From contig CAVZJB010000017.1 of assembly GCA_963775425.1 (NCBI GenBank), forward strand, positions 384,001 through 448,000: 64,000 bases of DNA, read 5' to 3'. Origin of the DNA: an uncultured delta proteobacterium (GTDB taxonomy: Bacteria > Myxococcota > UBA727 > VGSZ01). The notes under the pieces are model-generated. The model did not search any database, was not told the origin of the DNA, and saw only the letters and a list, made by a program, of their open reading frames with translations. Positions within the stretch are counted from its first letter, which is position 1. Each line of letters opens with the position of its first letter. Positions 1-64,000 of the stretch are shown here, piece after piece. Both the position numbers and the translations under genes were made by a program.

Positions 1-1
1 C

Positions 2-160
2 GCGCGCCTGTTCTCCTCCGCCGAGCGCCGGCCGCTCCTGTCGCTTCCGTTCCACGCCGACGACTTCGACGGCATCTTGTTCGCCGACGACGAGCGCCTG
101 TCGCTCCCGCTTCAGGCGCGTCCGCGTCCGGCGCCCCCGCCCCGCGGCTCGGCGGCGTAG
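2..160 (+). CDS. 3' end of a CDS entering the window (partial, unknown product)
   Basis: Open frame from nt 2 (ARLFSSAERRPLLSLPFHADDFDGILF...) with GC3-rich codons, ending TAG at 158-160. Confidence 0.5.
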   Translation, partial: ARLFSSAERRPLLSLPFHADDFDGILFADDERLSLPLQARPRPAPPPRGSAA

Positions 161-170
161 CGTTGCGCTG

Positions 171-617
171 ATGCGACGCGCGCTGCTTTTGACCCTGTTG
201 CTCTTCGGCGCCTCGTGCCACGCCGCGCATCCGCAGCATCGCCCCCTCGCCGTGCCGTCCACGGCCGCGTGGGCCGGCGGCGCGAACGGCGGCGCATGGG
301 TCGACTGCTGGCGCGTCTCCGATGAGGAGCGCGCCGAGGCGAAGGCGTCCGGCCAATCGCCGCCGGTCACCGACCCGGCGCTCGACGCGGCGTTCGACTG
401 CCGCGTCTTCGACGCGCGCGGCGCCATTCAACAGAAGGCGCGGTTCCGCCTGCTCGACGTCGACGACGCCCACGCGCTCCACCCCGCGGCCGACCCGCGG
501 CGGGTGATGCAGTATCGCGGCTGGGATGGCTGCCGCGTCCTCCTCGAAGGCGAGCGCGTCCTCGTGCCCGAGAAGAAGACCGCGTGCGCGAACGGCGTCT
601 GCACGGATCGTTGCTGA
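171..617 (+). CDS. Hypothetical exported protein / possible lipoprotein
   Basis: Signal-like N-terminus MRRALLLTLLLFGASC, several Cys; TAGCGT 7 nt upstream of the ATG. Confidence 0.65.
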   Translation: MRRALLLTLLLFGASCHAAHPQHRPLAVPSTAAWAGGANGGAWVDCWRVSDEERAEAKASGQSPPVTDPALDAAFDCRVFDARGAIQQKARFRLLDVDDAHALHPAADPRRVMQYRGWDGCRVLLEGERVLVPEKKTACANGVCTDRC

Positions 618-620
618 GCG

Positions 621-3527
621 TCAAAGACGGCGACGGCGCGCGCGGCGGCGGCGGAGCGCGACGAGCGCCAGGGCGGCGACGGCGGCGTCGGCCGTGACGT
701 CGCTCGTCGACCGGCAGCCGCAGCCTGAGGGCGGCGGCGGCGTGAGGGCGATGGTGACGACGCCGTCCCCTTCGCCTTCGCCTTCCCCTTCCCCTTCCCC
801 TTCGCCTTCCCCTTCCCCTTCGCCTTCGGCGCCGAGGCCGGGCGCGAGCTGGTCGATGAGCCGCGCGAAGATCGCGGCGCGCGCGGACTCGGGCACGACG
901 GCTTCGAGGCCGGCGCCGAACAACGCGGTGTGGGCGGTGACGACGGCGGCCCCGCTGCCGTCGGGATAGACGAGCGGCGTGCTGACGGACGCGTCCGCGG
1001 CGTCGGCGGGGGCGTACACGTCCGGGAACTGCACCTCGTAGAGCGCGCTCCCGTCGTCGAGGCCGACGCCGCCGTCGTCGAACGCGCCGTCGAGCAGGCC
1101 GGTGCCCGCGAGCGTGAACGTGTCGGCGTCGTCGGCGACGTAGGCCGCGCCGAAGCGGTCGGCGAGGAACGCGGCGCCGTCGCCTCGCTCGACGAGCGCG
1201 TAGCCGATCTCCTCGCCCGAGGCGATCACCGCGCCCCCGCCGTCGAGGTACGCGCCGAAGAGGTCCTGCATGGCAGGCGACACGGCCTCGTCTTCCACCG
1301 AGTCCTTGCCGGCGGCGAAGTCGACGACGGCATAGTCGGAGAGCGAGACGGTGCCGTCCTCGACGCTCTCGTCGAGCGCGCCGTCGAAGCCGGCGACGCG
1401 GAGCAGCGCGCGGCCGTGCTCGACGGCGCCCATGAGGTCGTTGTCGACGTCCTGCACGTACGCGTCGCGCCGGTCATAGGCCCACAGCACCAGCACCGGG
1501 GCGTTCCCGGCGGACGCGCCCTCGACGGGCGTCCCCCGAAACCGAGCCACGACGGCCTCGGAGGCGAAGCCCTCGCCGTTCGCGTCGAGCGCGCTGACGC
1601 GGAACGCGTAGCCGGCGCCGGCGTCGAGCGTCGCGGTGCCCGCGCCGCCGTCACCGTCCTGCGTCGCGGCGGAAAACACGAGCGACGCGCCCGCGGGATC
1701 GTTCGCGTCGACGACGACGCCGTCGTCGAACGCCCGGCCCGCGCCGCGGCCACCGCCCGCCGGTCCGCTCTCGAGCCGCGCCTTCACCACGCGATACGCG
1801 GCGGCGCCGTCGACGGGCCGCCACGAGACGCGCAAGGTGCCGTCGGCGAGGTTCTGCGCGACGACGCCGTCCGGGCGCGCGGGCGGCACATCACTGCCGG
1901 GCGCGAGGTACTGCGCGATGCCGCGGACCAGGCCGCGGGCGAAGCGCTCGCGCCACCGCGGATCGTGGAGCGACTCGTTGTCGGGCCGGGCGATGCCGGC
2001 GGTGTCGACGAGGTCGTCGAAGAAGCCCGTCTCGACGAGGATGCCGGGCGTGTCGTCGAGGTCGCGCAGCTCGCCGAAGTTTGCGACCAGGCGCCCGCGG
2101 TCACCCCAGCCGGGGTCCCACGTGCCGCGCAGCTCGTCGACGATGGCGCGGTGCACCGTGTCCTCGAGCTCGCGCGAGCCGGGCGGGTCGTCGCAGTCGA
2201 CGGCGTCGTCGGAGGCAGAGTGATCGCCGTAGAGCTGGCACGAGTACCGGTACGTCGACGTGCCGTGCGTGGTGGACCCGGCGCCGGCGCCGGTGGCGTT
2301 GGCGTGGATGGACACGTAGATGTCGGGTCCGACGAATTCGGCGTAGGAGGGGCGGATGGTGACGTCGTTCTTGGCGTCGACGTCGGCGGGGGCGCCGGCG
2401 TAGGGGACGTAGCTCTTCGCGCCCATCTCCCACCAGGGCTTGCGCGAGTCCGGGTCCGCGCCGCCGCCGGCCTTGACGGCGTCGGCGATGAGGAAGCCCG
2501 TCGCGGGCCCGTGCGCGAGCTCGACGCTGCCGCCGCTCGCGAAAGAGAACGCGCCGAGGTCGAGCCAGAAGCGGCCCATGCGCGTCTGGTCGACGAGGAA
2601 GGTGCGCACCCCGCCCTCGTGGACGACGGTAACGACGGCGCCGGCGGTGCGGTTTTGGCCCTCGGGGAAGCGGAGCGACACGCGGCGCGGTCCGTCGAGC
2701 GGCGGCACGTCGAAGGCGGCGGCCCCGGGGTCGGTGTCTGCGTTGACGCGGTAGTGGCCGAGGTAGCCGACGCCGGCGGTGGAGCCGTCGGCCCAGCCGC
2801 CGGCGCTCTCCGCGTAGCCGTCGCCGGCGTCGTCGACGACGGCCTCCGCGGCGGCGTCGTGATCGGGCTCGCGCACGGGGATGACCTCGGCGCCCATCTG
2901 CTCGAGGAGCGGGATGACCTGATTGGTCACGGTCTCGGCGGTGAAGAAGTCCTCGGTGATGCCACGGCAGCTCCCGCAGCCGTCCCACTTGAAGTTCTCG
3001 CGCTGCGTGGCCCAGCCGCCGTTGCCGTCTTCGAGCCAGCCGTGGCCCGCCGAGATGGCGACGCGCAGGCCCGCGAGCGCGCCGAACGATCCGGGCGACG
3101 AGGCGTCCGCCTGCGCCTGCTTGCGCTTGGTGCCGGCGGGCCGCCGCTGCGGGCGATGCGGCGGGCCCGCCGACGACGCGGGCGGGCGCGTGGGGTGACC
3201 GTCGACGTCGCGCGGGTCCGTGCCGAGGGAGCGCACGCCGGCGCCGTCGCGCACGAACACGAAGACGCCGCCGCGCACGCCGCGCGTAAGCTCATCGAGG
3301 GCGCCGACGAGGGCCTCGCGGGCGAGCTCCTCGGCGAGCAGCGAGCGCAGCGGCGCGACGACGACGACGGCGCCGCGCGACGCGGAGAACGCGTCGAGCA
3401 CGGTGAGCCCCGCGCGCGCCGCCGCCCGCGCCGCCACGCCGGGATCGAGCGTCTCTGTCGACGGCGCCGGCAGCGCAGGGGCGCCGGCGAGGGCCACGGA
3501 CACGAGCGCGCAGGCGGAGGCGAGCAT
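621..3527 (-). CDS. N-acetylmuramoyl-L-alanine amidase (Amidase_3) with accessory beta/FN3-like domains, (GE)n linker and MYXO-CTERM anchor
   Basis: Zn-amidase motifs ISAGHG, TEDFF, VSIHAN, LVETGF; signal peptide; FN3-like segment (LRVSWRPV...YAFRVSA); C-terminus GCGC-hydrophobic-RRRR. Confidence 0.85.
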   Translation of the reverse strand: MLASACALVSVALAGAPALPAPSTETLDPGVAARAAARAGLTVLDAFSASRGAVVVVAPLRSLLAEELAREALVGALDELTRGVRGGVFVFVRDGAGVRSLGTDPRDVDGHPTRPPASSAGPPHRPQRRPAGTKRKQAQADASSPGSFGALAGLRVAISAGHGWLEDGNGGWATQRENFKWDGCGSCRGITEDFFTAETVTNQVIPLLEQMGAEVIPVREPDHDAAAEAVVDDAGDGYAESAGGWADGSTAGVGYLGHYRVNADTDPGAAAFDVPPLDGPRRVSLRFPEGQNRTAGAVVTVVHEGGVRTFLVDQTRMGRFWLDLGAFSFASGGSVELAHGPATGFLIADAVKAGGGADPDSRKPWWEMGAKSYVPYAGAPADVDAKNDVTIRPSYAEFVGPDIYVSIHANATGAGAGSTTHGTSTYRYSCQLYGDHSASDDAVDCDDPPGSRELEDTVHRAIVDELRGTWDPGWGDRGRLVANFGELRDLDDTPGILVETGFFDDLVDTAGIARPDNESLHDPRWRERFARGLVRGIAQYLAPGSDVPPARPDGVVAQNLADGTLRVSWRPVDGAAAYRVVKARLESGPAGGGRGAGRAFDDGVVVDANDPAGASLVFSAATQDGDGGAGTATLDAGAGYAFRVSALDANGEGFASEAVVARFRGTPVEGASAGNAPVLVLWAYDRRDAYVQDVDNDLMGAVEHGRALLRVAGFDGALDESVEDGTVSLSDYAVVDFAAGKDSVEDEAVSPAMQDLFGAYLDGGGAVIASGEEIGYALVERGDGAAFLADRFGAAYVADDADTFTLAGTGLLDGAFDDGGVGLDDGSALYEVQFPDVYAPADAADASVSTPLVYPDGSGAAVVTAHTALFGAGLEAVVPESARAAIFARLIDQLAPGLGAEGEGEGEGEGEGEGEGEGEGDGVVTIALTPPPPSGCGCRSTSDVTADAAVAALALVALRRRRARRRRL
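768..827 (-). repeat. (Gly-Glu)~10 coding repeat
   Basis: ccttcg/ccttcc hexamer run encoding EGEGEG before the MYXO-CTERM tail. Confidence 0.9.
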
Positions 3528-3688
3528 CGATTCACCCTAGCCGGGCAAACCGCACCGCTTAAGGGGGGATCGCACCGCGGGACCGAATTGCGCGCGAGGG
3601 AGAGGCGCCGGTCGATTCGGGCCGGGTGTGACCGGAGCAGCGCCGCACCGCGCGGGTCACGCGCCGCGACGTGCCACACTCGACGACG

Positions 3689-4594
3689 ATGCCCGACGCC
3701 GTCATCGACCAGCTCAACCGCAAGGTGCGCCGGATCCACTTCACGGCGGCCACGAACCCGCTGATCGAGGGCGCCGGCCTTCGGGAGACGGGCAACCGCA
3801 GCTACGGAAAGAACATCTACGTCGCCACCCACGATCCGTACAAGGCGAACGACGAGGATCTCCTCATCGGGCGGGCCCTGTCGGCGGGGACGGTGGAGCG
3901 CCTCGGTGACCTCGAGCTGCGGTGCGAGGCGAAGCACGGCGCGCTGGCCGTGGCCATCTTCGACGCGCAGGGCCGCGCTCGCAGCCGCACCCTCACCGCC
4001 CGGGTCCACGGCGCCACGGCGTGCGACGAGGGGCTGTTTGCGTGGTTCAGCGAGCTCGAGGACATCTGCACGCCGTGGAACGACAGCGATCCGCCCGTGT
4101 GCCAGGTGGTCACCGTGGACGGCCTCCGCCGCTACGCCGCGGCGCGCGCCCGCGTCGAGCTGCCCGAGGAGAGCGACCGCGCGCCCTTGCCCCGCGGCGA
4201 GCCCCCGAGCGAGGCGCTCATCCACGTGCGGCTGCGGGCGCTCCTCGAGGGCGCGCTCCCGAAGCACGCGCGCCGCAAGCCCAGCGAGGAGCACGCGGAG
4301 CGGCTGCCGCCCGCGCTCGAGGCGCCGTACCTCGCGGCGCTCACGGAGGCGCGCCGGCTCGGCTGCGAGCGCGCCGGCCTCGAGACCTGGGCCGCGCGGC
4401 TCGCCGCCGACGCGAAGCCCGCCTTCGACGCCATCGCTGCCGCCGTCGCGGCCGCGGACCCGCGCGCCAACGACGACGACGTCGCACGCGCGGCGGCGGT
4501 GGAGGCGCTGCGCGGGCCGAAGCTCCAGTGGGTTGAAGAGCGCGAGCAGCGCGCCGCGCGGCTCGTGTGCCTCTTCCGCTTCGTGACCTCGTAG
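3689..4594 (+). CDS. Hypothetical cytoplasmic protein
   Basis: ~300-aa ORF with normal codon bias and no recognised motif; start could also be GTG 3671. Confidence 0.7.
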   Translation: MPDAVIDQLNRKVRRIHFTAATNPLIEGAGLRETGNRSYGKNIYVATHDPYKANDEDLLIGRALSAGTVERLGDLELRCEAKHGALAVAIFDAQGRARSRTLTARVHGATACDEGLFAWFSELEDICTPWNDSDPPVCQVVTVDGLRRYAAARARVELPEESDRAPLPRGEPPSEALIHVRLRALLEGALPKHARRKPSEEHAERLPPALEAPYLAALTEARRLGCERAGLETWAARLAADAKPAFDAIAAAVAAADPRANDDDVARAAAVEALRGPKLQWVEEREQRAARLVCLFRFVTS

Positions 4595-4679
4595 CCGCCG
4601 CCTCCGCACGGGAGCGGGCAGCGTTCGCGCGCGCGCGTGTGTCGCTCGTGTGTGGCACGCCGCGTGCGTCGACGCAGGC

Positions 4680-5438
4680 ATGCCGCGCACCGCCACACCA
4701 TTCGCCCTCGCCATCGCGGTCGCCGCCGCCGCCCTCGGGGCGTGCGCGCCCGACGAGCTCGCTCGCGCGCCGCTGCGCATCGACCTCGGCGACGTCTTCC
4801 CCGAGGCGGCCTCTTTCAGCACGGGCGCAGGCACGCCCACGGACGTTCCCCTCAGCGGATCCTTCGACGTCGACCGTCAGCCCGACGACTGCACCGGCCT
4901 CGAGGACGGCACCGTCACGTTCGACACCGCCAGCGTGGTCTTTCAGGGCGGCTATCACGGCCTGCGCGCAGGCAGCTCCGCGCTCGGCGCCCCGGACGCC
5001 CCGACGTGGACCTGCGACCCGCGCTTCGAGGGTGTCATCGACGACGTCGAAGTGCCGGACGAAGCCCGCGACGGCGTCTTCGCCGTCGACGCCGGCGGCA
5101 TGACGGCGCGCTACGTGGGGCGAAACCTGATCGCGCGGCACCACGTCGTCGCCGACGGGCCCGCCGTCCGGCTCGCGGATCGCTGGCGCACGCGCTTCCA
5201 CCTGGAGCCTGCCACCGACGTGCTCGACGGCGCCGTCGCCGGCGAGCCGAACATGGACGTCCTCGCCGTCGGCGTCGACGACGGCGACCTCTTCGTCGAC
5301 GTCGCCCCCGGCGTCCCCAACGGAGGGGCGGTGATCACCGTGGCGTTCCACGTCGACGAGGTCGCCTGCGACGGCTTCGCGTCCTGCGCGGTGTCGGTGA
5401 CCCACACCGAGTGGGTGGTCGCCGACAGCGGCCTGTGA
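4680..5438 (+). CDS. Hypothetical lipoprotein (acidic, beta-rich)
   Basis: Signal peptide with lipobox ALGAC. Confidence 0.75.
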   Translation: MPRTATPFALAIAVAAAALGACAPDELARAPLRIDLGDVFPEAASFSTGAGTPTDVPLSGSFDVDRQPDDCTGLEDGTVTFDTASVVFQGGYHGLRAGSSALGAPDAPTWTCDPRFEGVIDDVEVPDEARDGVFAVDAGGMTARYVGRNLIARHHVVADGPAVRLADRWRTRFHLEPATDVLDGAVAGEPNMDVLAVGVDDGDLFVDVAPGVPNGGAVITVAFHVDEVACDGFASCAVSVTHTEWVVADSGL

Positions 5439-5462
5439 TCTTGCCGCCACCGGGGCGTGGTC

Positions 5463-6428
5463 TCACGCGCGCGCCGGCGCCGCCCCCCGAACGTTCACGC
5501 CGTCGAGGAAGCGCAGCACCGCCGCCCCCCACGCGCCGGGATCCTCGAGCATCGGGTAGTGCCCGACGCCGGGCAGGCGCGTGTGCTCGGCGTTCGGGAT
5601 CTCACGAGCGAGCTGGTCACCGATGGCCCGCACGGCGACGGGGTCGTCGTCGGCCCACAGCACGTGCGCTGGGACGTCGAGGCGCTCGAGCGCACCGACG
5701 AAGCGCTGCATGAAGCGCATGCGCTCATCGAGGTATTGCGAGACCGCCGGCAGCACCGCGCGCCCGCCGTTGTGCTCGAGCGCGAGGTACATCGCGTCGA
5801 GGTGCTCGGCTTCGACGGGCCGGCGCAGGATGCGACGCATGTTGCGCACGAAGAGGCCGCGCGTGGCGAAGCGGACGTAGAGCGGCCCAAGGCGCGAGCG
5901 CAGGATCTTCTGCGCGATGCGGAGGTGGGCGAGCTCCAGGTGGACGCTGCCGTTGGTGAGCGTGACGCTCCCCACCTCGAGGGGGAGCAGGCCGCGCTCC
6001 CGCCGCGCGAGGACCTCGGTGCACACGCTGGTTCCGTAGTCGTGCGCGAGCAGGTGCATGCGCTCGACGCCGAGCGAGCGCCACAGCTCGACGGCGACGT
6101 CGGCTTGCTCCATCAACGAGTAGCCGTACCCGCGCGCGGGTTTGTCCGACAGCCCGAAGCCGATGTGGTCGTGGACGATGACCCGAAAGCGCGCCGCGAG
6201 CGCGTCGACGACGAGGGCGAAGTCGCCGGACCACGAGGGGAAGCCGTGCAGGATGCACAGCGCCGGCCGCTCGCCCGCGGCCGGGGCGCCGGTGTCGACG
6301 ACGAAGACGCGCTTGCGCTCGACCTCGACGAGCCTGCCGCGCGCGCGCCAGTCCTCGAACGGCCCGCGTGACGACGCCGGGTGCGCCTGTGCGGCGCCGG
6401 GGACGGCCGCGTCGCCGCGGTCAGCCAC
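5463..6428 (-). CDS. Alpha/beta hydrolase, epoxide hydrolase/MEST-like
   Basis: HGFP oxyanion motif, GFGLSDKP, AHDYG nucleophile Asp, GHYP catalytic His; overlaps the moaA stop. Confidence 0.9.
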   Translation of the reverse strand: MADRGDAAVPGAAQAHPASSRGPFEDWRARGRLVEVERKRVFVVDTGAPAAGERPALCILHGFPSWSGDFALVVDALAARFRVIVHDHIGFGLSDKPARGYGYSLMEQADVAVELWRSLGVERMHLLAHDYGTSVCTEVLARRERGLLPLEVGSVTLTNGSVHLELAHLRIAQKILRSRLGPLYVRFATRGLFVRNMRRILRRPVEAEHLDAMYLALEHNGGRAVLPAVSQYLDERMRFMQRFVGALERLDVPAHVLWADDDPVAVRAIGDQLAREIPNAEHTRLPGVGHYPMLEDPGAWGAAVLRFLDGVNVRGAAPARA

Positions 6429-7467
6429 CGACGTCGGCCATGCTGAAAGGAACGCGGTGCGGCGCCACCAGGGGGTGCCAGGAGCGCTTGTCGTCGAGGC
6501 CGGCGTCGAGGAGCGCTTGCAAGGTCTCGTCGGACGCGCCCGACAAGAGCGCCGCGCCGAGGGGGATGCCCCCGGCCTGGTACAGACAGCCGCGCAGGCG
6601 CCCGTCCGCCGTGAGGCGCAGGCGATCGCAGCGCGCGCAGAAGGGCTCCGTGTCCGACGCGATGACGCCGAAGACGACGCCGTCGCCGCTGCGGAAGAGC
6701 GCAGCGGGATCGCTCGGGTGACGGCGCTCGACCGGCGCGACGCCGCCGGCCGCGCGCCCGGCGGCCTCGACGATGTCGCGGCCGGAGACGAACACGGAGC
6801 GGGCGTAGTCGTCGGCGCTGCCGGTGCTCATCAGCTCGATGAAGCGCACCTGCACGCCCGTGGCGCGCGACAGCGCGAGGAAGTCGCCAATCTCGTCATC
6901 GTTCTTCCCGCGCTGGACGACGACGTTGAGCTTGACCTCGTCGAGCACGCCGCGCGCCTTCTCCACCGCGGCCAGCACCGCCTCCGGCGCGCTCTTGCCC
7001 ATGAGGGCCCCGTAGCGCTCGGGGCGCAACGTATCGAGGTGCACGGTGACGCGGCGCAGGCCCGCGCGGGCGAGGCCGTCGACGGTGGCGGCCAGGCGCT
7101 GGCCGTTGGTGGTGAGCGCGAGGTCGGCGTGCGGCATCGCCTCGTGCCAGGCGGCGACGACGTCGACGACGTCGGCGCGCAGCAGCGGCTCTCCACCGGT
7201 GATGCGCACCTTGTGCACGCCGCGGGCGCGGAACAGCCGGCCGAGCCTCAGGTAGTCGGCGGACTCGAGCTGCGCGCGGTGCTCGCGCGACGACGGGAGC
7301 GCCGCGGGGGCGCAGTAGGGGCAGTGGTAGGAGCAGCGCTCGATGACGCTGACGCGCAGCGCGTACGCGGGCAGCCGGCCGCGGGGCTCGTGAGCCGGGC
7401 CGTCCTGACCCGGGCCGTTTGGGACCGGGGTGTCGGGGATGGAGTCGAGGACCGGTAGCGGGGCCAT
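6421..7467 (-). CDS. moaA: GTP 3',8-cyclase (molybdenum cofactor biosynthesis protein A)
   Basis: CSYHCPYC radical-SAM motif, ITGGEPLLR, C-terminal CxxC-x13-C (CARCDRLRLTADGRLRGC), terminal VGG. Confidence 0.92.
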   Translation of the reverse strand: MAPLPVLDSIPDTPVPNGPGQDGPAHEPRGRLPAYALRVSVIERCSYHCPYCAPAALPSSREHRAQLESADYLRLGRLFRARGVHKVRITGGEPLLRADVVDVVAAWHEAMPHADLALTTNGQRLAATVDGLARAGLRRVTVHLDTLRPERYGALMGKSAPEAVLAAVEKARGVLDEVKLNVVVQRGKNDDEIGDFLALSRATGVQVRFIELMSTGSADDYARSVFVSGRDIVEAAGRAAGGVAPVERRHPSDPAALFRSGDGVVFGVIASDTEPFCARCDRLRLTADGRLRGCLYQAGGIPLGAALLSGASDETLQALLDAGLDDKRSWHPLVAPHRVPFSMADVGG

Positions 7468-7492
7468 GAGCTGCGTCGTATTCCTCTCGAGT

Positions 7493-8191
7493 ATGGGCGA
7501 TACCGACGACAACGAGAAGCTGCAACGCGTGGTGGAGGCGCGGATGCGCTTGAAGGCGCGCTTCGCGGAGGCCCAGCGCAGGAGCCCCTCGGTCGCCGAC
7601 GACGCGCCCCAGGGAGAGGGGCCGCCCAACCGCCACGGCATGCCGCAGGTCCCGACGGGTCAGGTGAAGACGGAGCGGTGGCCCATCCTCGACCTCGGCG
7701 TTCGTCCGCGCGTCCCCGATCCGTGGCGCGTCGTCGTCGACGGCGCCGTGCACCAGCCGGTCACGCTCGATTGGGACGCGTTCATGGCGCTGCCGCAGGT
7801 CGACGACACCAGCGACTTTCACTGCGTGACGACGTGGTCCAAGCTCGATGTCGCCTGGCGCGGGGTGCGCGTGTCGACGCTGCTGGCGCTCGCCGAGCCC
7901 CTCGACGAGGCCACGCACCTGATGTGCCACGGCTACGACGGCTACTCCACCAACGTGTCCCTCGCGGAGGCCACCAAGGACGACGTCCTCCTCGCCCACA
8001 CCGTCGGCGGCAGGCCGCTCCCCCCGGAGCACGGCGGGCCCGTCCGCATGATCACGCCACAACTGTACGCCTGGAAGGGGAGCAAGTGGATCGCGCGCCT
8101 CGAGGTGATGGTCGGTGACAAGCCGGGCTTTTGGGAAGAGCGCGGCTACTCGATGACCGCGTATCCGTGGCGCGACGATCGCTACCGCTGA
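7493..8191 (+). CDS. Sulfite oxidase-like molybdopterin-dependent oxidoreductase
   Basis: DFHCVTTWS Mo-ligand Cys, EHGGPVR, YAWKGSKW, GFWEERGY; no Tat signal. Confidence 0.9.
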   Translation: MGDTDDNEKLQRVVEARMRLKARFAEAQRRSPSVADDAPQGEGPPNRHGMPQVPTGQVKTERWPILDLGVRPRVPDPWRVVVDGAVHQPVTLDWDAFMALPQVDDTSDFHCVTTWSKLDVAWRGVRVSTLLALAEPLDEATHLMCHGYDGYSTNVSLAEATKDDVLLAHTVGGRPLPPEHGGPVRMITPQLYAWKGSKWIARLEVMVGDKPGFWEERGYSMTAYPWRDDRYR

Positions 8192-9522
8192 TTTGCGGAG
8201 AGCACGACGACGTCGAGCGGCGCCACGGCCTCGCGCATCAGCTCGGCCACCCGCTCGTCGGTGCCGTCCTGGGCGACGGCGCTGTCGAACGCCTCGGACT
8301 CGCCCGGCTGGAGCGTGCCGAAGTCGTGCGAGAGCATGAAGCCCACGTCGTCGGGCCCGAGGTCCTCGGTGATGTCGAGGCCGCCGCGCTCGTAGACGTC
8401 GTCGTGGAGCGCGGGGGCCGCGCCCACGAGCTGGTGTGAGGGCGCGTCGTCGAAGCAGAAGCCCGACGCGCGTGGAACGAGATCGCCCGGCTTCTGCACG
8501 AGGCAGCCGTCGACGACGCTCGCGGTGTCGTTCCCCGAGGAGCTGCCCATGTCGTAGTCGACGAGCTCGTCGACGCCGACGCCGTCGACGGCGACGGCGC
8601 CGGTGTTCTCCACGACGAACGTGGCGTGAACGAGCGCGGTGTCGGCGTCGCTGGTGAGGTACTCGGTGAGCGCGAGCGGCCCCGACGAGACACGGGTGCG
8701 CACGAGGTGGAACGCGGGCTCGTCGATGGCCTCGGGGCCGGAGACGAGCGTATGCACCGTGAACGGTGCGCCGGTGGGGTTCCGGGCGGTGGGCGTGATG
8801 GTGTACGCGTCGCCGGTCCGGATGCGGATGCAGCGGTCGAAGATCTCGAGGGCGCTGGACTCGATGAGCAACGGCTGGCTGCCGTCGCCGGCGGACAGGT
8901 GCGCGCCGGCCGCGCCGCCGAGGTCGCTCGTCGACGTGCCGACCAGCTCCGGCGCGGCGCCGCCGTTCACGACGAAGTGCACGACGTACGTCGACGCGAT
9001 GGTTGCGTCGATGGGCGTGACGGGCGCGAACAGGAAGATCACCCGATCCGACGAGAGAGACGCGGCGAACGCGTCGATCGCGCCCGCGGGTCCCTCGAGC
9101 TTGGCCGCGGCGGGATCGATGGCGCCGGCCGCGCCGGCGAGGTCGGCGAGCGCGCGCAGATCGACGGTGAGCCGCACGGGCAACGCGGTGCGCGCGACGC
9201 CGCCTCCGGTCACGGAGAGCGCGCCGTCGACGCCGATGGGCCCTGGATCGCCTTCTCCCTCTCCTTCGCCCTCTCCCTCTCCTTCTCCCTCTCCTTCGCC
9301 TTCTCCTTCTCCTTCTCCTTCTCCTTCGCCTTCTCCCTCTCCTTCGCCTTCTCCTTCGCCTTCGCCCTCGCCTTCGCCCTCGCTGGCGGCGAGCGCGCAG
9401 AAGCCGTCGCGGCAGACGGCGGCGGCGGCACAATCGTCGTCGACCGAGCACGGCGTGGAGAAGAGGTGACACGCCGGCGCGAGCGCGAGCGCGAGGAGGA
9501 CGATGGGGGCGCGCGCGCTCAT
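8182..9522 (-). CDS. Cys-rich lipoprotein with long (GE)n linker and unknown beta-rich C-terminal domain
   Basis: Lipobox-like LAPAC, CSVDDDC..C...C module, ~22 GE repeats; ATGA overlap with upstream TPR gene. Confidence 0.8.
   Translation of the reverse strand: MSARAPIVLLALALAPACHLFSTPCSVDDDCAAAAVCRDGFCALAASEGEGEGEGEGEGEGEGEGEGEGEGEGEGEGEGEGEGEGEGEGEGDPGPIGVDGALSVTGGGVARTALPVRLTVDLRALADLAGAAGAIDPAAAKLEGPAGAIDAFAASLSSDRVIFLFAPVTPIDATIASTYVVHFVVNGGAAPELVGTSTSDLGGAAGAHLSAGDGSQPLLIESSALEIFDRCIRIRTGDAYTITPTARNPTGAPFTVHTLVSGPEAIDEPAFHLVRTRVSSGPLALTEYLTSDADTALVHATFVVENTGAVAVDGVGVDELVDYDMGSSSGNDTASVVDGCLVQKPGDLVPRASGFCFDDAPSHQLVGAAPALHDDVYERGGLDITEDLGPDDVGFMLSHDFGTLQPGESEAFDSAVAQDGTDERVAELMREAVAPLDVVVLSANQR
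9250..9381 (-). repeat. (Gly-Glu)~22 coding repeat
   Basis: Mixed-codon purine-rich run (ggcgaa/ggagag/ggagaa on the coding strand). Confidence 0.9.
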
Positions 9523-10211
9523 TCGGCGACCGCCATCACAACGCCGACGACGGCTGCGGCCATGCCGAGCCCCGCGCCTCCGAGCGCGACCCACCCCGTC
9601 TGTTGCCAGGTGCGCCGCTCGTCGAGAGGACGCCCGGCGTCGGCAACGAGCGCGTCGGCGACGAGCGCGAGCCCGCCGCCGACGACGGCGACACCGCCGC
9701 CGGCGCCGGCCAGGACGAGGGCGAGCGGCGGTCCCCGCGGCGCGGCCGGCGCGCCGGGTGGCGACCGCGGGTCCGGGGGCGTCGTTCGCGCAAGCTCGGG
9801 TGGCGCCGCTGCCGCGGGCGTCGACGTCGAGCCGGCGGGCGTCGACCCTGGGCTCGCCGGAGCGCGCGTGGCGCGCAATTCGGTGCGAACGAGATCGAAG
9901 AACGTCTTCACCTTCGGCGAGAGCGACTCGTTGCGCGGCGGCAGTTGCGCGTCCGGATCCGCCGAGAGCGCCGCCAGGAAGTGCATGCGCGCCTCCGTCT
10001 CGTCACCCGCGACGCGCGCGGCGATGCCCGCGCACAGGTGCGCGTGCTCGAGCTCGGCGGGCGTGGCGTCGCCCGCCGCGACCGCGAGGGTGTACGCCTC
10101 GAGCGCCTCCTTGTACTCGAGCCCGTCGAGCGCTGCGTCACCTTGCGCGAGGTACGAGGATGCCGCGCTCGTCGGCGACGCCGCGGCGATCAGGAGCGCG
10201 AGGGTCCACAT
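9519..10211 (-). CDS. Exported TPR-like protein with Pro-rich linker and C-terminal Gly-rich hydrophobic segments
   Basis: Signal peptide, TPR-like helices (ALEAY...AHLCAG...ARMHFLAAL), two Gly-rich hydrophobic stretches. Confidence 0.75.
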   Translation of the reverse strand: MWTLALLIAAASPTSAASSYLAQGDAALDGLEYKEALEAYTLAVAAGDATPAELEHAHLCAGIAARVAGDETEARMHFLAALSADPDAQLPPRNESLSPKVKTFFDLVRTELRATRAPASPGSTPAGSTSTPAAAAPPELARTTPPDPRSPPGAPAAPRGPPLALVLAGAGGGVAVVGGGLALVADALVADAGRPLDERRTWQQTGWVALGGAGLGMAAAVVGVVMAVAE

Positions 10212-10259
10212 CCAGCGGCAGGATAGCCTGCGCTCGCCGGCGCGCGCGCGCCGGACACC

Positions 10260-12386
10260 TCACTGCACCGAGCTCTGCAACGTGTACGCGCCCCCGTCGC
10301 CGGCCCCGTAGCCGTCGACCAGGACGAACCACAGACCGTCGCCGGCGCCGTCGCTTTGGAGGGTGGTCTCCACGTCGGAGCAGAGCTGTTGCCCCGGCTC
10401 GAGGTCGTCGTTGCACGCGCCCTGGTACGTGGGCCCCAGGCATGCCCCGTCGCGGACCTCGAGGACGGTGTCGAAGCCGGTGTCGGGGCTGCAGGTCCGA
10501 AGCGACGTCGCGTGCGCGCCCGGACACGTCGCGAAGTACCAGAGCTGGTCCGGCCCGTCCCCGCCGTCGGGGATCACGCACGAAGGCGCGGTGACGTTCT
10601 CGAGGCCGGTGCTGTCGCCGTGCGCCTCGCCCTGCGCGACGTCGAGGAGCGCCGCGTTGCTGCAGCCCGCCTGCTGCAGCTTGAACTGCACGTGGCCGGT
10701 GGCGCCCGCCTCCTTGGCCTTCACCACCGCCGTGTACGGCCCGGCCTCCATCACCCCGAGGAAGTGGCCGCCGCCCGCGGCGTCGCCGCAGCCGTCGTCG
10801 ACGCACAGCGCCTCGTCGGTGCACGCGTTGCCGCGGAAGACCGAGAGGGTGGTGTCGATGTCGGACCCGTAGGTGGACATGTACACGATGCCCGCCGTCG
10901 ACACGTCGAATTGGAAGAAGAGGTCGCCGCCGGCGCCGCCGCAGGACGGGGAGACGTCGCCGGCGTTGTCGGCGGTGATCTCGCCCTGGAAGAGGCCGGA
11001 GCCGTCGATGGTGTGGGCGGTCTTGCAGGTGGCGTTGTCGGTGAGCGGCGCGCAGCCGTCGTCGGGGACGCCGTCGCAGGACTCGTCGCGGCCGTTGCCG
11101 CAGATCTCGGTGGTCGGATCGCAGATGTTCGGGTCGTCGGGGAGCGTCACCGGCACGCGCACGACGTCGTTGGTGTAGTCGAGCTCGCCGAGGACGCGCG
11201 CCGGGTTCACCGCGACCTCGAGGACGTAGTCGCCGGCGGGCACCCCGGTGACGTCGATCCACTGGCAGTCGAGGTGCCGGCCGTAGGTGTCGGCCCAGCC
11301 GACGGAGATGCCCTGGTTTCCGCAGTCGAAGCGCGCGTTGCCCGCGTCCTGGTCGACGGGCTCGAGGTCCTCGAGGCAGAAGGCCTGCTTGTGGCCGGTG
11401 GCCGCCACGTCGCCGTCCTGCGTGAGCAGCCGGTAGTTCGCGTACTGATCGAAGTGGTAGTGCTGGTGGCACGGCGAGAAGTGGAAGAACGGGTTGGCCT
11501 CGGGCCGGCCGACGACGAGGTCGGCGTTGCCGTGGTTGGGCGTGGTGGTCGAGAAGTTCAGGTAGCGCCCCGAGCCCGGCGTGGCGCACGCCTCCTGCAC
11601 GTCGCACGCGTTGTCACCGAAGAACTGGTCGATGACGCGCACCGAGTCCGCGAGCACCTGCGTGTCGACAGTGAGGTCGGCCATCATGCAGGTGTCGTCG
11701 ACGCAATTGGAGGCGGGGCAGCACGCGCCGCCGCAGACGTCGTCGTGACAGACCATGTCCACGGTGACCACGGGCACCGTGATGCTGTTGTTGGAGCCGT
11801 CGCCGTCGAAGACGCCGTCGGGGTCCACGGTGAGGACGAGGCCGTAGTCACCGGGAGGGACGTCGGTGACGTCGAGGAGCGACGACGCCGTGAACGCGAT
11901 CGGCGCCGTACCGCCGGCGGCGGCGAGCGAAAAGCCGGGCTGCACGTCGAGCGGCCCTCCGGCGACGACGGTGCCGTCGCGCGCGACGAGCTTCCAGGTG
12001 ACGAAGCCGAGCAGGGCGTGGCCGCCGCCGCACGCGGCGTCGCCGAGGTGGACGTTGGTGGCCCCCACGCTGAAGTCCCGCGTGCCGTTGTTGCGCATGA
12101 CGAGGTCGAAGCCCATGAGCGCGCGGATGCCGCCCTGCTCGACGGTGCCCGCGGTGACGTCGCAGTCGTCGTCGGCGAAGCGGCGGAAGGAGAAGTGCAC
12201 GCTGGGGGCGACGTCGGTGACGTCGAGGACGAGGTCGACGTCGGCGGGCGGCCGCTCGCCTTCTCCCTCCTCGCCCTCGCCCTCGCCCTCGCCTTCGCCG
12301 CTCGACGTCGAGGGCGCGGGGCAGCCGGCGAGCGCGGCGCCGGCGGCGAGGGTGACGACGAGGAAGAGGCGGGGCGGGCGCGTCAT
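10260..12386 (-). CDS. Lysyl oxidase family lipoprotein (degenerate LOX-like domain + intact LOX domain + Cys-rich/PPC-like domains)
   Basis: Lipobox LAGC, short GE linker, CHQHYH Cu motif, GHKQAFCLED, WADTYGRHLDCQWIDVTGVPAGDY...VNP. Confidence 0.9.
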   Translation of the reverse strand: MTRPPRLFLVVTLAAGAALAGCPAPSTSSGEGEGEGEGEEGEGERPPADVDLVLDVTDVAPSVHFSFRRFADDDCDVTAGTVEQGGIRALMGFDLVMRNNGTRDFSVGATNVHLGDAACGGGHALLGFVTWKLVARDGTVVAGGPLDVQPGFSLAAAGGTAPIAFTASSLLDVTDVPPGDYGLVLTVDPDGVFDGDGSNNSITVPVVTVDMVCHDDVCGGACCPASNCVDDTCMMADLTVDTQVLADSVRVIDQFFGDNACDVQEACATPGSGRYLNFSTTTPNHGNADLVVGRPEANPFFHFSPCHQHYHFDQYANYRLLTQDGDVAATGHKQAFCLEDLEPVDQDAGNARFDCGNQGISVGWADTYGRHLDCQWIDVTGVPAGDYVLEVAVNPARVLGELDYTNDVVRVPVTLPDDPNICDPTTEICGNGRDESCDGVPDDGCAPLTDNATCKTAHTIDGSGLFQGEITADNAGDVSPSCGGAGGDLFFQFDVSTAGIVYMSTYGSDIDTTLSVFRGNACTDEALCVDDGCGDAAGGGHFLGVMEAGPYTAVVKAKEAGATGHVQFKLQQAGCSNAALLDVAQGEAHGDSTGLENVTAPSCVIPDGGDGPDQLWYFATCPGAHATSLRTCSPDTGFDTVLEVRDGACLGPTYQGACNDDLEPGQQLCSDVETTLQSDGAGDGLWFVLVDGYGAGDGGAYTLQSSVQ

Positions 12387-12478
12387 ATGGGACGAACCCT
12401 AGCGGGCCGCCCGCGCGCCGCCGACGGTGGATCGGCTGACATCTCCGACGGGGCCGCGCGTGACGCAGCGCCCCAAGC

Positions 12479-13312
12479 CTACTGCCCGGGCGGGAGGGCG
12501 ACGTGGAGGCAGCCGATGAGCGCCGCGCGCGTCGCGGGCCACGCCTCGCGCGGGAGCGTGTCCGTGCGCAGCGCGCGATCGGCGCGGGCGCGGCAGGCTT
12601 CGCTGGCGGGCTGCACGAAGACGCGGTGGCTCAGCGAGATGAGGGCGGCCTCCTCGGCGTCGCCCGGGTGCGGGAGGCCGTGCCGCCGCTGCTCGCGAAC
12701 GCGCGCGAGGTCGTGCTTGACGCGCGCGGTGTCGGTGGCCCCCGGCGCGTGCCGCGCGAGGTAGGTGCGGAACCAGTGCTCGGCCTGCGCGGGGCAGCCC
12801 TTCATCGCGAAGGCCTCGCCGACGTCGCGCAGCAGGAACGGGATCGCGCGCCCACCGTGCGGCCTCCGCTCCTCGCGCGCCTCGGCGGCGAGCATCTGGC
12901 GCAGGCCGTCGTCGGTGCGGCCCTGGTGAAACCAGAGGAGGAAGCCGTCGTAGTAGAGGTCGTACGTCGCTTCGTCGTACGTGTCGTTCATCCGGAACCC
13001 GTCATGCTGCCCGGGCGGCGGCGCGCGCAGCCGGCCCGGCGCGATGCCGCACGCCGGCGGCGCGTGCCTCTTCGGCGGGGGCATCGTCTTGCGCGGGGGC
13101 GGCTGTCGGGGCGTCGTCTTCGGCGGGGGCGGCGTCTTCGGCGGCGTCGTCTTCGGCGGCGGCGTCGTCTTCGGCGGCGGCGTCGTCTTCGGCGACGAGG
13201 CGACGGAGACGGCGCCCACGACGGCGAGCGGGATCAGCGCGAGCAGCAGGATGGAGAGGAGCGACGGGCGCGCGGGGACGATCTCGGCCGGCGTGTGTCC
13301 TCGAGAGACCAT
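12479..13312 (-). CDS. Membrane-anchored protein with (PKTTPP)n repeat and TPR-like region
   Basis: N-terminal hydrophobic helix, ~6 PKT(T)PP units, TPR-like C-terminal half; start uncertain. Confidence 0.6.
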   Translation of the reverse strand: MVSRGHTPAEIVPARPSLLSILLLALIPLAVVGAVSVASSPKTTPPPKTTPPPKTTPPKTPPPPKTTPRQPPPRKTMPPPKRHAPPACGIAPGRLRAPPPGQHDGFRMNDTYDEATYDLYYDGFLLWFHQGRTDDGLRQMLAAEAREERRPHGGRAIPFLLRDVGEAFAMKGCPAQAEHWFRTYLARHAPGATDTARVKHDLARVREQRRHGLPHPGDAEEAALISLSHRVFVQPASEACRARADRALRTDTLPREAWPATRAALIGCLHVALPPGQ

Positions 13313-13508
13313 CCGTCGATCGTGTCGCGCATCGACCGCTTGGCGCCACGGTGTCCGCGTGACCTGCGTCGCGAGCGACATGTGACGGACCCCGCCGGCG
13401 CGGCACGCGCCACGTCGCGCAGCAGGTCGGCGCTTGCTCGCGGCTTCGCGTGCCTTGCGGCGTCACCGGCCCCGCATTGAAGCGCCGGCGCCCGACCGCC
13501 GGTCCCTT

Positions 13509-15011
13509 TCACTCGGCGCAGCTCGTGGTCGACGGTGGCTGCGCCGGGTCGAGCAGGAAGTCGACGCCGGCGCGCCCGAGGCAATCGATGTCCGGTGCGC
13601 GCGTGTGGCCGTCGCCGGCGTACACGACGAGGAAGCTGCTGTTGGCGAGCGCGTCGCGCATCCCTTCGGCCCACGCGAGCGGTGTGGCCTCGTCGTATTG
13701 CGTGGCGAGCAGCAGGAGCGGCGGCGCGGCGGACGGACCGATCACCGCGGGCCGCTCGGGGTGCACCGGCCACGCGACGTTGCCCGCCTCCGAGCGCGCG
13801 GCCCGCGCCGCAGCGCGGGGCGCGAAGCGCGCGCTGTCGACGGCGACGGCGGCGAGGCCGTCCTCGTCGAGCGCCGGCGAAAACGGCCGGTCGGCGGCGG
13901 TGATGGCCCGAAAGGCGACGACGTCGACGTCGCTGTCGAGGAGCGAGGCGAGCGTCGCCACGCCGCGCGGGTCTCCCTGCACGGCGCGCTCGATGACCGT
14001 GGCCGCCGACGTCCACAACCGGTCGGGCGCGAAGCCGGCGCTCACGAGCACGTCGGTGAGCAACCCGCCGTCGACGTGGACGCCGTCGACGTCGACAGGG
14101 AACGCGTCGAGCACGCCCACCGCGGTGTCGAACGCGTTCGCGATGTCGGACGCGTCGCCGGCCGCGGCGAGCGGACACGCCTCGACGCCGGCGCCGGCGC
14201 ACCAGGCGAAGAACCGATGAAACGCGTTCTCCATCGCCACCGCCTGCTCCTCGACGTGGCGCCGGCCCTCATCGGGGGCGAGCGCCGGTGAGTCGAGCAC
14301 GAAGGCGCGCACGCGATCCGGGAAGAGGGTGGCGTACTCCGCCGCGAGCCGCGTCCCCTCCGACGACGCCACCATGTTGAGGCTGTCCTCGCCGAGCGCT
14401 GCGCGAAGCGCGTCGAGGTCGCGGGCGGCGCTGGCGAGGTCGACGTGCGCGAGACGCGGGTCGGCGGCGCACGCGGCGGCGACGCCGCGCTCCGCGTCGA
14501 ACACGAGATCCCACGCGTGCAGCGTCTCCGGCGCGCGGGGCGCGGCGGCGAGCGCGGCGACGTCGGCGTCGCACGCAACGCCGACGCCGCGCCGGTTCAC
14601 GACCACGCGATCGAAGCGGTCGACGACGTCATCGCCCTCGCCCGCGAGGCCCACGCCGGCGAGGCGCGCGAGGCGTGCGACCGCGGGGATGCCGGGACCT
14701 CCGAAGTCGAAGGTGACGACGCCGATGCGCTTCGCGGGATCGAGCGCGGGGATGCGAGCGACGTCGAGCGACAGACGCGCGCCGCCCGGGTGTTCCCAGT
14801 CCGCCGGCACGTCGAGGACGCCGCACGCGGCGCCGGGCACCGTGGCCATCGGCGATGTCACGGGGCACGCGTGGAGCTCGAGCGCAGGGCGCACCTGCGG
14901 CTGCACCGGCTCCGGCGCGCACGCAGCCGCGGCGACGACGACGCAGCCGGCGACGACGACGCAGCCGGTGACGACGGCGTTCGAGCGCGCAGGCGAGGCC
15001 GGCGACGACAT
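13509..15011 (-). CDS. Secreted alpha/beta hydrolase, TAP (tripeptidyl aminopeptidase)-like, probable lipoprotein
   Basis: CGVLDVPADW, FGGPG, DLDALRAALG, YDEATP, GDGH; nucleophile elbow reads ASSEG. Confidence 0.85.
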   Translation of the reverse strand: MSSPASPARSNAVVTGCVVVAGCVVVAAAACAPEPVQPQVRPALELHACPVTSPMATVPGAACGVLDVPADWEHPGGARLSLDVARIPALDPAKRIGVVTFDFGGPGIPAVARLARLAGVGLAGEGDDVVDRFDRVVVNRRGVGVACDADVAALAAAPRAPETLHAWDLVFDAERGVAAACAADPRLAHVDLASAARDLDALRAALGEDSLNMVASSEGTRLAAEYATLFPDRVRAFVLDSPALAPDEGRRHVEEQAVAMENAFHRFFAWCAGAGVEACPLAAAGDASDIANAFDTAVGVLDAFPVDVDGVHVDGGLLTDVLVSAGFAPDRLWTSAATVIERAVQGDPRGVATLASLLDSDVDVVAFRAITAADRPFSPALDEDGLAAVAVDSARFAPRAAARAARSEAGNVAWPVHPERPAVIGPSAAPPLLLLATQYDEATPLAWAEGMRDALANSSFLVVYAGDGHTRAPDIDCLGRAGVDFLLDPAQPPSTTSCAE

Positions 15012-15126
15012 CCGCGGAGCGTGGCACCGTGCGCCCGCGCTGTGCAGGGGGCGCACGTCACGCGCGGCGAACCGCCCCGTCGAGCGCGGGGCAGGAATGC
15101 GGATGCGAGCGGCGCGGAGCTCGCGA

Positions 15127-15738
15127 TCAGGCGCCGGTGAGGATGGCCTTGATGGAGCCGTAGTCCTCGTCGTGGACGGCGCCGACGCGCAGGCAGCGAA
15201 GGTTGCCGTTGGGGTCGATGAGGGCGTGGATGGGGATGGCGGACGCCTTGTCGGCGCCGAGGTTGGTCAGCACCGCCGGCAGATCGTCCGGCGAGCGCAC
15301 CCAGCGCACCCGGCCGGGCATCGCGCGCTTCTGCAGCCACCCCGTCAACGCGGACTCCTCCTCGTCCACGCTCCACAGCTCGAGGTTGAGCGGTACGCCG
15401 TCCTTCTCGAGGGAGCTCTTCCACTTGCCGAGGAGCGCCATCTCCTCGACGCACGGGTGACACCACGTGGCCCACAAGTTCACCCAACGCCACGCGCCCG
15501 CGGGCGCCGGCGGCGCCTTCGGCGCGTTCGGCACCGGGCGCTCGGGCGGGTCCACGAACTTCTTGCCCGCCTCGCCGGCGGGCCACTGCTTCTCGCAGAA
15601 GTGCGCGGCGGCGGTGGACTTCGCCGGCTTCTTGACCGTGTCGAAGCGCGAAGGCGGCGGACCGGCGGTCTTGTCGTCGCAGCCGGCCGACAGCGCGACG
15701 GCGACGACGATGACGACGAGGGGGAACGAGCGGCTCAT
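15127..15738 (-). CDS. TlpA-family thiol:disulfide oxidoreductase lipoprotein
   Basis: Lipobox LSAGC, NLWATWCHPCVEEM, IP cis-Pro loop. Confidence 0.88.
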   Translation of the reverse strand: MSRSFPLVVIVVAVALSAGCDDKTAGPPPSRFDTVKKPAKSTAAAHFCEKQWPAGEAGKKFVDPPERPVPNAPKAPPAPAGAWRWVNLWATWCHPCVEEMALLGKWKSSLEKDGVPLNLELWSVDEEESALTGWLQKRAMPGRVRWVRSPDDLPAVLTNLGADKASAIPIHALIDPNGNLRCLRVGAVHDEDYGSIKAILTGA

Positions 15739-16418
15739 ATGGAGCAGTCGATCCACGCGACGAACGCGCTGCGGTTGATGTCGCGGCCGCTGCAGTCCTG
15801 CCCGGTGCGCGAGCGGTTCCACTCGCAGAAGTCCTTGCCGAGCTGCGCGTACTCGGCGCCGAGCCACAACAGGCCCACCTTCTTCAGGTCCTCGTCGCCG
15901 GCGAACTTCTCGTTCAAGTGGTCCATGAGCTTCTGCGCGCGGGCCTGCGACAGTTGCGTGTTGTAATCCTTGTCCCCCTCGGGGGACGCGCGCGCCACGA
16001 CGAAGAAGAACGAAGCGCCGCGCTTCTCCGACCAGCTCTTGTCGATCTCCGAGAGGGCGCCGTCGTCGAGGTCGGACTTGTCCTGATCGAATTGGATGAT
16101 GTGCGCGCGGTCTTTCAGCGGCTGGAACAGCGCGTTGAAGTCGTCGCCCGTGAGGGCCGCGACGCTCTTGGCGTCGGCGGGCTTGCAGCCGCGCGCGCCG
16201 TTTTCGAGGAGGCCGCAGGCGCCGGCCACACGGCGCACGACCTGTTTGAGCTGCATGGTGCAGTAGGAGCTCTCCGCCGCGGACGCGATGGGGACGTCGG
16301 AGGCGGCGTCGGTGGAGCCCGCCAGACGCTCGCCGGCGGCCTTCTCGCTGACGACGACGAACGCGAGCGGCAGGACCAGGCAGCCGATGAAGAGGGCGAG
16401 GGAGCGGATGTCGTTCAT
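15735..16418 (-). CDS. OmpA-like (peptidoglycan-binding) domain protein, Cys-rich
   Basis: IQFDQDKSDL, ASPEGDKDYNTQLSQARA, INRS; N-terminal hydrophobic helix; ATGA overlaps on both sides. Confidence 0.7.
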   Translation of the reverse strand: MNDIRSLALFIGCLVLPLAFVVVSEKAAGERLAGSTDAASDVPIASAAESSYCTMQLKQVVRRVAGACGLLENGARGCKPADAKSVAALTGDDFNALFQPLKDRAHIIQFDQDKSDLDDGALSEIDKSWSEKRGASFFFVVARASPEGDKDYNTQLSQARAQKLMDHLNEKFAGDEDLKKVGLLWLGAEYAQLGKDFCEWNRSRTGQDCSGRDINRSAFVAWIDCSI

Positions 16419-17689
16419 CGCCGCCTCCCGCCGCTGCTGCCCTCGAGCATCTTGTTCACCGTGTACTCGAGGCCGAGGTCGGTGTCCTCGTCGCAGACGC
16501 GCTTGTCCCCGATGAAGAGCTGCGGCGTGAGCACGGGCAAGGCGTTGGCCACCGCCCACCGCAGGCTGCGGTTCACGGTGTTCTTGATCTTGGGGGAGCC
16601 CAGACACCCCTTCAAGCGCGGGAACTGCTGCTCCAGGCGCTGCCGGATCCTGGCGTCGTCCTGCTTGGCGAGGTCGCGCAGCTCCTCCTGGTGCTCGAAG
16701 GCGTAGTCGAGGACCTCCTCGGCGGACCCCGTGTCACACAACATGGCCTCGCTGACCGCGCAGGCGCCGGGGTGCACGGACTCTTTCACCATCCAGTTGC
16801 ACTTGGCGTCGAGCGGGAAGAGGACGGCCCTGATGTCGAGCTTCTCGTAGAGGTCACTGGCGCGCATGCGCGCGTCGAAGCCTTTGCAGGCGGGGCACAG
16901 CGGGTCCACGACGGCGACGGCGGGCGTGCCGTGGCCGCGCCCGAGGGGGATCATGATGCCGGCCTCCTCCTTCTTCACGAGCGTGCCGCAGCCCGTGCTG
17001 CTCTTGGGCGAAGCGGGCGCGAACATGACGTAGAAGATGGCGAGCACGGCGACGTAGAGCACGCCCTCGCCGAACTGCTTGGCGTACTGCGGCGTCGGCA
17101 GTTGCGCTGACGGCGCCGGCGCCGCCTTCATGTGCGCGAGGATGGCGCACAGGAGGAGCGTCGCGGACGAGAAGTAGATGCCGATGCAGAGCTTGCAGAC
17201 CGCCCCGATCTTCGTGACGGCGATGGTCGCGAAGATGACGGACATCAACGCGGGGAGAAGCGCGGCGGCGACGAGGTAGAGCGACTCGTGCTTGGTGAAC
17301 GGCTTGTTGGACAGGAGCGTGCGGGAGAAGTGCATGACCATGTAGGCGAACACGGCGACGGCGAGGAGCGAGATGGGGAGGCCGCCCCAGAGTGAGTCGC
17401 GGAACATGGAGCTGTACGGCGACATCATGACGGTGCGGCAGCCGCTCTCCCCGATCTCGGCGCCGGCGCCGGGGATGAAGGAGCAGTGGATCGAGTGCAC
17501 CTGGCGGTCGAGGTGGCTGATGAAGTCGCTCGTGGAGACGCTCGCGAACAGGACGCCGGCGATGGAGGCGACCACGGCGAGGATGAGGGCGCCGGGCTTC
17601 GAGCCGCCCGTGGGCGGGGTCGGGGGGTAGGGCGGATAGGGCGAGCCGCCGTCGGGGCGCTGGTCATCGAACGACATGGGCGTGGCCAT
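16415..17689 (-). CDS. VKOR-DsbA/thioredoxin fusion
   Basis: VKOR loop cysteines (HCSF...GCRTVMMSPYS), TM CKLC motif, C-terminal DPLCPAC and TP cis-Pro. Confidence 0.88.
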   Translation of the reverse strand: MATPMSFDDQRPDGGSPYPPYPPTPPTGGSKPGALILAVVASIAGVLFASVSTSDFISHLDRQVHSIHCSFIPGAGAEIGESGCRTVMMSPYSSMFRDSLWGGLPISLLAVAVFAYMVMHFSRTLLSNKPFTKHESLYLVAAALLPALMSVIFATIAVTKIGAVCKLCIGIYFSSATLLLCAILAHMKAAPAPSAQLPTPQYAKQFGEGVLYVAVLAIFYVMFAPASPKSSTGCGTLVKKEEAGIMIPLGRGHGTPAVAVVDPLCPACKGFDARMRASDLYEKLDIRAVLFPLDAKCNWMVKESVHPGACAVSEAMLCDTGSAEEVLDYAFEHQEELRDLAKQDDARIRQRLEQQFPRLKGCLGSPKIKNTVNRSLRWAVANALPVLTPQLFIGDKRVCDEDTDLGLEYTVNKMLEGSSGGRRR

Positions 17690-17876
17690 CGGAAACCTCT
17701 GCGTCGCATCTTTGCGCAAATGCGATCCCGCCGCGAGTGAAGGGACGGACGCCGTAACCGCCTGCCAGCACGCAGGATTCCGCCGGTGGCACCTCCTCCT
17801 ACATCGATCCACCAGCGACGTCGCGCGCACATGTGCCGATAACTCCCGAGATCACCCGACGACCTCAGGGGAGCAC

Positions 17877-20800
17877 ATGTCCATTCGCCGCGCCGACGCA
17901 CCTGCCAACCCGCCCCGCACGAACGCCCTCGCCGAGCGCGAAGAGAATCAGGAGGCCCCGGAGTCGCCGGAGCCGAAGAGCACCGTCGCCGAGCCGCCGC
18001 CGCCGCCGCCGCGGAGCGTCGACGTCGCCTCGCGCAACCGCGTCCGCGCGGCTGCTCTCGCCAACGAAGCGCGCGTGCAGACCCAGGTGCAGGGCGAGGA
18101 GATCACGGGCAACAAAGAGCTCGATCAGCTCCTGAACCAACTCCCCCCCGACCTGCTCAGCATCGTGAAGAACCTCGCGCAGGCGCTGCGCAAGCTCGCC
18201 GACGCCATCGAGAAACAGGCGGGCGCGAAGCCGCAGGACACGGGGACGAATTCCAAGCCCCGTGGCGACGTCCGGACCCCTCAGGCCACCGCACCTCCCG
18301 CCAACAACGCCACCGCCCCCTCCGACGTCGAACAGCTCCTCGAACCCTCGCAAGACGACGCCGACCGCAGGAACGCGAACGGCGCAAACGGCGCAAACAA
18401 CGTCCGCCGCGGTCTCGCCACCAACCCCAAGGCCACGAACCTCGCCGAGACGCCCGACACCGGCGCCAACGCGAACGCCACCCTCGCGACCAACGTCAAC
18501 GCGACCAATCTCGCGACCGACGCGAACGCCCTCGCCAACGTCAACGTCAACGTCGCCAACGCGAACCGCAACGCCAACGCAAACGCGAACGCGGCGAACC
18601 TCGCGACCGACGCCGACGCCACCAACCTCGCCAACGCGAACGTCGCCAACGCGAATCGCAACGCCAACGCAAACGCCAACGCCAACGCGACGAACCTCGC
18701 GACCGACGCCGACGCCACCAACCTCGCCAACGCGAACGTCGCCAACGCGAACCGCAACGCCAAGCCCAACGCCAACGCGACGAACCTCGCGACCGACGCC
18801 GACGCCACCAACCTCGCCAACGCGAACGTCGCCAACGCAAACCGCAACGCCAACGCCAACGCCAACGCCACGAACGCCAACGTCGCAAACCGCGTTGCCA
18901 ACGACGCCAACGCCGACGTCGCCAACATCGCCAACGCAAACGCAGACGCCAACGTCGCCAACGCAAACGCCAACATCGCAAACCGCGTTGCCAACGACGT
19001 CGCCAACAACGCCAACGCCAACGCCAACGCCAACGTCGCCAACGCCAACGCCAACGCCAACGCCAACGTCGCCAGCGCCAACCGGTCGACAACCGTCACC
19101 GACACGACCGCCGCGACGCCGTACACGGTCAAGAAGGGCGACACGATGTCGGCGATCGCGCGGCGCAACAGCGTCTCGCTGAAGAACCTCATCGACGCAA
19201 ACCCGCAGACGCGCGCGAACCCGAACCGCATCCGCGTCGGGCAGACGCTCAACATCCCGAACGCGAAGAAGGCGGCGCCCACGGAGCCGAGCCCGCGACC
19301 GACCACCACGGTGCCCACGCCGACGCCGCGAACGACCACCACCGCGCCTGCGCCGACGCCGCGAACGACCACCACCGCGCCCACGCCGCGCCCGACCCCC
19401 CGCGTGACGACGCCCACCCCGCACCCGACGACGACCACAGCGCCGACGCCGACGACGCGGCCGACGACGCGGCCCGCGACGACCCTGGACCCCAAGCCGA
19501 CGACGACGACGACCCTGGACCCCAAGCCGACGAGGACGACGACCCCGGACCCCAAGCCAACCGCGACGATTACCCCGAACCCCAAGCCGACGACAACGAC
19601 GACCCCGGACCCCAAGCCGACGACGACGACGACCCCGAACCCCAAGCCGACGACGACGACGACCCCGGACCCCAAGCCGACCGCGACAATCACCCCGGAC
19701 CCCAAGCCGACCGCGACGATCACCCCGGCCCCCAAGCCGACCGCGACGACGGCCCCCGCTCCCAAGCCCACGACGACGACGACTCCGGCGCCGAAGCCCA
19801 CGACAACCCGCCCGGCTCCCAAGCCCACGACGACGACGACACCCAATCCCAAGCCGGTGGTGGCGCCGCCGCTCCCGCCGCGCAAACCCGCGCCGCCTCC
19901 GGTCATGGAGCGGCGCTTCGAGACGCAAGGGACCTTCACCGACAAGGACGCGGCCCGCACCAACCTCGCCAACCGCACCTTCGCGCAGCTCAAGACCGCC
20001 GGGCTCCTGCCGGCGGACACCAAGCTCGACACGAAGCTCCCCGCGGACGTGCAGAAGCGCGTCGACCGCGACGCCGCGTTCGACGGGACCAAGCCGAAGA
20101 CCTACGGCGACCTCATGAAGTCGCTCGTCGGCGACGGCGACAAGGACGGCAAGCTCGACTTCGACACGCTCCAACTCAACGAGGTGCTGCCGAAGGCCAC
20201 GCAGCAAGGCATCCTCAAGGCGGTCACCGCCGACACGGCGCCCGCCGACATCGAAAAGACGCTCAAGGCGTCCGGAGCCGACGCCACCGCGGCGGCGGCG
20301 GCGGCCAACGACAAGAAGCTCAAGCTCGACGCCCCCGAGGGGTTCGGGCTCAAGGGCGAAAACAAGATCGACGAGGTTCAGCAGCAGACCCTGCTGCGCA
20401 CGGGCGTCATCTTCGCGGACAGCAACAAGAACGGGAAGCTCGACCCCACCGACAAGGTCAGCTTCCTCGACAAGGACGGCAGCGTTCGGGAGTCGACGTT
20501 CGGCGCGCTCTCACCGCAGCTCCAAAAGACCGTCAAGCTCAACGCCGCCACCGCCGAGGCCGCGCGCACCTACAACGACCGGCCCGTCGATTGGATGCGC
20601 AACCCCGACGGCAGCATCGCGACGGACGCCGACGGGAACAAGATGATCACCAACCGGGTGAAGTTCCCGCACTACAACCGCAAGACCGGCGAGAACGAAA
20701 AGGAAGCGGTCAACACGGACTTCTGGACCATCGACAGCGCCAACGTGCGCGGGCGCAACCAGACGTCGTGGAAGCTCAACGACGGCAAGACGCCGGCGGA

Positions 20801-22229
20801 GGCCGTCGACGACGTCCTCAGCGGCGCCGACAGCCCGAAGTACACCACCGAGTGCGCGCAGATGCGCGACGTCATGCGGCTCAAGGGCCTGCGCGACTAC
20901 TACACGAACGAGTACGGCAAGGACGAGGGATCCTTCCGCTTCAACGCGGAGTTCCCCAAGGACGCCGGTGAGCAGAAGAAGGCGCAGGGCTACCTCACGC
21001 GGCTCGACGCCTTCAAGAAGGCGAACCCCGGCAAAGGCTGGGACGACTTCCAAAAGCAGGAAGCGGCGCCCGCCGTGAAGTACGCGATGCAGATCAGCCG
21101 CCACGACGTGCTCAGCGGCACCGGCTCCGTCATCGCGCCGTGGCAGACCAGCTACAACGCCGGCGAGAGCGCCGCCGGCGACGCCGGCTACTTCCACAAC
21201 TACGGCGTGAGCGTCGAAGGCGTCCGCATCGGCTACGGCGGCGAGAACGTGCTCGACGTCGGCTTCGCCAAGAACCCGAAGACGGGCGAGATCGAGCGCC
21301 AGTTCTGGGGTCACCCCGGCGGCATCAAGGGCGAGAAGGCCTGGCAGGAGGAGCTCGGGACCGACGCGATCATGGCCAAGTCGGGCACCGACTTCCAGGA
21401 GTACTTCTCGGCGGAGGACGTGCAGCGCAAGATCGGCCAGGTCGTCGACAAGCAGACCAAGCGCATCGATGACCTCATCGCCAAGAAGCCCACCGCCGAC
21501 CAGCGCGAGAAGCTCGAGATCGATCGGGCGTTCCTGCAGAGCAGCGGGGACGCGCTCAGCGCGGTGACGTCACACATCGACGACAGCAAGCTCGATGCGG
21601 CCAAGGCGCTCTTGAAGGACGGCAAGGCCGACAAGCCGTCGGACATGAAGCCGCTCGCCAACAGCCTCGACGCGGACGGGAAGAAGCTGGCGGTCGCCGC
21701 CTTCGGCAAGCTGCCGGCGCAGGCCCAGGACGCGTTGGCGAAGATGATCGGCAAGGACAAAGCCAAGCTCAGCGACGACGAAAAGGCGCAGGCCGCGCTC
21801 TATGCGACGATGACCGACGGCGGCCACCTCACGCCTTCCAGCGAGAGCCTGCTGGCGACGTCCGTCGTCAACACCGGCGCGGCGTCGTACCTGAAGGCGG
21901 CCAACGCCAAGACCGCGGCGCCCGCGGGGCCGCTGCACTCGCGCGACGACTTCAACAAGTGGCTCGGCACGCCCGCCTTCGCGAAGTGGTACGAGCAGAA
22001 GACCGGGCAGAAGTGGACCGGCGGCAAGTCCGTCGACGACCTCAGCCACGACGAGGTGCAGAAGATCGTCGAGCTCGCGCTCCCGCAGACCAAGAACATG
22101 CGCACGGCGTACGTGAGGCTGAACGGCGGCACGCCGCAGTACGTCTCGTCGCAGCTCGCGACGCTCTTGAAGGACGGCAAGCTCGCCGCCGCCGAGTATT
22201 CGTCGGAGGGCACGTCAATTCCGCTGTGA
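17877..22229 (+). CDS. Giant LysM protein with low-complexity repeats and Tgl-like protein-glutamine gamma-glutamyltransferase domain
   Basis: GGGGAG RBS; LysM at ~19122-19260 (YTVKKGDTMSAIA...NPNRIRVGQTLNIP); NTDFW, YTTECA, RFNAEF, GDAGYFHN, GENV, FWGH in the Bacillus Tgl order. Confidence 0.85.
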   Translation: MSIRRADAPANPPRTNALAEREENQEAPESPEPKSTVAEPPPPPPRSVDVASRNRVRAAALANEARVQTQVQGEEITGNKELDQLLNQLPPDLLSIVKNLAQALRKLADAIEKQAGAKPQDTGTNSKPRGDVRTPQATAPPANNATAPSDVEQLLEPSQDDADRRNANGANGANNVRRGLATNPKATNLAETPDTGANANATLATNVNATNLATDANALANVNVNVANANRNANANANAANLATDADATNLANANVANANRNANANANANATNLATDADATNLANANVANANRNAKPNANATNLATDADATNLANANVANANRNANANANATNANVANRVANDANADVANIANANADANVANANANIANRVANDVANNANANANANVANANANANANVASANRSTTVTDTTAATPYTVKKGDTMSAIARRNSVSLKNLIDANPQTRANPNRIRVGQTLNIPNAKKAAPTEPSPRPTTTVPTPTPRTTTTAPAPTPRTTTTAPTPRPTPRVTTPTPHPTTTTAPTPTTRPTTRPATTLDPKPTTTTTLDPKPTRTTTPDPKPTATITPNPKPTTTTTPDPKPTTTTTPNPKPTTTTTPDPKPTATITPDPKPTATITPAPKPTATTAPAPKPTTTTTPAPKPTTTRPAPKPTTTTTPNPKPVVAPPLPPRKPAPPPVMERRFETQGTFTDKDAARTNLANRTFAQLKTAGLLPADTKLDTKLPADVQKRVDRDAAFDGTKPKTYGDLMKSLVGDGDKDGKLDFDTLQLNEVLPKATQQGILKAVTADTAPADIEKTLKASGADATAAAAAANDKKLKLDAPEGFGLKGENKIDEVQQQTLLRTGVIFADSNKNGKLDPTDKVSFLDKDGSVRESTFGALSPQLQKTVKLNAATAEAARTYNDRPVDWMRNPDGSIATDADGNKMITNRVKFPHYNRKTGENEKEAVNTDFWTIDSANVRGRNQTSWKLNDGKTPAEAVDDVLSGADSPKYTTECAQMRDVMRLKGLRDYYTNEYGKDEGSFRFNAEFPKDAGEQKKAQGYLTRLDAFKKANPGKGWDDFQKQEAAPAVKYAMQISRHDVLSGTGSVIAPWQTSYNAGESAAGDAGYFHNYGVSVEGVRIGYGGENVLDVGFAKNPKTGEIERQFWGHPGGIKGEKAWQEELGTDAIMAKSGTDFQEYFSAEDVQRKIGQVVDKQTKRIDDLIAKKPTADQREKLEIDRAFLQSSGDALSAVTSHIDDSKLDAAKALLKDGKADKPSDMKPLANSLDADGKKLAVAAFGKLPAQAQDALAKMIGKDKAKLSDDEKAQAALYATMTDGGHLTPSSESLLATSVVNTGAASYLKAANAKTAAPAGPLHSRDDFNKWLGTPAFAKWYEQKTGQKWTGGKSVDDLSHDEVQKIVELALPQTKNMRTAYVRLNGGTPQYVSSQLATLLKDGKLAAAEYSSEGTSIPL
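18370..19085 (+). repeat. Asn/Ala-rich coding repeat with higher-order ~28-30-aa units
   Basis: gccaac/gcgaac hexamers; unit (T/A)NLATDADATNLANANVANANRN occurs three times plus degenerate copies. Confidence 0.9.
19280..19900 (+). repeat. Thr/Pro/Lys-rich coding repeat (mostly 30-bp units, TTTTTPDPKP)
   Basis: About 13 PKP-containing units downstream of LysM. Confidence 0.9.
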
Positions 22230-22239
22230 TGGGACCCGC

Positions 22240-23070
22240 ATGAGGTACGTTGTCGCCGCGCTCCTGCTCGCGGGGGGCGCCGCGAGGGTGCAGATGAGCG
22301 ACTTGAAGTACGACGTCGTCCTCCTCGGCGATCCCGTCGCCGCGCGCGACGACAAGCTGCGCGCCGTCGACGAGCTCACCGCCGCCGAGCTGCGGGCGGC
22401 GCCGCTCCTCGTCGAGCGCCTTCAGGACACGAGCGACGCAGTGTTCCTCGACGACTATCGCGTGGACACGGGCCCGCTGAACCCGGGCCCGCCGCTGTCC
22501 ACCACCACCACGGCTCGCTTCATGTGCGAGCTCATCCTGTACCGCATCATCGCTCCCGAGCCGAAGGAGACGTCGTTGGCGCTCGGCGCGCGCGCGAGCA
22601 AGACGGGGCTCGACGCCGTGCGCCCTGCGGGCGGGCTCGACTTCGAGGTTCCGCGCGCGCCCGTGGCCTGGGTGCGCGACTGGAGCGCGTACTGGGCCGC
22701 GCACAAAGGCGAGAGCCTCGACGTGATCCGGCGCGAGAGCGCCGCCGCCATCGACCGCCTCTGGCGCGAGGCCGCCCTCGCCACCACCGCGGCGCCTACG
22801 CCCGGGGCCGGGCCCGCGCCGCACCTGCCGTCTGCGACGACGGGCACGGCGGCAGCGCTCGCGTCGTCGACGGCGGGCATGCTGCTCGACGCGTGGCAGG
22901 ACCCGGCCCTCACGCCCGCACGCGAGGCCTACGTGAAGGCGCGCGCGATCTTTCGCGAGGCCGAGGGGGACGTCGGCAAGCGCAAGGCCGCGCGCAAGCA
23001 GCTCGAGGACATGGCCCACAAGGAGCCGCGGTTGCGCGTCCACGTCGAGCGCTGGCTCGCGAAGATTTGA
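22240..23070 (+). CDS. Hypothetical exported helical protein, probably co-transcribed with the Tgl-like gene
   Basis: 10 nt after the upstream stop; short hydrophobic N-terminus MRYVVAALLLAGG. Confidence 0.75.
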   Translation: MRYVVAALLLAGGAARVQMSDLKYDVVLLGDPVAARDDKLRAVDELTAAELRAAPLLVERLQDTSDAVFLDDYRVDTGPLNPGPPLSTTTTARFMCELILYRIIAPEPKETSLALGARASKTGLDAVRPAGGLDFEVPRAPVAWVRDWSAYWAAHKGESLDVIRRESAAAIDRLWREAALATTAAPTPGAGPAPHLPSATTGTAAALASSTAGMLLDAWQDPALTPAREAYVKARAIFREAEGDVGKRKAARKQLEDMAHKEPRLRVHVERWLAKI

Positions 23071-23470
23071 CGAGGCGGGGGACGAGCCCCCGCCCTACGA
23101 ACAAGGCGGGGGACGAGCCCCCGCGTACGGACAAGGCGGGCGACGAGCCCCCGCCGTACGGACAAGGCGGGGGACGAGCCCCCGCCGTACGGACAAGGCG
23201 GGCGACGAGCCCCCGCCGTACGGACAAGGCGGGCGACGAGCCCCCGCCGTACGGACAAGGCGGGCGACGAGCCCCCGCCGTACGGACGAGGCGGGGGACG
23301 AGCCCCCGCCGTACGGACGAGGCGGGGGACGAGCCCCCGCCGTACGGACAAGGCGGGCGACGAGCCCCCGCCGTACGGACCGCGCGGGGGACGAGCCCCC
23401 GCCGTACGGACCGCGCGGGCGACGAGCCCCCGCCGTACGGACCGCGCGGGGGACGAGCCCCCGCCCTACG
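23069..23470. repeat. Tandem array of 13 x ~31-bp palindromic (REP-like) units
   Basis: Unit GACAAGGCGGG(G/C)GACGAGCCCCCGCCGTACG with stem GGCGGGGG/CCCCCGCC and loop ACGAG; fills the gap between convergent genes. Confidence 0.92.
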
Positions 23471-23476
23471 AACCGG

Positions 23477-24199
23477 TCAGCCCAGGTTGTGGAAAACCTG
23501 CTGGACGTCGTCGTCCTGCTCGAGGGCGTCGACGAGCTTGAGGACCTCGGTGGCCTGGTCCTCGGGCAGCGTCATGATGTTCTGCGGGATGAACTCGCTG
23601 TCGGCGGCGAGGGGGTGCAGGCCGCGCTCCTCGAGCGCGTGCTGCATCTGTCCGAAGCTCTGCATGACGCAGCGGACGACGATCTGCTTTTCGCCCTTCT
23701 CGCCCGTGCTCTCGCCCATCTCCTCGAGGCCGTGATCGATGAGGTCGAGCTCGAGCGCGTCGAGGTCGAGACCGTCGGGGGCGAGGCGGAACACGCCCAT
23801 GCGCGTGAAGGCGAAGGCGACGCTGCCGCTGTTGCCGAGGTTGCCGCCGTTCTTGTTGAAGGCGGTGCGGACGTTGGCGACGGTGCGGGTGGGGTTGTCG
23901 GTGGCGGCGACGGCGAGGACGGCGATGCCGTGGGGCGCGTAGCCCTCGTAGATGACCTCCTCATACGACGCCGCGTCCTTGCCCGAAGCACGCTTGATGG
24001 CCGCCTCGATCTTGTCCTTCGGCATGTTCACGGCGCGCGCGTTCTGGATACAGCGGCGCAGCGCCGCGTTGCCGTCGGGGTTGGGCCCGCCGGATTTCAC
24101 CGCCATCACGATGTCCTTGCTGATGCGCGTGAACTGCTTGGACATCTTGTTCCAGCGCGCGAACATCGTGGCTTTGCGTGTCTCGAAGATCCTTCCCAT
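23477..24199 (-). CDS. yebC: YebC/PmpR family protein
   Basis: MGRIFE start, [39 protein letters not shown]. Confidence 0.95.
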
Positions 24200-24262
24200 G
24201 CGCGTGATCCTACCGTCTCTCCGCCCACGTGACGAGGCTGTCGATGCGCGGGTGCGGCCGTC

Positions 24263-25039
24263 GTGAGCCTCGCGCGCGTCACCGTCGTGCTCGTCCGCAC
24301 CGAGGGCCCGCTGAACCTCGGCAGCGTCGCCCGCCTGTGCGGAAATTTCGGCTGCGGGCTGCGGCTCGTCGACGTGCGGGCCGACGCCGCCGCCCGCGAG
24401 GCCGTGATGATGGCCCACCCCTCCGGGCGGCTCCTCGACGAGGCGCCCCGCTTCGCCACGCTGCGCGAGGCGCTCGCGGACATCGAGCTCGCCGTGGGCA
24501 CGTCGACGAAGATCGTCGCCGCGCGAGACCGGCCGCCGCTCGACGTCAACCGCGCGCGCGCGCTGTTGCCGGCGGGCGCCGGCGGCACGGCGTTCGTGTT
24601 CGGAAACGAACGAACGGGGCTGCTCGCCGACGAGGCCGCCCTGTGCCACCGCGTGGTGCGCCTCGACACCCCCGGGCCGCACCCGAGCCTCAACCTCAGC
24701 CACGCCGTCGCCGCGGTGCTCACCGTCCTCGCGCTCGCCGCCGCCGAAGGCGCGCTCGGACGCTTGACGCCGGAGGACCGGAGCGCGGAGCGCTCGCCGC
24801 CGTCCGTCGAGGGCGCCGCGCGCGGCGACGGGGCCCCGACAGCGGGCACGGCGGCCAGGGAGCGCCTCGTCGGCGACTGGCTCGCGGCGCTCGAGGACGC
24901 CGGCTACTTCAAGACGGCGACGGCCGCGACGTTCGCGCCGCGGCTGCGCGCGCTCGTCGACGACATGGCGCTCGTCGAGCCGGACGTCGAGCTCCTGCGC
25001 GGCATGCTGCGCGTGCTCGCGGAGCGCCGCGGTGCCTGA
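24263..25039 (+). CDS. TrmJ/LasT-family SPOUT RNA methyltransferase
   Basis: [24 protein letters not shown]. Confidence 0.85.
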
Positions 25040-26561
25040 CGCCGACATCGTCCTGTGCACCATGAACGCGCGCTGGTCGCACGCGTCGTTCGGGCTGCGC
25101 TGCCTCAAGGCGAGCCTCGGCGCCCTCGAGGCGCGCTGCGCCCTCGTCGAAAAGACCCTCGAGGACCGCCCCGCCGACGTCGTCGAAGCGGTCCTCTCCC
25201 TGCGGCCGCGCCTGGTCGGGCTCGGGGTGTACGTGTGGAACGCCGGCCCGATGCTCGAGGTGGTGCGCACGCTGAAGCGGCTGCGGCCCGAGCTGCTCGT
25301 CGTCGTCGGCGGCCCCGAGGTCAGCCACGAGATCGAGCGTCAGGAGATCTGCGCGCTCGCCGACGTCGTCGTCGCCGGCGAGGGAGAGGACGCGTTCCGC
25401 GACCTGTGCGCGGCCGCCCTCGACGCGCCTGCGCAGCACCGGCGCGGGTTGCCCGTGCTCGCCGGGCGCGACGCCGGCGCCGCAGGGGTCTGCGTCGTCG
25501 ACGGCGGGCGCCCCAATCTCGCGCGCGTGCGCATGCCCTATGCGCTCTACGACGACGGCGACGTCCGCGACCGCACCGTCTACGTCGAGGCCTCCCGCGG
25601 CTGCCCCTTCACCTGCTCGTTCTGCTTGAGCGCCCTCGACGGCGGGGTGCGGGTGTTCCCCCTCGACGCGTTCCTCGACGAGATGCAGCGGCTCCTCGAC
25701 CGCGGGCTGTCGCGCTTCAAGTTCGTCGACCGCACCTTCAACCTCAAGATCGACGACGCCACCCGCATCCTCGACTTCTTCCTCGAACGAATGCGCCCTG
25801 GTCTGTTCCTGCACTTCGAGATGATCCCCGACCGCCTCCCGGAGAAGCTGCGGGAGCGCCTCGCGCGCTTCCCGCGGGCGAGCGTTCAGCTCGAGGTCGG
25901 CGTCCAGACCTTCGACGAGGAGACGGCGGCGCTCATCCGCCGCCGGCAGGACCCCGCGCGCATCGAGGAGAACCTGCGCTTCCTCGCCGGCCACACCGGC
26001 GTCCACGTGCACGCCGACCTCATCGCGGGCCTCCCCGGCGAGGATCTCGCCCGGTTCGGCCGCTCCTTCGACCGGCTCTTCGCCCTCGAGACCGCCGAGA
26101 TCCAGGTCGGCATCCTCAAGCGCCTGCGCGGGGCGCCGCTCGCCCGCGACGCCGAGGAGCACCCCGCCTGGGGCCTCGTCTTCGATGAGCGCGCTCCCTA
26201 CGCGCTGCTGCAGAGCCGCGCGCTCCCCTTCGAGGACGTGCAGCGCGTCTCCCGCTTCGCCCGCGCGCTCGACCTCGTGCACAACAGCGGGCGCTTTCCG
26301 CTCACCGCGCGCATGCTCTTTGCGGGCGGCGCGCCGTTCGCCTCCTTCCTCGCGTTCTCCGAGTGGCTGTTCGCGGAGACCGGCGCACGGCACGGTATCG
26401 CGCTCGCGCGGCTCGCCGGTCTGGTGGCGCGCTTCCTCGTCGAGGAGCGCGGCCTCGCCGCCGCCGACGTCGCCGCGGCGCTCGAAGCCGACCTCGGCCG
26501 CGATCGCATGCCCGTCCTCCCGGGCCGACTGCCCAAGCGGCAGGCGCGCTCCCTGCGCTGA
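25032..26561 (+). CDS. B12-binding radical SAM protein
   Basis: N-terminal cobalamin-binding domain (VYVWN, GGPEVS, GEGE), [19 protein letters not shown]. Confidence 0.9.
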
Positions 26562-26626
26562 CGCCTTGCCGCTGCGCGGGCAGGACGGTTCATTGTGAAA
26601 GGGGCGCGGGAGGCGCTGTGAGCGTG

Positions 26627-27493
26627 ATGATGCAGACGTCGGTGGCGTGCACCCTCTATGTCGGCGCCCCATCGGAGGCGGTGTGGGCCGCGCTCTTCAA
26701 TCCCGCGCTCACGCGGCAGTTCTGGGGCCAACACCAAAACGCCTCCACCTGGGTGGAGGGCGATCAATGGGAGCACCGCGAGGCGGGCAGCGGGCGCGTC
26801 GACGCGGCCGGCGAAGTCGTCGTCGTCGACGCCGAGGAGCCCGAGCGGCGGCTGGTGCTCACCTGGATGACGTCGGAGGTGCCGCTGGCGCGGCCCACCA
26901 CCGTCACCTTCGTCGTCGAGCCCTTCATGGACGCGACCAAGCTCTCGGTGCTCCACGAGCGGCTCGATCCCGGGTGCACGCTCGAGAGGGCGATGCGCGA
27001 CGGCTGGCCGCTCGTGTTGTCGAGCCTCAAGACGCTCCTCGAGACCGGCAGGCCCCTGCCCGCGACGACGCGGCCGTGGGGCCCGCTCCCGCCTCGCGCG
27101 CCCGGCGACGCCAACGCCGCGCGCACGCCCGGGGTGAGCGCCGTCTGCTACATCGCGTCGACGCCCGACGACGCGTGGAACGCGCTGTTCGACGCCCAGG
27201 CTGTGCTGCCCGTGGGCGGCGCCCCCGCCGACGCCGGCGACATCGACGAGATGGATCCACCGGCGCGCCTGGTGCTCACGCAGCCCGCGCCCGCGGGCAT
27301 GCCCGCGCCGCGGCTGACGTTCCTCGTCGAGCCCGTGGCGGGCATGGTGCGCCTCACCGTCATCCACGAGGGGCTGCAGCCGGGCTCGCCGGCGGAACAG
27401 GAAGCGAACGACGAGTGGCCGCGGGTGTTGTCGAACCTCAAGTCGCTCCTCGAGAGCCGCGCCCCCGCGAGCGCCGCCACCGCGCCCGGATGA
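26627..27493 (+). CDS. Tandem SRPBCC/AHSA1 domain protein
   Basis: Two repeats ending GWPLVLSSLKTLLE and EWPRVLSNLKSLLE; the second is shorter. Confidence 0.85.
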   Translation: MMQTSVACTLYVGAPSEAVWAALFNPALTRQFWGQHQNASTWVEGDQWEHREAGSGRVDAAGEVVVVDAEEPERRLVLTWMTSEVPLARPTTVTFVVEPFMDATKLSVLHERLDPGCTLERAMRDGWPLVLSSLKTLLETGRPLPATTRPWGPLPPRAPGDANAARTPGVSAVCYIASTPDDAWNALFDAQAVLPVGGAPADAGDIDEMDPPARLVLTQPAPAGMPAPRLTFLVEPVAGMVRLTVIHEGLQPGSPAEQEANDEWPRVLSNLKSLLESRAPASAATAPG

Positions 27494-27581
27494 CGTTGCG
27501 ACCCGACGGTGCGGCCGCGGGTGAAATCGCGCTCCGCCGCCGGCGCCGCCGACGTTCAACGCCCGCGAACCGCGATATAGG

Positions 27582-30500
27582 ATGGCGGCGTTGCCGACGA
27601 CGCCGACTCCGACCGATATCGGGAAGTACCGGATCCGCGGCGTCCTCGGGCGCGGCGGGATGGGCGTCGTGTACGACGCCGGCGACGACGAGCGCCGCGT
27701 CGCCGTCAAGACGGTCCTCGGCACCAAAAACAAGTTCGTCCACGCCGTGCGCCGCGAGATCCACGCGCTCGCGCGCCTCCGGCACCCGGGCGTCGTGGCC
27801 ATCGTCGACGAGGGCACGCACGAGGGCGCGCCCTGGTACGCGATGGAGTTCGTGGACGGGCTCACGCTGCGCGGCTGGGCGCGGGCGCTCGCCCTGCGCC
27901 ACACCGCCGCCGGCAAGGCGCCCGGCGGCGACGACGAGGGCGCGCCCGGCGGTGAGGCGTTCGTCGACGCGGTGTGCACCGGGCTCGGCACGGAGGGCGC
28001 CACGGTCACGCACGCGGGCGGCCTCATGGCGCCCATCGCCGGCACCGAGAGCTCCCGGGAGGAGACCACCGGCCGCCGCGGCCAACACACCGGCCTGCCC
28101 CTGCCCGCCGAGGCGCTGCCCGAGGTGCTCGTCGTCGCGCGCCGGCTGTGCCTGACGCTCGAGTACCTGCACAGCCGCGGCCTCGTGCACCGTGACCTCA
28201 AGCCCGACAACGTCATCGTCAAAGAGGGCGGGCGCCCGGTCGTGGTCGACTTCGGCCTCGTGTTCCACGCCACCGGCGTCGTCGGCCGCGAGAGCATCGA
28301 GGAGCTCGCGCTCCTCGGCGCGGGGACCGCGAGCTACATGGCGCCCGAGCAGGTCCGCGGCGACGGTGTCGACGCCCGCGCCGACCTCTACTCCCTCGGC
28401 GCCATCCTGTTCGAGCTCGTCACGGGCCATACGCCCTTCGAGGGCAATTCGAGCCTCGCGGTCTTGAACCAACACCTCAACGGCGAGACGCCGTCGCTCG
28501 CCGCGGCCTCGCCTTGGGTGCCGCCGGCGCTCGACGCGCTCGTGACGTCGCTGCTCGAAAAGAAGGCGCAGGACCGCCCGGCCAACGCCGCGCTGGTCGC
28601 CACGCGGCTCGCGGACATCGCGCGCGACGTCGCCGGCGCGGACGCAGCCGGCGACGCGGTCGGCGCCGACGACGGCGACGGCGGCTACGCGACGCCGCCG
28701 CGGCCGTTCCTGTACCGGCCCGCGCTCGCGGGACGCGCCGCGGTGCTCGACGCGCTCGACGACAGGCTCGCGCGCCTCGACAAGCGCGGCGACCGCGGCG
28801 GCGTGGTTTTGCTCGTGGGCCCGAGCGGCATCGGCAAGACGCGCGTGGCGCTCGAGGCGGCGCGGCGCGCGGCCGGCGACGGCGCCCTCGTGCTCGCCGG
28901 CGAAGCGAGCGCGCGCGGCGCGCGGCCGCTCGCGCCGCTGCGCAAGGTGCTGCAGGTGGTCTCCGAGAAGTGCACCGTCGGCGGCGCGCAGAAGACCACC
29001 ACGCTGGTCGGACAGAACGCAAAGATCTTCGCCGCCTACGAGCCGTCCTTCGTCGTCGTCCCCGGCTTCGAGCTGTTCCCCGATCCGGAGCCCCTGCCCG
29101 CCCCCGAGGCGCGCCGGCGCCTGCTCGCGTCGCTGCGCACCACCCTCGACAACCTCGCGCAGGAGCAGCCGCTCCTCGTCATCATCGACGACCTGCAGTG
29201 GGCCGACGAGCTCACGCTCGCGTTCCTCGATCACCTCGCCGCGTCCGAGGACGCCGACGCGCCGTTCATCGTCCTCGCCACCGTGCGCGCCGAGGAAGGC
29301 GAAGAGGTCGTGGAGGCGCTCGGAGATCACCCGCGCTCCTCCGTGCTCCGCCTCGATCGCCTGACGGAGGACGCCGTGCGCGAGATGATCGACGGCGCCC
29401 TCGGCGTCGCCGCGCCGGACGGCCTCGTCCAGCTCGTCGAGGAGCGCGCCGGCGGCGTCCCCTTCTGGGTCGGCGAGGTGCTCCACGCGGGCGTGCTCGC
29501 GCATTTGCTCGAGCGCGACGAGGCGGGCGCCTGGTGCACGCGCGACGCGCGCGCCGCCGCGCTCCCCTCCGCGCCCGCGGAGATCCTTGGCCTGCGCCTG
29601 AGCGCCGTCGGCGACGACGCGCGCGCCGTCCTCGACGCCGCCGCCGTCCTCGGCCGCGGCGCGCAGCCGGGAGTGGTGCAGGAGGTGAGCGGCATCGACG
29701 AGCTGCGCGCGCTCGAGGCCATGAGCGAGCTGCGCGCCGAGCAGATCCTGGACGACGACCCCGACGAGGGCGTGCGCTTCACCCACGACAAGCTCGCCGA
29801 GGCCGCCTACGCGCTGCTCGACGGCGAGCGGCGCGCGGCCCTGCACGGGCGCGCGGCCGCGGTGCTCGAGGCGCGGGCGCCCGCCGGCTCCGGCTCCGGC
29901 GCCGACGGCGGCGGCTCCGTGCGCGCGCCCTCCGACCTGAGGCCCGCGCTCGACGGGCCCGCGCTCGCCGAACAGCTCGCGTGGCACCACGAAAACGCCG
30001 GCGCCGCCGCCCGCGCCGTCGAGTACTGGCTCGTCGCCGGCGACGGCTCGCGCCGGCTCTCCGCGTTGAAAGACGCCGAGCGATGCTACGAGCGCGCCTG
30101 CGCCCTCCTCGAGAAGCTCGGCGACGTCGCGGGCCTGGCGAAGACGTTGATGAAGCTCGGCCTCGTGCACGCCGCCGTGTTCGACAGCGCCGGCGCGCAG
30201 CGCTCCTACCAGCGGGCGTTCTCGCTGTGGGCGGAGCTCGAGGGGACCGCGGCGGGGCTGTCGGCGCAGCCGCCGACGGCGCGCATCCGCGTCACCAACC
30301 AGCCAAAGAGCCTCGACCCCGCGCGCGCGTACGACTCCGACTCGCTCTTCGTCCAGGCGCAGCTCTTCGAGGGCCTCGTCGAGCTCGACGTCGACGCGAA
30401 CGTCCTGCCCGCCGCCGCCTCGAGCTGGGAGATCTCCGCCGACGGCCGCACCTGGCTCTTCCACATCCGCGACAACGCGCGGTGGAGCGACGGCACCCCG

Positions 30501-31793
30501 CTGCGCGCCGCAGACTTCGAGCTCGCGTGGAAGCGCGTGCTCGACCCGCGGCTGCGCTCACCGGTGGCGCAACTGCTGTACGTGCTCGACAACGGGCGCG
30601 CCTATCACGAGGGCAGCATCACCGACCCGCACCTCGTGGGCGTGCGCGCCACGGGCCAAAAGACCCTCGAGGTGAAGCTCGGCGCGCCGAGCGCCTACTT
30701 GCTGAACCTCTTGTCACACCCGTGCACGTTCCCCATCCCGGCCAAGACCTTCTTCGAGCACGGGCATCGCTGGACGGCGCCTGGGGTGATGGTCTCCAAC
30801 GGCGCCTTCGTGCTCGAGGAGCGCGAGCGCCTCCTCGTGCGCCTGCGCAGAAACCCGCTGTTCACCGGACGCGCCGAAGGCAACATCGCCGAGATCGAGG
30901 TGAACGCGTACCGCAACTACGGCGAGACGCTCGAGGCCTTCGACCAGGGCCACCTCGACATCCTCGACATGATCGCCGCCGACGCCGACGTCCTCGCGTC
31001 CGCGCGCGCGCGCACCAAGGCCGGCACCGGCGAGCTGCGGTTCCTGCCGCTGCACTCCACGCAGTACCTCGTGCTGCGCGCCGACCGCCCCCCGCTCGAC
31101 GACGAGCGCGTACGCAAGGCCCTCGCTCTCCTCATCGATCGCGACGCGCTCGCGGCCAAGCTCGCGGGCACGTCACACCTCGTCGCGCGCGGCGGGTTCA
31201 TCGCCACCGGCGTCGCCGGACACACGCCGTCGCTCGCGCTGCGCTTCGATCCCGAGCGCGCGGCGGCGCTCTTCGCCGAGGCGGGCTTTCAGACCCCCGG
31301 CGATCTGCCGCCGCTCGTGTGGCTGCACACCCACGGCCTCGGCGACACCACGCTCCTCGAGCTCGTGCGCGACGCGTGGGCGGCGTTCGGCGTGCGCATC
31401 ACCATGCGCGAGGTGGACTGGAACGACTACGAGCGCGCGCTCCGCGACGATCCCCCGCACGTCGTGCTCGGCGGTTGGATCGCGGACTACCCCGATCCGG
31501 ACACGTTCCTGCGCGCCGTGTTTCACTCGGTGGAGGGGGCGGAGAAGATCGGCTGGAGCGATCCGCGCTTCGATCAGCTCGTGGAGGAGGCGTCACGCAC
31601 AGCGGATCCGCGTGCGCGTGAGGAGCTCTACGGCGTCGCGGACCACATGCTCGTCGCCGACAAGGCGGTGGTGGTGCCGCTGAGCTATGGACAGAACCCG
31701 GTGCTGCTCAGAAAGAGCGTGCGCGCATTCCCGGGCGCAGGCTCGTACCTGCGCCCGATGAAGAACGTGGTGGTGGACGAGGGGACGTCCTGA
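27582..31793 (+). CDS. Ser/Thr kinase - AAA/STAND ATPase - TPR - OppA-like (family 5) solute-binding domain fusion
   Basis: GRGGMG, VAVK, HRDLKPDN, DFG, YMAPE; GPSGIGKT, IIDDLQWAD; SLDP, ARWSDGTPL, GWIADYPDP; start may be TTG 27591. Confidence 0.9.
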   Translation: MAALPTTPTPTDIGKYRIRGVLGRGGMGVVYDAGDDERRVAVKTVLGTKNKFVHAVRREIHALARLRHPGVVAIVDEGTHEGAPWYAMEFVDGLTLRGWARALALRHTAAGKAPGGDDEGAPGGEAFVDAVCTGLGTEGATVTHAGGLMAPIAGTESSREETTGRRGQHTGLPLPAEALPEVLVVARRLCLTLEYLHSRGLVHRDLKPDNVIVKEGGRPVVVDFGLVFHATGVVGRESIEELALLGAGTASYMAPEQVRGDGVDARADLYSLGAILFELVTGHTPFEGNSSLAVLNQHLNGETPSLAAASPWVPPALDALVTSLLEKKAQDRPANAALVATRLADIARDVAGADAAGDAVGADDGDGGYATPPRPFLYRPALAGRAAVLDALDDRLARLDKRGDRGGVVLLVGPSGIGKTRVALEAARRAAGDGALVLAGEASARGARPLAPLRKVLQVVSEKCTVGGAQKTTTLVGQNAKIFAAYEPSFVVVPGFELFPDPEPLPAPEARRRLLASLRTTLDNLAQEQPLLVIIDDLQWADELTLAFLDHLAASEDADAPFIVLATVRAEEGEEVVEALGDHPRSSVLRLDRLTEDAVREMIDGALGVAAPDGLVQLVEERAGGVPFWVGEVLHAGVLAHLLERDEAGAWCTRDARAAALPSAPAEILGLRLSAVGDDARAVLDAAAVLGRGAQPGVVQEVSGIDELRALEAMSELRAEQILDDDPDEGVRFTHDKLAEAAYALLDGERRAALHGRAAAVLEARAPAGSGSGADGGGSVRAPSDLRPALDGPALAEQLAWHHENAGAAARAVEYWLVAGDGSRRLSALKDAERCYERACALLEKLGDVAGLAKTLMKLGLVHAAVFDSAGAQRSYQRAFSLWAELEGTAAGLSAQPPTARIRVTNQPKSLDPARAYDSDSLFVQAQLFEGLVELDVDANVLPAAASSWEISADGRTWLFHIRDNARWSDGTPLRAADFELAWKRVLDPRLRSPVAQLLYVLDNGRAYHEGSITDPHLVGVRATGQKTLEVKLGAPSAYLLNLLSHPCTFPIPAKTFFEHGHRWTAPGVMVSNGAFVLEERERLLVRLRRNPLFTGRAEGNIAEIEVNAYRNYGETLEAFDQGHLDILDMIAADADVLASARARTKAGTGELRFLPLHSTQYLVLRADRPPLDDERVRKALALLIDRDALAAKLAGTSHLVARGGFIATGVAGHTPSLALRFDPERAAALFAEAGFQTPGDLPPLVWLHTHGLGDTTLLELVRDAWAAFGVRITMREVDWNDYERALRDDPPHVVLGGWIADYPDPDTFLRAVFHSVEGAEKIGWSDPRFDQLVEEASRTADPRAREELYGVADHMLVADKAVVVPLSYGQNPVLLRKSVRAFPGAGSYLRPMKNVVVDEGTS

Positions 31794-31815
31794 CGCCGGA
31801 ACGTGCTGAGGCGGG

Positions 31816-32004
31816 TCAGCCGCTCTTCTGATCGTCGGGCGTCTCGATCCACTTCTGCTTCACGGCGTCGACGAGCTCCTGGCTCACCTGGAGCTTGTGC
31901 TCGGTGTGCACATGCTCTCCGGCGGCCTGCAGCACCTCTTCCTCAGTGCCATGCGCCTCGAAGTTGCAGTCGAATCCGTGGTCACGACAACGAACGAGCT
32001 TCAT
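31816..32004 (-). CDS. 62-aa small metal-binding protein (DUF1059-like)
   Basis: MKLVRCRDHGFDCNFEAHGTEEEVLQAAGEHVHTEH; strong RBS AGGAGAGG; appears only as the tail of a long spurious ORF in the track. Confidence 0.85.
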   Translation of the reverse strand: MKLVRCRDHGFDCNFEAHGTEEEVLQAAGEHVHTEHKLQVSQELVDAVKQKWIETPDDQKSG

Positions 32005-32027
32005 GGTGTTCCTCTCCTGCCGTGACG

Positions 32028-33560
32028 TTAGCGCTTTCGGGGAGAGCGGTCGACGATCTCGGTCTTGGCGTCCTCCGGTGTCCTCAACCCTACATGTGGC
32101 AGCACCCGCGCCTCCTTGAGCTCGTCGAGCCACGACGACACCGACCCGATGCCCACGTTCAGCTCGACGCAGACCTTGGCGAGCTCGTCGTGGAGCTCCG
32201 AGATCTCGGCCGTGCGCGCGAGGGGGTCGCGGGCGAGGCCGCCGGCGAGCGCGGCGGCGAGGCGCTCCGGGACGTCTTTGCGCACCTCGCGGAGATCGAG
32301 GATGGGATCGTTGAGCAGCGCGTGCATGGTGTCGACGTCGTTTTGGCGGCGGAACAGCGGGATGCCGATGAAGCACTCGTAGATGGTCACCGCCGCCGAG
32401 AAGATGTCGGTGCGGTGGTCCACGGGGAGCTCGCCCTCCTGCAACTGCTCGGGCGCCATGTAGGCGAGCTTGCCCTTGAGCTCCCCGGTCTTGGTGCGGC
32501 GGATGGAGTCGGCGGCCCGCGAGACGCCGAAGTCGGAGAGCTTGGCGATGCCCTCGCGCGACACGAGCACGTTTTGCGGCGACACGTCGCGGTGGATGAT
32601 GCGCAGGGGCCGGCCCTGCTCGTCGACGGACTCGTGGGCCGCCTTGAGCCCGGCGCACAGGTCGACGGCGATCTTGCACGCCACGGGCACCGGCATCTCG
32701 AGGCCCGCGCGTCGCGCGCCTCGCTGGATGACGGCGAGGTTCCAGCCGGCCACGTACTCCATGGCGATGAAGTAGCGCTGCCCGTCCCAGCCGAGGTCGA
32801 AGATCTGCACCACGTTCGGGTGGTTGATGCGGGCGGCGAGCCGCGCCTCCTGCAGGAACATGTCGACGAAGGTCTTGTCGTGCGCCATCTCCGGCAGCAG
32901 CCGCTTGAGCGCCACCTCCTTGGTGAAGTTGCCGGGGCCGATGCGCCGCGCCAGGGCGACGTCGGCCATGCCGCCCTTGCCGATCTGCCCCAGGATCTCG
33001 ATGCGCGCCTGCTGCGTGCCCGTGAGCGTGGGGCCCTCGGTGCCGCGAACGCGGTTGAGCCACGCGAGGAAGCCCTCCGGCGTGAAGTAGCGGAAGGGAT
33101 ACGGGCCGAGGTGCAGGCCGCCGCCGTCCTTGACGCGCACCGGCTGGCCGGGCTGAAGGCGGGTGGCGCCGAGGTAGGTCCCGTTCTTGGAGCCGGCGTC
33201 GTCGAGCTCGAGCTCGCCGTTTTCGCGGACCCGCAGTTGCGCGTGGATCTTGCTCAGCCGCTCGAGGTTGACGGTGACGTCGGCGGATCGGCTGCGGCCG
33301 ACGCTGACGCGCGGATCGCCCGCGACGGCGGTGCGCCCGTCGGCGGGGTGCTCGATGCGATAGACCGGCAGCAGGCTCACGTCGCTCGCGCGATCGACGT
33401 CGTGACCGGCCCAGGGCGTGACATCCACGACGGACTTGTCGTTTTGCACGAGCTGCACGAGCACGGGCGCCAGGGAGCGCTTGAGCTCGTCCTCGTCCTG
33501 TTCCAATACGCGCAGGTAATCGGCGACGGTTTTCACGCGGGTCCCGCGCCACGCTACCAT
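32028..33560 (-). CDS. FHA domain Ser/Thr protein kinase (cytoplasmic)
   Basis: FHA motifs VGRS, SKIHA, SKNGT; kinase motifs GKGGMA, HRDVSPQN, DFG, YMAPE; start may be GTG 33536. Confidence 0.9.
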   Translation of the reverse strand: MVAWRGTRVKTVADYLRVLEQDEDELKRSLAPVLVQLVQNDKSVVDVTPWAGHDVDRASDVSLLPVYRIEHPADGRTAVAGDPRVSVGRSRSADVTVNLERLSKIHAQLRVRENGELELDDAGSKNGTYLGATRLQPGQPVRVKDGGGLHLGPYPFRYFTPEGFLAWLNRVRGTEGPTLTGTQQARIEILGQIGKGGMADVALARRIGPGNFTKEVALKRLLPEMAHDKTFVDMFLQEARLAARINHPNVVQIFDLGWDGQRYFIAMEYVAGWNLAVIQRGARRAGLEMPVPVACKIAVDLCAGLKAAHESVDEQGRPLRIIHRDVSPQNVLVSREGIAKLSDFGVSRAADSIRRTKTGELKGKLAYMAPEQLQEGELPVDHRTDIFSAAVTIYECFIGIPLFRRQNDVDTMHALLNDPILDLREVRKDVPERLAAALAGGLARDPLARTAEISELHDELAKVCVELNVGIGSVSSWLDELKEARVLPHVGLRTPEDAKTEIVDRSPRKR

Positions 33561-33589
33561 GGCGTCGTGGTGACCCGCAGACCACCCCC

Positions 33590-34630
33590 ATGACGATCCT
33601 CGTCTACGGCGCCACCGGGTACACCGGCACGCTCATCGCCGAGACGTGCGCCCGGCGCCGCGTTCCCGCGACGCTCGCCGGGCGGACCGAGGCCCCGCTG
33701 CGGGCCCTCGCGGAGCGGGTCGGGCTCCCCTTCGTCGTCGCCGGCCTCGACGACGCGAGCGCCCTCGACGGCGCGCTGGGCGCCTGCGACGCGGTGCTCC
33801 ATTGCGCCGGCCCGTTCTCGCGCACCGCCGCGCCGATGGTCGACGCGTGCCTGCGATGCGGCAAGCACTACCTCGACATCACGGGCGAGATCGGCGTGTT
33901 CGAGGCCCTCGCCCGCCGCAGCGACGAGGCGGCGGCGCGGGGCGTGATGCTCCTGCCCGGCGTCGGCTTCGACGTCGTGCCGTCCGACTGCCTCGCGGCG
34001 CACCTGAAGCGGCGCATGCCGTCGGCCGTGCGGCTGCGCCTGTGCATCGCGTCGCTCGGCGCGCTCTCGCACGGCACCGCGACCACCATGGTCGAGCACT
34101 TCGCCGCGGGCGGCGCCATCCGGAAAAACGGCGTCATCGTGAGCGAGCCCGCCGCCGCCCGCCGCAGGACGTTCGAGGTGCGCGGGAAGAACCGCGACGC
34201 CGTGTCCATGCCGTGGGGCGACGTCGCCACCGCGTGGCGCTCGACGGGAATCCCCGACATCGAGGTGTACTTCGCGCTGCCCGCGCGCGTGCGGCGCATG
34301 CTGCAGCTCGCGAACCTCGCGGGCGCGCTGCTGCGCTCCGCGCGCGTTCGCCGCCTCATGCAGTCGTTCATCCCCCCCGGCGGTCCGAGCGTCGAGCAGC
34401 GCGCGCGCGCACAGAGCGTCCTCGTCGGCGAGGTCGAGGACGAGGCGGGGGCCTTCGCCTCGTCGCGCTTCACCGGCCCCGACGGCTACAATCTCACCGT
34501 CGAGACCGCGCTCCTGTGCGTCACGCGCGCGGCACGCGGCGACGCGAAGCCCGGATACCAAACGCCGGCGACCGCGTACGGACCGGACTTCGTCCTCGAC
34601 GTCCCGGGCACCGCTCGCGTCGACACGTGA
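33590..34630 (+). CDS. Saccharopine dehydrogenase-like NAD(P)-binding oxidoreductase
   Basis: YGATGYTG, CAGPF, YLDITGE, GFDVVPSD. Confidence 0.9.
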   Translation: MTILVYGATGYTGTLIAETCARRRVPATLAGRTEAPLRALAERVGLPFVVAGLDDASALDGALGACDAVLHCAGPFSRTAAPMVDACLRCGKHYLDITGEIGVFEALARRSDEAAARGVMLLPGVGFDVVPSDCLAAHLKRRMPSAVRLRLCIASLGALSHGTATTMVEHFAAGGAIRKNGVIVSEPAAARRRTFEVRGKNRDAVSMPWGDVATAWRSTGIPDIEVYFALPARVRRMLQLANLAGALLRSARVRRLMQSFIPPGGPSVEQRARAQSVLVGEVEDEAGAFASSRFTGPDGYNLTVETALLCVTRAARGDAKPGYQTPATAYGPDFVLDVPGTARVDT

Positions 34631-34643
34631 TAGCTTCCGCGCC

Positions 34644-35717
34644 GTGAAAGCGACCTGCAGGATCTCGCTCGCACCGGCGCTCGCCGCCCTCCTCCTCGCG
34701 TGCGCCGGCGGCTGCACCAAGGACAAGGCGGCCGCGCCGACCCGCCCGGCGGCGGCGGACGCACAGGCCGGCAAGCCCGCGGGGCCGCGCGTCGGCCTGG
34801 TGTTCGACATCGGCGGCCGCGGCGACAACTCCTTCAACGACTCCGCCGACCGCGGCCTGCAACGAGCCAAGAAGGAGCTCGGCGCCGACGTCGAGGTCAT
34901 CGAGCCCGGCGACGGCGCCGACCGCGAGAGCGCCCTGCGCCAGCTCGCGGCGAAGGGCAAGGACGTCGTCATCGGCGTCGGCTTCCTGTTCACCGACGAC
35001 GTCAACCGCGTGGCCAAGGACTTCCCCAAGCAGCGCTTCGCGTGCGTCGACTACTCCATCGACCCCAAGGATCCCGCGGCGGCGAGCAAGGTGCCGCCGA
35101 ACGTCGCGGCGCTCGAGTTCCGGGAGGAGGAGGGCAGCTACCTCGTCGGCGCGCTCGCGGCGCTCGTGTCCAAGACGCACACCGTCGGCTTCGTCGGCGG
35201 CATGGAGATCCCGCTCATCAAGAAGTTCGAGGCCGGGTTCAAGGCCGGCGTCGCCGCCGCCGACCCCAAGGCCAGGATCGTCGTGAAGTACGCCGGCGTC
35301 ACCGGCGACGCATTCAAGAACCCCGCGAAGGGCAAGGAGCTCGCGCTCGCCATCTACGCCCAGGGCGCCGACGTCATCTACCACGCGTCCGGCTCCACCG
35401 GACAAGGCGTGTTCGCGGCGGCGCAGGAGCAGGACAAGCTGGCCATCGGCGTCGACAGCGACCAGCAGGCGCTCGCGCCGGGCCACGTGCTCACGTCGAT
35501 GGTCAAGCACGTCGACGTCGCGGTCTTTCAGACCATCAAGGCCGTCAAGGAGGGCTCGTTCAAGGCGGGCGTGCACACGTTCGACCTCGCCGAAGACGGC
35601 GTCGGCTACGTGTACGACGACAAGAACAAGGCGCTCATCCCCGACGACGTGAAGGCCAAGCTCGACGCCATGCGCGGACAAATCGTGAGCGGGGCAGTGA
35701 AAGTCCCGTACGAGTGA
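34644..35717 (+). CDS. BMP family ABC transporter substrate-binding lipoprotein (nucleoside type)
   Basis: Lipoprotein signal, GGRGDNSFN, GFVGGM, AIGVDSDQ, SMVKHVD. Confidence 0.93.
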   Translation: MKATCRISLAPALAALLLACAGGCTKDKAAAPTRPAAADAQAGKPAGPRVGLVFDIGGRGDNSFNDSADRGLQRAKKELGADVEVIEPGDGADRESALRQLAAKGKDVVIGVGFLFTDDVNRVAKDFPKQRFACVDYSIDPKDPAAASKVPPNVAALEFREEEGSYLVGALAALVSKTHTVGFVGGMEIPLIKKFEAGFKAGVAAADPKARIVVKYAGVTGDAFKNPAKGKELALAIYAQGADVIYHASGSTGQGVFAAAQEQDKLAIGVDSDQQALAPGHVLTSMVKHVDVAVFQTIKAVKEGSFKAGVHTFDLAEDGVGYVYDDKNKALIPDDVKAKLDAMRGQIVSGAVKVPYE

Positions 35718-38554
35718 CGCCCGCCGTCAGCGCCGTCGACGTCACCGTCCGCTTCGGCGCGCTCACGGCCGTCGATCACGTCTCGCTCGACGCAAACGCC
35801 GGCGAGGTGCTCGCCGTCGTCGGTGAAAACGGCGCCGGCAAGTCCACGTTGATGAACGCGCTGTTCGGCCTGTTGCGGCCGACCGAAGGAGAGGTGCGCG
35901 TCGACGGCGCCCGCGTCGAATTCAAGAGCGCGCAGGACGCGATCCGCGCGGGCATCGGCATGGTCCACCAGCACTTCCGGCTGGTGCGGCCGCTGACCGT
36001 CGCGGAGAACGTCGTGCTCGGCGACGAGCCGCACGAGCGCGGGGCGCGGGCACCGCTCCTCGACGTCACCGCGGCGCGGGCGCGGGTGGCGCGGCTGGCG
36101 GCGGAGCTCGGCTTCGACCTCGATCCCGCGGCGCGCGTCGAGGACCTCTCGGTGGGTGCGCAGCAGCGCGTGGAGATCGTGAAGAGCCTGGCGCGCGGGG
36201 CGCGCGTGTTGATCCTCGACGAGCCCACGGCGGTGTTGACGCCGCAGGAGGCCGACGACCTGTTCCGCATCGTGCGCAAGCTGGCGGACGGCGGGACCGC
36301 CGTGGTCTTCATCTCGCACAAGCTCGACGAGGTGGTCGCCGCCGCCGACCGCATCGCGGTGCTGCGCGCGGGGGCGCTGGTGACCACCGTCGACAACACG
36401 TCGGTGACGCCGAGGTCGCTGGCGCGCCTGATGGTGGGCCGGGACGTCGTCGACGAGCTGCCGCGGGCGCCGGCGTCGCCGGGGGCGCCGCTGTTGTCGC
36501 TCGAGGGCGTGAGCGCCGCCGACGCGCGGGGGATCCAGGCGTTGAAGGACGTGACGCTCGCGGTGCGCGCGGGCGAGATCGTCGGCGTGGCGGGCGTCGA
36601 GGGCAACGGCCAGGCCGAGCTCGTCGAGGTGGCGACGGGGCTGTTGCGCCCCGAGCGCGGCCGCGTGCTCCTCGGCGGCGACGACGTCACGAAGGAGGGG
36701 CCACGGCAGCGCTTTGCACGCGGCCTCGCGCACGTCCCCGGGGATCGCCTCAAGGACGCGGTGGCGCCGGCGCTGAGCGTCGAGGAGAACCTGGTGCTCG
36801 GGCGGCAGCGCGAACGGCGGTTCGCGATGACGCTGGCGGCGCGCGCGGTGGGCTTGTCGCGAGCGGCGATCCACGAGCACGCCGTCGCCTGCGAGGACGC
36901 GCTCGACGTCCGGCCGCGGGATCCGTCGCTGCCGCTCCACGCGCTCTCGGGCGGCAACCAGCAAAAGGCGGTGCTCGCGCGGGAGCTGTCGCGCGAGCCG
37001 AAGGTGCTCGTGGCGGCGCACCCCACGCGCGGCGTCGACGTCGGCGCCATCGAGGCCATCCACGCGCGCCTGCTCGCCGAGCGCGACGGCGGCGCGGCCG
37101 TGCTCATGGTGTCTTCGGACCTGGCGGAGGTGCTCGCGCTCTCCGACCGCGTCGTCGTGCTCTACAACGGCCGCCTCGTGCACGAGACAGCGGCGTCGAC
37201 GACGGACGCGCGCACGCTCGGCGCGTACATGCTCGGCGCGGCGCGAGCGGCGGACAAGGCGCACGGCGCGCCCCGCGACGACGGCGCGCGCGACGACGGC
37301 GCGCCCCGCGACGACCGCGCGCCCCTCGACGACCGCGCGCCCCGCGACGACCGCGTCGACGGCGCGCCCCCCGACGACGGCGCGCCCCGCGACGATTGCG
37401 CGGCCCCCGACGACGGCGCGCCCCGCGACGACGGCGCGCCCCGCGACGACGGCGCGCCCCGCCGCCACGGGGGCGAGGCGCCGCCCGGCTTCGGGGGGAT
37501 CGTTCGGAGCGCCGCGCGCGCGGCCGCGGTGCCGTTCGCGGCGTTCGCGGCGGCGCTGCTCGTCGGGGCGGTGCTCATCGCGGCCATCGGGCAAGACCCG
37601 TTGTCCGTGTACGCGGACCTCGCCGTCGGAACGCTCGGCTCCGCGTACGCCGTCGGCCAGACAATCGCGAAAGCGACGCCCCTCGTGTTCTGCGGTCTCT
37701 CGGTCGCGGTCGCGTTTCGCGCCGGACTCTTCAACGTCGGCGGCGAGGGACAGATGACCATCGGGGGCCTCGCCGCCGGCCTCGCCGGCCTCGCCGTCGC
37801 CGGCGCCCCCGCCTTCGTCGCCGTCCCCGTCGAGCTCGTCGCCGCGGCCGCCGGCGGCGCGCTCGTCGCCGCCGTCCCCGCGGCGCTGCGCGCGTACCGC
37901 GGGGTCCACGAGGTCATCTCGACCATCATGATGAACTTCATCGCCGCCGCCGCCGCCGGCTCCGTGATCACGCGCGTCGCCGTCACGGCCACCGTGCGCA
38001 CCGAGGAGCTCCCCGACGCCGGCCACCTGCCCCGCCTCGGCGCCGTCGCCGACGGCCTCGGACTGTCCTCGCTCGGCGACGCCCTGCGCCCCTCCACCGC
38101 CAGCAGCGCGTTCCTCATCGCGCTCGTGTGCGCCGCCGCGGTCGCGTGGTTTCTGTCTCGAACGGTCACCGGCTTCGAGGTGCGCGTCACCGGCGAAAAC
38201 CCGCGCGCCGCCGCCGTCGCCGGCATCTCCGTCCGCGCGACCACCATGAAGGCCATGCTCGGCGCCGGCGCGCTCGCGGGCCTCGGCGCCTCGAGCACGG
38301 TCCTCGGCGCCAAGTACTATTACGAGAGCGGCTTTGCCGCCGGCGCCGGCTTCACCGCCATCGCCGTCGCCCTCCTCGCCCGCAGCCACCCCGCCGGCGT
38401 CGTCGCCGCGGCCCTGTTGTTCGGCGCGCTCTCGCAAGGCGGGCTCGCCATCAACGCCCGCGTGAGCTCGGAGCTCGTCACCGTGCTCCAGGCGTGCATG
38501 ATCTTCTTCCTCATCGCCGGCCTGGCCTGGCGCTCCCGGCGGGGTGCGCGATGA
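35714..38554 (+). CDS. Fused ABC ATPase (two-domain sugar/nucleoside type) and permease
   Basis: GENGAGKST, ILDEPT, LSGGNQQK, then a repeat linker and a permease (GLFNVGGEGQ, EVISTIMMN) with no intervening stop; GTG overlaps the BMP stop. Confidence 0.88.
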   Translation: MTPAVSAVDVTVRFGALTAVDHVSLDANAGEVLAVVGENGAGKSTLMNALFGLLRPTEGEVRVDGARVEFKSAQDAIRAGIGMVHQHFRLVRPLTVAENVVLGDEPHERGARAPLLDVTAARARVARLAAELGFDLDPAARVEDLSVGAQQRVEIVKSLARGARVLILDEPTAVLTPQEADDLFRIVRKLADGGTAVVFISHKLDEVVAAADRIAVLRAGALVTTVDNTSVTPRSLARLMVGRDVVDELPRAPASPGAPLLSLEGVSAADARGIQALKDVTLAVRAGEIVGVAGVEGNGQAELVEVATGLLRPERGRVLLGGDDVTKEGPRQRFARGLAHVPGDRLKDAVAPALSVEENLVLGRQRERRFAMTLAARAVGLSRAAIHEHAVACEDALDVRPRDPSLPLHALSGGNQQKAVLARELSREPKVLVAAHPTRGVDVGAIEAIHARLLAERDGGAAVLMVSSDLAEVLALSDRVVVLYNGRLVHETAASTTDARTLGAYMLGAARAADKAHGAPRDDGARDDGAPRDDRAPLDDRAPRDDRVDGAPPDDGAPRDDCAAPDDGAPRDDGAPRDDGAPRRHGGEAPPGFGGIVRSAARAAAVPFAAFAAALLVGAVLIAAIGQDPLSVYADLAVGTLGSAYAVGQTIAKATPLVFCGLSVAVAFRAGLFNVGGEGQMTIGGLAAGLAGLAVAGAPAFVAVPVELVAAAAGGALVAAVPAALRAYRGVHEVISTIMMNFIAAAAAGSVITRVAVTATVRTEELPDAGHLPRLGAVADGLGLSSLGDALRPSTASSAFLIALVCAAAVAWFLSRTVTGFEVRVTGENPRAAAVAGISVRATTMKAMLGAGALAGLGASSTVLGAKYYYESGFAAGAGFTAIAVALLARSHPAGVVAAALLFGALSQGGLAINARVSSELVTVLQACMIFFLIAGLAWRSRRGAR
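37265..37461 (+). repeat. Imperfect 18-bp tandem repeat (GAPRDD)n linking ATPase and permease
   Basis: About 11 variants of ggcgcgccccgcgacgac. Confidence 0.88.
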
Positions 38555-39498
38555 CCGTCGCCGCCGTCGCCCTCCTCGTCGCGGCCACGCTGCGCATCGC
38601 CATCCCGCTGGCGCTCGCGGCCGCCGGCGGCGTCGTCTGCGAGCGCTCCGGCATCGTCAACCTCGCGCTCGAGGGCATGCTGCTCCTCGGCGCCTTCGGC
38701 TACGCGCTCGGCGCCCACGCCGCCGGCGCCGCCTTCGACGTCAGCGGGCAAGACGTGTCCTTCGGCGTCCACCTCGCCTGCGCCGCCTGCGGCCTCGGCG
38801 TCGCCGTCCTCTGCGCGTGCGCGCTCGCGCTCGTCCACGCCGTCGCCACCGTGGTCTTCCACGCCGACCAGGTGGTGTCCGGCGTCGCCGCCAACCTCCT
38901 CGCCGCCGGGCTGTCGAAGCTCTTGCTCAAGGCGGTGTTCGGCTCGTCGTCGAACTCGTCGCAGGTGCTCGGCGTCCCCGGGCTCCCCGGGCTGTCGTCG
39001 ATCCCCACCCTCGGCAGCGCCGTCGGCGCGCCCTTGCTCTGGATCGGCGCCGCCCTCGTCGTCCTCGCCCACGTCGTCGTCTTCAAGACCGTCTGGGGCC
39101 TGCGCGTCCGCGCCACCGGCGAGCTCCCCGCGGCCACCGAGGGCGCCGGCGTCTCCGTCGCTCGCGTGCGCATCGCCGCCGTCGTCGCGTCGGGCGCCCT
39201 CGCCGGGCTCGGCGGCGCCTGGCTGTGCGCCGACCAGCACCAGTTCACCGAGGGCATGAGCGCCGGCCGCGGCTACATCGCCCTCGCCGCCGTCATCTTC
39301 GGCAAGTGGCGCCCCGGCCCCGCCGCGCTCGCCTGCCTGTTCTTCGCCTTCGCCGAGGCGCTGCAGATCCAGCTCCAGGGGACCTCGGTGCCGCTGCCCA
39401 CACAACTGCTCCAGGTGCTGCCGCACCTGCTCGCGCTCGCCGTCCTCGCCGGCGCCGTCGGCGCCTCCCGCCCGCCCGCCGCCCTCGGCCGCGAGTGA
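38551..39498 (+). CDS. Nucleoside-type ABC transporter permease
   Basis: ERSGIVNLALEG, GRGYIALAAVIFGKW, PAALG C-terminus. Confidence 0.92.
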   Translation: MTVAAVALLVAATLRIAIPLALAAAGGVVCERSGIVNLALEGMLLLGAFGYALGAHAAGAAFDVSGQDVSFGVHLACAACGLGVAVLCACALALVHAVATVVFHADQVVSGVAANLLAAGLSKLLLKAVFGSSSNSSQVLGVPGLPGLSSIPTLGSAVGAPLLWIGAALVVLAHVVVFKTVWGLRVRATGELPAATEGAGVSVARVRIAAVVASGALAGLGGAWLCADQHQFTEGMSAGRGYIALAAVIFGKWRPGPAALACLFFAFAEALQIQLQGTSVPLPTQLLQVLPHLLALAVLAGAVGASRPPAALGRE

Positions 39499-39529
39499 CA
39501 CGCGGCCGGGGACCGTCGCTCGTCGTCGG

Positions 39530-39551
39530 GGTGCGTAGCGGTTTACGCACC
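39530..39551. promoter_or_regulatory. 8-6-8 inverted repeat upstream of the elb-like operon (operator or RNA hairpin)
   Basis: GGTGCGTA-gcggtt-TACGCACC, followed by TTGACG at 39560-39565. Confidence 0.4.
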
Positions 39552-39596
39552 GGGTGGTCTTGACGACGACGGGGCGTCCCGCAACACAGAGCGGCG

Positions 39597-41225
39597 ATGA
39601 GCCATTCGTCCGTTCACTACGTCGACAGCGACAGCCCCGCTCGCGTCATGTTCTCCGGAGAGCAACTGCTCATCGAGCACCTGCCACCGGGCACACGCGT
39701 CCTGTACCCCAAGCCCCCCATCGTCGGACTCAAGGACCCCGACGCCGCCATCCGCTACGCGCTCAACCACCCGCTCGGGATGGAGCCGCTGCACGCGCTC
39801 TTGTTCCCCGGCATGAAGGTCACCGTCGCCTTCGACGACATCTCGCTGCCGCTGCCGCCCATGAAGCGGCCGGACGTGCGCCAGCGCGTGCTCGAGATCG
39901 TGCTCGAGATCCTCGGCGACCACGGCGTCGACGACATCCACATCATCGCCGCCCTCGCCGTTCACCGGCGCATGACCCCGGACGAGATCAAGCACGCCGT
40001 CGGCGAGCGCATCTACAACCAGTACGCGCCAGACCGGCTGTACAACCACGACGCCGAAGACCCCGACGGCATGATCGACCTCGGCCGCACCGACAAGGAC
40101 GAGCTCGTCCAGATCAACAAGCGCGCGGCCGAGAGCGACCTCGTCATCTACGTGAACCTCAACCTCGTGCCCATGGACGGCGGGCACAAGTCCGTCGCCA
40201 CCGGCCTCACCGGCTACAAGGCGCTGCGCGCAAATCACAACCCCTACGTGATGCGCAAGTGCGACAGCTACATGGACCCCGACGAGAAGCGCTCGCCGCT
40301 GCACGAGTCCGTGAACCGGCAGGGGCGCTACGTCGAGAAGCACGTCAAGGTCTTCCACATCGAGACCGCCATCAACAACCGCATGTTCGAGGGACAGCTC
40401 GACTTCTTCATGAAGAAGGAAGAGTCGTTCACCGACTTCGACTGGCAGAAGGCGCGCGCGCTCAAGGCCACGCTCGACAGGCTCCCGCAGCAGGCGCGCC
40501 AGCAGCTCTTGTACGCGGCCCCGGCGGCGTACGAGCTCATCGGTGTGTGGGCCGGCGAGTGCGAGCAGGTCCACGCGCAGACGGTGGCCAAGTGCTTCGA
40601 GCAGTACCTCGTGCCGGTGAAGGGCCAGGCGGACATCGCCATCTTCGGCGTTCCCTACGTCTGCCCGTACAACGTGCACAGCTACCTGAACCCGCTGCTC
40701 GTGCAGGTGCAGGCCCAGGGCTACCTGCACAACCTCTACAAGGGCGCGCCGCTGCTGAAGAAGGGCGGCACCGTCATCATCACGCACCCCATGGAGGACA
40801 AGTTCGATCCGGTGCACCACGCGCCGTACATCGAATTCGTCCACCGGCTCCTGCCTGAGACGCGCGACGCCATGGTGTTGCACAAGAAGTACGAGCAGCG
40901 CTTCGCGGAAGACCCGACGTACATCGAGCTGTATCGCAAGAGCCACGCGTACCACGGCAGTCATCCGTTCTTCATGTGGTACTGGGGCGAGAACGGCCGC
41001 CAACACATCGGCCGCGTCATCGTCGCCGGCGCCAAGGACCCGTACATCTGCGAGCTGTTCGGCTACGAGCCCGCGGCCAACCTGCAGGAGGCCATCGCCA
41101 TGGCGCAGGACACGGCGCCGCGCTCGCCGCAGATCACCATGGTGCACGTGCCCCCCATCATGATGGTCGACGTGACGCCGACCGCAGAGCCGGCGCAGCT
41201 CGCCTCGGGCCCGGGGAAGGCGTGA
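39597..41225 (+). CDS. Lactate-racemase (LarA N-terminal/DUF2088) domain protein, elb-cluster associated
   Basis: ALNHPLG, VAFDDIS, AVHRRMT, NHDAED, GGHKS; overlaps the start of the ElbD-like gene. Confidence 0.8.
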   Translation: MSHSSVHYVDSDSPARVMFSGEQLLIEHLPPGTRVLYPKPPIVGLKDPDAAIRYALNHPLGMEPLHALLFPGMKVTVAFDDISLPLPPMKRPDVRQRVLEIVLEILGDHGVDDIHIIAALAVHRRMTPDEIKHAVGERIYNQYAPDRLYNHDAEDPDGMIDLGRTDKDELVQINKRAAESDLVIYVNLNLVPMDGGHKSVATGLTGYKALRANHNPYVMRKCDSYMDPDEKRSPLHESVNRQGRYVEKHVKVFHIETAINNRMFEGQLDFFMKKEESFTDFDWQKARALKATLDRLPQQARQQLLYAAPAAYELIGVWAGECEQVHAQTVAKCFEQYLVPVKGQADIAIFGVPYVCPYNVHSYLNPLLVQVQAQGYLHNLYKGAPLLKKGGTVIITHPMEDKFDPVHHAPYIEFVHRLLPETRDAMVLHKKYEQRFAEDPTYIELYRKSHAYHGSHPFFMWYWGENGRQHIGRVIVAGAKDPYICELFGYEPAANLQEAIAMAQDTAPRSPQITMVHVPPIMMVDVTPTAEPAQLASGPGKA

Positions 41226-44200
41226 GCGACCCCTTCGATCCCACGGGGCGCAGCTACGCGCCGGGCTCACGCGTGCCGCGCACGCCGCGGGAGCGGCAGC
41301 GCACGCTGCCGCCCCTCGACGTCACCGAGGCGCTCCTCGGCAAGAAGCTGCTCGTCATCGGTGGCACCGGGTTCTTGGGCAAGGTGCTCGTCGGCATGCT
41401 GCTCGCCCGCTTCCCCGGCGTCGGTCACATCTACTTGATGGTCCGCGGCAAGGGGAAGCTGTCGCCCAAGGAGCGCTTCGAGCAGGAGCTGTGGCCCACG
41501 CCGTGCTTCGATCCGCTGCGCGCCGATTACCCGCTCGAGCACCTCTACGAAAAGCTCACGCCCATCCCCGGCGACGTCGTGCAGCCGCGCGCGGGCATCC
41601 CGCCCGACGTCCTCGACACGCTTCGCGCCGAGGGCATCGACGCCGTGTTGAACGTCGCGGGCGTCGTGAGCTTCGATCCGCCGCTCGACGAGGGACTGAA
41701 GGTCAACGCCGTCGGCGTGAAGAACCTCCTCGAGCTCTGCCGCGAGCTGGCGGTGCCCGTCGACGGCAGCTTCATCGGCTCGCGCGACAGCATCATGCCG
41801 TCGCCGCAGCGGGCGGTGCCGCTGTTGCACACGTCCACCTGCTACGTGGCCGGCGGCCGCATCGGCACCATCTGGGAGGAGGACCCGCGCCTGTTCCCCT
41901 TCCCCAAGTCCGACGCGCTCGCGCGCGAGCATTGGAGCCCGGAGCGCGAGCTCAAAGAGGGCCTCGAGATCGCCCGGCACCTGCGCGAGCGCAGCATGGA
42001 TGCGCAGATGGAGAGCCGCTTCCTCGAGCGCGCCAAGGCCAAGCTGCGCGAGCTCAACCGCCCCACCACGGGCGAGCCGCTCGAGCACGCCATCAAGAAG
42101 GAGCGCGACCGCTTCATCGACGACGAGCTCGGCAAGGCGGGCATGGAGCGCGCCAAGCACTGGGGCTGGCCCAACACGTACACGTACACCAAGTCCATCG
42201 GCGAGCAGTTGTTGGCGGAGTCGGGGCAGCCGTACACCATCGTGCGCCCCGCCATCGTGGAGTCGAGCATCGAGTTCCCCTTCCGCGGCTGGAACGAGGG
42301 CATCAACACGTCGGCGCCGCTCATCTACCTGGCGCTCAACGGCCACACGCGTTTCCCCACGCGACCGGGCAACGTTCTCGACGTCATCCCCGTCGACATG
42401 GTCTGCGCCGGCACCATCCTGTCGGCGGCGGCGCTCCTGCGCGGCGAGCAGGCGCCCGTCTATCAATACGGCTCCGCCGACTGTAATCCGCTCACGCTGC
42501 ACCGCCTCACGGAGCTGGTCGCGCTCCACCTGCGGCGCCACATGCGCAGCCGCAACCGCGGCAACCCTCTGATCAACCGCACGCGGGGCCGCTTCGGCAG
42601 CTACCCGGTGACGCCGGAGCACTACAACGCAACGTCGGCGCCGATGATCGCCAAGGTGCTCGACGCCGCCAGCGACGGGCTCGCGCTCTTCAAGAAGACG
42701 CCGGCGTCGTCGGTGGCGCGGTCGCTCGACAAGAACGTCAAGGCGGTGACCAAGCAACTGCGCACCGTCGACTTCATCCTGCAGACCTTCATCCCGTTCA
42801 TGGCCGAGTACACGTGGACCTTCCGCTGCGACAACACGCGCGGCGAGTACGCGCGCACCGTCGACGCGGACAAGGCCCGCCTGCCCTGGTGGCCGGAGAA
42901 GATCGACTGGCGCGACTACGTCATCGACGTCCACATCCGCGGCCTGAAGAAGTGGGTGTTCCCGCACCTCGACGCCAAGCTCTTGAAGCGCCCGCGCCCC
43001 GAGGACCGCTTCAGTGATCTGGTGAGCTTCCTCGAGGAGGTCGCCGAGCGCGAGGGCAACCGCGTCTGCATCCAGCGCCTCGTCGACGAGCCCGCCGCCG
43101 CCGGCTCGCCGCGGGGTGCGGCCGCCACGAACGGACGCCGAACGCTCGCCGGCGTCACGTACCGCGACCTCCGGCGCCGCGCCCACGCCTGCGCATCACG
43201 GCTCGCGGACATGCACGTGCACCCGGGCGCGCGCGTCGCCCTGGTGGCCAAGAACTCGCCCGAGTGGGCCATCGCGTTCTTCGGCATCCTGAGCGCGGGC
43301 GCGTGCGTCGTCCCCCTCGACCCCGCCCTCGACCCCGACGAGCTCGGCCGCCGCATGCGCGAGGTGGGCGCGGACATGGCCATCGTCGGCGGCGACGCAC
43401 CGTCGCCGTCGGAGGCCGCGTGCTTCGACCTCGCGGAGCTCGTGGAGCTGGCGCCGGAGATCACGGTGGAGGCGCCCGAGGTGCTCGTCCGCCCCGACGA
43501 CGTCGCGGTCATCGCGTTCACCGCCGGCACCACCGGCGCGCAGAAGCCCGTCGTGCTCACGCACAAGAACGTCACCGCCGTGCTCGCGAGCGTGGCGCCG
43601 CTGTTCAAGATCTCCTCGCGCGACTCGGGCCTCTCCGTGCTGCCGCTGTTTCATACCTTCGAGCTCACCTGTGGGCTCTTGTTGCCCATGCTGCGCGGCG
43701 CCCGCGTCACCACCGTCGACGACGTCACGGCCGAGTCGCTGGCGGACGCGTTCCAGGTCGCCGGCATCACCGCGATGATCGGCGTCCCCCAGGTCTGGGA
43801 GGAGCTCGAGGAGAAGATCCGCGCCGACCTCGAGACGTCGGGGCCGCTGTCGGAGGCGGCGTTCCAGGCGGGGCTGTTCCTGAACCGCACCCTCGGCAAG
43901 GCGCTCGGCATCAACCTCGGCCGCATCATCTTCCGCCCCATCCACGACCGCCTCGGCGGGCGCGTGCGCTTCCTCGTGTCCACGGGCGGGCCGGTGCCCA
44001 AGAAGACCGCCGACACCTTCCGCGCCCTCGGCATCGAGCTCAAGCAGGGCTACGGCCTCACCGAGGCCGCGCCCGTGCTCGCGCTCGGCGACGCCAAGGG
44101 CCAGCGGCCGGTGCCCGGCGTCGAGGTGGAGATCCGCGACGTCCGCGAGGACGGCGTCGGCGAGATCGTCGCCCGCGGCGACGCCGTCATGCGCGGCTAC

Positions 44201-45937
44201 GTCGACGACGAGCTCACCGCCGAGGCCCTGGGGCAGGACGGTTGGCTCCGGACCGGTGACCTCGGGCGCATCGACAAAGACGGCCGCATCACCGTCATCG
44301 CGCGCGACAACGAGGTCATCACGCTCGCGTCCGGCCGGCGCGTCTACCCGCGCGGCATCGAGGAGGCGCTCCAAAAGACCAAGGGCGTCCTGGAGGTCTG
44401 CGTCGTCGGCGTCCCCGACGGCCAGGGCGGCGAGCGCGTGGCGTGTCTGGTCGTCGCCGGCGAAGGCGGCGAGGCCGGCAAGCCCGCGGCAGACAAGCCC
44501 GTCCACCACGACGAGGCCCCGCGCGACTTCGCCGCGCTCGAGCGCGCCGTCGCCTGGGGAGCGCGCAAGCTCGACGAGCACGAGCGCCCGACGCTCATCG
44601 TCGCCACGGCACGTCCGCTCCCGCGCACCACCGACCGCAAGGTGAAGCGCCCCGAGGTGCTCGCCGCGCTCGTCGCCGAAGAGAGCCGGCGCACCACGAA
44701 GGCGGCGACGTCCCTCACGCCCACCGAGGTGCTCGGGCCCAGGGACGTGGGCGCGAGCGAGCGCGAGCCGCGGCTCGCCGCTCCCGGGCGCAAGCGGGTC
44801 AAGAAGGCGGCCGACGAGCCCGTGGAGGTGCCGGCGCCGTTGCGCGACGCGCTCAAGGGCGTGCTCGGTGGCATGCAGAAGGCCTTCTACCAGCGCGGCC
44901 TCGACGTCGAGGTCGAAGGCGAGCACAACATTCCGTGGGACCGGCAGACCATCGTGGTCTCCAACCACTCGAGCCACCTCGACATGGGGCTCGTGAAGAC
45001 CGCGCTCGGCGGGTACGGCGAAGACATCGTCACCCTCGCCGCCAAGGACTACTTCTTCGAGGGCAAGTGGCGCCGCACGTACTTCGAGAAGCTCACCAAC
45101 CTCCGCCCGCTCGATCGCGGTGACAACCCGCGCGAGGCCATGCGCGAGGCGTCGGGCCTCCTCGAGCGCGGGCACACGGTGCTGGTGTTCCCCGAGGGGA
45201 CGCGCACCTCCACCGGCGAGATGGCACCGTTCAAACCGGGCGTCACCTATCTCGCGCTCAAGCACGGCATCGACATCCTGCCGGTGTACGTCGACGGCAC
45301 CTTCCGCTCCATGCCGCGTGGCAGCTTCGTCCCCAAGAATCGCCACGTCGCCGTGCGCATCGGCGAGACCCTGTCCGCGCGCGCGCTCTCGGCGGCCACC
45401 GCCGGGATGAAGCCGTCGGCGGCGTACCAGCGCACGGTGGTCGTCGTGCAACGCGCCGTGGAGGCGCTGCGCGACCGCCGCGCGTTCCATCTCGAGCGCG
45501 CCCTCGACGAGGCCCTCGGGCGCGCGCCCGCCGTCACGCCGCACGCAAACGGCTCGAACGGCGCGGGGCTCAACGGCCGCGCCGGGAACAACGGCGTGGG
45601 CGGCGAGAGTGAGACCGCCCGCGTGCTCCGCGAGATCTTCGCCGACCTCGAGAAGCGGTTTCAGAAGGACGCCGTCAAGGAGCCGGCCAACTTCTACTTC
45701 AAGCTCGGCGACAGCTTGGAGAGCAAGTGGACCGTGCAGGTGTCGCAGGACGGCTGCCGCATCGTCAACGAGAAGCTCGAAGGCGTCGACGCCGTCGTCA
45801 TCAAGACGGATCCCAAGATGTTCACGCGCATCATGCGCGATCACTACGCCCCCGACATCAGCGAGTTCCTCGACGGGACCATCAAGACCAACAACCCCGA
45901 GCTGCTCGCGATGTTCCTGTCGTTCTTCAACCTCTGA
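41222..45937 (+). CDS. elbD: Multifunctional ElbD-like enzyme: fatty acyl reductase + acyl-CoA synthetase + acyltransferase + SCP2-like domain
   Basis: GGTGFLGK, STCYV, WPNTYTYTK; FTAGTTG, GYGLTE, TGD; NHSSHLD, FPEGTR; SCP2-like tail. Confidence 0.82.
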   Translation: MSDPFDPTGRSYAPGSRVPRTPRERQRTLPPLDVTEALLGKKLLVIGGTGFLGKVLVGMLLARFPGVGHIYLMVRGKGKLSPKERFEQELWPTPCFDPLRADYPLEHLYEKLTPIPGDVVQPRAGIPPDVLDTLRAEGIDAVLNVAGVVSFDPPLDEGLKVNAVGVKNLLELCRELAVPVDGSFIGSRDSIMPSPQRAVPLLHTSTCYVAGGRIGTIWEEDPRLFPFPKSDALAREHWSPERELKEGLEIARHLRERSMDAQMESRFLERAKAKLRELNRPTTGEPLEHAIKKERDRFIDDELGKAGMERAKHWGWPNTYTYTKSIGEQLLAESGQPYTIVRPAIVESSIEFPFRGWNEGINTSAPLIYLALNGHTRFPTRPGNVLDVIPVDMVCAGTILSAAALLRGEQAPVYQYGSADCNPLTLHRLTELVALHLRRHMRSRNRGNPLINRTRGRFGSYPVTPEHYNATSAPMIAKVLDAASDGLALFKKTPASSVARSLDKNVKAVTKQLRTVDFILQTFIPFMAEYTWTFRCDNTRGEYARTVDADKARLPWWPEKIDWRDYVIDVHIRGLKKWVFPHLDAKLLKRPRPEDRFSDLVSFLEEVAEREGNRVCIQRLVDEPAAAGSPRGAAATNGRRTLAGVTYRDLRRRAHACASRLADMHVHPGARVALVAKNSPEWAIAFFGILSAGACVVPLDPALDPDELGRRMREVGADMAIVGGDAPSPSEAACFDLAELVELAPEITVEAPEVLVRPDDVAVIAFTAGTTGAQKPVVLTHKNVTAVLASVAPLFKISSRDSGLSVLPLFHTFELTCGLLLPMLRGARVTTVDDVTAESLADAFQVAGITAMIGVPQVWEELEEKIRADLETSGPLSEAAFQAGLFLNRTLGKALGINLGRIIFRPIHDRLGGRVRFLVSTGGPVPKKTADTFRALGIELKQGYGLTEAAPVLALGDAKGQRPVPGVEVEIRDVREDGVGEIVARGDAVMRGYVDDELTAEALGQDGWLRTGDLGRIDKDGRITVIARDNEVITLASGRRVYPRGIEEALQKTKGVLEVCVVGVPDGQGGERVACLVVAGEGGEAGKPAADKPVHHDEAPRDFAALERAVAWGARKLDEHERPTLIVATARPLPRTTDRKVKRPEVLAALVAEESRRTTKAATSLTPTEVLGPRDVGASEREPRLAAPGRKRVKKAADEPVEVPAPLRDALKGVLGGMQKAFYQRGLDVEVEGEHNIPWDRQTIVVSNHSSHLDMGLVKTALGGYGEDIVTLAAKDYFFEGKWRRTYFEKLTNLRPLDRGDNPREAMREASGLLERGHTVLVFPEGTRTSTGEMAPFKPGVTYLALKHGIDILPVYVDGTFRSMPRGSFVPKNRHVAVRIGETLSARALSAATAGMKPSAAYQRTVVVVQRAVEALRDRRAFHLERALDEALGRAPAVTPHANGSNGAGLNGRAGNNGVGGESETARVLREIFADLEKRFQKDAVKEPANFYFKLGDSLESKWTVQVSQDGCRIVNEKLEGVDAVVIKTDPKMFTRIMRDHYAPDISEFLDGTIKTNNPELLAMFLSFFNL

Positions 45938-46953
45938 TGCGCGACGTCCTCCTCGAGACCCTGCGCTGTCCCTCCTGCCGCGGCACGCTCGCGGTGGCCG
46001 ACGGCGCCACCGAGGGGCCGCACGTCGTCCGCGGCCGGCTCGTGTGCGGCGGCTGCGGAGAGGGCTGGCCGATCATCGACGGTGTCCCCGACTTCGTCTC
46101 GGCGCGGGGCGCCGAGGCGGTGGAGCAGACCACCAGCGGCTTCGCCGTGAACTGGCGCCGCTACAGCGACGTCATCCTCGCCCAGCCCGCCTTGAACGAC
46201 GAGCTGTTCCGCGACTGGATTGCGCCCATGCAACCCGAGCGCTTCGAGGGCCGGATGGTGCTCGACGCCGGCTGCGGCATGGGGCGATGGCTCGCCGCCG
46301 CAGCGCCGCACGCGCCCAGGCAGCTCATCGGCTTCGACTACTCCGAGGTGGCCCACGCCGCGTTCAACAACACGCGCCACCTCAAGCACGTGCACGTGGT
46401 GCGCGCGGACATCTTCCGCTTGCCCTTCGCGCCGGTGTTCGACGCCTGCTACTCCATCGGCGTCGTGCACCACACGCCCGACCCCGAGGGCGCGTTCGCC
46501 GCGCTCCTCGAGGCGGTGAAGCCCGACGGCGTGCTCGCGGTGTGGGTCTACGGCAAGGAGAACAACGAGTGGATCGAGACGGTCATCTCCCCGGTGCGCC
46601 GGGTGTTGACGAGCCGCCTGCCCGATCCCGTTCTCTACGGGCTCAGCAAGGTCCTCACGCTCCAGCTCGCCGCCGCTGCCCGCACCTACGCGCGCGCGTT
46701 CCCCACGCCCACGTCGTTTTCTTACGACGCCTACGCGCGTCACCTGCTCAAGTACCCGCGCGCGTATCTCGAGCACATCGTCTACGACCACCTCGTCCCG
46801 CAACTGGCCCGGTACCTGTCGCGTGAAGAGGTGGAGAGCTGGGCCGCCCGGCGGCAGCTCGCGTTCTCGCTGACGTCGAGGAACGCGAACTCGTGGCGCC
46901 TCATCGCCGCGCGCACGCCCGCCGCCCTGGAGGCCTTCACGACGGACGCGTGA
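45937..46953 (+). CDS. Class I SAM methyltransferase with N-terminal Trm112-like Zn ribbon
   Basis: LRCPSC...CGGC..WPIIDGVP; VLDAGCGMG; GVVHHTPDP; TGATG coupling to the upstream gene. Confidence 0.88.
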   Translation: MRDVLLETLRCPSCRGTLAVADGATEGPHVVRGRLVCGGCGEGWPIIDGVPDFVSARGAEAVEQTTSGFAVNWRRYSDVILAQPALNDELFRDWIAPMQPERFEGRMVLDAGCGMGRWLAAAAPHAPRQLIGFDYSEVAHAAFNNTRHLKHVHVVRADIFRLPFAPVFDACYSIGVVHHTPDPEGAFAALLEAVKPDGVLAVWVYGKENNEWIETVISPVRRVLTSRLPDPVLYGLSKVLTLQLAAAARTYARAFPTPTSFSYDAYARHLLKYPRAYLEHIVYDHLVPQLARYLSREEVESWAARRQLAFSLTSRNANSWRLIAARTPAALEAFTTDA

Positions 46954-47035
46954 GCCCGGTTGACCGCTGCCGCTGCTGCGGCACGCTCGTCGTGACGGGC
47001 GGCGGCCGGGCCTCGGCGTCTCCCGAGGAGCATCG

Positions 47036-48058
47036 ATGACATCCGCGTCCCTCGTCCTCGTCACCGGCGGCACCGGCTTCATCGGCCGCCACACCGTCGG
47101 CGCGCTGCTCGCCGCCGGACACCGCGTGCGCTGCCTGTGCCGCGGGGACGAGCCATCGCTGCGCGAGGCGGGCGCCGAGGTCGTCCGCGGCGACGTCCTC
47201 ATCAAGGACTCCGTCGAGCGCGCGCTCGAAGGCGTCGACGCCGTGGTGCACGGCGCGGGCCTGGTCTCCCGCTCCTCCGACGACAGCGCGCTGATGATGC
47301 GCCTGCACGTCGACGGTACCCGCCACGTGGTCGGCCTCGCCTGCGAGCGCGGCGTGCGCCGCGTGATCCACCTGTCCACCTCGGGCACGGTGGCGGTCGG
47401 CACCGATCCGGCGATGGTGTATCGCGAGGACGACCCGGTCCCCTTCGAGCAGCTCGCGCGTTTCCCCTACTACCTGTCCAAGTGGCTCGCCGAACGCGTC
47501 GCCGACGATTGCGCGCGCCTGGCGGGGACCCGCACCGGCGTCGTCACGCTGAACCCGTCCCTGGCCCTCGGCCCCGGTGACACGCGCGGCAGCTCCACCA
47601 CCGACGTGAAGCGCTTCCTCCACCGGGAGCTCCCCATCGTCCCGTCCGGCGGCTTCTCCTTCGTCGACGCGCGCGACGTCGCCGGCGCCGTCGTCGCCGC
47701 CCTCGAGCAGGGGCGCCCGGGCGAGCGCTATCTCCTCGGCGCGCTCAACTGCACCTTCGCCGAATTCTTCGCGCGCCTCTCCGAGGTGAGCGGCGTGCGC
47801 GGCCCCGCGCTCGGGGTCCCGCTGCCCAAGCGCGTCGCCACGCTCGGCATCGGCCTGCTCGAGCGGCTCGCCGGCACGGTGGGCGCCAAGCTGCCCGTGA
47901 GCACCGTCGAGGCCGAGATGGCTTCGTGCTTCTGGTACGTCGACGGGCGCAAGGCCGAGCGCGCGCTGGGCTTCGCCGCGCGCGATCCCATGATCACCTT
48001 GCTCGACACCGTGCGCGACGTCCGCGGCGAGACGCGCGTCGAGAAGCGCGTCGGTTGA
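47036..48058 (+). CDS. NAD-dependent epimerase/dehydratase (ElbE/HpnA-like)
   Basis: TGGTGFIG, YYLSK, GPGD, FVDARDVA, GERY. Confidence 0.88.
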   Translation: MTSASLVLVTGGTGFIGRHTVGALLAAGHRVRCLCRGDEPSLREAGAEVVRGDVLIKDSVERALEGVDAVVHGAGLVSRSSDDSALMMRLHVDGTRHVVGLACERGVRRVIHLSTSGTVAVGTDPAMVYREDDPVPFEQLARFPYYLSKWLAERVADDCARLAGTRTGVVTLNPSLALGPGDTRGSSTTDVKRFLHRELPIVPSGGFSFVDARDVAGAVVAALEQGRPGERYLLGALNCTFAEFFARLSEVSGVRGPALGVPLPKRVATLGIGLLERLAGTVGAKLPVSTVEAEMASCFWYVDGRKAERALGFAARDPMITLLDTVRDVRGETRVEKRVG

Positions 48059-48068
48059 GGCGGCGACA

Positions 48069-49928
48069 TCACCACGAGGCAATCAGGCGCGGGGGCGGCT
48101 GTCGCTCGACGTCGCAGATGAACGCGTTGGCGGCGTCGCGCGTGAAGCGCGCCCGCACGGGGCTGTTTGGCACGACGCCGGCGCAGCGGTGATGGGGCAC
48201 GTCGAGCCAGACCTCGCCGCAGCCCATGCGCGGCAGCACCGCCGTGGCGACGCCTTCTTGGTCCGGGAGCAGGTGAACGCGGAGAAGCGGGCTCCGCCGC
48301 GGCCACCAGCCCGCGACGGCGTCGGCCGGGCCGTCGAGCCCGCTGAGCTCGATGACGCCGTCGCAGCCTTGGAACGTCCCGATGAACAGACCGCCGTCGG
48401 CGAACGTGGGGACGAAGCCGGCCTCGTCGAGCAGCGCGCGATCCTGGGGCTCGCCGTAGAAGATCACGCCCTCGTCGGTGGACGCGTGCGAGAGCAGCAC
48501 GCGCAGTAAGCGGCGGCGATCCTCCGGCGTGCGCGCCCGGGCGACCTCGAGCCAGCTCTCCTTCTCGGGCACGTCGCCCTGCCAGGGCGCTTTGCGCAGC
48601 GCGAGGTGCATCGACGCGATGCGGTCCTGCGCGTACGCCGTGGCTCCGCCCAACTCCATCGCGTAGAGCGCGTCGACGTGGATGAGCGGCGTGAAGGAGT
48701 CGATGCCGAAGCTCTCGCGGCGCGCGCCCCAGAAGCTCACGATCACCGGGAGGTAGTCGAGCGGGTGGGGCTTCACCTTGCCGAGCCCCGCGAGCGCCGG
48801 CCTGGCCGCGTCGCGGATCTCCGCGTGCAGGCGCGCCGCGGATGCGAACGATCCCACGGCGTAGCCGGCGATCACCACGACGGCGACCGCCTTGCCGCGG
48901 ACACCCGCGCGCTCGACGGCGACGAGGGCGAACAACAGCGCGGTCCCGAGCGGGAGGCAGCGCACGTCGAAGAGCTGCCAGCTCAAGAAGTCGCGCGGGA
49001 GGCTCATCGACACCAACACGAGCGCGGCGCCGACGACCACCAGGCCGCGCTCCTCCCGGCGGCCCGTGCCGCGGCGCCCGCCCCGCACCGCGATGAGGGC
49101 GCCGCCGCACGCGAGCGCCAGGCAGGCGAACGGACGCAGCAGGCCGCGCGGCTGGAAGGCGCTCTCGACGAAGAGCGTGCGCTCGACGAGCCCGGGAAAC
49201 AGCGGCTCGCCTCCACCACCTCGCACGTCCACCGCCGTGCGGCTCGCGAGCACCATGATGACGAGCGCAGGCAGCGAGGCGACAAAGAGCGCGAGCCATG
49301 CACGCAGCAAGGGACCGCGCCCCTCGCCGCGCGCGAGCACCACCGCGCCCGCGGCGAGGCCCGCGAGGCCGGCGGCGAAGACGTGGCAGTACGCGGCCAG
49401 CAAGAGGAGCACCCCGGTGGCGACGTGGTCGACGACCCCCGGCCTCTCCTTGCGAACGAACGCGGCGAGCGCGAGCAGGCCGAACGCGGTGCCGAGCATG
49501 AACGGGTAGAAGCCGAAGTACAGAGACGTCTGCAGCGCCAAGGGGAAGCCGAGGAGGCCGACGACCGCCCGGCGAGGCGCGAGCGCGACGACAAACACGA
49601 AGAAGGACACCGCCCAGAGCTCGGCGACGATGACGATGGAGGTCTGCATCGCGAGGCGCCAGCCGAGCGCAGGCAGCAACCAGCGAAACACGTTGTCGAA
49701 GCCGCGCGACGTCCACGGCGAATTGGCCACGAAGCGCTCGGCGAAGCCGAGCGAGGCGTCGTGGAGCCGCGCGTGGATGAAGGCGCCCTGCACGTGGCTT
49801 GGCCCGTCGTTGGACAGGAACGGGACCTCGATGCAGATGACACCCGCGAGGGCGACGGCGGAGGCGACGAAGGCGACGATCAGGGCGGCTGCGAGCGCGC
49901 GCCCTCGAGGAGAACCGCCGCCGGTCAC
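48069..49928 (-). CDS. Polytopic membrane protein, possibly GT-C-type glycosyltransferase
   Basis: About 10 hydrophobic helices, NDGPSH after helix 1, C-terminal soluble domain; GTG overlaps the hutH stop. Confidence 0.65.
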
Positions 49929-51490
49929 ACCACGACCGGACCCACCGCAGCGAGGACGTCGTCGCCGCAAACGAGGCGCTCGACCGCTTCGAGGTCGACG
50001 CCGAAGGCGCGGTCCACCGGAGCGAACGCGATGTCGTTGCGCAACCGCGCGTGCACGACGGTGAGGGCACGCCCGGGCGAGAGCGGCGCGCGCAGGTCGA
50101 TGCCCTGGCACGCGCAGAACAACTCCAGCCCGAGGACACGCCGGACGTTTTCCACCACCTGCGCCGCCTTGTTGGCGGACGTCATGCCCATGCTGACGTG
50201 ATCCTCGCGGTTCGCCGACGACGGGATGCTGTCGACGACGGCGGGGTGACAGAGGATCTTGTTCTCGTTGATCAGCGCGGCCGCCGTCACCTGGACGATC
50301 ATGAAGCCGCTGTTGAGACCCGGCTCCGGCGCGAGGAACGCCGGCAGGCCCGAAGACAGCGCCGGGTTCACGAGCTGCTCGATGCGGCGCTCGGAGATGG
50401 ACGCGAGCTCGGCGACGGCGATGGCGAGCAGATCGAGCGCCATCGCGATGGGCTGCCCGTGGAAGTTGCCGCCCGACACCACCTCGGGGGCCGTGAACCG
50501 ATCGGGGCCGACCTCGTCGTCGGCGGCGTCTTCGTCGAGAAACACGAGCGGGTTGTCGGTGGCGGACGTCACCTCCCGTTCGATCACGGAGCGCACCCAG
50601 GCGAGCGCGTCGCGCGTGGCGCCGTGCACCTGCGGCATGCAGCGCAGGGAGTACGGGTCCTGCACTTTGCCGCAGTCCTTGTGCGACTCCATGATCTCGC
50701 TGCCCGCGAGGAGGCGCAGGAGGTTCGCGGCCACGGTGCGCTGACCGGGGTGCGGGCGCTTGTCGTGGATGCGCGGATCGAACGCCTTCCACGTGCCCTT
50801 GAGGGCGTCGAGCGAGCAAGCGCCGACGACGTCGGCGAGCCGGCAGAGGCGCTCGGACTCGAGGAGCGAGAGCAGGCCGACGGCGGTCATCGCCTGGGTG
50901 CCGTTGATGAGCGCCAGGCCCTCCTTGGCCTCGAGCGCGAGCGGCTCGACGCCCGCGGCGGCGAACGCTGCGGCGGCCGGTACGCGCTCGCCCCGGAGGA
51001 GGGCGTCCCCCTCGCCGAGGAGGAGGCGCGCCGTGTGCGCCAGCGGCGCGAGATCGCCGGAGGCGCCGACGCTGCCCTTGCGCGGCACGACGGGCGCGGC
51101 GCCCGCGTTGAGGAGTGCGACGACGGTGTCGAGCACGATGGCGCGGCAGCCGGAGCACCCCGCGGCGAGCGTTGACGCACGCAGGAACATGAGCGCGCGC
51201 GCCTCGGCGAAACTGAGGGGAAGGCCGACGCCGACGGCGTGGCTCTCGATGAGGTTCTTCTGGAGCAGGCCGACCTTGTCCGGCGGGATCTTCACCTCTG
51301 CGAGCGCGCCGAAGCCGGTGTTGATGCCGTAGTGCGGCTCGTTGCCGCGGGCCATCTCGTCGACGAGCTCCCGCGCGCGCGCCATGCGATCACGGACCGC
51401 CGCAGCCACGACGACGCGCGCCTCGCCGCGCGCGACGGCGGCCACGTCCTCGAGCGCGAGCGTCTTTCCGTCGAGAACGACCTCGCGCAC
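49925..51490 (-). CDS. hutH: Histidine ammonia-lyase
   Basis: [24 protein letters not shown] (MIO), [28 protein letters not shown]. Confidence 0.95.
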
Positions 51491-51491
51491 C

Positions 51492-52031
51492 TCAGCCTCC
51501 CGCCTGCTGCCGGCATACCGCGCACATCTGGTCCACCGACGCGGTGGAGGCGACCTCGCAGAGCCCCTGATCCTGATCGCACACGAAGGTGAGCGTGCAG
51601 TCGAAGTGCTGGTCGGCGACGGGGTTGCCGTCGGCGCCGAGGACGGGGCACGACAGGTGCTTGGTGCACTCCGCGTCGGCGGCGCAGCGCTCGAAGCCGC
51701 ACTCTCCGCGCGCCGCGAACCTGCCGCAGATGTCGTCGCAGGACAGCCCGCTGAAGTCGTCCTCGCACGTCTGCGTGGCGCCTTCGCAGCGGAAGGCGAG
51801 CGTGCAGTCGTTGCGCACCTGGGTCTGCGCGTCGATGCACTGGCAGGTGCGCTTGCAGTTGGCGGAGCTCTCGCACGGCCGCGGGCAGCCGGCGGCGGCC
51901 AGCAGCGCCGCGAACGACGTGGTCAAAAGCAGCACGCGGCCCGCGCCGATCGAGCGCAGCCGCGCCCTCCGGTCGCCGATCGCGCGGGCCCGGGGCCGCG
52001 CCCCCGAGGCGCTGTCACGCACGCGTGCCAT
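51492..52031 (-). CDS. Small Cys-rich lipoprotein
   Basis: Lipobox AAGC followed by many Cys in ~130 aa; start uncertain. Confidence 0.7.
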
Positions 52032-52092
52032 GCCTCGTCGGTGCCACACGCGGCCGCTCGACACAAGGGCGAGGCATCGGGGACACTCGCCC

Positions 52093-52494
52093 ATGGTCGA
52101 CGTCACCGGGGCCCAGCGACGACGCAGCGCAGCGCTCGTGTGCGCCATGGTGCTCCTGGCCGCCGGCGGCGCGCTGTCCCGCCTGCCCCATGGCGGCCGC
52201 GCTCCCGCGCCGTGCCCCCGACCTGCGCTCCGCGGGGACGTGCTCGTCTGCGACGGCGCCGGCGCGCCCGCGGGCGCCCGCGCCTGGCTGGCGGGGCACA
52301 AGCTCGACGTCAACACGGCCAACGAGCGCGCCTTCGAGGCGCTCCCCGGCGTCGGCCCCTCCCTCGCGCACGCCATCGTCGCGGCCCGCGCCGCGCGCGG
52401 CGGCTTCACCTCGCTCGACGAGCTCGACGACGTACCCGGCATCGGCCCAAAGACGCTCGACAAGCTGCGCGCGTTCCTCGAGGTCTCCCGATAG
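52093..52494 (+). CDS. ComEA-like helix-hairpin-helix DNA-binding protein
   Basis: N-terminal TM, LDVNTA, LPGVGPSLA, VPGIGPKT. Confidence 0.88.
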   Translation: MVDVTGAQRRRSAALVCAMVLLAAGGALSRLPHGGRAPAPCPRPALRGDVLVCDGAGAPAGARAWLAGHKLDVNTANERAFEALPGVGPSLAHAIVAARAARGGFTSLDELDDVPGIGPKTLDKLRAFLEVSR

Positions 52495-52524
52495 CGCGCG
52501 TGACAGGAGCGGGCGCCCTGGGCG

Positions 52525-53628
52525 CTACGCCGCGAGCGAGAGGCTCTTCAAGATCGGCCGCGTCTCGTCGAACAAGCGGCGCAGCCCCTGCAGCGAGGGC
52601 GCCCGCTCCTTTCGGCCGATCTCCTGCACCGCGGCGACGACGGCGGCGTTGATGGGCACCTTGACGTCGACCGCGGGCGCGCGTTCGACGACCTCACCGT
52701 TGAGGAATTCCACCGGAGGCTCCCGGCCCCGCTCGATGGCCAGGAGCATCGACGAGCGCAGCCTGCGGTACTTGGCGCCCACCGCGAGGAGCACGGTGTG
52801 CTTGGCCAGCAGGCCGGGCGAGCCCTGGACCAGGCGCTCGTCGTCGTCGAGGGAGATCCACTCGAGGTCGAGCGTGCCCGAGATCTTCTCGAGCTTCACG
52901 CCGAGCGCCAGCGCCACCTGCGTCACCTCCGTCATCACCTCGAGGCACAAGCGACGCACGAAGCGGTGGCGCATGAGCACGCCGAGGCGGTCGCCACCGA
53001 TGGTGCCGAGCGACGAGATGGCGCAGTTGATGGCGAGCTTGCTCCAGCGGGCCCCGCGCAGGTTGGTGGTGACGTCGATGTCGCGATCCACCGGCGTGAG
53101 GAACTGCGCCACCCGCTCGAGCGTCTCGTCGACGCTGCCGTCGAGGCGGCCGACGGTGAGGCCGCCGTCGCTGGTCTGTTCGACGACGCCGGGCCCGAGC
53201 ATGGACGCGCCGAAGCCCACGATGCCGCCGACGACGCGCTCGGCGCCAAACCGCGCGGCGAGCCGCTCCTCGGGCAAGCCGTTCGCCAGCGGAACGAGCA
53301 CGCCGGCGTCCCCGAGGAACGGCAGCACGCCGTCGGCGGCCTCCTCGAGGCGGTTGGGCGGCACGGCCAGGAGCGCGAGATCATACGGCCCCGGCGGCAG
53401 CACCGCCGCCCGCGTGACGACGTCGCAGCGCACCTGCCGGGCGCCCGTGACCAGGCGCGCCTGGAGGCCGCGCTCGCCCACGGCGCGCGTGATGTCGGCG
53501 TTGGAGGTGACGGCGACGACGTGGCGGCCGGCGCCCGCGAGGTGCGCGACGACGCAGCCGCCGACGCCGCCGACGCCGACGACGACGGCGCGGGCTCCCT
53601 CGGACCAGGCTTCGTGTTTCTCGATCAC
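52525..53628 (-). CDS. Ketopantoate reductase (PanE/ApbA) family protein
   Basis: GVGGVG, LANG, WSKLAIN, SSMLLAI, EFLNG. Confidence 0.88.
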   Translation of the reverse strand: MIEKHEAWSEGARAVVVGVGGVGGCVVAHLAGAGRHVVAVTSNADITRAVGERGLQARLVTGARQVRCDVVTRAAVLPPGPYDLALLAVPPNRLEEAADGVLPFLGDAGVLVPLANGLPEERLAARFGAERVVGGIVGFGASMLGPGVVEQTSDGGLTVGRLDGSVDETLERVAQFLTPVDRDIDVTTNLRGARWSKLAINCAISSLGTIGGDRLGVLMRHRFVRRLCLEVMTEVTQVALALGVKLEKISGTLDLEWISLDDDERLVQGSPGLLAKHTVLLAVGAKYRRLRSSMLLAIERGREPPVEFLNGEVVERAPAVDVKVPINAAVVAAVQEIGRKERAPSLQGLRRLFDETRPILKSLSLAA

Positions 53629-53696
53629 GGCTCCACTCTACCTCGGCCCCGCTTCGCACGGCGCCGGCGGGCCTCGGCGCACCGAGCGGCTGCGGC

Positions 53697-55049
53697 TCAG
53701 GGCGCGCGGGCTGCGCGCTCGCCGGCGACGAAGCCCATGAGCGCGGCCACCGCGGCGCCGGTGCCGTCGCGCGCGGGGTCCCAGCCTTCGACGAGCGTGC
53801 CGGCGCAGGCGACGTTTTCGAACGCGACGCGGCCGGCGGCGTCGAGCGGGCGGAGCGCGTCGTCGACGGCGACGCCGGCGCGGAAGATGGCGTGGTCGGC
53901 CTCGGGCACGGGGCCGGTGAGGCCGCCGATGAAGCTGTCGCCCACGACGGCGCCGTCGCTGACGACGGGCAGGCCGAGCAACGCCTCGCGCGCGTCACCG
54001 TCGCGCACGACGCCACCGGACAGGAAGCGACCGCCGGCGAGGACGACGCTCCGGGGCTTGAGCTCCGCGCGCAGTTGTGTGCCCTCGACGACGACGCTGG
54101 TGACGCGATCGCCCGTCGTGGAGGCCGACACGGCGGGCGCGTCGAGGACCGCGACCCCCAGCTTGCGCGCGGCGGCGGTGAGCGCGCGCTGCAAACGCTC
54201 GCCCGGCGGCGACGGCGGCAGCGCCAGCAACTCCCGCACGGTGCGGCCGACGGCGCGCTCGACGTCGGCGTGCACCGTGGCCGCCTGCTCCATGCCGAGG
54301 ACGGGCGGCACGAGCAGGTGCGCGGGCGTGCGCGTGAGCTTTCGCAGCGAGTCGCGCAAGCCGTCGATGAACCCCTGGCGTGCGTTTGCGTCCTCGAGGT
54401 GGCGCGCCATCTCCGACGTCGAGTCGAAGAGCGCGCGGCCGGGGAGCAGCCGCTCGACGACGATGGGGGTGAATTGCACGCGGCGCTCCGAGTGCCCGGC
54501 GATCCAGCTCAGCATGTGGACGACGGAGCGCGCGGAGAAGCCCGCGAGGTCGGCGGGCTCGACGACGCCGACGAGGACGTCGCCGTCCAGGGCGCCGAGG
54601 TCGAGCAACTGCGTCTTTTGGACGAGCGCCGCCCGCTTCACCGTGCCGAGCTGTGTGGCGACGACGTGGTTTTGGCCGTCGTCGCGCTCGACGAGCTCGA
54701 CGCCGCCGTTGCTCGCGAGCTGCTTGAGGAGCGCGAGCGCTTCGCGCAGGCGCTCGCGCCCCTTGTCGCCGAGGCGCGCGTAGGGGTGGCGGGGGCGGCG
54801 CGCGGCGACGACGTCGACCGCCTTGCGCCAGCGCCCCCCGCGCTCGAACGGATCGAGCGCGGTGCCGGGGACCAGGCCGTTCAAGTCGTCGGCGACGTCG
54901 ACGGCGCCCGACGACGACGCGAGCGCGCCGCCGGGCTTGCGCACCAGGGTGACGCTCTTGCCGAGCTCCCGCGCGCGCGCCGCGGCGACGAAGCCGGCGA
55001 CGCCGCCGCCGACGACGACGACGTCGGGTACGAGATCGATCTCGCTCAC
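53697..55049 (-). CDS. glpB: Anaerobic glycerol-3-phosphate dehydrogenase subunit B
   Basis: GGGVAG, SSGAVD, TQLGT, PPSPPGERL, GRFLSGG; downstream of glpA. Confidence 0.82.
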   Translation of the reverse strand: MSEIDLVPDVVVVGGGVAGFVAAARARELGKSVTLVRKPGGALASSSGAVDVADDLNGLVPGTALDPFERGGRWRKAVDVVAARRPRHPYARLGDKGRERLREALALLKQLASNGGVELVERDDGQNHVVATQLGTVKRAALVQKTQLLDLGALDGDVLVGVVEPADLAGFSARSVVHMLSWIAGHSERRVQFTPIVVERLLPGRALFDSTSEMARHLEDANARQGFIDGLRDSLRKLTRTPAHLLVPPVLGMEQAATVHADVERAVGRTVRELLALPPSPPGERLQRALTAAARKLGVAVLDAPAVSASTTGDRVTSVVVEGTQLRAELKPRSVVLAGGRFLSGGVVRDGDAREALLGLPVVSDGAVVGDSFIGGLTGPVPEADHAIFRAGVAVDDALRPLDAAGRVAFENVACAGTLVEGWDPARDGTGAAVAALMGFVAGERAARAP

Positions 55050-55125
55050 GACGCCCCCTCGGCGCGCGCGACGATGACTCGCGCGCGCGCGACAGGGGCG
55101 CGCCGCACGGCGACGGCGGGGGGGT

Positions 55126-57000
55126 TCACGTGGGCTCCGGAGGGAGGGCGGGGTGGGGCTTGCTCGAGCCGTCCTGCGTCGACGCCGCGGGCCGCCCGGG
55201 AGCGGGCGAGGGGCTCGACGCGGGGACGAGGATGAGCGCGGCCTGCTTGAGCTTCTTGCGCGTCACGGGGCCGTCGGCGGGGGCGGGCGAGGGATTGCTG
55301 CGCGAGGGCCGGACCGCCGCCTGCGCCGCCGCGAAGAAGGGCGCGAGGTTGCCGGTGAGGAAGTGCATGGCCTGGTTGAGCTCTTCCGTGGCGAGGTTGG
55401 CGCCCTCGAGGACGGGGCGCTTGCCGATGAAGCGACCCGTCATGGCGTCGTGCAGCTCGACGAGCTGGTCCGCGGGCGACAGCGCCGCCTCCTCGGCGAG
55501 GATCTGGCTCGCGCGCCACAGGCAGCGCGTGCCGCCGCAGGCGCCCATGGACAAGCGCGTGCGCCGGCGGATGTCGACGAGCTTCTGCACCAATTCGCCC
55601 TTGGCCGCGTAGCGCACCTCCGCCTCGCACACGGGCTCGCAGGCGCACACGTGCGCCCCCTGCCGCGGGTCCGCTTCGCAGGCGGCGAGCATGCGCTTGC
55701 TGCGCGCGCCGTGGCGGTAGGCCATGCGCCCCACGGTGATGCGGCTTCGCGCCGGCTGCTTCCCCCCGGCGAGCCACGCCTCGACGTCGACGGGCTCCTC
55801 CGCGCCCGGCAACGGCCGCGTGTGCGTGGAGCATGGCGACGCGTTCCCCACGCGCTTGGCGACGAGATCGCTCACCTCCTCGGAGAGCTGGCGGTAGGCC
55901 GCGAGCTTGCCGCCCGCGACGGAGACGAGTCCGGGCACGCCCTGAGGCGCGTGGTCGTAGAATTCGTGCTCGCGCGAGAGCCGGTCTTCGTTCTTGCGCC
56001 ACGCCCAGAGCGTGGGACGCACGCCGACGTAGGTCCGGCTCATGCGGTACTTGTCGATGGCGGGGAACACGCGGCGCGCGGCCTGCAGGATGTACTTCAC
56101 CTCGTCCTCGGTGGCGCGCGGGTTGTCGAGGTCGCCGTAGTAGTCGTCGTCGGTGGTGCCGACGATGGAGCCGTTTTCGTGCGGCATGAGGAACATCTGC
56201 CGCCCGTCGACGCCGTCCATGACGATGCCGATGTTGGAGATGCGGTGGGGATACACGATGTGCACGCCCTTGCCCGGGCGCAGCCGGTACCACCCGCCCG
56301 CCAGCGCCGCCGTCCGCGGGCCCCACGCTCCGGTGGCGTTGATGACCACCGGCGCCGTGTGCGTGCTGCGCGCGCCCGTGGTGCGGCTCTCGACGACGAC
56401 GCCGGTCACCGCGCCGCCGGCGTCCTTCACGAAGGACGCGAGCTCCGTGTACGTGAGGATCTCCGCGCCGTTCTCCACGGCGTCGACGGCGTTTTCCACG
56501 ACGAGACGGAACGGATCGATGCCCCACTCGTCCATGGTCACGGCGCCGAGGATGTCCGGCGCGAGGCCGGGCTCGAGGGCGAGCGCCTCCTCGCGCGTGA
56601 GGCGCGTGTGGGGCTTGCCGCGCTTCAGCGGCTGGAATTCGTCGTACGCCTCGAAGAACACCTCTGCGAGCTCGAGGTAGATCTGGTCGAGCGCGGTCTT
56701 CAGCGACGAGCCCGGCGGCGGCCGCGGGATGGGCACGATGAACGGGATGCGAAACAGGAGGTGGGGCGCGATGCGCTGGATGTAGCCCGAGTCCGTGCAC
56801 GCCATCCGCGTGGTGTGCACGTCGTAGCGCAGGTAGCGGATGCCGCCGTGGATCATCCCCGTGTTGGCGCCCGACGCGCCCTTGGCGAGGTCGTTCTTCT
56901 CGACGAGCAAAACCTTCATCCCGCGCAGCGAGCAGTCGCGCGCGATGCCGGCGCCGTTGACACCGCCGCCGAGGATGATGACGTCATGTTCGTTGCTCAC
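55126..57000 (-). CDS. glpA: Glycerol-3-phosphate dehydrogenase subunit A (FAD, C-terminal BFD-like Fe-S)
   Basis: GGGVNG, GMIHGGIRY, NATGAW, GVRP, GGKL, CACE...RTRLSMGACGGTRC. Confidence 0.88.
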   Translation of the reverse strand: MSNEHDVIILGGGVNGAGIARDCSLRGMKVLLVEKNDLAKGASGANTGMIHGGIRYLRYDVHTTRMACTDSGYIQRIAPHLLFRIPFIVPIPRPPPGSSLKTALDQIYLELAEVFFEAYDEFQPLKRGKPHTRLTREEALALEPGLAPDILGAVTMDEWGIDPFRLVVENAVDAVENGAEILTYTELASFVKDAGGAVTGVVVESRTTGARSTHTAPVVINATGAWGPRTAALAGGWYRLRPGKGVHIVYPHRISNIGIVMDGVDGRQMFLMPHENGSIVGTTDDDYYGDLDNPRATEDEVKYILQAARRVFPAIDKYRMSRTYVGVRPTLWAWRKNEDRLSREHEFYDHAPQGVPGLVSVAGGKLAAYRQLSEEVSDLVAKRVGNASPCSTHTRPLPGAEEPVDVEAWLAGGKQPARSRITVGRMAYRHGARSKRMLAACEADPRQGAHVCACEPVCEAEVRYAAKGELVQKLVDIRRRTRLSMGACGGTRCLWRASQILAEEAALSPADQLVELHDAMTGRFIGKRPVLEGANLATEELNQAMHFLTGNLAPFFAAAQAAVRPSRSNPSPAPADGPVTRKKLKQAALILVPASSPSPAPGRPAASTQDGSSKPHPALPPEPT

Positions 57001-57033
57001 CGGTCCCTAGATAGATCAACGCGTCGCGTCGTG

Positions 57034-59160
57034 TCATCGATTCTCGGCGGCCGCCCGGGGGACGAAGCGCGCGAGCACCTCGACGAGCTCCTCCACGCGC
57101 ACCGGCTTGCGCACGACGGCGTTCATGCCCGCCTCGAGGCAGCGGTCGACGACCTCGGCGGTGGCGTCGGCGGTGACGGCGATGATGGGGCTGTCCTTGG
57201 ACCTGCCCACGCCGGCGCGCACCCGGCGGGTGGTCTCGATGCCGTCGAGCTCGGGCATCTGGCAATCCATGAGGACGACGTCGTAGCGCTCGCGCTCGAG
57301 CATCGCGATGCCGCGCGCGCCGTCCCGCGCCGCCTCGGCGGAGAGCCCGGCGTGGCTGAGCATGAGCATCAAGACCTTGCGGCTGACGTCGCTGTCCTCG
57401 ACGACGAGCGCCCGGCCGTGCAGCCCGGCCTCGTGCGACGCGACGGACGGCGCGCCGTCGAGGGCGCGCAGCAGCGCCTCCACGCGGACGCGGCGCACGG
57501 GCTTCACCAGGTGGCGAGCGTCCGGCCGCGCGCTGGCCTCCGTGCCCACGCCGACGACCACGCCCTGCCCGGGCGCGGCGGCGGGCGCGGCGGCCGCGCC
57601 TTCGTCGACGAAGGTGACGTCGACGGCGCCCTCCTCGAGCACGCTCACGCCCAGGCGCGACAGCTCGCTCACGAGCTGCGCGCGGGCGGTGGCGTTGTTC
57701 AGCAGGACGGCGGCGGTGTGGATGCGCACGAGCGGCGCCGGCGGGTGCGCCCCGTCGAGGATCCGCGCGGGCGCGGCGAAGGTGAAGCGGCTGCCGTGGC
57801 CCGGGGCCCCCTCCGCGCGGATCGCGCCGCCCATCAGCTTGGCCAGCCGCTGCGAGATGGCGAGGCCGAGCCCGGTGCCGCCGAAGCGCCGGGTGATCGA
57901 CGCGTCGGCCTGCGTGAACGGTGTGAACAGGCGCGCCTTGGCGTAAGCGTCGAGGCCGACACCGGTGTCGCTCACGTCGATGACCAGGCGGCCGTTGTCG
58001 ATGCGCGCGTCGACGACCACTTCGCCGGCGGCCGTGAACTTCACGGCGTTGCTCACGAGGTTGATCACGATCTGCCGGATGCGCGCGCCGTCCCCGAGGA
58101 GCAGCGTCGGCAGGTCGGCGGCGCACCGCACCACCAGCTCCACGCCGCGCGCCGCAGCCGCCGCCGCGAACACCGCGCACGCGGCCTCGACGACGCTGCT
58201 CGGCGAGAACGGGTGCGCCTCGAGCTCGAGGCGGCCCGCGTCGATCTTGGAGAAGTCGAGCACGTCGTCGACGAGCGCGAGCAGCGCTTCACCCGAGGCC
58301 GTGATGACGTCGAGGTACTCCTGCTCGACCGCGCCGAGCGGCCGTCGCGCCAGAAGCTGCGTCATGCCGAGGATGCCGTTCAGCGGCGTGCGCAGCTCGT
58401 GCGAGATGTTGGCCACGAACTCGGTCTTTGCCCGCGCGGCGCTGATGAGCGCCTCCTCCACGCGCTTCTTGGCCGTGACGTCGCGGAGGACGCCGACGAG
58501 CACCGGCTGGCCGTCGGGATCGCGAAACGCGGCCTTGCGCGTGGACACGACGTGGACGTGGCCGGCGGCGTCGGTGAGCTCCTCTTCGTTCTCGTCGATG
58601 CCGCCGCTCTTGAACACGGCGTCGTCGTGCTCCCAGAACACGGAGGCCTGCTCCGCGGGGAAGTAGTCGGTGTCGGTGTGGTTGAGCAGCTCCGCGCGCG
58701 ACCGCCCGACGAACTGGCAGAAGCCCTCGTTGAACGCGATCCACCGGTGCTGCCGGTCCTTGACGAACACCGGATCCGGCAGCGTGTTCAACAGGTCGCT
58801 GAGGAAGCGCAGGCTCTCCACCGGAGACTCGCTGTCCTCGCCGACCACGCCCGCGAGCCGCGCGGGATGGCCGCCCTCTCCGCGCTCGAGCACGCGCTCC
58901 TCGATGCGCACCGGCGCGTGCGGCTCGCGCAGCGTGAGAGACATGGTGTGCGCCTCCGCGTTGGCGAGCCCCTGACGCGCGTTCACGAGGCGGCCGCGGT
59001 CGTCGGCGACGACGGCGTCGGCGACGACGGCGCCGATCTGGAAGCCGAGCGCCTGCGCGCGTCGTGTGGCGAACTGCACGCGGAAGGCGCCGGAGCCGTC
59101 GGGGTCGGCGACGGCGACGTACGCCGCCAGCGCCCCGACGAGCCCTTCGAAGTCCTTCAT
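57034..59160 (-). CDS. PAS-domain hybrid histidine kinase with receiver
   Basis: PDPVFVKD PAS, SHELRTPLNG, NLVSNAVKFT, GGTGLGL, DCQMP; start may be GTG 59172. Confidence 0.92.
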   Translation of the reverse strand: MKDFEGLVGALAAYVAVADPDGSGAFRVQFATRRAQALGFQIGAVVADAVVADDRGRLVNARQGLANAEAHTMSLTLREPHAPVRIEERVLERGEGGHPARLAGVVGEDSESPVESLRFLSDLLNTLPDPVFVKDRQHRWIAFNEGFCQFVGRSRAELLNHTDTDYFPAEQASVFWEHDDAVFKSGGIDENEEELTDAAGHVHVVSTRKAAFRDPDGQPVLVGVLRDVTAKKRVEEALISAARAKTEFVANISHELRTPLNGILGMTQLLARRPLGAVEQEYLDVITASGEALLALVDDVLDFSKIDAGRLELEAHPFSPSSVVEAACAVFAAAAAARGVELVVRCAADLPTLLLGDGARIRQIVINLVSNAVKFTAAGEVVVDARIDNGRLVIDVSDTGVGLDAYAKARLFTPFTQADASITRRFGGTGLGLAISQRLAKLMGGAIRAEGAPGHGSRFTFAAPARILDGAHPPAPLVRIHTAAVLLNNATARAQLVSELSRLGVSVLEEGAVDVTFVDEGAAAAPAAAPGQGVVVGVGTEASARPDARHLVKPVRRVRVEALLRALDGAPSVASHEAGLHGRALVVEDSDVSRKVLMLMLSHAGLSAEAARDGARGIAMLERERYDVVLMDCQMPELDGIETTRRVRAGVGRSKDSPIIAVTADATAEVVDRCLEAGMNAVVRKPVRVEELVEVLARFVPRAAAENR

Positions 59161-59187
59161 CACGGCGCGCACCCCGTCGGGTGCACG

Positions 59188-61029
<1,842 letters not shown>

Positions 61030-61103
61030 CGAGAGTCTCCGGGGCGCGAGGGTGCGGCCCAACGACTCCGACGTCAACCGTCAAGATCGATTCACCGACG
61101 GGG

Positions 61104-62222
61104 TCAGCTCGGCGCGATGACGCGAATCGGCTCGTCGACCCCGACGCCTTCGGCGAAGCGGCGCAAGCGCTCGACGAGCGGCGCGGTGAGCTGCTGGCCG
61201 CCTTGCACGAGCAGCGCGCCGTTCTTGGCCCGCACGGCGTCGACGAGGTGCATGCCGGGGCGCAGGCCGTCGACGAGCACCACGCGCTCCACGCCGTTTT
61301 CGCCGCCGAGCACGACGTCGGCGAGGAATTCGGAGAGCGTGGCGTCGAAGCCGGCGAGCTGGGGGCGCGTCAGGCCCGGGAGCTCGTGCGGCTTCTTCCC
61401 CTCCAGGATCAGCTCGGCCGCCACCACCCCCACCCGCACCAACGCGGCGCCGAAGGACACCTCGTCGCCCGGCGCGTCCACGCCGCGCTCGTTCTGCCTG
61501 GCCACGATGGCGGCGACCTCGTCGAGGCGGGGCACGGCCGTCAGGAGCTTGCTGCCGGTCTCGGGGTGACGATTGAAGAGGGCCCGATCGGCGGCCGACA
61601 CCGCCCCCCCGCGCAACACCCGCGTGAGGACGTCGGGCGGCACCGCGATGCAGCCGAGCGAGCTCAGCATCGCCGCCGCCTCGATCTTCCAGCTCGGCGG
61701 CCTGCCGAGCTTCTTTTCGAGGTGATGCACGATCACCTTGGCGATGCCGGCGGCGCGGAACGCCGCGGGGGCGGCCAGGGCCAACACGTCGACGAGCAGG
61801 CGAATGACGCCGTTCACCGTCTCCTCGAGCAGCTCGCGCTCCGCGGTGACGAGGCGGTGGTGCTCGACGCCGGCGCGGATGGCGCCCGCGAGCTCGTCCG
61901 CTGGGCACGGCTTCAACAAGAAGCGAAAGAGCTGCCCGTCGTTCACCGCGCGGATCGCGTCGCGCATGTCGGACTGCCCGGTGAGCAGGATGCGCGACAC
62001 GTCGGGAACGCGGACGCGCACGCGGGCGAGGAACGTGGCGCCGTCCATGCCGGGCATGCGCATGTCGGAGACGACCACGCTCACGGGCGCCTGCTCGAGG
62101 CGCATGAGCCCGTCGGCGCCGGAGTGCGCGACCACGACGTCGAAGTCCTCGCTGAGCACACGAGCCATCCCGTCGAGGAGCCTCGTGTCGTCGTCGACGC
62201 AGAGGACGCGCGGGGGACTCAT
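61104..62222 (-). CDS. Response regulator with degenerate HD-like output domain
   Basis: CVDD, SDMRMP, LTG, KPC; AMLSSLG in place of the HD motif. Confidence 0.85.
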   Translation of the reverse strand: MSPPRVLCVDDDTRLLDGMARVLSEDFDVVVAHSGADGLMRLEQAPVSVVVSDMRMPGMDGATFLARVRVRVPDVSRILLTGQSDMRDAIRAVNDGQLFRFLLKPCPADELAGAIRAGVEHHRLVTAERELLEETVNGVIRLLVDVLALAAPAAFRAAGIAKVIVHHLEKKLGRPPSWKIEAAAMLSSLGCIAVPPDVLTRVLRGGAVSAADRALFNRHPETGSKLLTAVPRLDEVAAIVARQNERGVDAPGDEVSFGAALVRVGVVAAELILEGKKPHELPGLTRPQLAGFDATLSEFLADVVLGGENGVERVVLVDGLRPGMHLVDAVRAKNGALLVQGGQQLTAPLVERLRRFAEGVGVDEPIRVIAPS

Positions 62223-63367
62223 GTGACCGTCCCGCGCGCCGCGGCGAGCGTCTTTTCGGCGTCCGCGCCGAGGAGCCTCGTGACGCGTTCGACGTCGGGC
62301 TCCGCGCCCTCGGCCGTCGCCATCGCGACGTGCACCAGGGCGGCCAGCCGGCCGTGCTCGGGCAGCGCCCCGGTGGGCTCGTGGTGCCAACGCACGGCGT
62401 CGACGATGGACAGCGGCAGCCCCCACAGGCCGAGCAGGTACGCGCCGACCTCGGGGTGGGTCGCGCCGATGACCTCGCGCTCGACGGCCTCGCGCGGCTC
62501 GCCCGCGGCCGCGCGCTGCTCGACGACGTCGTACTCGTCCGGCGACACCATCGCGAGGACCAGGCGGCCGATGTCGCCGAGGAGCGCGGCCATGAACGCG
62601 TCGTGGTTGCCTCGCGCGACGGCGCTCACGACGCGGGCGGCGTTGAGGGCGCGCTCCTGCATCTGTTCGAGGTGCGCCGAGCGCGCCATCTGCCGGGCCG
62701 CTTGGTTGCGGGTCTGGTCGAAGACCGCGACCATGAGCATGAGCGCCTGGAGGGTGCGCAGCCCGAGGCGCGCCACGGCGGCCTCGAGCGTGGTGACCTG
62801 CTGCACGCCCGCGAACAACGCCGAGCTCGCGAGCTGCATCGTCTTGGCCGACACCGCGGGGTCGCGGCGGACGACGGCGACGATGTCGGCGACGGCGGCC
62901 TTCGGGTCGTTCAGCTTCTTGGACAGCTCGGTGTAGATGGCTGGGATGACGGGGAGCTTGTCGACGGAGCCCACCGCCGCGCGCACCGCCGGCGACGCCA
63001 ACAAATCCCGGAGGCGCCCCGCGCGCGCCACCGCCTTCTCGAGGATCTCGCCGTTGCACGGCTTGAGCAGGAACTGGTGCGCGTGCGTCACCGCCTTCAG
63101 CGCGAGCTGCTCGTCCATGTGCCCCGACAGCACCATGCGGACGACGTCGGGGCAGCGCTCGTGCACCTTGGCGAGGAGCTGCGCCCCATCCATCCCGGGC
63201 ATGTGCATGTCGGTGATCAGGACGTCGTAGGGGTCCGCTGTGAGCGCTTCGAGGGCCGCGGCGCCTGTGGTGAAGCAGCGAATGTCGATGTCGTCGATCC
63301 GGTCGCGCAGCACGCGCGCGAGCCCCTCGAGTACGCGGATCTCGTCGTCGACGAGCATGAGCCTCAT
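62219..63367 (-). CDS. Response regulator with HDOD domain
   Basis: LVDD, TDMHMP, KPC; DPAVSAK, HPEVGAYLLGLWGLP. Confidence 0.9.
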   Translation of the reverse strand: MRLMLVDDEIRVLEGLARVLRDRIDDIDIRCFTTGAAALEALTADPYDVLITDMHMPGMDGAQLLAKVHERCPDVVRMVLSGHMDEQLALKAVTHAHQFLLKPCNGEILEKAVARAGRLRDLLASPAVRAAVGSVDKLPVIPAIYTELSKKLNDPKAAVADIVAVVRRDPAVSAKTMQLASSALFAGVQQVTTLEAAVARLGLRTLQALMLMVAVFDQTRNQAARQMARSAHLEQMQERALNAARVVSAVARGNHDAFMAALLGDIGRLVLAMVSPDEYDVVEQRAAAGEPREAVEREVIGATHPEVGAYLLGLWGLPLSIVDAVRWHHEPTGALPEHGRLAALVHVAMATAEGAEPDVERVTRLLGADAEKTLAAARGTVT

Positions 63368-64000
63368 GTCGAACCTCCGGTCGACACGCGGGAGAGCATG
63401 TCGTTGGCGGCGGTGTCACCGAGGAGCACCGCCAATGCGTGGGCGTCGACGGCGGCGCCGTCGGCGATGGTGGAACCGACGTAGCAGGCGGCGGTGAGGC
63501 GGATGTCGCCGCCGCGGGCCGCGAGCGGATCGTGGTGCGCGCGCACCGCCTCGACGACCGGCAGCGGGAAGCCCCAGACGCCGAGGAGGTAGGCGCCGAT
63601 CTCCGGGTGCGTGGCGCCGAGCACCTCCCGCTCGACCCTGAGGCGCTCCTCGCCCGAGCCGACCCGCGCCGAGACGACGTCGACCTCCGCCGGCGCCGAC
63701 ATCGCCGCCGCGAGGAGGCCGAGATCCGCGAGCAGGGCGGCCGCCCACGTGTCGGCTCGCTCGTCGAGGATGCCGCCGGCGAGGGCTGCCCCGGCCTCGA
63801 GGTGGGTGCGCAGCTCGGAGAGCCGGGCGCTGCGCGCGAGCTCGGGGCACGAGGCCGCGGCGGCGAAGAGCGCGTCGCACGCCGCCGCGGCGCGGGCGCC
63901 GGTGCTGGCCCCGGCGCGGCCCGCCGGCGCCAGGCGCGCGGACCCGCCGGCGACGCGCTTCACCGCGGCGTCGGCGAGGAGCCCGCGGACGCGGCCGGCC
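63364..64000 (-). CDS. HDOD-domain protein (5' partial), paralog of the downstream REC-HDOD
   Basis: Frame stays open to the window edge (AGRVRGLLADAAV); HPEIGAYLLGVWGFP. Confidence 0.85.
   Translation of the reverse strand, partial: AGRVRGLLADAAVKRVAGGSARLAPAGRAGASTGARAAAACDALFAAAASCPELARSARLSELRTHLEAGAALAGGILDERADTWAAALLADLGLLAAAMSAPAEVDVVSARVGSGEERLRVEREVLGATHPEIGAYLLGVWGFPLPVVEAVRAHHDPLAARGGDIRLTAACYVGSTIADGAAVDAHALAVLLGDTAANDMLSRVSTGGST

Follow-up and report, generated by a model that had tools for sequence, protein, structure and literature searches.

What is a transglutaminase domain of the Bacillus Tgl type doing in a 1450-residue protein of a non-Firmicute, when Tgl itself is a single domain of ~245 residues? 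The question arises from the window, the whole 64,000-nucleotide stretch of DNA analyzed here, for which a preliminary description based on the letters alone had proposed such a protein. Its assignment of the host outside the Firmicutes agrees with a G+C content of ~72% and with a genome of the same family whose record was deposited as a Myxococcales MAG.

The gene lies in a stop-free frame (Table 1) that remains open upstream of position 17877 as far as 17676. We prefer the ATG at 17877 as the start because GC3 is 0.88-0.97 in each 300-nt block from there on and 0.72 across 17676-17876, because the ribosome-binding-like AGGGGAG stands immediately 5' of this ATG, and because the DNA upstream is occupied by a divergent VKOR-family gene. 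Residues 1-170 match only themselves in their own genome, with no second copy. The two low-complexity stalks of the preliminary description were both recovered as tandem repeats, the first at 18490-19068 (period 90-93 nt, ~6 copies) and the second at 19477-19856 (30-nt period, 12.8 copies; ~13 ten-residue repeats).

Table 1. Features of the giant gene and of the gene that follows it, in window coordinates.
Feature	Position	Strand	Evidence
Whole gene, 1450 aa (P0001), Cys993 the sole Cys among its residues	17877..22229	+	Translation, GC3 by block, AGGGGAG, Cys count
N-terminal polar region, residues 1-170, Pro/Ala-rich, without hydrophobic stretch	17877..18386	+	Translation, hydropathy, genome search
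Asn/Ala-rich repetitive spacer, ~residues 171-405 (A 34%, N 32%)	18387..19091	+	Tandem repeats, composition
LysM peptidoglycan-binding domain, residues 416-461	19122..19259	+	Pfam PF01476, genome scan
Thr/Pro-rich spacer, ~residues 466-676 (T 38%, P 31%)	19272..19904	+	Tandem repeats, composition
Start of conserved family core (MERRF, Met677) and two DxDxDG Ca-loop-like motifs (753-761, 848-856)	19905..20516	+	Alignments; weak EF-hand/dockerin matches only
Tgl-fold domain, ~residues 881-1175, with Glu992-Cys993, Glu1123, His1146 and helices inserted between Cys993 and Gly1101	20517..21401	+	Profile, model, Foldseek, VIA, hhalign
Conserved all-helical C-terminal domain, ~residues 1176-1450, without recognised fold; predicted partner docking site	21402..22226	+	Model, Foldseek, VIA, interface residues
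Conserved downstream partner gene (P0037), 276 aa	22240..23070	+	ATG 22240; alternative ATG 22294 gives 258 aa

A genuine homologue of the Tgl fold of Bacillus lies in the C-terminal half of P0001. Pfam TGL matches the window's own sequence neither directly, even at E ≤ 10, nor in the Pfam scan of the window's genome; it matches all 22 relatives scanned (best E 5.1e-18). When a profile of the family was compared with the PDB, only two chains were retrieved at E ≤ 10, both of them Tgl (7c9j_A, E 9.9e-11; 4p8i_A, E 9.2e-7), and hhalign joined the family to the phylum's canonical TGL-domain proteins with a probability of 99.9 and E 1.1e-33 over 249 columns; these proteins in turn match the Tgl chains of the PDB at E 5.4e-53 and 6.5e-48. 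Similarly, the predicted model of the Tgl-fold region (pLDDT 87.4) had only two Foldseek matches at E ≤ 0.001, again both Tgl (5.3e-6 and 1.4e-5). VIA superposed it on the Geobacillus enzyme with Z 19.1 (rmsd 2.5 Å, 183 of 207 residues, 21% identity) and on B. subtilis Tgl with Z 18.2 (rmsd 3.5 Å, 202 of 242 residues, 24% identity), the next-best match falling on a helical hairpin at Z 8.2 or 7.4. The resemblance is far above chance level, and the domain shares its fold with Tgl of B. subtilis, as had been proposed for this frame, and with the Geobacillus stearothermophilus transglutaminase (PDB 4P8I/4PA5, 7C9J; Pfam PF20085).

The motifs on which that proposal was built all lie where it placed them: KLNAATAEAARTY (residues 887-899), NTDFW (946-950), WKLNDGKTPAEAVDDV (965-980), YTTECA (989-994), RFNAEF (1021-1026), GDAGYFHN (1101-1108), GENV (1122-1125) and FWGH (1143-1146), with the codons of Cys993, Glu1123 and His1146 at 20853, 21243 and 21312. 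The B. subtilis counterparts that it named, NTTYW, YAFECA, GDCLYFKN, GENV and YFAH, are present in the 4p8i_A alignment, and B. subtilis Tgl presumably also carries KLRMNIVAAAKTL and KFNASF. Under the numbering of the Tgl paper this alignment places E115, C116, E187 and H200, each of which has its equivalent in P0001; the Cys and His are kept in 23/23 sequences, the Glu before the Cys and the Glu of GEN in 22 each. Tyr171 and Asn188 of Tgl correspond to Tyr1105 and Asn1124. In the available part of PMC6490927, the catalytic set comprises a nucleophilic Cys, partly redundant Glu dyad partners and a His, Tyr and Asn at the tunnel mouths; judged by sequence, this set is conserved in P0001 as Cys993, Glu1123 with Glu992, His1146, Tyr1105 and Asn1124. 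The distance from the Cys to GD.GYF, however, is 108 residues in P0001 versus 51 in Tgl, a net insertion of ~57 residues. The inserted helices occupy the region where Tgl has Trp149, at the glutamine-side tunnel mouth, so that P0001 may handle its substrates differently. The position of Tgl Trp184 is a Tyr in P0001.

Upstream of this domain, the LysM call was upheld by Pfam (PF01476; E 9.1e-13, 48.4 bits versus a cut-off of 20.9, profile positions 1-43 of 43), and its best NCBIfam match is a SafA-type model, at E 2.2e-10 and below that model's cut-off. The family core begins further on; relatives of 731 aa start at the position equivalent to Met677. The loops DGDKDGKLD and DSNKNGKLD are in place and DxDxDG is kept across the family alignment, but their likeness to EF-hands finds only Pfam matches far under threshold (E 0.45-1.2). 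The stretch before the Tgl core, including the second loop, is common to P0001 and the canonical Tgl proteins of the phylum, aligning with their N-terminal part in hhalign.

While the outline of LysM, two spacers, loops and Tgl domain stands, the preliminary description had overlooked the helical insertion, the C-terminal helical domain and a partner gene. The C-terminal domain (model pLDDT 89.5) had no Foldseek match at E ≤ 0.001 and a best VIA Z of 7.8, and it exists alone in four short proteins (P0026, P0029, P0031 and P0032). The product of the partner gene matches no Pfam family and is 38% identical (E 1e-14) to that of the gene directly downstream in L003. The partner lies directly 3' of the family gene in the window, L001 and L003, its first candidate start following after 7-11 nt; in G061 it comes after 24 nt on contig C41, where the Tgl-like gene is interrupted by the contig break between C2 and C41. 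It adjoins the family gene in four of the six genomes that hold the family, and genome scans did not find it in the other two (G401 and G032). Neighbouring genes of the family are otherwise not conserved. Complex prediction for P0001 and P0037 gave a median score of 0.79 versus 0.53 for the best control, an unrelated protein on the same P0001 chain; 58 of 80 solved complexes reach this mark, as do 2 of 110 mismatched pairs, counts that hold only roughly because our own alignments were used. The three runs agreed in at least 60% of contacts, with a partner pLDDT of at least 78, and the predicted interface covers residues 1175-1435, so that P0037 is predicted to bind the C-terminal helical domain.

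Among 400 other genomes sampled from the phylum, 4 have strong matches to this divergent family. In the window's taxonomic family, canonical TGL-domain proteins are found in six of ten sampled genomes, and the window's genome and G120 have the divergent form in their place. The canonical proteins of the phylum include single-domain forms of ~268 aa (L029-L034) and forms of 470-700 aa with EF-hand-like loops (L012-L017). Homologous as they are to P0001, they reach 130-209 bits on Pfam TGL where the window protein has no score, they lack its insertion and C-terminal helical domain, and no P0037-like gene was found in scans of their genomes.

The lack of a Sec-type N-terminus was likewise confirmed: P0001 has no hydrophobic N-terminus or membrane segment by Kyte-Doolittle analysis (highest 19-residue mean 0.84), and the 35 other related proteins fetched have at most weak hydrophobic stretches, in two cases. 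Since, moreover, no export signal or linked secretion system was found for the gene, a cytoplasmic location may apply. Signal peptides are also absent from the canonical proteins of the phylum, single-domain homologues included, and from the Bacillus and Geobacillus enzymes.

On balance, we consider P0001 to be probably, if by no means certainly, a modular enzyme with a diverged Tgl catalytic module, held on peptidoglycan by its LysM and bearing a partner on its C-terminal domain. Cys993 would form a thioester with the gamma-carboxamide of a protein glutamine, to be resolved either by an amine (a protein lysine), giving an isopeptide cross-link, or by water, giving deamidation. The single LysM would keep the enzyme on peptidoglycan, the two spacers could extend the reach of the catalytic end to targets tens of nanometres off, and the DxDxDG loops may bind calcium. 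Because LysM, spacers and such loops are typical of extracytoplasmic proteins, P0001 probably exits on lysis or through a pathway that is neither Sec nor Tat. P0037, with its predicted docking site, would serve to regulate or hold the enzyme rather than to plug its active site.

Less probably, P0001 acts as an effector when its cell attacks or preys on other bacteria; a variable N-terminal region for delivery or targeting would then carry a conserved toxic Tgl-fold module (deamidase, cross-linker or cell-wall amidase), and the downstream gene would encode an immunity protein. This family has a polymorphic-toxin layout, its conserved C-terminal block being preceded by N-terminal regions that are unrelated to one another. 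The small partner, strictly adjacent and predicted to bind, the patchy spread and the lack of a signal peptide on the large protein are all consistent with such a role, as is a LysM that would direct the protein to peptidoglycan. According to the available part of PMC10318531, NlpC/P60-type folds serve type VI amidase effectors; these (Tse1/Tae) likewise have an adjacent partner gene. However, TssC was not found in the genome (94.55% complete), Pfam scans of 23 sequences brought up no delivery domain, and the predicted interface lies off the catalytic domain. Besides not being found in two of the six family-holding genomes, the partner has a doubtful export signal: the G061 orthologue lacks a hydrophobic N-terminus, and the internal ATG in the window has a better ribosome-binding site than the first.

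Wall hydrolases commonly join LysM to a papain-like domain, and it is conceivable, though unlikely, that P0001 resembles the Bacillus D,L-endopeptidases and cuts stem peptides while the cell itself grows, divides or sporulates. The Tgl core is of NlpC/P60 type in what is available of PMC6490927 and PMC10318531, the papain-like Cys core and peptidoglycan targeting are common to P0001, LysM + NlpC/P60 endopeptidases and Tse1/Tae, and only the Cys and His of the catalytic site are fully invariant. Nevertheless, P0001 has no NlpC/P60 Pfam match, neither these endopeptidases nor Tse1/Tae match it in sequence or structure above the background that only the two Tgl entries exceed, the Tgl-specific Glu pair and tunnel Tyr and Asn are retained, and the relatives are without LysM.

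Comparably doubtful is a cytoplasmic enzyme that becomes active only after lysis of sibling cells, on spore or matrix surfaces or exposed peptidoglycan, with external calcium as the switch. The general absence of signal peptides and the conserved loops fit this reading, and Bacillus Tgl works from the mother cell without export in the accessible portion of PMC6490927; the reasoning is nonetheless inferential throughout: the gene shows no link to development or lysis, and its neighbours are unconserved. It is highly improbable that the protein starts at Met677 and that its N-terminal half was joined on through misassembly or misreading of repetitive DNA: relatives P0004-P0007 do begin at the equivalent MERRY and the joining region is repetitive, but the frame is stop-free with coding-type GC3 throughout and holds the LysM, no ribosome-binding site precedes ATG 19905, the frame in L001 likewise stays open ahead of its MERRY, where it is Pro/Ala-rich, and a 151-nt piece from a public run, which may stem from the source sample, is identical over 19853-20003.

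For the modular, peptidoglycan-held enzyme that we favor, there is a parallel in Bacillus, where Tgl is recruited by the LysM spore-coat protein SafA, which is also a substrate of its cross-linking (PMC6490927, available part). A LysM module is linked to a Tgl system in both cases; in Bacillus the two are separate proteins whereas P0001 is one chain, and the likeness to SafA is confined to the LysM fold itself. Relative to Tgl, P0001 adds the LysM, the spacers, the Ca-loop region and the helical C-terminal domain, together with a partner gene. Since Pfam TGL matches 39 of the 400 genomes sampled from the phylum, Tgl outside the Firmicutes is not rare, and the surprise lies in this architecture. 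The LysM fusion is unique to the window protein among the relatives found; since LysM is missing from all 22 scanned with Pfam, tethering to peptidoglycan would be peculiar to this one protein rather than a trait of its family.

The 1450-residue protein P0001, the product of the Tgl-like gene, is a diverged enzyme with the fold of Tgl, the Bacillus spore-coat transglutaminase; it differs by an insertion and an additional domain, is accompanied by a partner gene and, alone among the relatives found, has a LysM anchor. This architecture is unusual, while Tgl homologues themselves are common in the phylum Myxococcota. Tgl is, to our knowledge, the smallest transglutaminase; compared with this single-domain enzyme of ~245 aa, P0001 has 1450 aa and at least five further modules (see table). 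The preliminary description had recognized a giant LysM protein with a Tgl-like domain; its observations (frame, motifs, LysM, Tgl fold) are confirmed, and its interpretation is partly supported. The motifs it named were all found, at the codons it assigned to them, the LysM domain matches Pfam above threshold over the full profile length, and the two low-complexity stalks correspond to the Asn/Ala-rich and Thr/Pro-rich repeat tracts. The EF-hand-like loops it described stand in part: the DxDxDG pattern is kept across the diverged family, but the EF-hand_1, EF-hand_6 and EF-hand_5 models score only E 0.45-1.2 (~10 bits) against P0001, below their cut-offs of ~25. The sole cysteine of the 1450-residue chain is Cys993. 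The genome has four LysM-bearing genes, the window gene among them, and no second copy of residues 1-170 of P0001 was found in it.

Modules of P0001 and genes discussed in the text (window coordinates unless another contig or locus is named)
Feature	Position	Assignment	Detail
N-terminal region	residues 1-170	polar, Pro/Ala-rich, hydrophobic stretch absent	top 19-residue hydropathy mean of whole protein 0.84
First repeat tract	residues ~171-405	Asn/Ala-rich repeats	period 90-93 nt, ~6 copies
LysM	residues 416-461	full LysM (PF01476)	E 9.1e-13, 48.4 bits vs gathering threshold 20.9, profile 1-43 of 43
Second repeat tract	residues ~466-676	Thr/Pro-rich spacer	30-nt unit x 12.8 copies
Core	residues 677-1450	conserved core	from Met677 (MERRF)
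Tgl-like gene	17877-22229 (+)	P0001	uninterrupted frame, 1450 residues
Partner gene	22240-23070 (+)	P0037	276-codon frame directly 3' of Tgl-like gene
VKOR-family gene	16415-17677 (-)	PF07884	E 4.3e-16
Lysyl oxidase gene	10260-12386 (-)	PF01186, 708-aa ORF	E 1.2e-38
Fusion gene	27582-31793 (+)	protein kinase + AAA_16/STAND ATPase + SBP_bac_5, 1403 aa	SBP_bac_5 E 3.9e-68
Long frame	40859-45937 (+)		1692 codons stop to stop, GC3 0.92
FHIPEP export-gate genes	C9 334853-348068; C4 94448-96469	FHIPEP	two flagellin genes adjoin one of them
Sigma-54 activator gene	L003 4668-6278 (-)	sigma-54 activator with FHA domain	divergent, just upstream of Tgl-like gene

Direct Pfam and NCBIfam searches with the window sequence recovered LysM alone, and the Pfam family TGL (PF20085, gathering threshold 23.7 bits) gave no match to the whole of P0001 at E <= 1, to residues 842-1208 (E <= 10), to residues 842-1227, or to its own genome translated in six frames. 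A phmmer search of residues 842-1450 against the PDB returned Atg17 as its sole match (E 6.2), which was discarded as chance, and a shallow profile of nine rows (A1) ranked two helical proteins (E 0.0053 and 0.0072) above the Tgl chain 7c9j_A (E 0.22); these two are located in the helical C-terminal part and are read as composition matches. Relatives were collected through a word index (10, as 2 + 8) and by searching 1.84 billion proteins, which gave 31 cluster representatives at E <= 0.001, and all 22 that were scanned matched Pfam TGL individually, with a best E of 5.1e-18. Similarly, a 23-sequence profile searched against the PDB at E <= 10 returned exactly two matches, the Tgl chains 7c9j_A (E 9.9e-11) and 4p8i_A (E 9.2e-7). 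A profile of ten canonical Tgl proteins of the phylum, whose own E-values with the Tgl chains of the PDB are 5.4e-53 and 6.5e-48, aligned with the diverged family in hhalign (probability 99.9, E 1.1e-33, 249 columns), and this alignment covers the segment that carries the second DxDxDG loop. Canonical TGL proteins are fairly frequent in the phylum and their profile matches that of the window's family, so P0001 is a member of a diverged group that is sister to this Tgl lineage.

The fold assignment is solid. A model of residues 842-1227, built from the 23-row alignment, has a mean pLDDT of 87.4 and a pTM of 0.84, and a Foldseek search of the PDB at E <= 0.001 gave two matches, both Tgl (7c9j, E 5.3e-6, TM 0.68 on the target; 4p8i_A, E 1.4e-5, TM 0.62). 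VIA-align against 48,161 representative chains likewise selected 7c9j_A (Z 19.1, rmsd 2.5 A, 183 of 207 residues), with the runner-up at Z 8.2 on the terminal helical hairpin, and 4p8i_A scored Z 18.2 (rmsd 3.5 A, 202 of 242 residues) in a further comparison. The structural likeness to Tgl proposed from motifs was thus recovered by both programs for both Tgl entries, and neither program yielded a non-Tgl match above background for the Tgl-domain model. The two domains differ in one part: Cys993 and Gly1101 lie 108 residues apart, compared with 51 between Tgl Cys116 and Gly167, the extra part is modeled as confident helices (pLDDT 96-98), and Tgl has Trp149 where the P0001 domain carries this helical insertion.

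In Tgl, Cys116 and Glu187 are described as a dyad in which Glu115 is able to stand in for Glu187, with His200 at the tunnel mouth on the lysine side; Trp149, Tyr171, Arg185 and Asn188 belong to the front entrance, Phe69 and Trp184 to the back one (PMC6490927). The numbering of the PDB chains is that of the same publication. The family ECA motif aligns with Tgl Glu115-Cys116-Ala117, GENV with Gly186-Glu187-Asn188-Val189 and WGH with His200, so that by alignment Cys993 corresponds to Cys116, Glu992 to Glu115, Glu1123 to Glu187 and His1146 to His200. The Cys and His are conserved in all 23 aligned sequences, the Glu preceding the Cys in 22 of 23 (one Asp) and the Glu of GEN also in 22 of 23 (one Gln). 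Around the tunnel, Tyr171 is matched by Tyr1105 and Asn188 by Asn1124, Trp184 is replaced by Tyr1120, and the segment that would hold Trp149 is taken up by the insertion. The Tgl catalytic set is present and conserved in sequence, and by the alignment equivalences Cys, Glu and His would be expected to cluster in space.

Among 400 other sampled genomes of the phylum, 39 contain a Pfam TGL match above the curated cut-off, representing 26 of 154 genera. Some of these canonical proteins have ~268 residues and an N-terminus that is not hydrophobic; other forms have 470-700 residues with EF-hand-like loops before the TGL domain, such as L013 (TGL E 5.7e-48; EF-hand_5 E 0.0013, below threshold). The canonical loci include L012-L017 and L029-L034, and the ~268-aa forms, which lack signal peptides, reach E 5e-53 with the Tgl chains of the PDB. 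With the domain of P0001 as query, 10 of the 400 genomes were matched at E <= 0.001, strongly in four (G120, G068 with two copies, G061 and G032). Members of this diverged family share the Ca-loop region and the insertion-bearing Tgl domain; all except G032 share the C-terminal domain as well. The N-terminal regions of the relatives are mutually unrelated and belong to no Pfam family, and a shared N-terminal export motif was considered and rejected (MSI[RK][RK] occurs in three proteins, and an alignment of the first 110 residues of 16 members gave no common motif). LysM is missing from all 22 relatives scanned, which makes the front end of LysM and spacers a peculiarity of P0001. Within the window's taxonomic family, the window's own genome and G120 have the diverged gene and its partner without a canonical TGL gene, and G026, G069, G074, G084, G129 and G131 lack the diverged gene but have canonical TGL-domain genes; the diverged gene may replace the canonical one within the family, in a sample that is small and of related genomes. 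In the portions of the literature available, Tgl is described solely from endospore formers: Tgl-like genes are assigned to bacilli and to two species of clostridia, but to no non-spore-former (PMC3533761), or to "other spore-forming bacteria" (PMC6490927). Our literature search, with most subscription journals outside its scope, found no description of a multi-module LysM and Tgl architecture, nor any publication on myxobacterial enzymes of the Tgl type.

Residues 1175-1450 are modeled as a confident all-helical domain (pLDDT 89.5) that has no Foldseek match at E <= 0.001 and no usable match in the Atlas; its best VIA score, 7.8, is inside the background for helical models and was not taken as a fold. 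The partner gene has a relative at the same position in L003, a locus of the diverged family (38% identity, E 1e-14), and in L001, and in G061 the partner shares a contig with the end of the large gene, the remainder of which lies at the end of another contig. Neither G032 nor the genome of L002 yielded a partner. P0037 has no Pfam family, and in the Atlas it meets unnamed clusters only, with scores up to 0.90 and recognition below the usual mark. Its N-terminus is hydrophobic and could be taken for a signal or lipoprotein peptide; this reading was rejected, as the G061 orthologue has no hydrophobic N-terminus and an internal ATG at 22294 is preceded by GAGGG, a better ribosome-binding site than that at the 22240 start. 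When residues 842-1450 were modeled together with residues 18-276 of the partner, the predicted complex gave a median of 0.79 compared with 0.53 for the best control, and three runs agreed in at least 60% of contacts with a partner pLDDT of at least 78. Of 80 solved complexes, 58 attain this score mark, as do 2 of 110 mismatched pairs; these counts hold roughly because custom alignments were used. The modeling supports binding of P0037 to the helical C-terminal domain of P0001. An effector with its immunity protein is the leading, though unlikely, alternative, consistent with the adjacent conserved partner and the predicted complex; against it, the predicted contacts fall on residues 1175-1435, that is, on the helical and not the catalytic domain, TssC was not found in the 94.55%-complete genome, Pfam recognizes no delivery domain in the 23 sequences scanned, and no conserved secretion genes were found near the Tgl-like gene.

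P0001 might alternatively be a wall hydrolase, a proposal compatible with its LysM domain and with the distant relationship of Tgl to NlpC/P60, whose core it resembles (PMC6490927). NlpC/P60 (PF00877) gave no Pfam match and has no entry among the Foldseek and VIA matches listed, an absence still compatible with a distant relationship. The catalytic residues align with those of Tgl, and a hydrolase is considered quite unlikely.

As the preliminary description had noted, P0001 has no hydrophobic N-terminus of the Sec type, and neither a Sec nor a Tat signal was seen. LysM, the Thr/Pro spacers, the Ca loops and the single Cys point to a place outside the cytoplasm; export by an unrecognised route, or release via lysis, would be our guess. 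That the enzyme is active solely after lysis would fit the missing signal, but is considered quite unlikely. Ten neighboring window ORFs had no tblastn match at L001-L003, and Pfam found nothing recurrent in ten ORFs flanking the relatives. The genome has two FHIPEP genes, to which no link of the Tgl-like locus was established; FHIPEP and flagellin genes without TssC would be unexpected if the organism were a classical gliding myxobacterium. Upstream of the Tgl-like gene, at a distance of 5.5 kb, lies the lysyl oxidase ORF, which is not conserved beside the relatives. Its domain represents another kind of enzyme that prepares cross-links between proteins, one that is uncommon in bacteria. Additionally, the window holds a kinase fusion with a family-5 solute-binding domain (SBP_bac_5) and a TPR match that is weak and below cut-off, as well as a very long frame whose 5' end is overlapped by the frame 39564-41225. 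A sigma-54 activator gene adjoins the Tgl-like gene of L003.

The frame of the Tgl-like gene is open upstream as far as 17676. GC3 is 0.88-0.97 per 300-nt block from 17877 on and 0.72 in the preceding 200 nt, AGGGGAG lies 5' of ATG 17877, and the DNA upstream belongs to the divergent VKOR-family gene, so that ATG 17877 is the likely start; the likely starts of the two genes are ~200 nt apart. The equivalent of Met677 is the annotated start of several relatives, but it was rejected as an internal start of the window gene, where a ribosome-binding site is absent before Met677; in L001 the frame is also open and Pro/Ala-rich upstream of this point. The window has ~72% G+C, and the host genome comprises 8.26 Mb in 18 contigs at a completeness of 94.55%. 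A scan found no promoter-like sites and seven terminator-like sites, within the 8.6 expected from shuffling. Among public sequencing runs no RNA run is listed as carrying the locus, and one DNA run carries 6% of sampled words, placed on the locus as six small pieces; two of its 151-nt pieces are identical to 19853-20003 and 20025-20175, and its source sample is a possible origin. An artefactual fusion of front end and core, suggested by the annotated starts of relatives and by the repeats in the joining DNA, is very improbable for an uninterrupted frame with coding-type GC3 along its whole length.

If the Tgl-type reading holds, Cys993 would form a gamma-glutamyl thioester that lysine resolves to a cross-link or water to a deamidation, LysM would hold the enzyme on peptidoglycan, the spacers would give it reach, the DxDxDG loops would bind calcium, and P0037 may hold or regulate the enzyme through the helical domain. 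In its fullest form, this would be a Tgl-type transglutaminase exported without a Sec signal by a diderm, myxobacterium-like cell and planted by LysM on peptidoglycan, where it links protein glutamines to amines, a joint reading that we consider quite unlikely as a whole. With the same slim chance, the amine donors would be the free amine of the stem-peptide diamino acid or surface proteins. The outcome, just as doubtful, would be calcium-dependent covalent stapling of proteins to the sacculus or spore surface, restrained by a partner that grips the helical domain, and in this joint reading comparable to the protein-to-wall stapling of sortases.

Collectively, these data describe the catalytic machine of Tgl as rebuilt, in a Gram-negative lineage of high G+C, into a large protein of many modules that brings its own anchor for peptidoglycan and has a dedicated partner, in a phylum where about one in ten sampled genomes has plainer Tgl homologues. 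If it acts as a toxin with an immunity protein, the Tgl fold would join the list of interbacterial weapons. If active, the enzyme would serve as a natural experiment in the targeting and restraint of a cross-linker that is always active, and as a new calcium-loop-bearing scaffold for protein ligation, and it may provide a route for the covalent fixing of proteins to the myxobacterial cell wall, matrix or spore surface.
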